From positions 47,947,063-48,011,062 of the forward strand of contig NC_068999.1 of the NCBI RefSeq assembly GCF_001194135.2: 64,000 nucleotides of DNA, read 5' to 3'. The position numbers and the translations under genes were made by a program. Every line of letters begins with the position of its first letter. Positions within the stretch are counted from its first letter, which is position 1. The DNA comes from Octopus bimaculoides (lineage: Eukaryota). The notes under the pieces are model-generated. The model was not told the origin of the DNA. It worked only from the letters and a program-made list of their open reading frames with translations, and searched no databases. Shown one piece after another: positions 1 to 64,000 of this stretch.

Positions 1-444
1 TTCTCTTCTTTTTCTTTACTTGTTTCACTCACTGGACTGCGGCCATTCTGGGACGCTGCCTTAATGGGTTTAGACCAAAGGTTCTCAACCCATTTTGGCC
101 AAACGCCCCGTTTTGATCCTTGGAGTCAAAAATGGCTCCCCCCCAAACCCTTAGAAAATATTTTTATTTTTCAATACACTACTTATTTTGATATCAGCAA
201 ATAATGATTAAAAAATAAAGGACGTCGTTTTATATATGCGCTTGTACGCAATCGAGAGTACAGATGTACAAATTGAAATACAAAAAAAAAAAAAACGAAA
301 TAAATTGAAAGTTTGGTAATTGCGTTTATTTCCACCAAACAACACTTATGAGATCAACGTGTTGTCTATCGAAAGCGTACGCTTTGGTACAAGTAAATAC
401 CAATGAAATCATTTCAAACCTCTCCGATTTCCCTAATCAAAACG

Positions 445-1625
445 CCTAGAACTTGTGCAACAATCTGACATGTAAGTTATTGTCACCGGGGAAGAGGACT
501 TTTTTACACAATTGTGCCCCAAGGATATGCTTCTTCATAACCATGAGAAAATTAAATATCTCTTTTCTACAAATATGCTGAACGAAGATGTTAGGTTCGA
601 CGTAAGGCTGGCCTTGAGACTGAGAGAACATAATCTGTCTTCCTGAGACTGATGGTGAGTCCAATAGCAACGCATGCTCTAGAGAAGAGATCCATTACAG
701 CATGTATGTCTTCTTCAATGTGAGCAACGGGAATGACATTGTCAGTATGAACTCATGAACAAGGGCTTGGAAAGTCTTCGATTTTGCGTTGAAGTATGTT
801 ATATCAAACACCTTACTTGTGGTTCTGAAGTGAATGTTGACGCCGATATCGCAATCCTGGAAAACGTCCGACAGCTACAGCAAAATACATGGAAGATGAG
901 GGTTGGGGTAGGAATATCACCTTCTTTAACCCGTTACCGATGGAAATTAGTTCCGAGAGTGAACCGTTGAAATTAAAACGAACTTTTGTATCACGATGTA
1001 GTTGCCTAAACATTTTGATGACAAACTGAGATGGGCATCCAACTTTATGGTCCGGAGAGCAGTCCTGTTAACAGAATCGAAGGCTTTTGTTAATTAACAA
1101 AGATCTGGTAAATAGCTATGCAATGTTCAATGCATTTCTCGTAGAGTTGATGAGCAGAAAAAAAAATCATGTGTATTGTACGACGACCTGATCTAAAATC
1201 ACATTGACTTTCTGGGACAACAGAAGAGAATATCCATTTTGTCAGCCAATTACGTAAAAGTTTTGCGAAATCATTACCAACAACTTCAAGTTGGCTTATT
1301 CCTCTGTAATTTCCACACTCAGATTTGGATCCCTTTCCACGATGCAGCGACGTTAGATGGGCATATTCGTGACTATATGCTCCCAGATTGTTAAGCCTGC
1401 ACATGCCGCCTCTAGTCCATCACCGTGGGACTTGAGATATCTGTATATTTTGATGGTGGTGTTGCACGTTTCTACGACGAGCATACCGCCATCTCATCCT
1501 CGAAAATCTATTAGCTAGTGACGAGCCAAAGTAAGATGGCTGAGTGATTATCGAGATTGCATATTTTATTACTGTGGTGTTTGACCTCTTCGGTATAGCA
1601 AATGTCAAGAAGTTTGACACAATCT
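445..1625 (-). mobile_element. Decayed RTE-clade LINE, reverse transcriptase region
   Basis: Minus-strand frames give RTE-RT motifs: KGSKSECGNYRGISQL..VPESQCDFRSGRRTIHMIF (1090-1404), FRQLH..FNGSLS..GNG (813-1013), FSRAC..GLTISLRKT near 640-690. Broken by stops and frameshifts. Confidence 0.85.
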
Positions 1626-1879
1626 GTTAGACTGGCTATCTTATTAAAACTAAAGCTGCCAATCAATTGTGCGCATGTATACATTCAATTAGAATGGATA
1701 TTGACTCTCATGAGTTCCTCCGCCCTTTGACGAATTTTGTTTTTCATTCCCTAGGGTGTTCAAAAATTACCTTCCTCGCCAAGCGAGTCTAGTGAGGTTG
1801 CCGGCGCGACCATGTATCAGCTTGTACTGGGTTGTTACCAGTTGCGCTCGTGAGCGAATCACACAGTTTCCGTCTATCC

Positions 1880-2000
1880 TATTCACTCACAAGACATTAA
1901 TCGGCTCATGCTTTTGTAGAAGACACTTTCCCAAGATGCCGCGCAGTGGGGCTGAACCCGAAACCAAGTGGCTGCAAAGCGAGATTTTTAACCATAGAAC
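1880..2000 (-). mobile_element. tRNA-derived SINE fragment with CORE-like domain
   Basis: Reverse complement reads ggtttcgggttcagccccactgcgcggcatcttgggaaagtgtcttctac (B-box plus CORE-like segment). The same family recurs at about 22550-22710, 44030-44110, 53150-53300 and 63510-63660. Confidence 0.65.
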
Positions 2001-2989
2001 CTTGCTTACACTTTGTGTGTGGAGACTATCAAAATTAAATTAGATTATAAAAAGCCGATTTTGGAACACAACACGTGCCTAAATACACATGAAATCTACT
2101 CAAACATTTATATTATAATAAGCATTCCGAGAAGCATTAACTGTACATCGGTAACCTATGAACTGTTGTCATAAAATCATAGCTTCAAGTAATTAGTGCA
2201 GAATAAGATGGCGTGATGAAGGTATCATGTAATTCGAAATATTCGATTGTGGATGTTTGTGTGTGTTATGATGTACAGAATTTCATCAATGTCGAAATTT
2301 CCGCCAGTAATGTACTTAATTGTTATTCGTGAGGATTGATATAACCTCGCAAAAATGGATGAATAAATAAATGATTTCCTTCATATATATATATAGATAT
2401 AGATATTGATATAATAAGTGTGCATTTACTATATATTTTTTCACTTATTAAGTAACGTAACGCAACGCATCCTGGTTTTTATTAACAACACACATAATGT
2501 ATCTGTATTGTTTTTTGCATATATATATATATAGGTTTCATAAGGGCTAGCTTTAATAAGTGCTGACGAACGAAACACTCTGCCCTTGACTCACTATATA
2601 TATTCTTTCATTCTTTCATTCTTTTACTTGTTTCAGTCATTAGACTGCGGCCATGCAATGGCCCAACCTTATATCTATTCCAAATATGTAAAAAATTATT
2701 TAAACGGAATAAATAATAAACAACTACTTATATGAGACGGTGGAAAATATAAATATTTTAACAAATATGTAGATAAGACCAATGTTTTTCAAAGTATTTA
2801 CGAAATCAAAAGAATGTTCATGTATTCACTTATTTAATAGGATTAAGTGATTCCTTGAGGAAAGCATTTAAGTCCCTTTGTCGGCGTATTAACATGGCGG
2901 CGTTGTTTTCCCTTTTCAACTTTATAATGCAGCTGGCATTGAATTCAGCTAGCTATACAGCTCATGGGTGGTCTGATATATATGCTCAT

Positions 2990-3244
2990 ACATACATACA
3001 TACATACATACATACATACATACATACGTACGTACACATATATATAGGTTCGACTGTGAAAGAAAGAAAAAAACTATTGTTTGTTGCTTATTTGGCCGTT
3101 AACGCTCCTCGTCTGCAACATAAACCGGTACTCACGGCTCCCAAGTTTCTGGCTTCGAACAATATTCACGTGAACCGGTTACTCTGTAACTATGATATTG
3201 AGTACCACACTCTCTTTTTTTTTTTTTTACAAATTCCGCACATT

Positions 3245-3301
<57 letters not shown>

Positions 3302-3354
3302 CACCACCACCACCACCACCAAAAACTGTTACTTCTGTCTGTCCGTCTACCTAC

Positions 3355-3404
<50 letters not shown>

Positions 3405-3412
3405 GTCTATCT
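2990..3412. repeat. Compound microsatellite block: (ATAC)n, (TAC)n(CAC)n, (CTAT)n
   Basis: Read directly; explains the spurious 249-aa ORF 2855-3604. Confidence 0.95.
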
Positions 3413-3531
3413 CATATTTTTTTCAAGACTATTATTCGCATTATTCACGAGGCCAAAGGCAGCAAGGTGGCAGAATCGTCAGCACGTCGGAAAATTGCTT
3501 CGCAGCAATTCTTCCGATTTCAAGTTCTGAT

Positions 3532-4200
3532 TATATATATCTATAAAAGGCAGGATGTGTGTGTGTGTGTACGTGAATGTAATTTATGCACGTCCACAAA
3601 TTAGCACGCATGTCACTCCAATTTTAGGAGGACATTGGTCACGGCCATGGCTGTGTTTTTGTCAACTTATTTCCCCCGAGGCACCCGCGGATAGTGGTAA
3701 AAATCGGTTTTCAACTATAACTTTTACCAATTTCCGCGTCGATGAAATCCGTAAGTTTGCTAACATGGGTTAAATCCCCTGTCTAGCAATGGTGCAAAAG
3801 AAAAACAAAGGGTAAATTTTTAGATTAACACCCGCACGATTTTCACTAAGAAAAAAAAGAACTCGGATTTTTTGCGTGGAATCAAGTACCCTGACCACAT
3901 AATATGCTGCAAATCCCTTATTTTAGTTCGGGAAAAAAGGGTGGGTGGAGGGGAGGGGACCCCTCATCCAGGAATCATTCGAATCTTTTTTTTTCGTTGA
4001 ATGAATTTATGTGACCTCCTAATATGCTACAAAACCCTTTTGGGGATTCGAAAAAAGGTGTGGGATCAGGTGGAAGCCTTGGAAATTTCACTCCCACCCC
4101 CATTGATCTTTACCCCCGCACGATTTTCGCTAAGGACAAAAAAATAAAAATCGGTTTTTTTTTACCTGGAATCAAGTACCCTGACCTTCTCATATGTTTC
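3532..4200 (+). mobile_element. Probable non-autonomous Helitron-like element with internal duplication
   Basis: Starts TATATATCTATAAAAG followed by a (TG)n tract, a typical Helitron 5' layout. A block CCCGCACGATTTTC...GGAATCAAGTACCCTGACC occurs twice (3831-3896, 4115-4186). 3' hairpin/CTAG end not identified. Confidence 0.4.
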
Positions 4201-4624
4201 TTTTAACAATTTCTCTAATTGCAATTTCTATCTCTACTCGCTTCTTTCGACTAGAAGTTGTCCGACAGATTTTGAATTTTTAAAAGATATTTCCCCAAGC
4301 CTGACCAAATGGTTCAACATTCTGACAAATCTTTGTAAGAATTTTGCAGCTTGACCTTTCGATATAATGGTATCTCCAGAAATTTAAAGTTAGTGATATT
4401 CATATCTAATGTGTCTTTTTCGTCGATTTTCAGAAAATTACTGAATAGTTCACATTCGATGTTATCCATTGAACTTTTAAATCGGGTGTGTAATACCCCA
4501 TTTCGAACTTCTAAAATAATTGCCGCCTGCTTTATATTTGAAGTCCAAGATATACTGTCCTGCAACTTCAATAACCTCTTTCAATGTTTTCAGTATCATT
4601 TAGTTGTCAGATAAATTCATTCGT

Positions 4625-5007
4625 TTTTGTGTGGGAGTTTGTCTCTTTCGTTCAGAGCGTGAGGTACCCGTGCACCGAGTTTTTGGACATCAACCATCGT
4701 GTGACAGGTGACTATATCACAAGAGCCTCCCATCTGTCGGGCCAATTCTCTAGTGAAATGGAGCAAATCCTTGTAGATGAAACTAGTTCAATCGATACTC
4801 TTTGAACTGAACGGGTCGGCCGGAACGTGGTGAGTTTGTGAGATTGATTTTATCCTCCCTGAAGCGTGCAGTTCCTCCAGTCTTAGCGCTTTCCCTTTGC
4901 ACAGCACAAATATCTCAAGCGGCTCAGGTAGATTTGGAAACTTTATTGAAAGCGTAGAGAAGCAGATATTGGAAATGTTTTTTTTCCCGCCCTACTTAGC
5001 ACTCCGT
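4625..5007 (-). mobile_element. Mariner transposase relic, N-terminal HTH region
   Basis: Minus strand translates across frameshifts to HFQYLLLYAF..DICAV..RF..NSPRSGRPVQF..TRELARQMG..VQKLGARVPHAL (mariner WVPHEL motif); start codon decayed to ACG at 5005-5007. Confidence 0.85.
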
Positions 5008-5107
5008 CTGAAAAGAGACAAAGTTTATACAAATTTCAAAAACTATACACAAAAGTTGTAGGCGAAGAATAGAGCTACAAAAAACAACAATATACATATA
5101 TATACAT

Positions 5108-5174
<67 letters not shown>

Positions 5175-5338
5175 AAGGCCACGATAGAAAAAATATTTTG
5201 TGTTTATTCAAATAACATGGGAAAGGTACGGACGGATTTATCTCAACATTATACAAAGCTTTTCGAAGCTTTGAATTTTTTCGTCATTGTTCTCCTGTAT
5301 TATTATATGTCCACATCCGCTTTTGTATCTAACTTTAA

Positions 5339-5553
5339 CCCTTTAGCATTTAAACTAGTCATATCCAGCCCAAATACTCAACCTGCTTTATTTTCAAATC
5401 AGCGAGATTCAACCTCTCACACTTACCCAACACTATCATTCTAAAAATAACAATCACATCATTAAATACTCGAAGCCTTGAGATAATGCATGATGAATTC
5501 AAAAAAATATGAACAAGCATTGCATTTGACAGTGTATTATGAATGCTAAACGG
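5339..5553 (+). mobile_element. piggyBac-type MITE, family P1
   Basis: TTAA|CCCTTTAGCATT ... AATGCTAAACGG|TTAA. Related copies at 14029-14228 (inverted), 49911-50132, 54333-54461, 55026-55164 (inverted) and about 58270-58348 (inverted). Confidence 0.8.
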
Positions 5554-5856
5554 TTAAAGAAATCACCAGTGGAGGCTTATAGAACAACCGGGGACCTACA
5601 TAAATAGGAGTGGACGATGCAAGCTTTGCATAGCAGAACGGGCAAGGACCCTTAAAGACTCGCTTGAACTAGGAACCCTTTTAAACTCAAGAAATGTGTG
5701 TGTGTGTGTGTGTGTTATTTCTTTACTACCCACAAGGGGCTACACACAGAGGGGACAAACAAGGACAGACAAACGGATTAAGTCGATTATACCGACCCCA
5801 GTGCGTAACTGGTACTTATTTAATCGACCCCGAAAGGATGAAAGGCAGAGTCGACC

Positions 5857-6820
5857 NNNNNNNNNNNNNNNNNNNNNNNNNNNNNNNNNNNNNNNNNNNN
5901 NNNNNNNNNNNNNNNNNNNNNNNNNNNNNNNNNNNNNNNNNNNNNNNNNNNNNNNNNNNNNNNNNNNNNNNNNNNNNNNNNNNNNNNNNNNNNNNNNNNN
6001 NNNNNNNNNNNNNNNNNNNNNNNNNNNNNNNNNNNNNNNNNNNNNNNNNNNNNNNNNNNNNNNNNNNNNNNNNNNNNNNNNNNNNNNNNNNNNNNNNNNN
6101 NNNNNNNNNNNNNNNNNNNNNNNNNNNNNNNNNNNNNNNNNNNNNNNNNNNNNNNNNNNNNNNNNNNNNNNNNNNNNNNNNNNNNNNNNNNNNNNNNNNN
6201 NNNNNNNNNNNNNNNNNNNNNNNNNNNNNNNNNNNNNNNNNNNNNNNNNNNNNNNNNNNNNNNNNNNNNNNNNNNNNNNNNNNNNNNNNNNNNNNNNNNN
6301 NNNNNNNNNNNNNNNNNNNNNNNNNNNNNNNNNNNNNNNNNNNNNNNNNNNNNNNNNNNNNNNNNNNNNNNNNNNNNNNNNNNNNNNNNNNNNNNNNNNN
6401 NNNNNNNNNNNNNNNNNNNNNNNNNNNNNNNNNNNNNNNNNNNNNNNNNNNNNNNNNNNNNNNNNNNNNNNNNNNNNNNNNNNNNNNNNNNNNNNNNNNN
6501 NNNNNNNNNNNNNNNNNNNNNNNNNNNNNNNNNNNNNNNNNNNNNNNNNNNNNNNNNNNNNNNNNNNNNNNNNNNNNNNNNNNNNNNNNNNNNNNNNNNN
6601 NNNNNNNNNNNNNNNNNNNNNNNNNNNNNNNNNNNNNNNNNNNNNNNNNNNNNNNNNNNNNNNNNNNNNNNNNNNNNNNNNNNNNNNNNNNNNNNNNNNN
6701 NNNNNNNNNNNNNNNNNNNNNNNNNNNNNNNNNNNNNNNNNNNNNNNNNNNNNNNNNNNNNNNNNNNNNNNNNNNNNNNNNNNNNNNNNNNNNNNNNNNN
6801 NNNNNNNNNNNNNNNNNNNN
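5857..6820. other. Assembly gap (N run); others at 17926-18855, 24647-24656, 27478-27853, 35196-35245, 47016-47047
   Basis: Runs of n in the sequence. Confidence 1.
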
Positions 6821-7727
6821 TTGTAATGTTTCATGCTCCCAGGCGCCTCTCTCCATTCCTGTTACCCCCAAACATTAATTCTCTGGAATTCCCTTCTTGC
6901 TCAAGTTTTTTCCTGTAGTTGTCGGCTTAAAGTCGTTTAAGCTGAACAACGGCATCAATCTCACCAACCATAGGTGCTGGGGTAGCAAGCGGACCCCTAA
7001 AGTTTTCTTTTTTTTTTCGGGGTTATGAAAACGCTTTGTACAATCTTTTGAAAAACTTTTGAACGTAGAAACATTTTTGGATTGATTTGAAACATTACTT
7101 TTCCATTATTGGATTTATCTGGTTTGATTGATGTGCAAATATAATAATAATTATGCCTGTGTTTATTTTGATATTAAGACTGAAAACATCGAATAAAAAG
7201 CTTTGCACTTGGGTTTGCACCCACTAAACAAATTTCGTTCGCGCACTTTTCTCAGAGTGCCTGCTAAAGTCATTGGTACTGCACCCCCACCCGCCTCTGC
7301 CTGACTCTACCAAAGTCAAAATAAATATAACTAAAATAAATAAATTAATAAACATATCTGAAAAGTTTTCTACCTGTATTTTCTATAGAGATCCTTCATG
7401 TATTTTCTTCTTTTTTTTTTTTTCAGCCCGTACGCTCCCCAAAGTTTTCCATTTTATTTTTGCGTTGATATTTGATAACTCACTCTTTTATTTCAATCTA
7501 ACATTGAGGAAGTTTGAAAGAGAGGAAATGTCGATGAAAATGTGTTTGTTTGTCTGGGATTGGTTAGTTCTTCAAGACGTTATATTATTTAATTCTGGTG
7601 TTGGTAAGGTTTTTATCTTCTCTTCCTTGCGCTGACATTTATTTGATTACCTAACTATATAGCTTTACCTTTATGATTTTTATCATAAGTTTTAGGTTCT
7701 ATGGTTACCTTTAATAGCTCTAAAAAG

Positions 7728-7788
<61 letters not shown>

Positions 7789-8310
7789 AAGTAGTTTATA
7801 ATTTCTTTATTTACTTTATTTACATCATTTTGAAATAATAGTTTTGTTTGCATTCCGTCTAACGGTGGGCTTGTCTTTGTTCGTATGCATAAAGTTTGTT
7901 TTGCTTGATGTTTTTATTTCTTTTATCTTCATTATATATTACTACAATTTCTTGATTGAATAGATTTAATATGATTTGTAAAAACCGGCACTAGTCTGTT
8001 TTATGTTGTTGAATCAGTCGTAATATATATTTGTTAAGCAGCCTTTCCTTGTATAACAACTCACAAATGTATACAATTGCTGCTGGTACTAAATCAAATG
8101 TATGTAAAATTGAATAGATATCAGACGTTTACAATACATCACTCACATAATACCAGAATGACACAAAGGTCAATTATGCCTTTCTGTGGTTTTAGAATCC
8201 GATAGACAGCGTTATGAAAGGTTCACCTTGACCTCTTAGTATCTAAATAAAAAGGGATTTTCTACGAGATGCAAAGCATTGTGAATTCACTAGCTGACCA
8301 AAGCAGAAAC

Positions 8311-8481
8311 ATGCCAATTGTACAAACGTTAATCTTCTTAATATTAGTTCTGTTACAGAGTCATTATGTTACAGCTCATGGTCGATTAATTGAACCCGCC
8401 AGCCGCTCTAGTATGTGGCGTTTCGGCTTTGCCAATCCTATCAATTATAACGACAATGAACTTTACTGCGGTGGCTTTTCT
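8311..8481 (+). CDS. LPMO exon 1 (signal peptide and His1)
   Basis: MPIVQTLIFLILVLLQSHYVTA|HGRLIEP...YCGGFS; donor GTAAGT at 8482. Confidence 0.92.
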
Positions 8482-11400
8482 GTAAGTTTTCCAGTTTTTC
8501 TTTACTTAAATTTTACTAGCAATATTTTTTGTCGATCTGCTAAACAATTAAGTTTATGATTTACGTCTATATAATGGTTAATGTATTTACATATACTTTC
8601 AAACGCGTTTCTTATATAATATGCTAGTACATAATGTCATAAATATAAATATAGTTTATTAATAAAATATTTACCAGTTTTGTTTTTAGGGTTATGAGAG
8701 GCAAAATAGTATTGTACGATTGAAATCTCGAAATGTAAAATAGTCCGGTACATACCGATTTGCTAATTCATATATATACATAATCACATTTTCGCACGTC
8801 TATGTCCACGCATTTATCTATTTTTCAGTCTATACATGCATTATCACTCTGTATATAAACACAAAACCTAATATTTTGAAGAAAGTGGTAAAAAGGCCGG
8901 TCATAAATGTTAATGCTTTTAAAATATTAATGACAAAATGGAAAAACTCCATTTGGGAATCAAAGTGGACAGCAGCCAGTTTGCCAAGAACTTGACAAAA
9001 ATATAATAAAAATAGTCAAAACGTAAGCGGACATAGTCGCTCGAATATGCTTTAGTATTTTACCAGAACCGATTCTTCCATCGACTCGCTGCGAATAAAA
9101 TACAGAGCATACACAAGAGAAAATTTTAAACAAAATAATTTATATCTTGGCTACAGACCACAGGAATGATAAGAATTTCATACACGCACACAGATTTATT
9201 GGGGGTGTTTATTGTAGATAAGATGCCAATACGTAGCAGGTCGATAACTTATTTTATCGATGTCAGAGAAATAAATTCACAATCAATTCTGGTGGGATTT
9301 GAACTCAGAATTGAAGTTAAATACGGCAAAACTGTCAGTCTAGCGCTATATTGTTTCTACAGCTACCATCTTAATAACAGCGATTTTTAATATTGGCATT
9401 AATCTCCATATTTTGACCTCGGCGGAATTTGAACTCAGAACGTAGTCGGACAAAATGTCGCTAAGTATTTTGCCTAATTTGGGAACGATTCAACCAACTC
9501 GCCGCCTTACACCTTTCAGTAATATTAACGATGGTTTCTTATATAAGTACACACGCTTAAATCCACTGGGAAGAGATATAATCTGTAACGGTTGGCATTA
9601 TGATATATGTTGTTAGAGTTGGCAGTTAGCGATTGTAACGGGTGTTGCTGTTGCAGATGTGCAAGATGAAAGAAGAACAGTGATCGAAGTGGTAAAGAAA
9701 CATTTATTTACTGTTACTTTGTATATATCCAAAACCACGACGGGTTAGTATGTATAATTAGTAAATGGAAGGCCGAAATTAACTTTCATTACCTTGCATG
9801 CTTTACGAACTATGTTATACTATGACACTAGCTTACTCGTCGTGGTATGGCATATATTAAAGTAACGGTAAATAAATATTTCTATACAACTTCGATCACT
9901 GTTCTTCGTTCATCTTACAAACTGGTTCACTGGCAACCAACACCTTAACAACAACCGTTACAATTGGTGATCCTCGACTGCAACGAATACTATAACCGTT
10001 ACAAATCAAATATATATCGACTCAGGAGAAATGGGAGACAAAATCGCTACCGGATGGGTTTTAACGTAAAAACTAAATACCGTAATGTATTTTATCCGGC
10101 ACTCTATCGATTCTTCCAACTCCCCACCTGTATGGAACGATTCATTTTTCGAGTGATTACCCTCCATCTAGTTCTTGTGCCTATGTTATTTTTCTTTTTT
10201 CAACTTTGTATTGCGTACGTTCACTGCACTTCCATACGTAGCTCTGTACATCTTGCGTATGCACAGTGTTTTGTTTCGGATTCCTGTATTTCTATTAAAA
10301 ATACAATATATCAGCAGTCCCCAACCTTTTTATTTTTTTTTTGCATCACGGACTGGTTTCAGGCAAAACAATGTTTTCCACAGACCGGGGATCACGTACA
10401 TAAAAAAACAAAAACAAAAAAAAAACGAAGTTGCCTGGTTTAAAACTACCATCAGGTGCCTAAGATGCCTTTATGTGTTATCCACTCTGTTGCAAGCATT
10501 TTGGCCAATTTCACTGTTTGAAGACATCTTCCTTCAGAGGCCCTGCAGCAGTCATGGGTACTGCTTTTTCTTCTAAAAGACATAGTAAAATAGACTTTGT
10601 TCCATATTGTTCGTGTATGCAAAACTTGTTTGTTATGAAAACTGTCATCGTTCTAAAAGGGGTTGGTTTCTATTGGGGTTCACATATATCCGGCTTATTT
10701 GTTATATCTAGTCATCTGACATACATTAAGCGATAGAAACATTTTATATTTCAATGAAATTGTGATGATACTACGAAATGAAATTTAAGAACTATTGACT
10801 ATCAAAATCTTTTTTTTAAATATTTTTTTTTTTAATCTGAAAGATTTTCATATAAAATCTACAGTGAACGTTGGTGGAAAGAGAAACTACTGTATTTTTG
10901 TTTTCGCGATATGGTCTTGTAACAGTCTTGTGATATCCTTGTTTAAAAGTTTCTCATTACAATTTATCTTCTGTTTTTATTTTTTGTTCTAGGCGTTGTG
11001 GAAAAAAAATGGCGGAAGATGTGGGGTGTGTGGAGATCCTTTCGATGGCACACGTGAAAACGAAGCGGGTGGTAAATATGCTAACGGAATAATAGCAGCC
11101 CGATACACACAAGGGGAACTAATAAATGTAACTATACAATTAACAACAAACCATTTAGGCGGATACTTTGAATTTAATCTCTGTCCAGTAAACGACCCTA
11201 AAAGACGGGCAGATGAAAACTGCATGCTCAATCATCCTGTGTTGACATTAGATGGAAAGCGACGCTATACTTTAAGGACATCGACTTCAGGTTTATTTCA
11301 CATAACTCTCCGATTACCACAAGGCGTTTACTGTAAACAATGCGTGTTTCGATGGAAATATAATGCAGGTAAGATGATAGTTCTTATTGTCAACCAAAGA

Positions 11401-12806
11401 TCGACCAAGTTATATATGGAAACTTGTGTTCGGGATTTTTTTGTTGAGTGTTAACATTGTTTGAATAATGTTTTATTTATTCTTGAAAGCCTCTTATGTC
11501 AAATGATCATTGTTAGTTTGTTGTAGCTCATCTGCTTACTTTTCCTCGGTGTTTTCGTTTTATTTGCTCCAAATATTTTCGCCATGTATAGGTTCTATTA
11601 AAAGATATTTTAAAATTCTGGATCTGACCAAAACATGGCATTGTCTGATAGATACTATATGATGAATACTATTTCTAAATTTCCATTGGTTATTTACTTC
11701 GAAGTAATTGAACAATCATTAGAGTTAAGTTTGCTGTAACTGATAAAGAGAAGTTTACATTTTATTGTTTTGAAGATTTGGTTCTGTCGACGCCAGAGCA
11801 AAGCCAATCATGTCTATGTTCCTAGTGATCGCTGACAGAGTGGTGAATATAGACCGAATGGACAGGTTTACTCTCAACATAGAAAGGAGATGACAGCTGC
11901 GAGTAGGCACTTCCATTAGTGGTTAGGTTAATCTGTGACTTTTCTTGATTGGTCCTATCCAGCTACCCAATATGGGAGATTTTTTCCTTCTCGATTTCCT
12001 TTTCTGTTTGTTTTTATTTGATGTAAAACCCGATTGTGTTGTGTCCCATTTTAGTACGGTCGATAAAGGAATTATTTCTTTTTATCTCGGGTTCTGCTGA
12101 AACTCCCGGAGTCTAGCATGCGTAGTGGGCTTGCTACCTGCAGCCTACGGTACCATACTATCTGTTCTTTTCAACTGTCTCATACTTCCCTGATTATTCT
12201 GGCCGTGCCAAGGAGGCAAGCCTTTTGTAACGGACACTCTATTCCAATTTCTTTGATATTCTTCTTAATGTCTTTTGATACTGTCCCCAAGGACCCAACA
12301 ATAATTGACACTATCTTCGCCTTCTTCATTTTTCATAGACGGGCTATTTCGTACTTAAAAGGGAATTATATTTATCTATTTTTTCGCCTTCCTTCTTGAC
12401 TATCCGTGGGCCAAAGGGGCACGCAACCTCAACTATATAACATGTAGTTCATCTTGTCGACCACCAATAGATCCGGTATGTTATGCTCTAGCACCTGATC
12501 TGTTTGTATTGAGAAGTCCCAGAGGACTTTACAAGTCTCTGACTCCGCCACTCACCACGTCTTGCTTCTCTCCAGCCCCCACTTTTCGCAGTTTCCAATG
12601 TAGTACTTTCGCTACCTTATCGTGTCTCCACAACTTGTCATGGTTTTGGGCATTCGTTCGTGATATGGACAATGGTTTAGTTCACTCTATTATAGATGCT
12701 GCACAGAGGAGACACCTGCTCATTCCTAAAGCTGACCTTCCAATTCGTGGCCAAGGCTTGCTCTTGCACTGCCAGTATAGTGCTCTCGGTCTCTTTTTCA
12801 TCATCA

Positions 12807-12876
<70 letters not shown>

Positions 12877-13861
12877 CATTATTATTATTATTATTGTTGT
12901 TATGGTGGTGGGACGTCAGAATCGTTAGCACGCCGGACAAAATGATTGGCGGCATTTCGTCCGTCTTTACGTTCTAAGTTCAAATTCCGCCGAGTTTGAC
13001 TTTGTCTTTCATTCTTTTGGGGTTGATAAAAGTAGTACCAGTCAGGTGCTAGGGTCGATGTAATCGAATAACCTCCACCCACAAAATTTCAGGCTTTTTG
13101 CCAACTATAGAAAAGATTATTGTTATTACTGTTACTGTTAGTGATGTCATAAGAATTTTATAAATTTTCGAGAAAACGTAAAATAATAAGTTTTGGAACA
13201 TTGGATCTCGAAGCACATTAAGCTATAAATAATAGCATGTAAATAGCGAGTTGAAAAAACCCCTTTCGAAAAGAAAAAAAGTCGAAGGCTGCCCGTGTGA
13301 TACGAACTTACATCTCTCTTAAATATGACAGGCGCTCTACCGTTAGACCAAAGAAATCCTTTGAATTTCGATATCCATTTTGGATAAGTTTTCAATGTTG
13401 ATGTCATTCCTTTTCATATCGTTTTCAATTTTATCAATATGTCTTTATTAAATTTATCTTAATTAGGTACACAATGGAATTGTGATGGTACTAAATGTTG
13501 CCTTGGATGTGGTAATCAAGAACAGTTTTATGCATGCTCTGATGTTTTGATTTCTCCAAGAAATGTATTTGATTGGAAAACAACTACGGTGCCAAGTAGC
13601 AATAAAGAATGTGAAGCCAAGCTACCATGGCGAAACAACCCCAGAGCTACACCTTGGTGTAAGCTTCGTTGTTCGCAAAATAGATGTCCTCACAAGTATT
13701 GCGAAGCAGCTTGCTACCTTTTAGTACCGCAAGGGTTTGGAAGGTCTTCAAATTCATATTCTAGCCAATATCAAGACCAGTTTTTGAAAGCTCTGCTACG
13801 CGCCAGTAATTCCAAGGCTTACGCAAATGGATTAAATAAAACAATGGAAACAGGAAAATAG
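8311..13861 (+). CDS. AA15-family lytic polysaccharide monooxygenase (chitin-binding type-4 / LPMO_10-like domain), secreted, 313 aa, 3 exons
   Basis: Exons 8311-8481, 10993-11368, 13467-13861 joined by GT-AG introns (phases 0 and 1), 942 nt. 22-aa signal peptide followed by His1 (8377): HGRLIEPASRSSMWRFGF..NYNDNELYCGG, NGGRCGVCGDP, TTNHLGGYFEFNLCP, CVFRWKYNAG, GCGNQEQFYACSDV, all AA15 hallmark motifs. Confidence 0.93.
9584..10003. mobile_element. Foldback non-autonomous DNA element, Ginger-like termini
   Basis: TGTAACGGTT...AACCGTTACA termini, 4-bp TSD AATC (9580-9583, 10004-10007), internal inverted arms 9664-9719 / 9860-9915 (51/56 identical by hand count). Confidence 0.7.
10312..10391. 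mobile_element. hAT-Charlie (MER1-like) terminal fragment
   Basis: CAGCAGTCCCCAACCTTTTT...GGACTGGTTTC...ACAATGTTTTCCACAGACCGG resembles the MER1/Charlie3 end as I recall it. A second Charlie-like end CAAAGGTTCTCAACC lies near position 76. Confidence 0.6.
10993..11368 (+). CDS. LPMO exon 2
   Basis: Acceptor ttgttctag; ALWKKNGGRCGVCGDP...WKYNAG; donor GTAAGA at 11369. Confidence 0.95.
12030..12798 (-). mobile_element. R4/Dong-clade (RLE) non-LTR retrotransposon, 5'-truncated relic
   Basis: Minus frames: ETESTILAVQEQALATN..SPLC; RHDKVAKVLHWKL; KVLWDFSIQTDQVLEHNIPDLLVVDK; KAKIVSIIVGSLGTVSK..LQKACLLGTARII. The 5' end abuts (ATT)n at 12810-12897. Confidence 0.85.
12916..13100 (+). mobile_element. 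tRNA-derived SINE, family B (…gagttcaaattccgccgaggtcgactttgcctttcatcc…taagtaccag…)
   Basis: Many copies in the window, including 5720-5856, 9390-9510, 15470-15667, 25130-25280, 31746-31894, 33443-33659, 35262-35440, 39895-40085, 57662-58070 and 63112-63342. Confidence 0.85.
13467..13861 (+). CDS. LPMO exon 3 (end of catalytic domain, Cys-rich module, stop)
   Basis: Acceptor aattag; TQWNCDGTKCCLGCGNQEQFYACSDV...TGK-TAG. Confidence 0.92.
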
Positions 13862-13886
13862 TGATTTACACAGAACGAATTTCAAA

Positions 13887-13926
<40 letters not shown>

Positions 13927-13939
13927 GTTATACATATAC

Positions 13940-13986
<47 letters not shown>

Positions 13987-15812
13987 ATAACGTATGTATG
14001 TATATTCCTTCCATTTTGTTGAGGTAAACCCTTTAGCATTTAAATTATTCTGTCAAATAATATGTTTATTTACCTTTTATCTTCATTAATCATGCATTAT
14101 CTCCAAGCTTTGAGATTTTGATTATCTGATTGTTTATTTTTAGAATGACATTGTAGGATAGGTGGGAGAGGCTAGATCTGGCCTGCTTGAACATAAAACA
14201 GGTAGAATACTTTCTAAATGCTCACGGGTTTAATGAATACCTCAAGAGAAATGAATTCTGGACTGCGTTTTCTCAGATATTTTAATATTTTAATATTTTG
14301 GTATTTCAATATTGCAAGAATTATATACAAAAATTCTCCGAAATAAACGTTAGGACAATATTTCATCCTTCAGATTCTTTATCTATTGAGTAGCGGAAGA
14401 ACTCTTTAAAGATTTTAAACATTTGTACATATTTGTCGAAAGAACATGAATAAAAATATTATGATTGTCGTACTTACGTTCTTTTTCATTTCTGGAATTA
14501 CGTTTGTTTTACTTTCTGTTACTAACCAGAAGCATATATTTTCACCGTGATGTGTGTGTGTGCATGGGTGTCTGTGCCATTCTTTTAATCATTTCCAAGT
14601 TTTAGTCGCTGGGTTATTGCCCTACTGCAGCACAGGCTTCTAAGCTATTTCTCGACCTTATCAAACCAAATCTGGTTATTAACCTCTGTTCAACGAATGG
14701 ATTTACATTGCAGGTTGTAGTCGAACAAATCAACTGCAGGCGTACCTCACCCTACGTCGTTAATTGGTTCCAGGAGATGAGACTTAAGTCGAAAAACGAC
14801 TTAAGTAGAATTAACTTGTCTCTATGCTAGGCCGAATTTACTTGTCTCTAAGCTAAACAGACAATAACCATTCCCAGTCCTGTGCTTTATTTATGAATGC
14901 ATTTTCAATAATAGATGGTTTGATATGTGCTAAAATCTTGTCCTTATGTTCAATCATCGATACAGTTGTTCGACTTATCCCAAAAGATTGTGCAACTGCT
15001 ACCACTTTTTCACCTTTTTCACGGCGTTTTATCAGCCAGTTTATCTTCCAGTGTTATAGATAAAATAAGTACCAGTCAAGTACTGGGGCTGACTTATTCC
15101 CTCCTCTCAAAACTGCATGCCTTGTGCCAAAATGAAAAAAAAAATATAACCAAACAAACATCAGCGAATATGACACTGCATCGTTCAAAAAGAAAATAAA
15201 AAAATACCTTTCTTTTATGATAATCATTTGGGAGTGGACTACAACTAACTTTATAAAGTTCTTTTTATTGACAGGCAGCATATTCGTAGTCACATCTTTG
15301 TTTATTTAATAGATCTGTCATTGAAATATAATAGTACGATTCTGTTGAATCTCTTTGGTCATAGTCTGCACAACCAGCTAAAAGCAAACATTGGATTTCT
15401 AAGGAATTCAATGACTATACATTTTGTCACGTTCTATTTTACTAACAAAAGATAGGACTAGAATATTCTTTCCTACTTTAGGCACAAGGTCCGAAATTTT
15501 TGGAGGGAGAGGGGGGCAGTACGCAACTGGTACTTAATTTATCGACCACGAAAAGATGAAAGGCAAAGTCGACTTCGGCGGAATTTGCACTCAGAGCGTA
15601 AAAACAGACGAAATACCGCTAAACTTTTCGCCCGGCGTCCTAGCGATTCTGCATGCTCGCCGCCTTAATAGATCTAGAATATTAAAACAAAAAGGACAGA
15701 GCAACATTTGCTTCCTAAGCCAATTTTATGCGAAATAGCAAAAATGATTAACTCGTTACAACGGTATCTTGCATATCTATTCTTAATATATTTCGGCAAA
15801 TTCGATTGCAGT

Positions 15813-16794
15813 TGTAGCGACCGTGCGACCAGGAGATGGTGACGAAAGAATGGCTCCTTTAGCGCATCGCACGGTCGGCACAAATATAACAAACAAAAGA
15901 TGGAATGAGTTAAGTGCCAACAAGAAAAGAGAGAGACTCAACCGGTACAAATGTATAAAAGCAAGGTTTTATTGGTTGTCAACTAGAATGTCTGTGTGAG
16001 TGTGAATGCGACATAAAACACATTATAAGATAGGCCGTCGTTTAAACAAAGAGTGTGTGTGTATACAAATATGTATATGAATGTAAGATATACAGAGCAT
16101 AAAAAAACAGTCTATAATAAGGATGCTAGAAGAAAGTCCAGACCCAAGGATAAGAAACACCAGTTCGTAGCTAAGGTACACAGTAGTTGAAGTGCTGTAC
16201 CAAGAGGTTGTGGCGTTGAAGGCAGAGCCGAAGTAAGACACATGTCGTGTAAGAAGTTGAGGCTTCAATGCTGTAGCCGGTTACTTGGTACAGGAGTTCT
16301 CGCAGGTTGAATTCTGGCTAACTCTGGTGAAGCATTTCACACAAACAGCATGGAGAAAGTTGATGTTGACGTTAAGAAGCTGGAAGTGGCGACGAAGATG
16401 GAGTTTGCAGTAAGGTGTTGAACGAAGTGTTGGATCTCCATGAAGCTGTGTCATGTCGTCGCTGGAACTGGCTGGTGCTCTGTGGTCAACGGCTAGACCT
16501 CAAGAGGTCTAAAGCCGAAGACAAACTTTAGCGCAGACAAGCTAGCTATTTATGAGAAATAATCGGCTCAAACAGGGGTTCAGGAAACTGTTCAACGTGA
16601 CCTTATCAGAAGGTTGCGATTGATTGGTTTGCACGCTGGCGCGAAATAGAACCAGATACAAAAATGCGCCAATACCAACAAATCAGAGTGGTGAACACAA
16701 CAGCGTCCAAAGATGCGGCCGAAGGCCAGATGTTATCTGCTACGTCTGCATTCACATATATATATAACTGAGAGTGGAGAGAAGCTTCGCTACG
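15813..16794 (-). mobile_element. Solo LTR (982 bp), probably Gypsy-type
   Basis: TGTAGCGA...TCGCTACG termini (7/8 inverted match), 4-bp TSD CAGT (15809-15812, 16795-16798), minus-strand CATAAATAG (16546-16554) and AATAAA (15968-15973). Confidence 0.7.
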
Positions 16795-16870
16795 CAGTTA
16801 TGCTTATCGCTATTGTATTCGCCACAAAAGCACAACTTCACCTTTATGACAACTATGGGTTTATATATAT

Positions 16871-16960
16871 ACAGTAATCTCTCGACTATCGCGGGTGTTA
16901 CATTGCAAAACCCCTCGCGATAGGTGAAAATTCCCGAAGTAGAAACAGTACTGTACTGTA
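16871..16960 (+). mobile_element. Tc1/mariner-pogo-like terminal fragment
   Basis: TA|CAGTAATCTCTCGACTATCGCGG... resembles Tigger/pogo-type MITE ends; the other end was not found. Confidence 0.4.
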
Positions 16961-16961
16961 T

Positions 16962-17350
16962 ATTTTTACCTCCGCCAAGGAAGGAGGTTATATTTTCATC
17001 GGCGTTGGTTTGTCCGTCTGTCTGTCTGTGTGCAAAATAACTCAAAAAGTTGGGAACGGTATTTGATGAAATCTGCAGGAAAAGTTGGTAATGACACAAG
17101 AAACAGATGATGAAATTTTGGTAGTGATCCAGGAATTTTTATGGATTCTTAAAGGATTTTTCATTTGTTATATTTACTTTATATGAAGTATAACAATGTT
17201 ACGTTTTTTTTATTATCTCCCTTGAAAACACGTTCATCGTTTCCACGTAACCTATGGTGGCGTTGCTGTTTCCAAAGTTTATTTTCATTTCTCTGTTAGT
17301 AATTTTACTCGCGTATCTATCTCAAAATGAGCTGCTTGGCGAAGGTCTGC
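16962..17350 (+). mobile_element. Non-autonomous Helentron-associated element (HINE/DINE-1-like)
   Basis: Subterminal inverted repeats ACCTCCGCCAA (16968-16978) / TTGGCGAAGGT (17336-17346), a (GTCT)n microsatellite near the 5' end and T-rich flanks. Confidence 0.65.
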
Positions 17351-17355
17351 GGAGG

Positions 17356-17750
17356 ATGACATGACAAGCCTTGACTATTGGGATCGACTCAAAAAGCTCA
17401 GGCTTTGCTCCCTCCACTGCCGGTATGAGCTCTATATTATCTGTATGATGTGGAAAATATTCCATCAACATTGCCCATCTTTAAAATTCGTCCGAGGCTT
17501 GGCTCCCGTGCCATCCGTCCACTACAGAAATGTTCGTGTCGTATCACAACACTATGACAGAACTATTTCACCTCAATTGGCCCAGCTCTCTTCAACATCG
17601 TGCTAGACACACATAAAGGAGGAAAGTGACTTCACGGCATTCAAACGATCCCTAGATGATTACCCCCAACAAATACCAGATAAACCACCTACACCCAGAT
17701 ATGTCTCTGAAAACAATAACCCTCTGTTTGAATGGGCTATGGTTCCCCAG
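17356..17750 (+). mobile_element. CR1/L2-like LINE 3' fragment
   Basis: LDYWDRLKKLRLCSLHCRYELYIICMMWKI and FKRSLDDY..QIPDKPPTP match the C-terminal tail of CR1-like ORF2. Confidence 0.7.
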
Positions 17751-19047
17751 AGCTGACTGTGTATCTCTTCCAGGTGGTGCTATTGAATTAGGCATGGCCT
17801 GAGTCAACTTCGGCCGAAACTTATCTAAGTAATCTAATCTATGCTGTAACCTTTTAATCAAAGCATGACAACGTGGGTAGAGGCTGATATCTTAATATTT
17901 CTGATGGTCTTAAGTATAAAAAGAANNNNNNNNNNNNNNNNNNNNNNNNNNNNNNNNNNNNNNNNNNNNNNNNNNNNNNNNNNNNNNNNNNNNNNNNNNN
18001 NNNNNNNNNNNNNNNNNNNNNNNNNNNNNNNNNNNNNNNNNNNNNNNNNNNNNNNNNNNNNNNNNNNNNNNNNNNNNNNNNNNNNNNNNNNNNNNNNNNN
18101 NNNNNNNNNNNNNNNNNNNNNNNNNNNNNNNNNNNNNNNNNNNNNNNNNNNNNNNNNNNNNNNNNNNNNNNNNNNNNNNNNNNNNNNNNNNNNNNNNNNN
18201 NNNNNNNNNNNNNNNNNNNNNNNNNNNNNNNNNNNNNNNNNNNNNNNNNNNNNNNNNNNNNNNNNNNNNNNNNNNNNNNNNNNNNNNNNNNNNNNNNNNN
18301 NNNNNNNNNNNNNNNNNNNNNNNNNNNNNNNNNNNNNNNNNNNNNNNNNNNNNNNNNNNNNNNNNNNNNNNNNNNNNNNNNNNNNNNNNNNNNNNNNNNN
18401 NNNNNNNNNNNNNNNNNNNNNNNNNNNNNNNNNNNNNNNNNNNNNNNNNNNNNNNNNNNNNNNNNNNNNNNNNNNNNNNNNNNNNNNNNNNNNNNNNNNN
18501 NNNNNNNNNNNNNNNNNNNNNNNNNNNNNNNNNNNNNNNNNNNNNNNNNNNNNNNNNNNNNNNNNNNNNNNNNNNNNNNNNNNNNNNNNNNNNNNNNNNN
18601 NNNNNNNNNNNNNNNNNNNNNNNNNNNNNNNNNNNNNNNNNNNNNNNNNNNNNNNNNNNNNNNNNNNNNNNNNNNNNNNNNNNNNNNNNNNNNNNNNNNN
18701 NNNNNNNNNNNNNNNNNNNNNNNNNNNNNNNNNNNNNNNNNNNNNNNNNNNNNNNNNNNNNNNNNNNNNNNNNNNNNNNNNNNNNNNNNNNNNNNNNNNN
18801 NNNNNNNNNNNNNNNNNNNNNNNNNNNNNNNNNNNNNNNNNNNNNNNNNNNNNNNACCCGCCTTTAAGCTATTCGTCACGAAGAGGATATCTTTGGCTAC
18901 TTACATTTGCACACTCTTAGATATTAATATTCATACATCTCAAAAGAAAAAACAATGTTTATCTACGTAAAAGATCGATGAAATAAATGCTGTTTTTTTT
19001 AAAGAAAAATACACTTGCATTCTGGGAAAAAACAATATTTACATATT

Positions 19048-19060
19048 GCTACCTAGCAAC
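19048..19060. promoter_or_regulatory. RFX X-box-like motif upstream of the dynein gene
   Basis: GCTACC-T-AGCAAC against consensus GTNRCC-N(0-3)-RGYAAC (1 mismatch). A half-site GTTGCCAT lies at 19449. X-boxes are typical of ciliary gene promoters. Confidence 0.5.
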
Positions 19061-19116
19061 AGCTAATTACAACATGGAACTTGCTTCCGAATACAGTTTA
19101 TGACGCTACTACTAAG
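19061..19116 (+). other. DNAH6: Putative non-coding first exon of the dynein gene (5' boundary unknown)
   Basis: Strong donor AAG|GTAATT at 19116/19117. The exon carrying ATG 21005 begins at an acceptor (20979) with an in-frame TGA at 20984, so an upstream UTR exon is implied. Confidence 0.4.
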
Positions 19117-19345
19117 GTAATTATATTTCTTTTCGATATCAAAGACCACTTATTGGTATATGACAGTCATCGTGATGCACATCTCGTTTCATATAACTTG
19201 GTAGAAATATTGCAATTAACCTAATTGACATATCGATTAGCTTACGAAGCAATTGTGCGTCTTTAATCACATTTAATTGTCGCGCACCTTTTATGTTAAT
19301 GACTCCAAATTTTATGTTTCGAAATAAAAGCTTTAATTGATTTTT

Positions 19346-19351
19346 CGCGCG

Positions 19352-19410
<59 letters not shown>

Positions 19411-19435
19411 ACGTATGTATACATGTATGTATGTA
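19346..19435. repeat. Alternating purine-pyrimidine tract (CG)7(CA)24-GTACGTATGTATACATGTATGTATGTA
   Basis: 90 bp of uninterrupted RY alternation, read directly. Confidence 0.9.
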
Positions 19436-20476
19436 AACACGCGCACGTGTTGCCATAACTACGGAGCATAACTACTGAAGTGATCACCCCCACCCCGACT
19501 TTGTTTCCTCATAACTTCCAGAAAAATAAATATTTTTAAGTAAAATTTTCTATAAATATGCTTCAGATGGTGTAGATTCCTATTATATTGAAATTGGTTA
19601 TGAAAAATATTTTTCCAAGACTGGGGACAAGAATTTCAGAAAATTCGATTTGTTTCCTCATAACTTTCGGAAAAATGGATATTTTGTCATGAAATTTTCT
19701 ACAAATGCTTTTCAGAGTGCGAAAATTACGATTATATCAGAATTTGATGTGAAAAGAAAAATGATGATCACGCACACATACATACTGACACATCATATTT
19801 TTTCCCCAAATTTCAAGTTTCATTTTGTATATATGTGATGTATGTCTATATGTATGTGTGCGAATCCATTAATTTTTTTTTGTTTTTCCTATTAAATTCC
19901 GATATAATCGTAATCTACACACTCTGAAAGATACATGTAGAAAATTTTATTCAGAAATACCCATTTAAAAAAAAAAAGTTATCAGGAAACAAAACCGATT
20001 CATGTGAATTTTCCGAAACTCCTCTCCCCACGCACGGAATTTTTCTTTTTCACAATGAATTCCAATATAATCAGAATCTACACCATCTGAAGCGTATTTT
20101 TAGTAAACGATAAAAGATATTAATTTTTCTGGAAGATATGAGGAAACAAAGTCGGAGGGGTGGGGGCTTTTGTGTAGATATACCTAAAAAATCTTGTATA
20201 TCATCATTGTACATACAACATGAAGAAATCTGTATAATCTTAATATATATTATTTTGTTCGTTATCAGTAGGAAATTGGAAAGTTCTATAAAAATAAAAT
20301 TGTCAGGTCTATGTTTAATCCTACTGCAATACAAATCAAAAGTATCAGAAAATACTACTTTTACTTTGTAGAGTAGCCTAAGCGAATTTTTTATTGTGCC
20401 CTCCAATTTTATATTAGTGATACCTATGGGATACTATCAAGGATTTTACTATTTTGAATAATGATTATGTGCAAGT

Positions 20477-20526
<50 letters not shown>

Positions 20527-20527
<1 letters not shown>

Positions 20528-20690
20528 CAGCTCAACAAATACCCTTGCACTGTTAATGTGGGAGAACTTCAGAAAATAGTGTTGCTAGGTTCCGCACACA
20601 TTTTACGCCATGAGATGAGGACCTGCTGTGAGCCTAGGGTCAAGGGAAGACCCCGGTTCAGCAGAAGACAACAGACCATGTTTTATTTTA
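20527..20690 (+). mobile_element. R4/Dong-clade 3' fragment inside a (TAA)n tract
   Basis: VGELQKIVLLGSAHILRH (R4 C-terminal motif), with (TAA)n at 20478-20526 and 20691-20703. Confidence 0.7.
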
Positions 20691-21004
20691 TAATAATAAT
20701 AATGATAATCTTCTATCTTTTGCTTGTTTCACTCATTAGACTACGGCCATGCTGGGGCACTGTCTTGAATTTCTTAGTCAAATGAACCAATCCAAGTACT
20801 TATTCTATCAGTCTCTTTGCCGAACTACTAAGTTACGGGGACATATACACACCAGCACCGGTTATCAAGCAGTGGTGTCTATTTTTTAAAAACTTTGGCT
20901 TCAAAAGTTAATTTACAGAAATACCTTCATGACAATAAATATTTGATTTTCTTAATGAAACATGTTTTTAATATTTAGGTGTCTGATTACAACCCCAAAT
21001 CAGA

Positions 21005-21184
21005 ATGACTACCAAAAGACCTCATATTCCTTACTCTAAGACTAATGAAGAAGTGAAGAAGCCAAAGCCACAATACCTCAATTATTTCCCTAAAACACCA
21101 AACATCCAAGACAACCAGTTGGTTATAAAGCAACAGAAGGCCTTAAAAGTTTTAATACATAATGTCCCTGGTTTTGCACTGATG
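21005..21184 (+). CDS. DNAH6: Dynein coding exon 1 (exon starts 20979)
   Basis: [10 protein letters not shown]...GFALM|GTATGA; poorly conserved N-terminus, phase 0. Confidence 0.65.
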
Positions 21185-22506
21185 GTATGATATCACTGAC
21201 CTATTTTGTGTTCTTTTTTTAATACAAACTTTAATCATCATCATCATCACCATCATCATAATCGTCATCATCATCATCGTCGTCGTCATCATCATCATCA
21301 TCATCATCATCATTTAATATCTGTATTCTATTTTGATATGGGCTGGATGGTTTGACAAGATCTGGCAAGCCACAGGACTACATCAAGTTCCAGTGTCAGT
21401 TTTGACATGGTTTCTATGACTGGATTAATGGGTCCTCTCAAACACAGCACAAAGGTCTTATGCCTAACTCTCACAACAAGACTCATACCTAACTCTCATA
21501 ATTACTTTAGAATATCTGTAGAGATAACCCTAGCATGTGTTACTGTTTTTATTATTTCACAATAAATATTTTGCTTAAATTGTAAATTATGTAGCATTAT
21601 TTTCACATTTCAGCCCAAATTACATAATGACAAATCACAAAGCAAACAAGCTGTTAACATTGAGGAAGAGATCAAGGATTCTAGTATTTCTTCAGAAAAT
21701 AAAATTTCCACCACAGAAGAGATTCGTCTCCCAAAATGTCAATCACAGCCAGAAGGAAGGGAGACTACGAATAAACAGCATTCAAAAACTGTAAGATTTG
21801 AAATTGATTACTTCAACAATCAATGAGTGTGTATTTTGTGTGTATGTGTGTGTGTGTGCATGTGCTAGTGTGTTTGTTTGTGTGGTTGTCAAGATTATAC
21901 ATACACAATCTCACATAAAGTGAACTCCCATGAAGCTGTACTTTATACATACATGCATACATACATATGTAAATGTGTTCAGTTCTGACTGTCAGTGTCA
22001 GAAAAAAAAAGAATACTCAATAAAATAGTCGAGTTACTCTTTTACTCTTTTACTTGTTTCTGTAATTTATCTGCGGCCATGCTGGAGCGCCACCTTTAGT
22101 CAAGCAAATTGACCCCAGAATTTATTCTTTGTAAGCATAATACTTATTCTATCGGAGTCTTTTGCCGAACCGCTAAGTTACGGGGATGTAAACACACCAG
22201 CATCGGTTGTCAAGCGATGTTGGGGGGACAAACACAGACACACACTGCCAGCTATAGAAACTCTGCCAGATCAGATTGGAGCCTGGTGCTGCCATCTGGT
22301 TTGCCAGTCCTCAGTCAAATCGTCCAACCCATGCCAGCATGGGAAGCGGACGTTAAACGATGATGATGATGAGCTCCGTATTCTTTCTGTTGAAGAGCGT
22401 AGCTGGAAACGTCAAAGACTTTCCGTATTCCCGAGTGTCATACTAATACATCCTTTTGTTATTTACACCACCTGTCCTCGTCTGTTGTTATTATTTGTAT
22501 ATTCTC

Positions 22507-22542
<36 letters not shown>

Positions 22543-25500
22543 TCACATATACGATGGGCTTCTTCTAGTTTCCATTTACCAAATCCACTCACAAGGCTTT
22601 GGTCAGCTCGAGGTTATAGTGGAAGACACTTGCCCAAGGTGCCAAACAATAGGACTGAACCCGGGACCATGTGGTTGGGAAGCAAGCTTCTTACCACATA
22701 GCCACTCCTGATGATAATATTTTATCTTTTTCTGATGTCATAACTTGCCTCAAGATCCTGTGCACCCACAAATGAAACACAAAGTAGCAAGAGACTAGAC
22801 GTAAGCAAAACAAAAGACAAACACACACACGCACACATTCACATAATACAAAAATGCATGTATGTATAACAGAGATCCTTTTGTCTATTTAGAAATGCAT
22901 AATCTTCTCTTTATATTTTTAAGGAAACTGAAAGTTATGATGAAAAACCAGATCAATATTGGTCAAAACAGAAAAAGCAATGCATGCGACAGAGAAGATA
23001 TACACATTTAACAAATAAAACACATGGTAAATTGTACTTAAATATTATATTTTTGACCAGATATAATGATTTTGTTACTAAATGTTCTTAAAACTTCTTT
23101 CTTTTTATTCATTTTGGAATGTGCAACATTATCAGAGATAATGTGATAATATAGGTGCTTTTATACCCATGCTGGTGCCATGTAAAAAATACCCACTACA
23201 CTCTTGGAGTGGTTGGCATTAGGAAGGGCATCCAGCTGAAGAAACTATGCCAAATCAGATTGGAATCTGGTGGAGTCCCCCAGCTTACCAGTTTTCAGTC
23301 AAACCATCCAACCCATGCCAGCACTGGAAAAAGGGATGTTAATTGATGACGACAATGACGATGACGCAGAAAATTGAAAGTGTACTTAGAGAAAAAAATA
23401 TACCTTTTTGTAAATGTATGTCAACATGATAGAGGCACAAAGAAAATAACTAGAAAATTGTCTCATTTTTTTTTACTTCTTTCACTCATTAGACTGCAGC
23501 CATGCTGGGTCATTACCTTCAAAAGTTTTAGTCAAATAAATCGGCCCCTGTTCTAATATATTTCTTAAGCCTGGTACTTGTTCTGTTGTTCTCTTTTGCT
23601 GAACTGCTTAGTTACCAGGACATAAACAGGTGTATAGGCACAAAAACAGTCATAAAGACCTACACAAACACTTATATACAACAGGCTTCTTTTAGTTTCC
23701 ATCTACCAAATCCACTCACAAGTCTCCATGAGCCCTAGGCTTTGTGCTAGGAAAATAAGAGGTAGAGAGGAGTGGGGTTTGAGAGAACGGACCAGAAGGG
23801 AACAGGTTTCGTGCCATGGAGGAGTCACATGATTGCTCACATTTTAGAAAAGAGGGTTGGAAGATGAAGCTGGAAAGTGATATAAATGGAAATGAGGTAC
23901 CAGAGTGAACCTTTAAGGTACAAAGGTGGATAGGAATGAGTGGATCTGGAGTGCCATGTATGGGTTGGTGAAGTAGCGGATGTCAGCAGAGTAGAAAGAA
24001 TGATACAATAAACAGTAGGATGGAAAAGAGATGACATGCTGGTGGAGAGGTTGCAGGTATGGATGGGGAAACAAGAGAGGCTGGCACAGTGTATAAAGAA
24101 CACCAACTGGACAGAGATCTTTGTACATTATTGATATCATAGTTTTGTAGTATATCCTTATATCATTTATTATATTATTGGATTATGTCTTTGCAGATCA
24201 AATAAAAGAAGGTGAATGTAACCTTCAGCTGATCCTTCAAACAATGAAAGAAGATAACTCCAATAGCTTTATATATCTAAGTCCAGCAGTTCCAAAATCA
24301 TCTGTTTTTTATCATTACTACAATCTCAAGTAGGTACAAAACTCTTTTCCTCAAACTGAGATTTATAGTCGATTACTTGACACCGCTAGCATATCGTTAA
24401 TACAAACATATATTACAAGAGTGGAGGGTCAAATGTTAAAGCTAATTAACCCATTACCTACCAGTGATCTCATATGAGATCACTTAGAAATTACAAATTT
24501 CGTAATTATTTGTCAATATTTACAAATATCTAACCTTTTTGCTATTTCTACTAGATATATTTCTCTGATATTCAAATGAGGTTTGCTAATTTTTCACCTA
24601 ATATCTCGCTTATTTCTATTTAAAATGTTATTTTGATCATTCCAGTNNNNNNNNNNAATATCTCGCTTATTTCTATTTAAAATGTTATTTTGATCATTCC
24701 AGTGTGTTTCTAAGGCTGTTTTATGCTAGAAATCAAAGTTTCATAAAAAAAATTCCGGTTAATAGAATTATGGGAGGTAATGGGTTAAGCAAACATTTCC
24801 ATTGAGAAGTGGAAATGTCTACACATTTACCAACCAAATTATTATCATCACTTAACGTCCATTTTCCACCAACTCTTTTTCTGCTTTTTCATACTTGCAT
24901 GGCTCGGGCATAGGTTGATTATAGTCAATAGCAATATCTAATGTTTCTTGATCCTTATCCTCTCTACAAAACAATTTTACACATAACAATGTTTTATTTT
25001 AATTTAACCTCTTAGAAATTCCCTAATGAATGTTTTGAATTATATTTCAGTATTCTGAACTATGATTCATATAGTAAGCATTGCTTAATATTATTAAACA
25101 TTTTTTTTTAGTCTCTAATATCTAACCTTCTTTTTTGAGTTCAAATTCCACCAAGGCCGACTTTACCTTTCATCCTTTTAGGGTCCATAAAATAAGTACC
25201 AGTTGAAGACTGGGGTTGATGTAATCGATTTATCCCCTCCTTTGAAATTGCTGGCCTTGTGCCAAAATCGGAAATCAATATTACTTAACATTTAAAAAAA
25301 TATAACTTTTATTACATTATGATTGAATTTATATATTTTTTTTACTTGGTATAAGAATAAACACTATCACCTGTCCAACAGTAGTGGTCCTACTGAATTA
25401 GAAGATTGAACCTTGAGAGCCAAGAAAATGTGTGTGTGTGTGTGCATGCAAAAGTATGGCAGCTGATTGAAAATATAGTGTGAAAAATATCAATTTATTT

Positions 25501-27436
25501 AGCTCCATCAGTCGTCTCTACTGTATTTTCTGTTTTAAATACAAAATATTTCCTGGTTTGTGTATGAATGTATTTTCAAATTTTCAATAAATACTTTTCT
25601 TAGTTTTCTTTTTATAATTCTTCTAGAGTGGTAAATTTTGAAAACATCAATAAACATGACTACTGCACAATAAGTGCTGCAGGGGTGATGCGGTATTGTT
25701 CTGGACACGAGACAGAGTTCTTATACCTTGATGTCTGGGAACAAGAATATCGATATTTTATGCTGGTTAAAAAGGTAGGAATGAAACCTTTACAATAATA
25801 TTTTTCATACAACTACTTATTGTAAACATTCATCCATCTTTCTTCTCTGGTCACTACTCTGGGGACTCTCTAAACAAAGAAATGAGATCATGTCATGCTG
25901 CAAACACCAAAATGTAAATTTTGCCTGTCCCGTTGTATTTACATTAAGTATGATACATAAATGCCTTTTATACAATATATATATATATATATAGATAACA
26001 TGATATAATATGATATAGTATAATATAACATAATATATATATTTTCACATACATACACTTATACAAACCATTTCTTTAATTAATAAACAACATTGACATC
26101 AGTTTTAAACTACATTTTTTCTCCTAGGGAGTCTTTATATATTTATATATTTTGTAATCCAGATCCCAATTTTTGAAAATTTCCGAAAATGGAAAGCTTT
26201 CAGACGATGGAAAGTTAATGTTTCCTTTGATAAATTCCAAAAATGCAGAAAATTCCTGAGAGAAAACTTGTTTATTGTAAATGAGGTAAGAAATTAATCT
26301 TTTTATCTTTTATTTGTCTTTAGTCATTAGGGCATGTTAACTCTCTAAAACTCTGTCTGGTATACGTCAGTACCATTTCTAGTCTACCTTACAACTACAC
26401 TGATTTGATAAACACCATTACAGTAGTAAACACACTTTATCATGATCCCTCTTATAGCAGTCCCTGAGCAAGAATTTTACAGGGGTCACAGTCTCCACGT
26501 CTTCTCTACATAACCTATAACCTATATTTGTCTGATTCTGTATGACTGTATACATACTTTATACATGGTTGTATTAAGGGCTTGGTTCTGGGTTACAAGT
26601 ACTAAATTCCCAGTTTCTCATTTAAGGTTGTCTTTTCTAAACCAATCCTATGGCTATTCAGCTTTCGTGGGGAGTTGCATCTCTTCCAAATTGATCATGC
26701 AACGACATACTTTTGTATTTACTTTGTTTTTCTGCAATGATTCTCTCCTCGCAGATATATTAGCTCTCAATAATTTCTTTAACTTTGATGTAATAACTTA
26801 TATGATTATCTCTTATTCATTAACTATTTTTATAAATAAAATAGCCATCTATTTATCATACTTAATGTATATACACTGCCAATAGGCCAGTTACTGCAGT
26901 ACTTGTCCTGATATAACATCCCTTATGAATTTGCTGTGTTAAAAATGAGGTGAAAATCTCATTTCTCATTGCATCTTAAACATAGTGTGTCCATAAGTGA
27001 TGTTATCTCAGGAAAATACCACAGTAACTGGCCTATTGATAGTGTGTGTACATTAGGTATGATACTTAGATGGCTATTTTAAATTAAATACTGCTTCAAG
27101 TGCCTATACTAGTTTTTTATAAATCTTTTAAATCATAGTCTCTTTGCCCGGCTCTTCTGAACGTTCAAGAAATGTGTCACCGTATTAGTGAGATGAGTTT
27201 ATGTAAGATTGAACAAAATCACACTTGTTCACTAAAGGAGTTTAAAAAAGTCCAGTTGAATCAGTTACAAGAGGTAAGTATTCACCATCATTCATTCCCA
27301 ACATCATAATCCTTATCATCCTTATTGATACTATTTTCATGTTTACTGTTTGTTATTTTGCCCAGATTAACATTGATTGGGGAGACCTATGATTAAATGT
27401 GTTATGGCCATAATCACCTCACTTTTATTTATATAT

Positions 27437-27477
<41 letters not shown>

Positions 27478-27853
27478 NNNNNNNNNNNNNNNNNNNNNNN
27501 NNNNNNNNNNNNNNNNNNNNNNNNNNNNNNNNNNNNNNNNNNNNNNNNNNNNNNNNNNNNNNNNNNNNNNNNNNNNNNNNNNNNNNNNNNNNNNNNNNNN
27601 NNNNNNNNNNNNNNNNNNNNNNNNNNNNNNNNNNNNNNNNNNNNNNNNNNNNNNNNNNNNNNNNNNNNNNNNNNNNNNNNNNNNNNNNNNNNNNNNNNNN
27701 NNNNNNNNNNNNNNNNNNNNNNNNNNNNNNNNNNNNNNNNNNNNNNNNNNNNNNNNNNNNNNNNNNNNNNNNNNNNNNNNNNNNNNNNNNNNNNNNNNNN
27801 NNNNNNNNNNNNNNNNNNNNNNNNNNNNNNNNNNNNNNNNNNNNNNNNNNNNN

Positions 27854-27890
<37 letters not shown>

Positions 27891-30800
27891 AACTCCAGTC
27901 AAACCCTCTAACTCATGCCAGCATGGAAAACGGATGTTAAATGATAGTGTCAAAATATATACAAACCGTTTATTAAAACAGATATAAGTTAATAAATATT
28001 ATTAAATCTTTCTTCATGTTATGTCATTTATTGAATTAAGTCATGTCTTGGAACCAATTATCAGTATAAACCAAGGTATACTTGTACATCAAAATGCATA
28101 ATTTTTTGAGTGTAGAATGAGTGAATTTATGAAAACTTATCACAATACATTAGTCACATGCCAGTTAATATGTAAGTAACAAAATCCAGTTATTCTACAT
28201 CAGCAATGATACATTTCTGTTTTAATCTAATGATTCAGTCATTAAAACTTTGGCACTGAATTAGGTACCCTAAACATTTTGTTCAGCCTGTTCCTAATTA
28301 CCATTGTAAATAAGAATTACTTCCAAAATTTACTGACTAAAAGATATGAATTATAAAAGCCATGTAGTAGAATACTATTTAAATATGTTTTAAATCACAA
28401 ATTTCCATGTGATAACATTCTTTTAGGTGTTGCAAATTTGTAATTTCTGTAAATATAATGTCTTGAATTTTTTTTTTTTCAGGTTTCTGTGAAATTGAAA
28501 ACTTTCCGAGATCTTGTGAAAGAGGTTGTTCGAACTGCTTGCCGTACTGCTCTTTTGGAAGCAGGTTTCACTCCAGATGATTATTATTTTGATAATGGAG
28601 AGAATAATATAGGTAAAAATTGATAATTTCAAAGAATAATTCACATAGTAATTTTTTTTCTATTCTAGTCACAAGGATTGGCATTTTGGAGAAGGGTGGG
28701 GAGGGTCTAGTTGATTACCCCACCCCTAGTACTCAACTGGTACCTATTTTTATTGGCCTGAATTATAGAGGTGAATAACTAAAACAATACAATTAGAAAT
28801 ATTTCTCCCTTGACAAATTTTATTAAGGGCATCCAGCTGTAGAAACTCTGCCAAATTTAGATTGGAGCCTGGTGTTGCCATCCGGTTTCACCAGTCCTCA
28901 GTCAAATCGTCCAACCCATGCTAGCATGGAAAGCGGACGTTAAACGATGATGATGATGATGATGATGATATTTTATTTTGTTTCCAAAACCCAGGTGAAG
29001 GTCACCATTATGATTCACAGGGCTATGATTATGATATTTTTGATGAAGCACCTGAAAAAATGACCTATACAGAACAAGCAAACAAGCGCAGTCATTGCAA
29101 AAGACTCACATGGTAAATCTATTTCTTAACATCAGATTGAAGCATATATGAGGTTGTGTGTTAAGACGCTAGACTATTATTCCTTTCCCAAAGAATTTAG
29201 TGTGCAATGAATACAAGTATAGTAGAAAGTGGGTTATACATCTTTAGATGTATACCTGACTTTCTTACTATAATATTATAGAATATAAACGGAACGCTGA
29301 ACTCCAGACTATCAACTTAAACAACATTTATTCAGGTGGTAAATATGTACATCTTTAGTTTCTTGTTGTTACAGCTTCTGTGTGTATGAGCATAGTTGTT
29401 GGGACGTTGTTCTGTAGTTGTAAGCGAGCTGTCGAGCGTAAGTCCGAAAGATGTAGAGAGACAGCTTAGCATGTCCATTGCTCATGGTCGGCTGACCGTA
29501 AAAGAGAAAGATTAAAGCGGGAACGCTTGCTTGTTTAATTCCAAGCGTGCGTGAGACTACGCATGCGCACGGCGTTACTACACAAACAACTGAACTGAGA
29601 ATGAAAACCAATTTAAAAACCTTAACCATCAAGAAAGTAGCAGTGTTTGGCAGTTCCTGGTTTATAACATAAATTAACTGTAAGTCATAACGGTATGAGT
29701 GGAGGCGCTATGGCCCAGTGGTTAGGGCAGCGGACTCGCGGTCGTAGGATTGCGGTTTCGATTCCCAGACCAGGTGTTGTGTGTGTTTATTGAGCAAAAA
29801 ACACCTAAAGCTCCACGAGGCTCCGGCAGGGGGTGGTGGCGACTCTGGTTGTACTCTTTCGCCCCGACTTTCTCTCACTCTTTCTTCCTGTTTCTTGAGT
29901 AAAAAGCTGCAATGGACTAGCATCCTGTCCAGCTAGTGGGGAACACATATGCCATGGAAACCGGGAAACCGGCCCTATGCTCCACAAGGGGATAAGAGAA
30001 TTTCCATACCATTCCATAATGGTATGAATCATAGCATTAAACTTCACTATTTGATTCGAAATGCTTGACTGTAGTCTCTGATTGTACAGAAGGAAGATCT
30101 TCTCGTTGAGTTTCAATGCTATTTCAGTCATTATGATTTCAGAAATATGTTTTCTAATCTATACTCCTCAACTTTGTGGTTTGAAAGCACAAAATGAAAT
30201 TGTTCTTACCTCGAGTTGCAATTGGGGTCAACCAGTCAAATCATTCAGTTGTAATCATGGGTCAACTCAGCTGATTCCTAATCAGCTGAGTTGACCTGCC
30301 CCATGACCCTTAGCAACACATGACCTTCCTCGCCACAGACCCCCATAAAAAAGAAGCTGTCTTCAACCTTTTACTCGCCGACATGATGTCATCTCATCCC
30401 CCTTCCAGCCCCTTCATGACTTCGCTCCCTCTCCATTTCTGGTCACTTATCCTTCCACCACAAACTTAAAAACATTTGAAACATTGATTGCAAGTTTGAC
30501 ATTAAATCAATGAAATTTTCAGTTTATTTTTATGTTTTGTTTTTTTCTATTTTATTGGAACAAGCTAAGATTTGTTTGGAAGATAGCTGATGAGGATTTC
30601 TCTAAAATCAAAAATGAAATAAAACAATTAAGTCATTGTAATTTATTTTCAGTTTCATTCGATTAGCTGATTATTTGGTTGTCAACACCATGCATACTTT
30701 AGCAGTGAATTCAGTGTCAACCCTATTGAATAATTTTATGGAACAAATTCAAAATACACCCTCAGAAGAAAGCAACAACTCAGATGAAAATAATGAAAAT

Positions 30801-32548
30801 AATGAAACATCAGCTAAGGTAAAAAGAGAAAAAAGAGAGAGAGGGAGAGGAAATTTTTTATGTTTTTAATATGTACTTTTTATGAATGATTTCAAGGTAA
30901 TTTGTAAAGTCTCTCCCATGGAATGCTACAATGGAACTCAGATTTAATTCACTGAAAAAAAAAGATCATTGTCATCATCATCATCATCATTATCATCATC
31001 ATTTAACATCCATTTCCCATACTGGCATGAGCTGGATGACTTGACAGGAGTCAGCAAGGCCAAGGGCCACACCAGGTTCCATAGTCTATTTGGTTTCTAC
31101 ATCTAGATATCCTTCTTAATGCCAACCACTTTACGGAGTGTACTTGGTGCTTTTTACATAACACCAACACCAGTGCTTTTTACATGTTTTATGTGCAACC
31201 ATTATACCATTGTTTTAGAATATATGGTTAAAAGAAACACTTAACTGATTACAAAATTAGAGTGCTGGTGCAAAAGAAAACTTGACGCAAAAAAGGTTTG
31301 GTAGACAGTCTTAAACAACCTTTGTAAATGGCCCGGGTGAAGCTGACCACAGGTGCAGATCTCGGTGGTAAATCTCGGTGGTAACAGCAAACCTTTGTAA
31401 ATAATCTTTGTCAAGTAATGGTATATTAAATTTAATGTTGCTTCTTTATTTCGTAGGTGTCATTTTTCTTCTGTTTATGCAACATTGAAGGCAAATATGA
31501 ACTAAGTCTCTCCTCTATGACTGTTAAGGGAATTTGTGTATTTCTTAAATAAACATTTTGTAAGTTAGTAAGGGTGAGGAACATGCTTAAGAGATAATTA
31601 TTTAAAGGAAACACTATTGTTAAAGACTAAAATTGCTATTTTACACCTGTAAATTTTTTTTGACATTACCTTTGTCTCTTTTTTTTTAATGCAGTTAGTT
31701 TATTTGAGTATAATGTGTTTTCTGCTAATATTTATATGAATAACAAAGCAGTGAGCTGGCAGAACCATTGGCACGCTGGACAAAATACTTTGCTTTTCGC
31801 CCTTTCAGGGTCGATAAAATAAGTACTAGTTGAACACTGGAGTCAACTTACCCCTGCCCCCAAAAATGCTGACCTTGTTCCAAAATTTGAAATCAATATT
31901 TATATGAATAACACTATTTTACATCAGTTGACAGATGAAACCCTAAGAAAACCAACTGTTTTATCACAATTCATACCAGAAGAAGATTCCAAAAGATTGA
32001 TTCCATTATTTCTAACAGAACTTGTGCTTGAAAGAAATCAACTCTACTTTGATCCTGACGTTAACAGTTTCCAAAGTAATATTCAGGAAGTCATTCGCCA
32101 TTTTCAAGATACTGTTCTTGGAGTTCCAAATTTAATACCTGATAATTATTTTGATGCTTTCACACAGTAAGTATCCACCCATTCATCCACCCATCTTCTC
32201 CACCCATTATTCCTGGGAGAGTTGCTGGGGTAGAGTTCTCGGGTACTTCCTCTATAGGATCCTATCTGGAGCAACCATCATTAGACTTCATTCCCAAGTT
32301 TGACCAACTGAATCTATGGATATTCTCCAACCACATTGGAGAAAATGCTTAGCAGAATTTATTCCAGTTCTTTATATTTTGAGTGCATATTCTACCAAGG
32401 GTGATTTTGCCTTTCATTCCTTCATGGTTCATAAAATAAGTACCAGCTGAACACTGGGGTTGATGTAATCAACTAGCACCTCTCCAAGCAAAATTTCAAG
32501 CTTTTTTCTTTTAGTAGAACCTGCTGGCCTTGTGCCAAAATTTGAAAC

Positions 32549-32600
<52 letters not shown>

Positions 32601-32605
32601 GTTAA

Positions 32606-32642
<37 letters not shown>

Positions 32643-35600
32643 GTTATTATTATTATTATTATATGAAATTAAATTTTGAAAGTTAATTTTATTTTATTTT
32701 GCAATATTTTTTTCAGGCCAATTATAAATGGAAAATTTGAAGAGAAAACTTGTGGAGAAGGTCCCAGTTTATCAACGATGTTTGAGGAAGATAAATACTT
32801 ACATCAACTTGTAATTAATATTCAGGTACATAACAAAATAGTTCCTATAATAGTGGATAATTATTTTCAGTCAATTCATTATTCTTGGTTGAAGTCTGAT
32901 AGCTTCCTTTCTTGCTTAGAGTCTTCTGTCCAAAGAGGTTTTTAAACCAATATTTACACATCATCATCATCATCATCATCATCATCTTTTTACGTTCATT
33001 TTCCATGTTGGTATGGGTTAGATGGTTTGACTGGAACTGACAAGGCCAGGCCTGCACCAGGTCCCATAGTCTGTTTTGATTTGGTTTCTACCAGCTGGAT
33101 GCCCTTCCAATGACAACCACTTTACAAATTGTATTGAGTGCTTTTTACATGACACCATCATCAGTGCTTTTTATGTGGCACCATCACCAGTGCTAAAGCT
33201 TTATTTGCTTCAATATCCACCGTTCCAAAAAAAGAATTATTTTATTTTCTCTTTAAGTTTATAAATTCTTAAGTCATCTGCAACATACAATTCTTGTTGG
33301 TAAGAATAAATTTGAAGGAAAACTTTGGTCCAGTGATAGAACATCTTTCATGCCTACAGATGTGGGTTCAAGTTCCATGAGTAGCCTTTCACTTTTTCTA
33401 TTGAAAGGGTTTTTTTTTTTAACCCAATATTTACACACTATTAAGGCGGCGACCTGGCAGAAATGTCAGCACACCAGGCGAAATGCTTAGTGGTATTTCG
33501 TTTGTCTTTATGTTCTGAGTTCAAATTCTACCAAGGTCGACTTTGCCTTTTATCCTTTCAGAGGTCAATAAATTAAGTACCAGTTGCATACTGGGGTTGA
33601 TCTAATCGACTGGCTCCACCTCCCCCAAAATTTCGGGGCTTGTGCCTAGAGTAGAAAAGAATATTTACACACTATTCTTTATAGCTTTACCTGCTTTGAA
33701 TACTAGTTTGAAATATGGATTATTTTATGTCAACATTTGCATAAAATTTTAATTTGTATTTGCAATGTTATGATTTTTTCTTCTTTTAGGACACTTTAAC
33801 ATTTGCTTTTAACGCTGCTAACCAATATAGCAATGACTTTACTCCTTTTCTGCAATTTTACCAAGAAAATGAAAAATTTGATTCTGATAAACTTCAAGAA
33901 GAAAGTGATTGTAAGTTTCTTCAAACATTAATACATTTTTAGTTTTCCTAGTTAAGTAATGGCAAAACAAAAGTGATTTTTCTGTTACTTTAATTTGTAA
34001 ATCTAATTTTAAGGAGCAAATGTTCTCTGCTTTTATTCTGAAAAAAATCTGTTAAGAAAGATAAATGAGACAGCAATCACAAAATTATTATTTAATGATT
34101 GTAGTATTTATATGTGTAATCATTAGCATGCTGGGCGAGATGCTTAGCGGCATTTTGCCTGTCTCTACATTTTTTAGTTCAAATTTTACTGAGGTTGACT
34201 TTGCTTGTCATCCTTTCAAAATCAATAAAATAAGTACCAGTTGAGCACTGGGGTCGATTTAATCAGTTTTACCCTCTCCTGCAAAAAAATCTGCTGGCTT
34301 TGACCCAAAATTTGAAACCAATATTTATGTGTGTGAAGGTGGTGAGCTGGCACAAATGTTAACATGCCAAGCGAAATGCTTAGCGGTATTTCGTCTGGCA
34401 TTAAAACGGTGGTGGTGGTGGTGATGGTGGTGGTGGCGATAATGTTGGTGGTGGTAATGGGGGGGGGGTTAATGGTGGTGGGTGAGTGTGGAGGAGGAGA
34501 ATGAGGAGGATGATTCTTAATAACATTGTATCAAGAATCCTCCTTTGCAAACTGCTTTGAAGAAATATATTACACTAAATATTGCGTTTATGTATTTGCT
34601 TTGCAAGATTCTTGATGTGAGATTGTGTGTTGAAACAGATATTGTTATACTTGGAGATGGTCATCTTTTGCCAATTAAACACACACATACTATATATTTG
34701 GCCTTCACTTCAGTTTTATTAGCATTACATTTTCTGTAATTCATTTGTCTGTCAAAGGTCTTTCATCACACATTCTGTGACCTCTTCAGTAGCTCTTTGT
34801 CCCATGTGTCTCCTCTTGTCCTGCCTATTCCATTTTGTTCTTCAAATAAATAGTGCCTGTGTTTCATTGTTTAGAGATGACCCTCCCCAAGTACAACAAT
34901 ATTATTAAATATGATTTGTATGAATCTTTCAGTTTTGTCCTATTCTAGTATAAATATAACAGTGATCAATATGAATTGTTATTTATTTCTTTGTCTGGAT
35001 TAGTGGATGTCCAGTTCTTTTCAGAATCCCTAAAGCATTACCATATGCAACATAAAATGGCAGGAAACATTCAGAAACAGCGTCAGCTTGGTTTACTTTT
35101 AATTGATGCAACTAAGATGAAACAGCTTTTCATTCCTTCTCCAATACGCTGTTTAAATGTAAGCTATATTGTATTTTTTTTTTTTTTTTTTTTTTNNNNN
35201 NNNNNNNNNNNNNNNNNNNNNNNNNNNNNNNNNNNNNNNNNNNNNTTTTTTTTAGAGTGGTGAGCTGGTAGAACCATTAGCATGCTGGGAAAACTGTTTA
35301 GCATTATTTTGTTCATCTTCACATTCTGAGTTCAAATTCTACAGGAGTTGACTTTATCTTTTATCCTTTTGGGGTCGATAAAATAAGTACCAGTTGAACA
35401 CTGGAGTTGATGTAATCAACTTAAAACTCCCCCAAAACTGTTGGCCAGGGAGATTCAACATGACACATAGTGTGACAAGGCTGGACATTTGAAATACAGG
35501 TATTACTCATTTTTGCCAGCTGAGTGGACTGGAGCAATGAGAAATAAAGTGACTTGCTCAAGGTCACAACATGCCACCAGGAATCAAACTCTCAAACTCA

Positions 35601-38600
35601 TGGCCTTATGATCATGAGCCAAATACCTTAACCACTAAACCATGTGCCTTCATTCTACATATAGCAGAAAGGAATAATAAAATAGTATTTAAAAGAAACT
35701 TAAAATCTTTCCTATTTTTCTACAGATTATCAACAACATTTTGCCCCGTTTAGCTCGGGAGAAAGTTGAAAAGTTACTATCAGAACTTCAAGATGGACAA
35801 TTTCAGCTGGAGTTCCAGCCTAGCAGCACAGAAGAATATGTGAAGAACCTTACATTTCTCAACCAAATTCAAGAAAGAGTTAGTATACTTTTCTTTATTC
35901 CTTTATTTCTTCCATCCCAAAGGCTGTGGCTTTGCTGGTGTACTGCCATTTAATTATACTAAATTATATTTTTCACAGAAAATGTTGTTTTATTTCATCA
36001 AAGTCAGACATTCTTCTATAATATATGAGAAATCAACAAAAGACAAATTTTGATTACACTGGACAACAAAATTTTTGCTACTATTAGATGAAATGTTGCT
36101 CATAGGTAATTTAGGAGTGCTGATTCCGAATCTGCAATCATTTTTGCTCTAGCATGTCACGTTTTTGCACAATCATTATTATACTGCTATCAAAATTACA
36201 ATAATGTGAAAATTCATGACAAATAAAATGAATGTTATGTTAAGCATAAATTATCGTTATTTGGTATAAAAACAATAGCAACTAGGTGGACAAGTAGCTC
36301 TAAAACCAATAAAACACAAAACAAAAGTGTAAAGTGAATATTATCAATTTTATGTTTTTTCAGAAATAGCTTAGGCATCTTCTTTTAGGCCTATGTTGCA
36401 TGTTCATTTCTTGTTTTAAAAACCAGCAGTAGTCCATCAGCATGTTTGGTATAAGTCTGTCACTGTAGTGGCTTTTTAGCTCTTTGATTTCTTGATGAAA
36501 TCGTTCACCATACTCATCGCTTACATCACCTATATTGGGTGGAAAAAAAGTCAAGATGAGAGTGGGTGGGGAAATGAATCTTTAGAGACATTCTTGCCCA
36601 AGTTGCTTATAAGCTTTCAAAAAAACATTCACATAATAAACTAAAATATAAAATTAATCAACTGTAAATGTTGCTGTAAAACATCAAAATGTATTTCTCA
36701 AAAAAAATCATTGAAATTATTATAGAATGTACTGAAGCTATGGCTATCACAAAACAATTTTTTCCATCTCTAAATTTCAAACACTGATCACTTTAGTAAA
36801 TAACTAAACTTACTACTAAACTACTTTTCATATATCCTGGCTCTCTTATTTGATGTACTTTGCTTTAACAGTACTAGCAGTTATAAAGAAAAGGGGGTCT
36901 GAGTGGCTTACTATAACCTAATATCAATAGCCTACTGTGAGGAGAACTTTACTATAATTACAGTGATAACAAAGTAAAATAAATTCTCATCTTGTGTGGC
37001 AATTTAACAGGTAACCTCCATTTCCTCCTATCAGCACTTATTTTTTTTCAGTGATGAGTATATGAATGAAAATCAAAAGAGAAAATAGCCTGCTACTTTG
37101 TCAATATTATCAATTGGTTGGAAAATCTGATGCTGTGAATAACTAAAAAACTACACATGTTGTCTGAATACTGATGTTAGATTCAGATTCAGCACCCTAA
37201 AATTACCCTAAATCAGCTGAAAAAGTTTAAATAGCATGATAAAAAAATTTTTTTGTTGCCCAGTGTTATTGAGATGGAGATGTAAATGATATAAATGTAT
37301 TTTATTCCAGATTGAACCTCTTGAGGATGAAGCTGTGTTTGTCAAACAGTTGTATGATTTGATTGATATATATGATGTTCAGACACCTCCAGAAGATTTA
37401 GCAGTTTATCAGGTAACTTAATTTTCATTTTTAATCCTATTTATAACATATTTGTAAGTTATTAATGCATCAATTCAAATGAAAATCTGGATTAAATCTC
37501 CTAATATGTAAAGAAATTTAATACATTTAGAAAATTCCAAACTAATAGGAATTATAAAGTTTATCCAAAAAGAAACTAGTCTTCATTTAAAAAGCAAATT
37601 CCTTGCTTTACTTACAGTTTAATCAGACTTGTTTCCTTAAAAAAAGAATGGTTCCTTCTACTCTTTACACACAGCCAATGCTGAAACTGACAATGCCGCC
37701 ACTACCGATGTTGCTGCCACTGTTGACGCTTGTGCCAACACCAACACTGACATCAACACTGCCATCCTCATTATTATTATCAATTAACACCTGTTCTCCA
37801 TGCTGGTGTGGGTTAGACAGTTTGACAGGTTTCTGTGCGCCATCCTTTTTTACTAGTTTCACTCATTGGACTGTGGTCATGCTGGAGCTCCACCTTGTCA
37901 TGCTCCAGTGCCAGCTTTGGCACAGTTTCTATGACTGGATGTCCTTCCTAACCCCAACTACTTTACAGAGTTTATTGGGTGCTTTTTCCATGCCACCAAC
38001 ACTAGAGAGCTTTCCAAGTACCTTGCAAGCCAGGAAAGGCAAGAGAAGGAAAAGGAAAAAATCCCCCTCAGTTAGGGAGTGATAGTATTTAAGAGTGGGG
38101 AAGAGATAGCTCTATGCTGGGTGTTGGTGTGATTAAAGTATGATAGAGGAATAGACACAGTTGTTTTTCTATAGTGAAGATACATGGCTACCCCACATTA
38201 GGTAAAAGAATAAAAGTCCTTCTTGAATTAAATAGACACATAGGGCTAAATTCACGGTGTCATATGTTCCCCATCTGCAAAAACGTTTGCAGAGTGGAAG
38301 ACACAAGTTAGCCGTTCAGAAACACACAGAGACTATTAACTTCACTTTAATCATTTAATTATGTCAAAATTTTTCCTTGCTTGAAAGTGTGACGTGGTCA
38401 TTGACATTTTGTTCCCAAAAAAGACATGATAATTTCTGTTTATTTTACTAGACCCTTTTGCCATCTATAAACACTGTGAGGGATTCAATCGATAAAGCTC
38501 TTGCGGACCGAGACAGCAATCTGAATCAGCTTTCAAATCATATTGATGAAGATATTACTGAACTTAATAAAGAAGTTAAAGAAACAAAGAAAATAGCAAT

Positions 38601-38820
38601 GGTAACATACGTTTTTATTTTTCTCCTTTTTTTTTTTGTATCATTAAAACTAATATACTTGTATACTTGTACCTTTAAAAATGACTCTGCTAATAGGTGT
38701 CAGAAGGCACAAAGTCTCAGAAAAGGCCCATGTAGCAAAGGAGTTAATGTCCGACAAACAGGAACATGAAACTCTGAGTAACAGTTTTTGTGATATTTTT
38801 GCTGCTTTTTTAATAAACCA

Positions 38821-38874
<54 letters not shown>

Positions 38875-38965
38875 GTTATATATATGAGGGAGGATGAGAG
38901 TAAGCACTGTCAGTCACTTATTCACTTTATTGTGACTGTACTTGTTGCCTATCAGTTCTAAATTG

Positions 38966-38999
<34 letters not shown>

Positions 39000-41003
39000 A
39001 GTCTTTGGGTCAAAGACTTAGTTGGGTTTCTGGGAAGAACCTGATATTCTGCTCATCTAACTGTTGGGAACATATTTGTATCAGAACAATAACAGAGTAA
39101 TAGTTGATATGAGAACTGTTCAGTGAAATATGAAACCATTTAAAACTATTGTTACATTGGTGTCTTTTTTATCAACCAGTTGCTAATGTCTATCTTGGGG
39201 TACTTTAGCAGACTATTTTGTAATGATTATTTTTAAATAAATAAAGTACAATTAAATAAAGAATAAAAAAATATCTACTTATTTCAAATTATTCTTTTTC
39301 AGGATCAAATGCTTTTAAATGTTGAATCTGAAAAAGAAAAGGTTAAAAGTACATTGAAAAAACTATTGACAGAGATGGCTTCATTACAGAACAGAGCATC
39401 GGTTTATAAATCTTATCAGAAAGACTTTAATGTAAGTAAAATTGAAATAATCACAATGAAATGAAAGCAATAAGATACAATAAACTTCCTTCTAATTTTG
39501 GCACAAGGCCTGCAATTTTGAGGGAGGGTGTCAGTCAATTAGATCAATGCCAGGACTTGACTGGCACTTATTTTTATCAGGCCTGAAAGAATGAAAGGTA
39601 AAGTCAATCTCTACAGCTCATGGATTCAGCCCTTAAATTGTTGGAGGAAATGCCACCAAGAATTTTGTCCCATGTGCTAATGATTCTGCTTTCTTGCCTC
39701 CTTAATAAAATATAATAAATAAATTAAATAAAATGTTAATGAGAGTGTGACTGGAAATTCAAAAAATGTAATACATTTTATTATTAATAATGAATTAATG
39801 GAAAATATGGGAATTAATCGAATCAGTACACGACTTGAAATTTAATGATTGACCAACATTTTTCAAGATAATATTAAGTACGATGAAGGCAGCAATCTGG
39901 CAGAACTGGGGCAAAATGCTTGGCAGCGTTTTGTCTGTCTCTGTTCTGAGTTCAAATTCTACTGAGGTCAACTCTGCCTTTTACCTTTTCAGGGGTGATA
40001 AAGTAAGTATCAGTTGGACATTGGGGTTGTTATAATCAACTTACCCTTCCCCTCAAATTGCTGGCCTTGCACCAAAATTTGAAACATGGGAGCATGTGCT
40101 GTAACAGTGCATTACATCCACCATTTGGCAGTGATTCCCTACACCTGGTAGATGACCGCTTTGCACCACTTTAGTGACAACCTTCAAATCCATGGGTCTG
40201 TTAGGGTAGACATTGCTGGTGAGGGTTTTCCAAGACTGGAGTGCAAACCCTGCCCCTCAGTCACTTTTAGTCACCTTTTACAACATGCAGAGGAGGAAAC
40301 GTTGAGTCTGTGCTTTGACATGCCAGTCCCCACACAGCACCACCAGAGCAGCAGGAAATGAAGTGTTTTGCTCATAAACACAACCGAAAGTGTAGTGGGT
40401 GCTTTTACGTGCCACCGGCACGAGGGCTTGCCAGTACCACCTGACTGGCCCTTATGCCGGTGGCACATAAAAGCACCCACTACACTCTCAGAGTGGTTGG
40501 CGTTAGGAAGGGAATCCAGCTGTAGAAATTCTGCCAGATCAGATCAGAGCCTTGTGCAGCCATCTGGTTTCACCGGTCCTCAGTCAAATCGTCCAACCCA
40601 TGCCAACATGGAAAGCAGATGTTAAATGATTATGACTGCCTAGTCCAGGAATTGAACCTACAATCTGGCAATTGTAAGTGCAACACCCTAACCACCTGGC
40701 CATGTGCCATCACATTTAGGTCAACTCTTTATTAAAAATTCCACTGTTTTTTTAAGATCACAATCAAGTAATGGAGATGTATTTTAACATTTTAATCATA
40801 GCTTGAAGTCACAAAGTTTGAAGAATTGGATGAAGTTTATTCAGAACTAAAAATGAAAGACCTTTTGTGGAGATCATTTGATGATTGGGAAAATCATGTT
40901 GAAACATGGAACAGTGTGAGTAATATTTTATTTTTGAGTTTATGTCTTTTGCTTATATTCCAACTTCCACAAGAATGATTTATATATTTGAAAATTTTCA
41001 TCA

Positions 41004-41035
<32 letters not shown>

Positions 41036-44000
41036 CGTGTTGATTTTGAATTCATTATTCATTATTGACCTACCTGCCTATATACATATATACTGACAGA
41101 CAGAAATGATTGATAGAAAATTGAATTAATGACATTCTTTATTTAAAATCAGTACAATCGTTTTGACATTTTTACACCTTTAATAGATAGGTGAAATGTT
41201 GTGCAATCATTATCTTATGTCCAAGATGTAAAATGCAGCTCCTCAGTTGATTGCTTAAATAAGTTCTTTGTTAGATCCTCTTGCCAGTTCACTCAGTGTG
41301 ATAATGCATACCCAAAGTGATGTGCCATTCCCAGCAATTTATAGGCAAATAACCAAACTCTTTGATCTATATATATATATATATAAATATATTACATCAG
41401 TATACACACAAGCAAAAGCATATACCCACATGTGCAATTTCAGTTGAAATCCCACCAAGGTAAACTTTACCTTTTATCCTTTTGAAGGTTGGCAAACAAA
41501 GTACCAGTCTAGTCTGTACCAGTAGGTAGGCAGAATTCTTAGACTGATAGCATGCTTTACAGAATTTATTCCAGTTTTGCATTCTGTGAGCTGACAGAAT
41601 CATTATCATGCCAGGTGAAATCCTTAGCGATATTTCGTTCATCTTCATATTCATCATCATCATCATCATCGTTTAATGTCCACCTTCCATGCATGCATGG
41701 GTAGGATGGTTCACAGGAGCTCTGCCAGGTAGAAAAACTACCCTATGCTACTGTGTCTGTTTTGGCAGGGTTTTCATGGCCGGATGCCCTAACACCAACC
41801 ACTCTGCAGAGTGGACTCAGTGCTTTTTACACTCCACCGAGGTTGACTTTGCCATTCATCCTTTCGGGGTCAATAAAATAAGTACTAGTTGAGTACTAGG
41901 GTCAATATAATCCCTGAAATTGCTGGCTTTGTGCCAAAATTTAATGTTGTATATTTCAAAAACCTATGTACTATTAATAATGTTAATTTCTTTCCAGGCA
42001 TTATTCGAAACCTTAGAGCCTGATCTTATGATTTCCACAACGTCGAGATACCTGAAAACTGTGACTATGTTAGAGAAAGGGCTTCCTCCAAATACTGTCG
42101 TACCAGTGTTAAGAAACCAAGTGGAAGATATTAAAGAAAAGGTTAAAACCCTTTTATAAATACTGTTCTTTCATAATTTCTGTAGAGCTAAATATTGAGT
42201 ATTAACACAATTGTCTAAGAAGAGAATTTACTTCAGTGAAATGCAGTTTGAATTTGTTCCAAGTTTGAGTACTTGTGATGCTTTCTTCATAGTCAAACAA
42301 CTACAAGGGAAATTTTTAGCCAAGGATAAGGTTTTCTAGATAGTATTTTATGATCTAGATAAAGCCTTCGACAGAGTAGCATGATCTACAGTCTGGTGGT
42401 TTTCAAGCAAAGTAGGTGTAGATGAGTTGTTGGTGATAGCAGTGTAAGCTATGTACAGAGATGCAGTGCAAATAGGTGACCTGCAAGGCTTGGTCCTCAT
42501 GCTTCTCCAAATCATAGTAGAACATTTTTAGAATGGTTGCCTATAGGAACTCCTTTATAATGTTGATATAGTCCATATAGCAGAAACAGAGAAGAAATCC
42601 CAGATGTGAAAGCAAAATCTAAAAGTCTGTGAGTAAACAGAATAAAGGCTAAAGTTTTAGTCTATAGGGAAAAAAAAAAGGACTTTTCTACTGTCTAGGA
42701 AATGGTCATGATTGATATCCAGAAAAAGAAGTATGTAGACATTCTATACAGTGTACTTAATGTGATCTACAAGAGGGTGCTGAAAAGTTTCTGGTTTTGG
42801 GTAAAAGAAAATACAGGAGGATCAATTAGTTATGATTTTATTCAACAGATTCCCCTCTCAGATTTACACACTTACCACTGTAGTTCTTCAATTTTTCTAA
42901 GCTCTGTAAAAGAATTTGGATGGTTGGGCCTCTGACCAGGCCTTTTGTGATACTCTTAAAGCCAAGAACTTTTCAGCACTCCCTCGTATGGGTGTACAAG
43001 GGATTTAGTGCAGTCAAAGACAGTGAATAAAATATACAGGAGTAATCCACTGAATCACCTGTGAAATATATTTCCTGTAATACTTAGAAGGGAATTAGTT
43101 GATCACTTCTGTTAACTAGGTAACTTAATTTACTGTGAAGGAGGGTCTTCTGAAATACAGTAATCAGAACTATTTTGTTTAAGGTCATATAAATTAATTA
43201 GATAATTTTTTTTTTTTACAGTTGCCAATTGTTACCCATCTGAGAAATTGTAACTTGAAGCCACGACACTGGGAAAAGCTAGAAAACATTTTAGACTGCA
43301 AACTTCAGGATGGAGACGAGTTGACTCTACGTAAACTAACAGAGATGAAGGCAGACCAATATATTGCTCAGTTTGAAGAAATATCAAGCCAAGCAACAGC
43401 AGAGTACAATCTAGAATTGATACTGAAAAAGGTAAGAATCATTATCATCAGTCGCTTTCCATGCTGGCATGGGTTGGACAGTTTAACTGCGGACTGGTGA
43501 GGTTCATAAATTATGTTTTCAATTCTTTAAGGTTGAAGAATCCTGGAAATCTGTTGAGCTGACAGTTTTATCATACAAAGACTACAAGGATACATATATC
43601 TTAGGTGGAACTGACGATATTCAACAACTATGGGAAGATAGCAATATCAACATTACTACAATTAGCAGTTCTAAATACGTGGGTCCTATCAAGAGTCGCG
43701 TTGAAGAATGGCAAAGACAGATGGAACTTTTTGGGAAAACACTTGTAAGTAATTTTGTTTCCGTATTTGGTTTGCAAGATTCTTGATGTGAATTTATGCA
43801 TTAAAACAGATTTCGTTGTATCTTGGGAGCATCATAATGCCAATAATAAACACATGCACTGGTTCTATTTCACTTCTTTATTGTTCATTGTCAATTGGTC
43901 AACTTTGGGCTATAGTAGATGACACTTGCCTAGAACCAAGTAGTTGCTAAGTAAGCTTCTGTGAGGTCAAGAATTTTGGTTATAAAGCAAAATTTTTGCT

Positions 44001-44134
44001 TTATAACCACTCAGTTCTTTGCTGTGCCTCTGAGTGGCACCTTCAGCAAGTGTCTTCTGCTATAGCTCTGGGCTGACCAATACCTTTTGAGTGAATTTGG
44101 TGGACAGAAGCTTTGTGTGTGTATGTGTGTGTGT

Positions 44135-44219
<85 letters not shown>

Positions 44220-47200
44220 TGTGTGTGTGTGTGTGTAAATCTGCATGTGTGTATGTATGAGTTTTTTTAATGTCAGTACCCCAGCTTGGCCACAGCCTCA
44301 GCCTGAAACTGATAATAGAATAAGAATTATTGGATTAATTTGTTTAGTTTGTAGATTCTTACAATGAAACACCTAAGTGATTGCTTTAAAGAAATTAACA
44401 TTCCTAATAATATATTTTAAGATAAGCATGATCTTCAATCGTTGGGCCCCATGGAGGCAATGACAAGTGATTGAAACTTTTGGTGATATTCTGTACTTGA
44501 GAAGACTTGTCAAGCTAAGTGAAACTGTTGTGGCTGATGTTAGTGTCACATGACTGACAGCCATGAAAGCACCCATTACCCTCTTGGAGTAGTCAAAGTT
44601 AAGAAGGGCATCCAGCCATAGAAACTGTGCTAAACCAGACTGGAATCTGGTGTAGCTCTTTAGATTGCCAATTCCAGTCAAATCGTCTAACCCAGCATGG
44701 AAAGTAGATGCTAAATGACGATGATGATGATAATGGTGACGATGATGACGACGACGATGATGATGATGATGATCTAAACAATGTTTCAATTATTGTAAAA
44801 GAATATGTTTTCTTTTATGATTCTGTATTTTATTTAGGATGAATGGTTACTCTGTCAGAGAAGTTGGCTATATTTGGAAAGCGTCTTTAATGCAGCAGAC
44901 ATACAGCGGCAGTTGCCATCTGAGGATCGTATGTTCCGACAAGTAGATAAATCATATAAAGACATAATGAGAAAGGTTCAAAAAGTTCCTCTTGCAATGA
45001 GAGCTGTTACACAACCTGGTAAGAAGGCATTGGTTTTATCTAATAAGAAATAATTTAATACAATTGCAGCAGGCAAGGCATATATTAGTCATTGAAAAAC
45101 AAACAAAAATTATTATCTTCGCTTAAACAGTTATTATTTAATGTGAAAATTTATAATGGTAAATGTTTAAGTCAAGTTAACAATTTTTGTGTGTTTTCAA
45201 AGGAAAATCTTCTATCTTCCATGCAGCACACAAAACAAAGATGGAATTATTTTTCATGTTAATTCAAATAACACTGGAAAGCATTGAAATAAAGAGACAA
45301 AAGCAAACAAATTTATCCAACAACCCAGTAGTCAGCTGCTGTCTCTGGTTGTCATGCCTTACATAGCATAAAAATCATTTTTGGAGGGAGGCAAAACAAG
45401 CAGATGTAGACATGTACTGGGTCAAAGCTGTGCAGGTAAATTATTGCATGGATAGGGTCTGAAAAGACAGAATGGTTCAATTAAATAATCCATGCTGAAG
45501 TAAATTGTTATATAAAGAAACAGGAAATTTTAAGCTCCATACTTTTTGGTTATTTATTGTATTACCATTATTTAAAAATATTTCTCTGTTCCAGGGTTAC
45601 TAGAAACTTTTCAAATGAACAATTCTTTTCTGGATGCAATTCACAAATGTTTAGAGACTTATCTAGAGTCCAAACGGATGGTGTTTCCAAGGTCAGTTTG
45701 TATTAATGATTTAGTTCCTGAAAAAGAATATTAAATTGTGTTGTGTCTGGGGAGAGTCATTCTCTTTTGGTGCCTTATAATTTAACACACTCACCAGTAA
45801 AATTTCCACTTATTTCTTTTTTTTTTAAAGATTGCAAGATGCAACGAAAATTTTAGGAAAATAAAAAAGAAAGAAGTGGAAATTTTACTGGTGCTAATTC
45901 TATCATAATTTTTCAAAAATTCTTTCAGATTTTACTTTTTGTCCAATGATGAACTGCTTGAAATCTTGTCTCAAACCAAAAATGTTCAAGCTGTACAACG
46001 GCATCTGCTGAAATGCTTCAATGCAAAGCTTGAATTTAAAGAAATTGCACAGTCAGAAAATGCAGATGAACTGGGTTGGTATATTTGTGTTTATTCATTG
46101 ACATTATTTGGTCAAAGATAATGTCCAAAAATTTACTTTTGATTGGTAGAGTTATTTTTTTTTTTGTGTGCTACTCTTTAAGTCGCCTTTAACTTTCTTC
46201 ATATTAAAGACTTGGGTTCCAAATAAGGGATCCCAATCAGAAGCAACATGCTGCCATTGGATACTTGACAAAAGAAAGGTGCAGTCTGTCCAATATCTAT
46301 AGAGGGTTGTTTACATAGATGACAGCATTGACAAGAATAATGAGTACAGGTGGATGAAGAAGTTTAAAGATAGAGGAACCAGCATTGCAGTAGAAGACCA
46401 TCAGCTGTGACCACTGACACAAATCACCAGCAAGTAGATGTCTTGATTTACATGGACAGAAGAGTCATGATCCATGAGATTTTTGTGCAACTGAATTGTG
46501 ATCACAGTGCATTCCAGAAGATAATCGAAGACGACTCTGGGTATCAGAAAGTGTTTGCAAATTGGGTATCTTGGTAGTTGGTGCCTGATTTGCAGGAGTG
46601 AAGTGGGGGACTTTGCTCTGATCTGCTGGAAACATTTGAAGCTAATGAGAAATCTTCAGATTTTTCAATATGCTAGGCCACTGGTTTTAAATTGATACTA
46701 ATCAAATTAATATTCAATTTTTCATCCTTATTATTTAAATTTATATATGTGCGGGTGACACATAAAAGCACCCACTATACTCTCTGAGTGGTTGGCGTTA
46801 GGAAGGGCATCCAGCTGTAGAAACTCTGCCAAATTAGATTGGAGCCTGGTGTAGCCATCCGGTTGCACCAGTCCTCAGTCAAATCGTCCAACCCATGCTA
46901 GCATGGAAAGCGGATGTTAAACGATGATGATGATGATGATGATATAATCGTCCAGCCCATGCTAGCATGGAAAGCGGACGTTAAACAACGATGATGATAT
47001 ATATATATATATATANNNNNNNNNNNNNNNNNNNNNNNNNNNNNNNNTGTATATATATATATATTTATATATTTGTGTGTTTTTGTCCACCCCCCACTAT
47101 TGCTTGACTACTGATGTTGGTATGTTTACATGCCTGTAACTTAGCAGTCTGGCAAACAAGACCGACAGAATAAGTACTAGGCTTACAAAGAATAAATCCT

Positions 47201-50200
47201 GGAGTCAAACTGTTTGACTAAAACCCCTTGAGGTGGTGCTCCAGCATGGCCGCAGTCAAATGACTGAAATAAATAAAAGAATAAAAGAATAAAAGAATAA
47301 AAGAATACATTGTACAAAATTAGTTACAAAATGTCATATTCATACGAGCACATCTTACTAATGAATTCCTTCCTAATTATGCATAATTGAAACATCTAAA
47401 ATACATTACTAGAAAGTAATTTTCACCCTTTTTCATTTCACAGAAATAGAAGACAAACTTGCCATTCAATACAGCAATGAGATTATCGGAATGATATCTC
47501 CAGAAGGAGAAAAAGTTGGTTTGGGAAAAGTAAGATTTTCTTTATTTTTATGTCTCTTATAAAAATGAGACAAGAACTAAGGAACCATAATCCTCCAGTA
47601 GCAACTGACAGCTTGAAGTGGATAATCCAGGATTATTCGTGGTGTTTTGTTGTGCATATGTATGTAATTCTGCACTCTTCAGTGATGGCAGCTATGAAAT
47701 GAAATATATATATATATGTATACATACATTGTATATATATATTGTATATGTTGCTGTCATTCTTAATATAAATATTGTTATTAAATTTTAAGTAAAAATT
47801 TCCTTTTACAAAAAAGTTTGACTATTTCATGACATTTGAATATAACATTTTTATATGTTTATCTCTTGAAAGGGATTGAAATCACGTGGAAATGTGGAAG
47901 AATGGCTTGGAAAAGTAGAAGAAGCTATGTTTTTGAATATTCGTAAATTATTAAAATCTGCAATGCTGGAATATCACGAGTGTAACTATGAACAATGGGT
48001 CTTGTTAAACATACAGCAAGTAGGTACAACCACTTCATATTTTATTTATTAAATTACAAGGGTATGGATGCTCTTTACATGTCACCGGAAGGGTTCCTTT
48101 TATGTGTCACTGGCACATGTCACCAGCTCAGGCCATGATTTCACTTAGCTTGACGTGTCTTCTCAAGCACAGCAAATCACCAGAAATCTCAGTCACTTGT
48201 CATTATTTCTGAGAGACTCAACAACCAAAGATGATATTTCACCACCTCATCCCTACGTCTACCCCATTCACAGGTTCCCTCCACAAATAGAGACCAGTTC
48301 TTATTTACATGGCTGTCCTCATCAATACGCATCACATGACCATACCAGCGCAGTCTTCTCCCTTGCACATTGTCCCAGTTTGCTTTATTACTATTGGTGG
48401 CAAACAGGTAGAACTGTTAGAATGGAGATAAAAAGGCTTTGCAATATTTCTTCCAATCTATTACATTCTCACATCATATTCCACCAAGGTTGACTTTGCC
48501 TTTCATCCCTTTGGGCTCGATAAAATAAGTACCAATTGGGTGATAATGTCAACACAATCAACTCACCCACTCACCCAAATTTCCTGGCTTTGTATCAAAA
48601 TTTAAACTGATTTTCCTGAATCTCTCTACCAAATACCAGTGCTAGTGGCTCCCCAGACTTCTGGTTACTTCCCAAGTATTTCGTCTAAGGTTTACCTCAA
48701 GATCTCAGCATCAGGCACCTTTTTTATACCTCATTTTAAAATCTCTCAGTATTCTAAATATTTAATTCTTATTAGTTTTGATTTATATATTTATAGTTTA
48801 TAATTTCAGAAGTCCTTTTTAATAGAAGGATTATTGTATATCTATAAATGTTTTATTGCATGTATCTTTACTTATTTGCAGGTGACACTGACCATCTCCC
48901 AAATTATATGGTGCCGTTGTCTGACTCATATTCTTGCAGAAAATGCTAATGTGAGAGAGAAACTGAAAGTATTTGAAGAGACTTGTTTCAAAGTAATGAT
49001 TTTATTTAAAAATCTTTAAGTTGAAGTGCATTTTGACACAAAACCTTTTGAATAAAATTAGTGAGTGGAAGAATTTCTAGTTAAAGATAGAGATTAAAAC
49101 AAATAGTTAGCACTTCAAAAAGCTGTTACATCAGCTTACACATAAACAATTCCATATCTTAATAACTTAAATCACAAGGAATTTTCTGTCCCTGCTACAT
49201 ATCTTTCTCCTTTTATATGTCAGCAATAAAGATGTAACTACTTTAGCTGCTGTATGTTTTGTATAGGCCCAACAAACCATCAGTCCCAAATGTAACCAGC
49301 ATTATGATTTGTTTTCATTGTCATCATCATTTGCTTTGTTGTGAGACAAATTGGGTAGGAGAATTTTATGTCTTATCCTGCTGAAACATTCAGTTCTTTA
49401 GCTGAGAGACCAATGTCTTATTCACTCAAACATTGCATCTTCTCTTTAAATCATTAGGCTTTTGGCCTTAGGTCCTCCTGCATTGCTCAGCACATTGGGC
49501 AGCAAGCTCCTTCACTGAGTTCAGTCAGTTGTTAGCCTTAATATTCATTCAATGTCATGTTGATTGTCTTTAGGTCATCTTAAAATGTCTGCTGGCAAAT
49601 AATCTTCAGCCTACTTCTCTTATGCCTGTCATCAGTTAATACTCAAGTGATAACTGTTTTCGAGTGTCATTGATTGGTTAGACAGAGAGTGTGACCAGCC
49701 AGGTGGAATCAACACTATGCTACAATCACTTGCAGCGGTTGCAACTTTGCTCTTCACAGAATCTCCTTATTTAAACGATTACTTGATCTTAATTTCTTAT
49801 GATCAGAATTATTTATGATCTGTAAGAACTTTCAGTTTATCCTTTTGCAGTTCCATTTTATTATCATTCCCAAAATGTTTAATTTTTAAAATGATTTTTT
49901 TTCTCTTCAGCCCTTTAATATTTATGCTATCTATATCCAGCCCAAATGTTCTACCCCTTTTATGTTCAAGCTGACCATATCCAGCTTCTCACACCTACCC
50001 TGCAATGTCATTGTAAAAATAAACAATTGCCATCATCAAAATCTCAAAGCTACAGGATTAATTAATGATTAATTCAAGACAATGTGAATAAACAAGCATT
50101 ACACTTGACAGAGTAATTTGGATATGAAAGGGTTGACTGATTCTTCCAAAGAATTTATGTACAATATTTTCATTTCTTCACAGAATTTGAACAAACTTGC

Positions 50201-53104
50201 AGAACTTGTGAGCGGTGGCTTGGACAAACTAGCACGTTCTACCTTATGTGCATTAATAACTATAGAAGTCCATGCTCGTGACATTGTTTCTAATTTGATT
50301 GAAAAAGATGTAAGTCAAAATATATTACTACATTATATGTACAGAGATATAAATGTAATGTTTGTGATTTGTTTTACTGTTTTGCATTCATATTTCATGG
50401 AGAAGTTTACTAAGCAATTGTTTCTATAGCCATGTGTTCATCTGGCCTGTGTTTGTCATCCAGGCAAATTGGAGAAAAAATTTTGAGTGTCACAACACTT
50501 ATAATTATATATAACTTATAACTCTTATAAGATTCCATAATCCTAAGTTTATCTTTGTTATTTAATCAAAGAAGAAAGAGTAGCTTCCAAGACTTCTGCA
50601 GGCTTTACCAGAATGGTTGGTTCAACGTAAAATTTTGTTGATTGATGACAGTAAAGACAACATAGATAGGAAGTAATTGTAGAAAGCCGGATTTGTTGGG
50701 AAGTGGGGATTAAACAAAGTATTATGGGAAATAAGAAGCAGTTGAGATGTTGAGAGAAGAGGCGTATGCATAGGGTGAGCTTAGGTAACTTTTTAGTTGA
50801 AAGAAGTAGAAGCTATTGAGGAAGAGAGGGAAAGGAAAGTTCTAGCAGAAATCTAAAACTTCCTTCTTCCAAAAAACTCCTTGTATTATCAGTTCATGCT
50901 TTCATTGCAATTTACAAATTAAAATGTTCAAATTCAAAAGTATTTTGTTATGGAGTAAATGATACAATAAAAGTGGATATAAAGAAATTTCACAGATTTA
51001 TGGCAAGAATAATTGATGTTTTAAACAGTTTCATATATGCTATAGTGACTTGAAATGTTATTTTGTTATTTTTTTTATATATATAATTATATTTTTTAGA
51101 TCTCAAATTGTCATAGCTTTGAATGGCAGAAACAGCTGCGATATTACTGGGAAGTTGAACAAGACACATGTGTTGTTCACATGTGTAACTCAAACTACAT
51201 CTATGGCTATGAATACCTTGGAGCATCTTCTCGACTTGTTATAACACCATTGACAGTAAGTCACCCATAGCATCACAACTACCAAAAATATTAGCTTACC
51301 TCCTCCTCCTCCTCCTCCACCATCATTTAGTTGCAAGTTAAGTGACTAGAGGTGCTTGCTTAATTTACAAGTGCTTTGCCAGCATGGAAAGCAGACGTTA
51401 AACGAACGATATATCAGTTGAATGCTCTATGCTATTGATTGGAGTAGGAAGTTCAGTATGTCTTCTCTGAACAGAAGTCAACAAACTGAAACAGTCCATC
51501 AGCTTCCTCATGTTAGCATTGCTAACATTTTATGTATCATCTCCTCCATGCAGGATGTCCCAATCTTCCCTAACAGTCTTCATATCCTCCATCCGAAATT
51601 CAGTGTCTTCCACAAGTTGATTGATATAGCTTTTCTAAGTCTGATGATACCTGTATGTCCATGAATGTGTTTCCAGAGAAGTGGGTTGCTGGATATTTCG
51701 TCCTTGCTTCTCTAGTAGTTTCCTGAATAACATGCTCTTCTTTGTTCTTCTTCCTCTGATAACTGAGATGATGGTAGGAAGATTACCAAGAAAGACTGTA
51801 AACAACATCCTGATGCATTTATCATGAAGTTTCTTTTCGGGTCTCTTGATTTGTATTCATGCTGAAAAGTTAAAGCCAAATGCTAACTCAATGGCTGCCT
51901 TGATGACTGTCAAGCTTGCATGACTATCCCACTCCCAATTTCCCTTCACTGATCTATGTGTCCAAGCTTGGATTACTCTCTACATCATCCTGTGTGTAAG
52001 GTACCACCACCACCACCACCTTTCCCTCCCCCTTCATTCGTGCCAATAAACAACTCACATTCCCTCAAAGTGATGGTTGAGTGAAACAATCTTTCCAGTG
52101 CTGGCCTCACAAAATGCAACCAATACACCCTCTAAAATGGCTAGCAAATTGAGCAGAGACAGCCTAAGGGTCTGAGGTCCCTTTATTCAACATCTCTGGT
52201 GTTAGTGGACCAAAAAACACTCTCAGAACAGTTTATGAAGTGGTTGCTAATAGGCAGGGTATCCAACTATAGAAACCAGCCCAAATGACACATGTGAGCA
52301 TCAGTCAATGGAAGCATCATCTCCCAACTGGAGACAACACAGACCATGACAACTCATCCAACACATACCAGCATGGGAAGCATAAAAATGATGATATATA
52401 TGCAGCCTGCTTCCAACGATATAGTTCCAGGTTCAGTCCTTTCAACTGTAATTCTCATTCTTTAGAGTTAATCATTGAAATTTATATGAGAATTTTTCTT
52501 GAGAAATTCTTTAAATTACTGAATTTCTCTTTTTTTTTTTTTTAGGATCGCTGTTACATATGCTTGATGGGAGCAGTTCAACTAGATTTGGGTGGAGCAC
52601 CTTTGGGACCAGCTGGGACAGGGAAAACTGAAACAACAAAGGATTTAGCTAAATCTTTAGCAAAACAATGTGTTGTTTTCAACTGCTCAGATGGACTGGA
52701 TTATAAGGTAAGCTTCAGCTGTTTCTTATTTCTGTGAAAATATTCTTTTCTACTCTAGGAACAAAAGCCCCCAAATATTTCAGATATAAAAGATAGAGAA
52801 ATTAATCAACCAACACAATGACCCTTCCAGACATAAACCTTTCTTTTCAGAGTAAAAGGTGATTAGAATAATACATTTTAGCTTTTACTTGTCTCAGCCA
52901 TTGCACTGTGGCCATATTGGAGCACCGCCTTGAAAGATTTGAAGCTGAAGAAATCAAACCCAGTACTTATTTTTGAAGTTTGGTACTTATTCTATTGATA
53001 TCTTTTACTGAACTGCTTAGTTATGGTAATGTAAACAAACCAACACTGGTTGTCAAGCAGTTGGGTGAGGGACAAACACACATACATTCACACACACACA
53101 CACA

Positions 53105-53139
<35 letters not shown>

Positions 53140-56100
53140 TCACACTCACAGAGGCTCCATGCAATTTCTGTCTAGTAAGTTCACTCACAAAGCATTGGTT
53201 GGCCCAGGACTATACTAAAAGACACTTGCCTCGAGTGCCACACAGTGGGATTGAACCTGGAATCACATGGTGACAAAGCAATTGTCTTAAATACACACCC
53301 ATGCCTGCAAAGTTATTTCATTTGTATAAGGATTTAAATTTGCATGTTTACGAGTAATGACAAACAAATATCTTTGGTTTTACTTTACAGTTGATGGGAC
53401 GATTTTTTTCTGGTCTGGCACAATCAGGAGTATGGTGCTGCTTTGATGAATTCAATAGAATAAACATTGAGGTACTATCTGTAATTGCTCAACAGTTGGT
53501 GACCATTAAAAATGCTAAATCTGAAAAAGTAAGTTAAATTTATGTATTTGTTTTGCAAGATTCTTGTTGTGAAATCGTGTGTTGAAACAAATATTGTTAT
53601 ACTTGGGGATCATCATATTTTGCCAATTAAATGCACACAGTGTTTTTAATTGTTGTTTCTCTCATGCTGGTGATGTTGGGTAGCACTGCCTGGTTGTAGT
53701 TTGACAGGCTGTCTATCAACATTCTGCCAGGCTTGTCTGAGGGGAAACACACAACTTTCCTATTCTTCATGCATTGACTGAGTTTGTGCAGGCTGCATGC
53801 ATGTGTTTAATTGGCAAAATTTGACCATATCTAAGTATAATAATATAAGTTAAATTTAACCTAATCATCATCATCATCGTTTAACATCTGCTTTCCATGC
53901 TGACATGGGTTGGATGGTTTGACTAGAGGTCTGGAGAGCCAGAGGCTGCACCAGGCAGAATCTAGATCTGGCAAAGTTTCTACAGTTGGATACCCTTCCT
54001 AATGCCAACCACTCCGAGAGTGTTGTGGGTGCTTTTATGTGCCACTGGCACAAGGGTCAGTCAGGCAGTTCTGGCAACAACCATGCTCAAAAGATGTTTT
54101 TTACGTGCTACCTGCATGGGAGCCAGTCCAGCGGCACTGGCAATGACCATGCTTGAATGTTGTTTTTCCTGTGCCACCGGCACATGTGCCGGTAGGGCGA
54201 CTCTGGCAATGATCACACTCAAATGGTGCTTTTTACATGTCACTAGCAAGGGATCCAATCTGTGGCCCTGGCAACGATCATGATCAGATGTGCTTTTAAC
54301 GTTCCACTGAATGATATATGGAAGAAAGTTGACCCTTTAGCATTTAATCCAGCCCAAATATTCTACCAGTTTTATGTTAAAACTGACCAGATCCAACCCC
54401 TCATACCTACCCTACAATGTCATTCTAAAAATGAGCAATCATATTATTGAAATCTTAAAGCCATTTTCAAGACTTCTTTTTTTAATTTCTCTGTAGTTGT
54501 CAAGATTCATGTTCGAAGGTCGTGAAATAAAACTGGTTGCTTCCTGTGCTACATTTATAACAATGAACCCAGATTACGCAGGACGAACTGAACTGCCTGA
54601 TAATCTAAAAGCACTTTTCAGACCAATTTCAATGATGGTTCCAGATTATTGTAAGTAGAATACAAGTGTGTGACTAAAATATGCAAAACTTACATCGATG
54701 GGGTTAAAAGGAAGCTTTTGCTATTATCTTTTATCTGTTACTTGTTTCAGTCATAGGACAAATGGAGGCACGTGGCTTTGTGGTTAGGGTGTTAGACTCA
54801 TGATTGTATGATTGTAGTTTCAATTTCTGGAACAGGTGATGTATTGTGTTCTTGAACAAAACACTCCATTTCATGTTGGTTCAGTCCACTCAGCTGGTGA
54901 AAATGAGAAATCATGTGAGGGACCAGTGTCCCATCCAGTGGGGGATGTATATGTAAGAGAAACCAGAAAAATAGCCCTGTGAGTTTATATGAAATGGGAA
55001 AGAGCTTTATATTATTATATTATTAGCTTTGAGATTTCAATGCTGTGGTTGTTTATTTTTAGAATGACATTGTAGGATAGGTTTGAGAGGCCATATCTGG
55101 CCAATTTGATCATAAAACAGGTAAACTATTTGAACCAGATATGGCTGATTTAAATGCTAAAAAGTTCCTCCCATGGGATATATTACTGGTAGAAGACTAA
55201 TGATTTTTCTTGATGATGTCAGGTCCCTCACAGAGATCAGAGAATTGCTAAGGTATCTGAAAAGATAGAGTAGTTTATAGTAGAATAATTTCTTCTTAGC
55301 TTTTGTGATGTTAGAGTGGTAACTTTTTAAAACAAAATTGTCAGAAGGAAGAGGTTTACCCTTGGTTTTTACAAGTCTTCAAAAGTAATAAGACTGTTCT
55401 CATTAACTTTTCTTTGGAACCGATGCAAGTCAATGGCTGCTAGAACAATATGCACAAAGGGGAAATTCCTGACTATCATGTATTCTAAGGAGGAAGAGCT
55501 AGAGGTAGTAGTTAGTGCACATCACTGGGTCAAAGGTTGCTGTGTTTTTTTTTTTATATGTGGTCTAGAATATCTGAATGTTTGTAAGCAGCAGAAGTAC
55601 CTTCCCAGGTGTGGGAGAAAAATACATTACTGTTTGTTTTTCCTGAGCTTTGTTATTCAGATGAGTGAACAGAGACATCAGATTCCTGAACATTTCCTAA
55701 ATTTGAATTCTTGTTCTTAATCATTCAATCAAGATGCTATTGTTTCTTTTTAAAATTTACATTTTAATTTAGGTTTGATTGCTGAAGTGATCTTATACTC
55801 CGAAGGCTTCCTGTCATCAAAAATATTAGCCCAAAAGATTACCCAAATGTACAAGTTATGCAGTGAACAGTTATCACAACAAGATCATTATGACTTTGGG
55901 ATGCGGGCAATAAAATCTGTTCTAGTCATGGCTGGTTCTTCCAAGCGACAAAATACAGAACAAAATGAAAATTTACTTTTAATAAGATCACTAAGAGACA
56001 GCAACTTACCAAAATTTCTAAAAGAAGATGCAGATCTCTTTCAGGTATTTTTATAATAATCTTGTGTTTTCTTTGTCTTAGATAAATCTCTTCTTTATAT

Positions 56101-58206
56101 TGTTGCATAGGAAAATCCCTTTGGGTGGAAAATGACATTACCTTTCCTGCACGTGTCTGAAAATGTTGTGCTAGTAGGCCATGTCAGTTCCCAGATGTGT
56201 AGTGCATGCTTATTAGATTTTTGTCTTCATGCAAGATGAGTGAATGCATCAAGCAGAGACCATAAACCCATGTCTCATCACCAGTGATGATAATCTTCAC
56301 GAAGTCTCGGTCATGGTTTGCACAGTCCAGCATGTCCTGGGTGATTTCCATGCAGAATTGCTTCTGCTGTTCTACCAGCCACACCTCAGGGACAGATTTT
56401 GCCTACATTCTCCACATGCACAGATCTTCTGTTAAAATGGAATGCACTGATCCTGTGCTTATTCCCACTTCATGAGCAATCTCCTGGACTCCATGACTAT
56501 TTACCAAACTTTCTCAATCAGCTCCTCATTTCGGCTTGCAGATGGTATGCCTGAGTGCACCTCACTCTCCACTGAGATGCAGCCATGTTTGAAGATGTTG
56601 TGCCATTCCTTGATCTGAGTTTTGCCCATGGCATCATTCCCAAAAGCCTGCTGAATCTTTTGGGTGATTTGAACTTGAGTATCACCAAGCTTTTGGCAAA
56701 ACTTGATGCAATTTCTATTCTTGATGTGTTCAGTGAAAACGAAAATCCAATGAGTGTGCACTACACAGCCTACCAGTGCAAAAGTTTTCACACAGGTGCA
56801 AGAAAGGTGGCGTCACCTCCCACCTAAAGGATCTTACCTACACAGCAAACTGTATATCTCTCTTGGTATATGTGGTTACTTAAATTTATAGAAACTCATA
56901 CACAGCTAATTATAACTCTAATACTTCATCCCTTAAATCTGTCTACTCCAACTTGTCTCCTACTCCTCCAGTTCATCTTCTTCTTCTTCTTCTTCTTCTT
57001 CTTCTGCTTCATCTGCTTCTTCTGCTTCTCCTCCTCTTCCTCCTCCTTTTTCCTCCTTTCCTTCTTTTCTCCTCTCCCATCCTCCTCTTCTCTTTCTCCT
57101 CCTCCTTCTTCTTCTCCTCCTCCCCTTCTCCTCCTTCTCCTCCTTCCTCTGCTGACAGTTTTAAGGTTTTAATTTACACCCATTTAACTGTTTAATTATT
57201 ACTTAAAAGTAATAAGCTTTTCTATTTTAAACCCCCTAAACATTCATTTAGGTTGATAAAACTGTTCAAACTTATTTGAATCTCCTTAAAACAGGATTTG
57301 ACTTGATTTTAAGAACTTAAGTAACTCTATGAGTGTGTGTGCATGTAATTTACACAAAGCAGATATTCTTAATTCTTTGAATGACAAATTTTTACCAAAC
57401 AAATATTCTTTTTGCCTTAAACATATTCTTTTAATGTCAAATGATTAGGCTATTCTCCAAGACTTATTCCCTGGGAATGAAGTTCCTGCAAACGACTATG
57501 GAAATTTTGAATCAGAAATTCTGAATGTAATGAAAGAAAACAACCTTGAACCTGTCAATGCCATGGTGAAAAAAGTGATTGAATTATATGAAACTATGTT
57601 GGTACGGCATGGTGTTATGCTGATTGGTCCAACAGGTGGTGGCAAGACAACAATATATCAGGTATTTCGTCTGTTGGTATTTTGTTCTGAGTTCAAATTC
57701 CACAGAGGTCGATTTTACCTTTCATCCTTTTGGGGTCGATTAACCCTTTCGTTACCAACCCAGCTGAAACCGGCTCTGGCTCGGAGTACAAATGTCTTGT
57801 TTTCATAAGTTTTGAATTAAAATCTTCCACCAAACCTTAGTCACAATTTATGTTCCTAACACTAGCTGAATGATAACGAAGTTATTTTACTAAATTCTTT
57901 GTTATATTTAAAGTAATTGAAAGAAACACAGAGCATCTCAAAATAAATACAGTAACGAAAGGGTTAAATAAGTACCAGTTACACACTGGAGTTGATGTAA
58001 TCGACTTAATCCCTTTGTTTGTCCTTGTTTGTCCCCTCTATGTTTAGCCCCTGTGGGCAATGAAGAAATAAATATATCAGGTAAGAAATGTAGTAATAGT
58101 AACCATATCTTACGTGTGTAGATACCATGGAACCTGATGCAGCTCTTCAGCTCATCAGCTACAGTCAAACCATCTAACCCATGCCAACAAGGAGAGCAGA
58201 TGTTAA

Positions 58207-58256
<50 letters not shown>

Positions 58257-61200
58257 ATATGAAATGTTAAAGGCCAGATCTAGCTGGTTTGAACATAAAA
58301 CAAGTAGAATAATTGGGCCAGATATGGCTAGTTTAAATGCTAAAGGGTTAAAATCTTAAATTTTATAGCATATTCTATATTTGTATATCTTACTTAGCAT
58401 GTATATACTAACAGGAAGCCACAATGTTGTGGCATTTCTCTTCTGAGGGCATCTCATGCAGGCATAGAGTGCTAAAGAGCCAGTACTGGATTTTTTTTTT
58501 TTTTGCCTGGTACCAATATTTCTTGGTTTATTGACACTATACATTTATACAAGGTATATACCACTGCATAGTGGCTTTCTGTTAGTATATCCATGTTAAG
58601 TAAGATATTCAAATTGCTTCTAGGTACTAATACTGCTTCCATTGATAATAAAGAATTTTCCATTTGTTTTAGATTTTGAAAGATGTTTTAACAAATCTAC
58701 ACACATCTGAAGAAGCAAATAGTTTTTACAGACCTGTTTTTTGTTTCATCTTAAATCCTAAATCTCTTGACATTGAAGAATTATATGGAGGAATAAATAA
58801 AGTAACCATGGAATGGCACGATGGTCTTTTAGCACTGGCTGTAAGAGCTGCATGTAATGTAAGTTGTATCTTTATCTTTTACTTGTTTCAGTCATTGGAC
58901 TGTGGCCATGCTGGGGCACCACCTTGAAGGGTTTTAGTTGAACAAATCAATCCCAGTATATCTTTTATCTTTTACTTGTTTCGGTCATTGGACTCTGGCC
59001 AAGCTGGGGCACTGTCTTGAAGGGTTTAGTCAAACAAATCATCCCCAGAGCTTATTTCTTGTAAAACCCTGCTAAAACAGGCGGCGAAGCATGGTGCTGT
59101 CTTCTACCTAGATAACTCCTGTCAAACCATCCAACCCATGCCAGCATGGAAGGCAGATGCTGATGACAATGATGATTATGATGATGATGATGATGATGAT
59201 GATGAATCATTATGTTTATCAAATTTGATTTGAAATGTAATTATTTTTAATAGGACACCAGTGACAATCACCAGTGGGTAATATGTGATGGTCCAGTCGA
59301 TGCATTGTGGATTGAGAACATGAATACAGTTTTGGATGACAATAAGATGTTATGTCTTGCCAACAGTGAAAGAATCCAACTAACTCCCTACATACACATG
59401 ATGTTTGAAGTTCAAGACTTAGCAGCAGCTTCTCCCGCTACAGTCAGCCGGTAAAACATTTACCTTTTAAATCATCATCATCATCATCATCATCGTTTAA
59501 CGTCCGCTTTCCATGCTAGCATGGGTTGGACGATGAAAGATATATTTGCTTCTAACAGTAACTTACTCTTTAATAAACCATTAAATCAATTTAAATATAT
59601 TTGCAACATACCTAACCTGTAAACAAAGGCCATTTTCTCCCTGTTCTATGTTCAAAGCGGTTAGTTTGAACATAGAAATTTAATCATCAAATCACAATGA
59701 CATTAAAACAAGATTTAATTTTATTCTAGATGTGGAATGGTGTATATTGATACTGAACAGCTGAAATGGATGCCATATGTTAAGAAATGGGTTAAAATTT
59801 GGAGTTCGAAGTTGCTTGATGAAAATGCTGAGTATTTATTTGATTTGTTTGAAAAATATATTGAGAAGGGGCTTCAATTCATCAACAAATGTCAACACAC
59901 TATGCAACAGGTAATAACAGACTTCTAATCTCAGAGTACTATTATACTGAAATGTAAAAATTAATTAATGAATGTAACTAATATGTAGTGTGAATAACCA
60001 GAAAAGTTAGAAATACATGTATTTCTTTGATATTGTATCTGGTTTGCAAGATTGTGCATGGAAATATTAAAACCCTGACTTCTGGCAACTGACTTATTAG
60101 ATGGCCACAAGATTATCCACCATCTTTCAAACAACAACCTTGGACACTGTTTTTAATTTCATATGTCTTACGCTCACAGACATGATTACAAAATCGAAAA
60201 GCAACACAGCACCCATGACTTTTGGAAACATTTTTTTCACACTCAGAATTGCTGAAGCATGAAATAAACTATCTGCATCTCTTGTTAGCTGTTGAGACAC
60301 TACATCTTTCAGAATTTCCATGCTTCCTGAAATTCACCACCAGTACATCTGACCCCACCACCACCACCACCACCACCAATTTATTTTAAATACTCATTCA
60401 GTGATCTTAAACTTTTTTCTCGAAACAGATTTTGTTGTATCTCAGATGGGTCATTATGCCAATTATAAGCACTCACACAATCTGGATTTCACTTATTTAT
60501 TATCTATTTGTCAATTGGTTAACTATTTAACTAATTAACTAATTGATTGATCATTTGGTTAATCAACCAATCAATCAGTTTGGTTTATGAAAGTCCTTTT
60601 GTTGCCATTCATAACCACATCAATGACATGCCCTCTAATTATTGGCATAATGGCCCTCCCAAGATACATCATAAATATAAACACATTTTTTAATTATCTA
60701 AGAAATTCCCACTTTTATGTGGTCAGGCAGAATCATTACAGCATCAGAGAGAAGGCATTGTGATATTTATTATGAGATAATCTTTGCAAAGTACTAACAT
60801 TCTAGATAGTGATAAAAACCATTTTAGTTTTCTATAAGAAATTTAAGGTTCTTAACAATCACAGGCTCTTTCTCTCTTTATTAACAAACTCACCATCCAA
60901 ACAGCAAATAAAGTCTCTATCAGAAAATAAAACCTCGAGAATATATATCCCATCATCCAGACTAACTGGATCCTGGAAAATATGATATGAAGCATAAATT
61001 TAATGATTTTATTATAACTCACCTACAGTTCGCCTATCAGTGTCAAGCAGTGCTTAACACTGCTTGGCACTGATACTGTTGAATTTCTTCTAACCTGGCA
61101 GTCTAATAGCACAACTCAGTCAATGTTGTTGACTGTGTTTTAGTTAAAGCTATGGTTTTAAAATCTGCCCAGAGTTACCTCTCTTTGGCGTTTCTCATTG

Positions 61201-62744
61201 ATAATGACTAAAGAGCTGGAAACGTTGCATCTGGGAATCTGACAGGGGCAACACTGGGCAGACATGGTGTTTTTACACCTTATAACCTAAGAGAGAATTA
61301 TTTTCTCCACAGTAACTGCAGTGAATTTGCCTTCAGAAGTTGAAATATATCACAAACATATTTTAACTCACCTAAACTTTGCTTATTATTTTCTGTTCTA
61401 GTAATATACATTTTATTATATAATAGTAATTTTTTTCTTTGTTTCTTTTTAAAGGTTGACATAAGTAAAGTAATGGCCGTATGCAAATTACTTGAATCCC
61501 TTTTGTTTTACAACGATGTTCCCATCAACTTCTATATGGACCCTAATAAACTTAACCCTTTACTCTGTGCCTCGTTCATCTTCAGCTACCTTTGGGGATT
61601 GGGAGGTAGCATTCTTGAATCTCATTGGGATGCTTTTGATAGTTTTATCAGAAACCTGTTTGAAGATAATGCAGATGCTAGGGTATGTATAAAAGTTTTC
61701 AAAAATATCCATCCATCCATCCATCCATCCATCCATCCATCCATCCATCCATCCATCCATCCATCCATCCATCCATCCATCCATCCATCCATCCATCCAT
61801 CTACTCACTCCTTTATATATTTATTCATTTCATTTATGCACTTGAAAATAATTACATGAATGTTATTTCTACATAAATGGCAGAAAATATAAAATTAAAT
61901 GTTTAATTGAGATGGTTGATTTATCAGATTTGGTTAGACCAATTTCTGCAGCAAATTCAAAACAATGGTATTTCACAAATAAATAAAACTTAACCTAATT
62001 AAACCCATTATTTTGTTGTTTTTGCATACATCACCCTCTTTTGGCCACCCCATTCCATTATCGCATGGCTTTTCTTCATCCCCCACCCCTGGATCTTTCC
62101 ACCCCCAACAGAAAGGCAGTACTACCCATTTTGGAAACCACTGATTTATGCAATTAACCAATTGATTGTTTGGTTAATCAATCAAATGGTTATGTTTATC
62201 AAAGTCCTTTCATCGCCATTCATGACCTTATCAAGGTTGACCGTATCAAGGACATGCCCACTCTTCTCCAGAACTTTGACAAAACTAACTGATTTATTGA
62301 TTACCCAAATGATTAATGAAAACAATCAATTAGTTAATTGGCTAAATGGTTAACTAATGGACTAACACAAAGCAAAAATAAAGAAGTGAAACAAAACCAG
62401 TCCGTGTGTTTATTATTGATGCAATGACTCTCCCAAGATCTAGCAAAATCTTTTTGTAAGTTTCTCAATAAATCGTTTCTTTCTTAGTAAATCTTTTATC
62501 TCCTATGTTGTTACTATTTCAGCTTCCCGTCAGTGGAGATTTGTGGAGTTGTTACATTGACTTTGAATCACGGCGATTTGAATTTTGGGATAAAATTGTC
62601 CCCAGTTTTAAATATGACCGAAATGTCCCATATTACAACATTGTAGTTCAAACAGTCGACACCATACGCTATGGTTATCTTCTTCAGAAATTTTTATGCA
62701 TTAAGCACCCTGTATTACTGACTGGAGACACAGGTGTTGGAAAA
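21005..62744 (+). CDS. DNAH6: Axonemal inner-arm dynein heavy chain, DNAH6-like; 40 coding exons in window (6255 nt, 2085 aa), 3'-incomplete
   Basis: All junctions are GT-AG with continuous phase. Tail/linker motifs match DNAH6 as I recall it ([62 protein letters not shown]). P-loops: AAA1 [11 protein letters not shown]2 [11 protein letters not shown]3 GDTGVGK. Confidence 0.93.
21614..21790 (+). CDS. DNAH6: Dynein coding exon 2
   Basis: PKLHNDKSQ...HSKT|GTAAGA. Confidence 0.7.
22924..23026 (+). CDS. DNAH6: Dynein coding exon 3
   Basis: ETESYDEKP...NKTH, phase 1. Confidence 0.7.
23760..24110 (-). mobile_element. L2/CR1-like LINE 3' fragment
   Basis: Minus strand [22 protein letters not shown] resembles a decayed L2/CR1 ORF2 tail. 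Confidence 0.45.
24197..24329 (+). CDS. DNAH6: Dynein coding exon 4
   Basis: [21 protein letters not shown], phase 2. Confidence 0.85.
24450..24784. mobile_element. piggyBac-type MITE, family P2
   Basis: TTAA|CCCATTACCT...AGGTAATGGG|TTAA; contains a 10-N gap. Confidence 0.75.
25627..25774 (+). CDS. DNAH6: Dynein coding exon 5
   Basis: [16 protein letters not shown]...WEQEY. Confidence 0.9.
26163..26285 (+). CDS. DNAH6: Dynein coding exon 6
   Basis: [13 protein letters not shown]...NLFIVNE. Confidence 0.9.
27139..27273 (+). CDS. DNAH6: Dynein coding exon 7
   Basis: [13 protein letters not shown]...LQE. Confidence 0.9.
28483..28612 (+). CDS. DNAH6: Dynein coding exon 8
   Basis: [16 protein letters not shown]...GFTPDD, phase 1. 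Confidence 0.9.
28826..28968 (+). mobile_element. SINE family C 3' half with (GAT)n tail
   Basis: aagggcatccagctgtagaaactctgcc…ccatgctagcatggaaagcggacgttaaacgatgatgat. Near-identical copy at 46760-46945; degraded copies at 22250-22370, 23160-23370, 40370-40630, 44560-44775, 53860-54050 and others. Confidence 0.85.
28995..29112 (+). CDS. DNAH6: Dynein coding exon 9
   Basis: [18 protein letters not shown], phase 2. Confidence 0.9.
29701..29999 (+). mobile_element. tRNA-derived SINE with V-domain-like core
   Basis: A-box TGGCCCAGTGG (29711-29721), B-box GGTTTCGATTCC (29754-29765), GCTGCAATGGACTAGCATCCTGTCCAG (29906-29932) and GGAAACCGGG, resembling the V-SINE core. Confidence 0.65.
30653..30818 (+). 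CDS. DNAH6: Dynein coding exon 10
   Basis: [21 protein letters not shown]. Confidence 0.9.
31928..32166 (+). CDS. DNAH6: Dynein coding exon 11
   Basis: [11 protein letters not shown]...YFDAFT, phase 2. Confidence 0.88.
32717..32825 (+). CDS. DNAH6: Dynein coding exon 12
   Basis: [18 protein letters not shown]. Confidence 0.9.
33790..33910 (+). CDS. DNAH6: Dynein coding exon 13
   Basis: [13 protein letters not shown]...FYQENE, phase 1. Confidence 0.88.
35004..35158 (+). CDS. DNAH6: Dynein coding exon 14
   Basis: [23 protein letters not shown]. Confidence 0.9.
35726..35878 (+). CDS. DNAH6: Dynein coding exon 15
   Basis: [13 protein letters not shown]...FLNQIQER. Confidence 0.9.
36057..37265 (-). 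mobile_element. Chapaev3 (CMC superfamily) internally deleted transposon
   Basis: TTA|CACTGGACAACAAAA...TTTTGTTGCCCAGTG|TTA (TIR 14/15, 3-bp TSD). Minus ORF 36360-36554 [31 protein letters not shown] matches the Chapaev3 transposase C-terminus. Confidence 0.85.
37311..37412 (+). CDS. DNAH6: Dynein coding exon 16
   Basis: IEPLEDE...[10 protein letters not shown]. Confidence 0.9.
38452..38601 (+). CDS. DNAH6: Dynein coding exon 17
   Basis: [21 protein letters not shown]. Confidence 0.9.
39303..39431 (+). CDS. DNAH6: Dynein coding exon 18
   Basis: [11 protein letters not shown]...YKSYQKDFN. Confidence 0.9.
40802..40915 (+). CDS. DNAH6: Dynein coding exon 19
   Basis: [23 protein letters not shown]. 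Confidence 0.9.
41998..42141 (+). CDS. DNAH6: Dynein coding exon 20
   Basis: [14 protein letters not shown]. Confidence 0.92.
42235..42660 (+). mobile_element. RTE-clade LINE RT fragment
   Basis: [38 protein letters not shown], with stops. Confidence 0.8.
42770..42986. mobile_element. Mariner-type MITE
   Basis: TA|CAAGAGGGTGCTGAAAAGT...ACTTTTCAGCACTCCCTCG|TA. Confidence 0.75.
43222..43431 (+). CDS. DNAH6: Dynein coding exon 21
   Basis: [20 protein letters not shown]...LELILKK. Confidence 0.93.
43532..43744 (+). CDS. DNAH6: Dynein coding exon 22
   Basis: [10 protein letters not shown]...ILGGTDDIQ. Confidence 0.93.
44838..45018 (+). CDS. DNAH6: Dynein coding exon 23
   Basis: [17 protein letters not shown], phase 1. 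Confidence 0.95.
45595..45691 (+). CDS. DNAH6: Dynein coding exon 24
   Basis: [14 protein letters not shown], phase 2. Confidence 0.95.
45929..46074 (+). CDS. DNAH6: Dynein coding exon 25
   Basis: [13 protein letters not shown]; donor GTTGGT, phase 1. Confidence 0.9.
46345..46600 (+). mobile_element. Mariner transposase relic
   Basis: [37 protein letters not shown]. Confidence 0.7.
47090..47305 (+). mobile_element. SINE family A 3' part (…ggccgcagtcaaatgactgaaa… with (AAAAGAAT)n tail)
   Basis: Same family inverted at 1-75, 2600-2660, 20720-20880, 22030-22230, 23470-23640, 52880-53080 and as a tandem dimer at 58870-59060. Confidence 0.8.
47444..47529 (+). CDS. DNAH6: Dynein coding exon 26
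   Basis: [13 protein letters not shown]. Confidence 0.92.
47873..48019 (+). CDS. DNAH6: Dynein coding exon 27
   Basis: [19 protein letters not shown]. Confidence 0.95.
48882..48992 (+). CDS. DNAH6: Dynein coding exon 28
   Basis: [12 protein letters not shown]. Confidence 0.93.
50184..50309 (+). CDS. DNAH6: Dynein coding exon 29
   Basis: [13 protein letters not shown]. Confidence 0.95.
51100..51255 (+). CDS. DNAH6: Dynein coding exon 30
   Basis: [12 protein letters not shown]...[15 protein letters not shown]. Confidence 0.95.
51420..51960 (-). mobile_element. RTE LINE endonuclease-domain relic
   Basis: Decayed minus-strand text resembling KW..P..RY..IDY..YPG..SDH of APE endonucleases. Confidence 0.5.
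52546..52707 (+). CDS. DNAH6: Dynein coding exon 31 (AAA1 Walker A)
   Basis: DRCY...[16 protein letters not shown]. Confidence 0.97.
53391..53528 (+). CDS. DNAH6: Dynein coding exon 32 (AAA1 Walker B)
   Basis: [10 protein letters not shown]. Confidence 0.97.
54497..54650 (+). CDS. DNAH6: Dynein coding exon 33 (AAA1 sensor I)
   Basis: [24 protein letters not shown], phase 1. Confidence 0.97.
55773..56044 (+). CDS. DNAH6: Dynein coding exon 34 (AAA1 sensor II)
   Basis: [21 protein letters not shown]. Confidence 0.97.
56184..56791 (-). mobile_element. Mariner transposase relic
   Basis: [35 protein letters not shown] and [14 protein letters not shown] (first catalytic Asp motif). Confidence 0.9.
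57449..57661 (+). CDS. DNAH6: Dynein coding exon 35 (AAA2 Walker A)
   Basis: [17 protein letters not shown]; two possible donors (57662, 58081), see findings. Confidence 0.95.
57744..57963. mobile_element. piggyBac-type MITE (family P3) nested in a SINE
   Basis: TTAA|CCCTTTCGTTAC...GTAACGAAAGGG|TTAA, perfect 12-bp TIR. Removing it restores the SINE text gtcgaTTAAataagtacc. Confidence 0.9.
58673..58858 (+). CDS. DNAH6: Dynein coding exon 36
   Basis: LNPKS..ELYG..EWHDG. Confidence 0.95.
59254..59450 (+). CDS. DNAH6: Dynein coding exon 37
   Basis: [20 protein letters not shown]...ASPATVSR, phase 2. Confidence 0.97.
59730..59910 (+). CDS. DNAH6: Dynein coding exon 38
   Basis: [17 protein letters not shown]. 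Confidence 0.95.
61455..61682 (+). CDS. DNAH6: Dynein coding exon 39
   Basis: VDISKV...[11 protein letters not shown]. Confidence 0.95.
61708..61802. repeat. (CCAT)n microsatellite; other long SSRs include (ATT)n 7729-7787 and 32550-32661, (TG)n 44113-44236, (TCT/TCC)n 56975-57150, (GAT)n 58206-58257
   Basis: Read directly. Confidence 0.95.
62523..62744 (+). CDS. DNAH6: Dynein coding exon 40 (AAA3 Walker A)
   Basis: DTIRYGYLL...[12 protein letters not shown]|GTAAGT. Confidence 0.95.
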
Positions 62745-63111
62745 GTAAGTTTTTCATATTGTCATTAAAAACAATTAGTGAAAATATTTATATAGATATA
62801 AATAACTGCAATGATGAAACCTGGTTCGAGAAACGATGAATAGGTTTGAGGCAGGGACCTGTTTGCTAATAAGCAAGTCAAACTGTGTGACTCCACATTT
62901 TGAATGGTGCTTATGATCTTGAGATGAAGGACTTAAGATTGAACACTAGTGAGTAGATCCTATTGGTGGAGTCTCACATCAATTTTGGGGTCATCAAAAG
63001 GAAAGCCCCAAAATGGTGTGCATTCTCTCCTGATGACCCCTGAAAGCTCCTGGCATCTGGTATGCTTTTGATTCACAGCACTTGCACAAGTGAGTTGCTT
63101 GCAAATTTCTT

Positions 63112-63342
63112 ATTTCATTATTGCCCACAAGGGGCTAAACATAGAGGGGACAAACAAGGACAGACAAAGGGATTAAGTCGATTACATCGACCCCAGTGTG
63201 TAACTGGTACTTAATTTATTGACCCCGAAAGGGTGATAGGTAAAGTTGACCTCGGCGGAATTTGAACTCAGAACATATCGGTAGATGAAATACCTCTAAG
63301 CATTTCGCCCGGCGTGCTAACATTTCTGCCAGCTCACCGCCT
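63112..63342 (-). mobile_element. Full-length young SINE (family B) with perfect 17-bp TSD
   Basis: TSD TTGCTTGCAAATTTCTT at 63095-63111 and 63343-63359. Another full copy at 33443-33659 has TSD AATATTTACACACTATT. Confidence 0.9.
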
Positions 63343-63695
63343 TTGCTTGCAAATTTCTTTCAGTCTTTGATATAAGCATACATAAATATGAAGCTAATTA
63401 AAAATCCTACCGTTTATTTAAAAACAACCAAAGATAAATTCAGTTGTCCTGTTGGCCATAATACATTGCGAGCAGTAATTTATTCCTATGCTTTTTGTGA
63501 CACAGGTCCAGGCATGACTGTGTGGTAAGAAGTCTGCTTCCCAGCCACTTAATTCTAGGTTCAGTCCCACTGCGTGACACCTTGGGTAGGTGTCTTCTAC
63601 TATAGTCCCTGGCCAACCAAAGCCTTATGAATGGATTTGGTAGATGGAAACTGAAAGAAGCTCATCATATTTATATATATATATATATATGTATG

Positions 63696-63740
<45 letters not shown>

Positions 63741-64000
63741 TATATATATTCCCCTTGACTGGTTCCCCTTCTGGTGGCGTGTAAAATGCATCATCTGAAC
63801 ATGGCCAATACCAGTACCCCTTGACAAGCTCCTATGCTGGTGGCATGTAAAAAGTTCTGTCTGAATGTGATTGATGCTAAACCCACCTGACTGACTCCTG
63901 TGCTGGTGGCACATAAAAAGCACCCACTACACTCTCGGAGTGGTTGGTGTTAGGAAGAGCATCCAGCTGTTGCTGCTGTTGATGATGATGATGATGATGA

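What the first reader, a model, noticed from the sequence alone, without database searches (positions are those of the whole stretch)
57652..58090. A SINE landed on a splice donor: its TSD duplicated the exon end and created a competing poison donor
Seen: a perfect 13-bp TSD AATATATCAGGTA at 57652-57664 and 58071-58083 spans the exon 35/intron junction. The proximal copy now reads CAG|GTATTT (positions +4 onward come from the truncated SINE). The distal copy keeps the stronger, presumably ancestral CAG|GTAAGA 419 nt downstream. Use of the distal donor would add 419 nt, with an in-frame TAA at 57806-57808, truncating the motor after the AAA2 P-loop (an NMD target). Inference: the gene depends on a TE-rebuilt weaker donor, and donor choice could act as a TE-born expression switch.
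Basis: partly seen in the sequence, partly recalled or inferred. Interest (0 to 1): 0.75.

Follow-up and report, generated by a model that had tools for sequence, protein, structure and literature searches.

The report
SINE insertion duplicated a dynein splice donor
A short retroposon landed on the exon/intron border of a mollusc axonemal dynein (DNAH6) gene and duplicated the splice donor, so the gene must now splice from a rebuilt upstream copy; this is a real and tidy but fairly ordinary transposon accident, and nothing here shows it acts as a switch.

Summary
AATATATCAGGTA occurs exactly twice in the window (57652-57664 and 58071-58083). The two copies flank a 406-bp insert at the 3' end of the DNAH6 exon that carries the AAA2 P-loop.

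Only the junction 57661|58673 gives a protein that aligns without gaps to solved DNAH6. The distal donor would add 419 nt, with a first in-frame TAA at 57806.

Corrections:
- The insert is composite. A 5'-truncated SINE (182 nt) is split by a 220-bp piggyBac-like MITE with TTAA duplications. The TAA lies in the MITE.
- The SINE itself reads ...AGGTATTTCG... at the truncation point. The GT of the proximal donor is therefore microhomology, either TSD or SINE, and the unambiguous TSD is about 7-9 nt.
- The preceding exon natively uses the same CAG|GTATTT donor, so this donor type works in this gene.
- The SINE copy has about 4% private divergence and a later nested insertion, so it is old and tolerated.

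The distal (ancestral) donor is much stronger: U1 duplex -12.3 against -8.5 kcal/mol. A distant orthologue has GTAAGC at the same intron.

The origin model is supported. The "poison donor / expression switch" idea is untested and, in my judgement, unlikely to be more than a minor leak. This is a new member of a known kind; the closest analogue is the canine merle SINE.

The parts
57449..57661 (+). DNAH6 exon encoding the end of AAA1 and the AAA2 P-loop (…[12 protein letters not shown]); it ends in phase 0 at CAG
   Evidence: Translation. The spliced model aligns without gaps to DNAH6 9fqr_Xz residues 1400-1944.
57652..57664 (+). Proximal copy of the 13-nt direct repeat AATATATCAGGTA (last 10 nt of the exon plus GTA)
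57662..57667 (+). Proximal (rebuilt) splice donor GTATTT. +1..+3 could be TSD or SINE; +4..+6 are SINE.
   Evidence: It is the only donor that joins in frame to 58673. The SINE consensus reads (A)GGTATTTCG. U1 duplex -8.5 kcal/mol.
57665..57743 (+). 5' part of the sense-oriented, 5'-truncated SINE. About 50 nt of the head is missing. A B-box-like GAGTTCAAATTCC is present.
   Evidence: It matches about 17 other copies in the window.
57740..57743 (.). TTAA, left target-site duplication of the nested MITE (native SINE sequence)
   Evidence: The uninterrupted SINE copy at 5716-5856 reads GGGGTCGATTAAATAAGTACC straight through.
57744..57963 (.). Nested 220-bp piggyBac-like MITE with perfect 12-nt terminal inverted repeats CCCTTTCGTTAC / GTAACGAAAGGG
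   Evidence: Inverted repeat I1 is 16/16 including TTAA. This interior has no match in other SINE copies.
57806..57808 (+). First in-frame stop (TAA) of the read-through from the exon; it lies inside the nested MITE
57964..57967 (.). TTAA, right target-site duplication of the nested MITE
57968..58070 (+). 3' part of the SINE, ending …GAAGAAATA(A)
   Evidence: 88-93% identical to the 3' halves of the copies at 5716-5823 and 63111-63216.
58026..58047 (+). SINE-borne pyrimidine tract plus TAG (TGTTTGTCCCCTCTATGTTTAG|), an acceptor-like site 33 nt upstream of the ancestral donor
   Evidence: Scan of the insert: 80% pyrimidine. Function is not tested.
58071..58083 (+). Distal copy of the 13-nt direct repeat
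58081..58086 (+). Distal splice donor GTAAGA, the ancestral context, now 419 nt inside the intron
   Evidence: U1 duplex -12.3 kcal/mol, second best of 34 sites. Gene-own PWM 11.9 bits, 97th percentile.
58673..58858 (+). Next DNAH6 exon ([10 protein letters not shown]…AACN); the acceptor AG is at 58671-58672
56045..56050 (+). Internal control: the native donor of the preceding exon, TTTCAG|GTATTTTTA, the same CAG|GTATTT 9-mer as the rebuilt donor
   Evidence: Junction 56044|57449 is verified by the gapless DNAH6 alignment. There is no TE or TSD at this site.
63095..63359 (-). Reference full-length copy of the same SINE subfamily (63112-63342), flanked by a 17-nt TSD (63095-63111 and 63343-63359). 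It defines both element ends.

Best explanation
A sense-oriented, 5'-truncated SINE retroposed into an AT-rich target (AATAT…) that spanned the last 10 nt of a DNAH6 exon and the first 3 nt of its ancient phase-0 intron. The insertion was presumably made by a LINE machinery through target-primed reverse transcription.

The staggered cut duplicated the exon end. The truncated cDNA joined where the SINE's own internal …AGGTATTTCG… matched the target's …CAG|GTA…. The upstream junction therefore reads CAG|GTATTT, a complete donor of a type this gene already uses one exon upstream.

That rebuilt donor is now the working one. It removes the SINE, a piggyBac-like MITE that later landed at a TTAA inside the SINE, the second repeat copy with the ancestral CAG|GTAAGA, and the rest of the old intron as one 1011-nt intron (57662-58672).

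The ancestral donor survives as a strong but stranded site inside the intron. At most it gives a minor out-of-frame product: +419 nt with a stop at 57806, or a 33-nt SINE-derived exon with a stop.

Shown: the structure, the origin, the empty-site sequence, which junction gives DNAH6, and the relative donor strengths. Inferred: predominant use of the proximal site, and near-neutrality.
For: - Exact 13-nt repeat, unique in the window.
- The insert's two outer parts match about 17 dispersed copies of one repeat family on both strands.
- A full-length copy of the same subfamily has a 17-nt TSD and the same 3' end. Other copies have 17- and 19-nt TSDs, and 3 of 4 TSDs start with AATAT.
- The SINE consensus contains (A)GGTATTTCG exactly at the truncation point.
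- The nested element has 12-nt perfect TIRs and a TTAA duplication, and an intact SINE copy reads straight through a single TTAA.
- A nine-exon spliced model using 57661|58673 aligns 545/545 without gaps to DNAH6.
- The preceding exon's verified donor is the same CAG|GTATTT.
- The focal SINE has 6/139 private substitutions, similar to its two relatives, plus a secondary insertion, so it is not a fresh mutation.
- The neighbouring exons are all open.
- Distal use would make a 632-nt exon, against 138-272 nt for the verified exons.
- A distant orthologue has CAG|GTAAGC at the same intron, and the intron position is shared by many animals.
Against: - No RNA evidence could be obtained. The protein collection holds no transcript-derived sequence from this or a close species.
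- The distal donor is clearly stronger: -12.3 against -8.5 kcal/mol, and 11.9 against 4.8 bits on a PWM built from the gene's own donors. It also lies nearer the acceptor, which in simple competition assays favours it.
- The distal donor has not decayed. With about 4% divergence, however, zero changes in 26 nt has a probability of about 0.3, so this carries no information.
- Fixation is not shown; the insertion could be polymorphic.
- The tRNA origin of the SINE head was not confirmed by ARAGORN or Rfam.
Confidence: 0.7

Rival explanations
1. One reading: the two donors really compete. A substantial and possibly regulated share of transcripts uses the distal donor, gains a premature stop and is degraded, so the transposon created an expression switch (alternative splicing coupled to NMD) for DNAH6.
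For: The distal donor ranks second of 34 sites by U1 pairing and at the 97th percentile by the gene's own PWM. The proximal donor is at the 9th percentile by PWM. The stop at 57806 lies far upstream of later junctions. The canine merle allele shows that a SINE at a splice junction can set up graded splice-site choice (PMC7349775).
Against: There are no expression data. The identical GTATTT donor works constitutively one exon upstream. Distal use needs a 632-nt exon, more than twice any verified exon here. Nothing suggests regulation: no conserved elements could be tested, and the predicted RNA structure is not unusual (z = -0.86). A structural motor subunit is an unlikely target for such a switch.
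Confidence: 0.15
2. The insertion is a loss-of-function or strongly hypomorphic allele. It could be polymorphic, or the gene could be decaying. On this reading the stronger distal donor dominates and the sequenced haplotype makes little functional DNAH6.
For: The strength difference between the donors. Fixation is unproven. No filled or empty allele could be retrieved from other individuals.
Against: Nine consecutive exons around the site are intact and 545/545 colinear with DNAH6. The SINE carries about 4% private changes and a later nested MITE, which implies long persistence. Long persistence is unlikely for a null allele of an axonemal dynein.
Confidence: 0.08
3. Two-step (recursive, stwintron-like) removal. 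The unit 57662-58080 is itself bounded by GT…AG, and its excision would regenerate exactly the ancestral CAG|GTAAGA donor, which would then splice to 58673.
For: The geometry follows from the duplicated CAG|GTA. Related principles are known for introners that co-opt TSDs as splice sites and for stwintrons (PMC11282704; PMC12403724).
Against: The 20 nt before the AG at 58079-58080 (58059-58078) are AATGAAGAAATAAATATATC, my count from the sequence: 30% pyrimidine. The site did not reach the 70% cut-off in the acceptor scan, so it is a poor 3' splice site. The direct route from the proximal donor gives the same mRNA.
Confidence: 0.05
4. The repeat is a chance match or an assembly artefact, and there is no insertion event.
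For: The repeat is AT-rich and short. The assembly has gaps elsewhere in the window.
Against: The probability per position is 6e-8. The repeat abuts the family-defined 3' end of a SINE and a truncation point that shows microhomology. No gap lies within 10 kb of the site. Other copies of the family have equivalent TSDs.
Confidence: 0.02

Closest known systems
Canine merle allele: a tRNA-derived SINE at the PMEL intron 10/exon 11 boundary (PMC7349775)
   Same: A SINE inserted exactly on an exon/intron boundary. Its 13-15-bp target-site duplication contains the original splice site, so an original site and a TE-associated site lie in tandem and splice-site choice decides whether normal protein is made.
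   Different: Merle affects the acceptor, in antisense orientation. Choice there is tuned by the poly(A/T) tail length and has been shown experimentally to matter for phenotype. Here the donor is affected, the SINE is in sense orientation with no homopolymer tail, the functional site is the TE-rebuilt copy rather than the original, and no RNA or phenotype data exist.
Disease-type and evolutionary SINE/Alu insertions near splice sites that cause cryptic-site use or exonization (general knowledge; summarised in PMC7349775)
   Same: An intronic or junctional SINE brings or repositions splice-like motifs. Here these are the donor-like AGGTATTT in the SINE body and a pyrimidine tract plus TAG in its 3' part.
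   Different: Most described cases weaken or bypass the native site. Here the native site is duplicated intact and moved 419 nt into the intron.
Introner elements / transposon-derived introns that co-opt the TSD as a splice site (PMC11282704, PMC9860276)
   Same: One splice signal comes from the element and one from the duplicated target. The inserted unit plus one TSD is bounded by GT…AG, and its removal restores the pre-insertion sequence exactly.
   Different: Introners are multi-copy DNA transposons that create new introns inside exons. This is a single retroposon that enlarged an ancient intron. Its own 3' AG lacks a pyrimidine tract, and no new intron position is created.
[D1,2] stwintrons and recursive splice sites (PMC12403724; recursive splicing from general knowledge)
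   Same: It is formally possible that an internal excision regenerates a functional 5' donor.
   Different: The internal 3' splice site is poor, nested splicing is not needed because the outer donor can act directly, and there is no evidence of two-step splicing.
Microhomology-mediated 5' junctions of truncated LINE-driven insertions (general knowledge of L1/Alu 5'-truncation junctions)
   Same: 4-5 nt (A)GGTA are shared between the target and the element at the truncated 5' junction. The TSD length and AT-rich target are typical.
   Different: Here the microhomology happens to be the splice-donor core, which is why a working donor was rebuilt.

Membership tests
SINE (non-autonomous non-LTR retroposon) insertion | Many dispersed copies of a short (<500 bp) non-coding element on both strands | tested here: met
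   About 17 further copies in 64 kb, 72-95% identical.
SINE (non-autonomous non-LTR retroposon) insertion | Variable-length target-site duplications that directly flank the element ends | tested here: met
   Focal copy 13 nt (7-13 once ambiguity is allowed for); other copies 17, 17 and 19 nt.
SINE (non-autonomous non-LTR retroposon) insertion | 5' truncation with an intact 3' end | tested here: met
   The focal copy lacks about 50 nt of the head present in the 231-nt copy at 63112-63342, and the 3' ends coincide.
SINE (non-autonomous non-LTR retroposon) insertion | Small-RNA (tRNA) derived head with Pol III A and B boxes | tested here: inconclusive
   A B-box-like GAGTTCAAATTCC and a tRNA-like head are visible in full copies. 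ARAGORN found no tRNA in the window and Rfam found nothing at 57400-58700.
SINE (non-autonomous non-LTR retroposon) insertion | 3' tail shared with a partner LINE | not tested
   Two 3'-tail variants are seen among the copies. No LINE partner was sought.
piggyBac-type MITE (the nested element) | TTAA target-site duplication | tested here: met
   TTAA at 57740-57743 and 57964-57967. Intact SINE copies have a single TTAA/TAAA there.
piggyBac-type MITE (the nested element) | Terminal inverted repeats starting CCC…/…GGG, short length and no coding capacity | tested here: met
   12-nt perfect TIR CCCTTTCGTTAC/GTAACGAAAGGG in a 220-bp element. That piggyBac TIRs start with CCC is from memory.
piggyBac-type MITE (the nested element) | Multiple copies, or relation to an autonomous piggyBac transposon | tested here: not met
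   No second copy in the window; the TIR search allowing 3 mismatches finds only a chance-level match. Genome-wide copies could not be searched.
Alternative 5' splice sites coupled to NMD ('poison' donor switch) | Two usable donors in tandem, one of which gives a premature stop upstream of later junctions | tested here: met
   Sequence level only: donors at 57662 and 58081; +419 nt shifts the frame, with TAA at 57806.
Alternative 5' splice sites coupled to NMD ('poison' donor switch) | Both junctions observed in RNA, with the unproductive isoform stabilised when NMD is blocked | not testable with these tools
   No transcript data. The protein collection holds no spliced product of this or a close species.
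Alternative 5' splice sites coupled to NMD ('poison' donor switch) | Arrangement conserved or regulated (tissue-specific use, conserved flanking elements) | tested here: inconclusive
   The contig of the closest relative (93% identity) stops 500 bp short of the site. The distant orthologue has a single GTAAGC donor.
Merle-type SINE-at-splice-junction allele | SINE inserted on an exon/intron boundary with a TSD that contains the original splice site | tested here: met
   compared with PMC7349775.
Merle-type SINE-at-splice-junction allele | A demonstrated shift of splicing to the alternative site with a phenotypic effect | not testable with these tools
   There are no RNA or phenotype data.
Introner / transposon-derived intron | The element plus one TSD is excised as an intron using its own GT…AG with a competent 3' splice site | tested here: not met
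   GT at 57662 and AG at 58080 exist. Only 30% of the 20 nt before that AG (58059-58078) are pyrimidines (my count from the sequence), and the site is absent from the acceptor scan at the 70% cut-off.
DNAH6 (axonemal inner-arm dynein heavy chain 6) orthologue, the host gene | Best and colinear match to DNAH6 rather than to other dynein heavy chains, with AAA1-AAA3 P-loops in order | tested here: met
   DNAH6 chains score 945-951 bits against at most 717 bits for other heavy chains, with 545/545 gapless alignment.

The most novel reading that the evidence does not exclude
The duplicated donor pair is used as a real alternative 5' splice-site pair, or the SINE's acceptor-like site plus the stranded ancestral donor form a 33-nt poison exon. 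A retroposon's target-site duplication would then have created, in one step, an NMD-coupled throttle on an axonemal dynein. That would be a donor-side counterpart of the canine merle mechanism, kept over evolutionary time in a mollusc.
Probability: 0.12. Interest if true: 0.55.

Novelty: new member of a known kind. Interest (0 to 1): 0.3.

Why it matters
If the proximal donor is used constitutively, the locus is a clean natural example of how a gene survives a direct transposon hit on a splice site. The duplication made by insertion, plus microhomology with the element, rebuilds a serviceable donor in one step, and the intron simply grows. That helps in thinking about intron growth, about why TE-rich genomes such as this one tolerate insertions at exon borders, and about gene-model pitfalls, because an annotation pipeline that prefers the stronger GTAAGA would truncate DNAH6. 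If the distal site is used appreciably, it would be a donor-side analogue of the merle allele and a case of TE-born unproductive splicing. In either case it is a single-locus anecdote, not a new principle.

Tried and rejected
1. Rfam scan of 57400-58700 and ARAGORN on the whole window found nothing. The tRNA origin of the SINE head therefore rests only on a visible B-box-like motif.

2. Exact look-ups of the window's own ORFs, namely the exon read-through with the SINE and the next-exon ORF, are not on record. No second individual or assembly of this species could be examined for a filled or empty site.

3. The closest relative found (Logan SRR11869394/391, 93% identical over 58588-58914) has a 1119-bp contig that does not reach the insertion site, and its upstream 319 nt do not align to the window.

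4. The protein search with the spliced peptide returned no transcript-derived protein of this or a close species, so there is no indirect RNA evidence.

5. Organism identification through the neighbouring LPMO-like gene shows only that the best named relatives are gastropod and bivalve molluscs at 60% identity or less. No species or genus can be assigned. My impression that this is an octopod cephalopod is from memory of its SINE and microsatellite content and was not tested.

6. Folding 57640-58110 as RNA gave z = -0.86, with 16 of 100 shuffles folding as well. This gives no support for structural masking of either donor.

7. I asked whether the preceding exon's GTATTT donor is also TE-derived. 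It is not: no repeat or TSD lies there.

8. A recursive splice site at the distal CAG|GT was rejected because the acceptor context is purine- and A-rich (sequence; not listed in the scan).

9. MaxEntScan was not available. I substituted U1 duplex energies and a small PWM trained on this gene's own donors. About two thirds of the training sites were themselves chosen with a generic consensus, which biases the PWM towards consensus.

10. The third protein-database search and the representative-library search were left unused, because no query was likely to recover the site in a relative.
Full report
OBSERVATION. The 13-mer AATATATCAGGTA occurs at 57652-57664 and 58071-58083 and nowhere else in the window, even with one mismatch allowed. 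Identity ends at 13 nt on the left, where one copy has C and the other A. The probability of this 13-mer recurring at one fixed position, given the window's base composition, is 6e-8. The whole window holds only 22 exact, non-simple direct repeats of at least 13 nt spaced 100-1000 bp apart, and at least three of the others are target-site duplications of the same repeat family. The exon ends at CAG 57661. The proximal donor reads CAG|GTATTT and the distal donor reads CAG|GTAAGA at 58081, 419 nt downstream. The read-through frame stops first at TAA 57806-57808.

HOST GENE. Plus-strand ORFs from about 25.6 kb to the end of the window encode an axonemal dynein heavy chain. A concatenate of these ORFs matches DNAH6 structures best: 1586-1618 bits, against 887.5 bits or less for other heavy chains. 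I assembled nine exons (51100-51255, 52546-52707, 53391-53528, 54497-54650, 55773-56044, 57449-57661, 58673-58858, 59254-59450, 59730-59910). The 553-residue product aligns to DNAH6 chain 9fqr_Xz residues 1400-1944 over 545 positions without a single gap. This fixes the junctions exactly. In particular, 57661|58673 (…TTIYQ|ILKDV…) is the only junction that gives a colinear protein. GPAGTGKT (AAA1) lies at about 52.6 kb, GPTGGGKT (AAA2) at 57.63 kb and GDTGVGK (AAA3) at about 62.7 kb, so 'after the AAA2 P-loop' is right. The label 'exon 35' cannot be checked because the gene starts upstream of the stretch that could be aligned.

WHAT THE INSERT IS. The 406 bp between the repeats (57665-58070) are not one element. 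Positions 57665-57743 and 57964-58070 match about 17 other copies of a short interspersed repeat on both strands of the window. The 220 bp between them (57744-57963) match nothing else in the window. They carry perfect 12-nt terminal inverted repeats, CCCTTTCGTTAC and GTAACGAAAGGG, and are flanked by TTAA on both sides. An uninterrupted SINE copy (5716-5856, minus strand) reads GGGGTCGATTAAATAAGTACC straight through that point. A TTAA-duplicating, piggyBac-like MITE therefore inserted into the SINE after the SINE had inserted into the gene.

SINE ENDS AND THE TRUE TSD. A full-length copy of the same subfamily lies at 63112-63342 on the minus strand (231 nt). It is flanked by a 17-nt duplication (63095-63111 and 63343-63359) and ends …AATGAAAT(AA). 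The focal copy ends …GAAGAAATA(A) directly against the distal repeat. Other copies have 17-nt (33426/33660) and 19-nt (31727/31895) duplications, and three of the four duplications begin with AATAT, including the focal one. This is the signature of LINE-driven retroposition with a preferred AT-rich target.

The focal copy lacks about 50 nt of the head. At the truncation point the full copies read …GCTTAGAGGTATTTCATC… (63-kb copy), …AGCGGTATTTCGTCTG… (15.6-kb copy) and …AGTGGTATTTCGTTTG… (33.5-kb copy). GGTA, or AGGTA against the closest relative, is thus SINE sequence as well as target sequence. This is 4-5 nt of junctional microhomology, which from general knowledge of L1-type insertions is common at 5'-truncated junctions. 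Together with the ambiguous A at the 3' end, the unambiguous duplication is only about ATATATC(A). The '13-bp TSD' is its maximal reading. Nothing downstream depends on where the line is drawn, because the empty site reconstructs to …GGCAAGACAACAATATATCAG|GTAAGAAATGTAG… in every case. The ancestral donor was therefore CAG|GTAAGA. The rebuilt donor takes +4..+6 from the SINE and +1..+3 from either source.

INDEPENDENT SUPPORT FOR THE ANCESTRAL STATE. A genomic fragment from a more distant relative (Logan ERR14857104 and ERR12370320; 74% nucleotide identity in the exon) has the same intron position. It reads …ACAATTTATCAG|GTAAGCATC… with no SINE in the 115 nt of intron available. Genomic fragments from many other animals also break after …T(V/I/C)YQ followed by a V codon (GTN), so the intron is ancient. 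The evidence is weak because the orthologue is distant. The closest relative recovered (93% identity) has a contig that stops about 500 bp short of the site. The window's own ORFs are not on record elsewhere.

HOW STRONG ARE THE DONORS? Predicted pairing to the U1 5' end gives -8.5 kcal/mol for the proximal site and -12.3 for the distal site. The median of 33 donors of this gene is -7.5. By this measure the distal site ranks second of 34, and the proximal site ties for 11th-12th of the gene's 33 donors, about 70% of which pair no better. A PWM trained on the gene's other donors gives 4.8 bits for the proximal site (9th percentile) and 11.9 bits for the distal site (97th percentile). Only nine training sites are homology-verified; the rest were chosen with a generic consensus, which inflates the contrast. 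Both measures agree that the distal site is much the stronger. They disagree on whether the proximal site is average or weak.

The most useful fact is an internal control. The donor of the preceding exon, fixed by the gapless alignment, is TTTCAG|GTATTTTTA at 56045, the same CAG|GTATTT 9-mer. It is native, with no repeat or duplication there. Ten of the 33 donors lack G at +5. So GTATTT works as a donor in this gene.

WHICH DONOR IS USED? This could not be measured. The following points favour predominant proximal use:
- Nine consecutive exons around the site are intact.
- The focal SINE has 6/139 private substitutions, against 7 and 10 in its two closest relatives, and has since received a MITE. 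It is not a fresh lesion, and a null allele of an axonemal dynein should not persist that long.
- Distal use would create a 632-nt exon, against 138-272 nt for the verified exons. From general knowledge of exon definition this is disfavoured when the flanking introns are long.

The following points go the other way:
- The distal site is stronger and nearer the acceptor.
- It has not decayed. With about 4% divergence, however, the chance of no change in 26 nt is about one in three, so its intactness says nothing either way.

I put about 0.65-0.7 on predominant proximal use, 0.15 on appreciable or regulated competition, and under 0.1 on a hypomorphic allele.

OTHER SPLICING GEOMETRIES. First, the unit 57662-58080 is itself bounded by GT…AG, and its removal would regenerate CAG|GTAAGA. 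This is formally like recursive splicing, stwintrons, or introners that co-opt a TSD. However, the 20 nt before that AG are 30% pyrimidine (my count from the sequence; the site is not listed in the scan), so it is a poor acceptor. Second, the SINE's 3' part supplies TGTTTGTCCCCTCTATGTTTAG| (AG at 58046-58047, 80% pyrimidine), 33 nt before the stranded ancestral donor. That outlines a possible 33-nt exon (58048-58080) with an in-frame TAA at 58069-58071 (the stop is read off the sequence). Predicted RNA structure across the insert is unremarkable (z = -0.86).

COMPARISON WITH WHAT IS KNOWN. The closest described case is the canine merle allele. There a tRNA-derived SINE sits on the PMEL intron 10/exon 11 boundary, flanked by a 15-bp duplication that holds the original acceptor, and splice-site choice between the original and a SINE-borne site determines the phenotype (PMC7349775). 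The present locus is the donor-side, sense-orientation counterpart. Here the TE-rebuilt copy, not the original, has to be the productive site. Introner elements show the same principle of one signal from the element and one from the duplicated target (PMC11282704), but they are multi-copy DNA transposons that create new introns. This locus fails that family's test because its own 3' site is poor. It is a new example of a known kind of event, not a new mechanism.

ORGANISM. The neighbouring gene's best named relatives are gastropod and bivalve LPMO-like (PF03067) proteins at 60% identity or less, so the window is from a mollusc. No closer assignment was possible. My impression of an octopod cephalopod is from memory only. 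CORE-SINEs and other tRNA-derived SINEs are described for octopus (Ohshima and Okada 1994, as cited in PMC4824008), but I did not test membership in a named family.

VERDICT. The origin model is supported. The 'poison donor / expression switch' idea is speculative and in my judgement unlikely to be more than a minor leak. Interest is modest.

Noticed in passing
window 57744-57963: A 220-bp piggyBac-like MITE (perfect 12-nt TIRs CCCTTTCGTTAC/GTAACGAAAGGG, TTAA duplication) is nested in the SINE. It is the only copy in the window.
   Followed up: partly
window 56045-56050: The native donor of the preceding DNAH6 exon is CAG|GTATTT, identical to the rebuilt donor. Ten of 33 donors predicted in this gene lack G at +5 (GTAAAA three times, GTATTT twice, and GTAACT, GTAACA, GTAATA, GTACAT and GTTAAA once each).
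   Followed up: yes
window 58026-58080: The SINE 3' part provides a pyrimidine tract plus TAG (AG at 58046-58047) 33 nt before the stranded ancestral donor. This outlines a possible 33-nt exon with an in-frame TAA at 58069-58071.
   Followed up: partly
window 8251-8556, 10993-11451, 13463-13858 (+): ORFs of a second gene upstream of DNAH6. The middle ORF encodes a chitin-binding type-4 / LPMO-like domain (PF03067). Its best named relatives are gastropod and bivalve proteins at 60% identity or less.
   Followed up: partly
window 58110-58260: Just right of the distal repeat lies another repeat that ends in a (GAT)16 microsatellite. Its frame reads …[16 protein letters not shown]…, and similar peptides recur in ORFs at about 22.3, 23.3, 28.9, 40.5 and 59.1 kb, so this is a second abundant repeat family.
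   Followed up: no
window ~58386-58423 and ~58571-58608: A foldback-type inverted repeat sits in the same intron, with roughly 38-nt arms and a few mismatches (atatcttacttagcatgtatatactaacaggaagccac / gtggctttctgttagtatatccatgttaagtaagatat). Homology to the relative's contig L001 begins inside the right arm.
   Followed up: no
window 33426/33660, 31727/31895, 57652/58071, 63095/63343: Three of four clear target-site duplications of this SINE family start with AATAT, which suggests a preferred target or 3'-end annealing motif for the partner retrotransposon.
   Followed up: partly
window 5857-6820, 17926-18855, 24647-24656, 27478-27853, 35196-35245, 47016-47047: Runs of N (assembly gaps). Two of them cut SINE copies (5856 and 35245), so repeats break this assembly. 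None lies near the finding.
   Followed up: no
L003 620-953; proteins P0028-P0039: The intron after …T(V/I/C)YQ is shared by genomic fragments from many animals. Other fragments (P0026, P0034, P0045, P0050) read straight through …TVYTILADTL…, so they come from intron-less or transcript-derived copies.
   Followed up: no
window 46075: The only frame-compatible donor that fits the DNAH6 spacing at this exon is CTGG|GTTGGT, which has an unusual +3 T. This junction was not verified by a gapless alignment.
   Followed up: no
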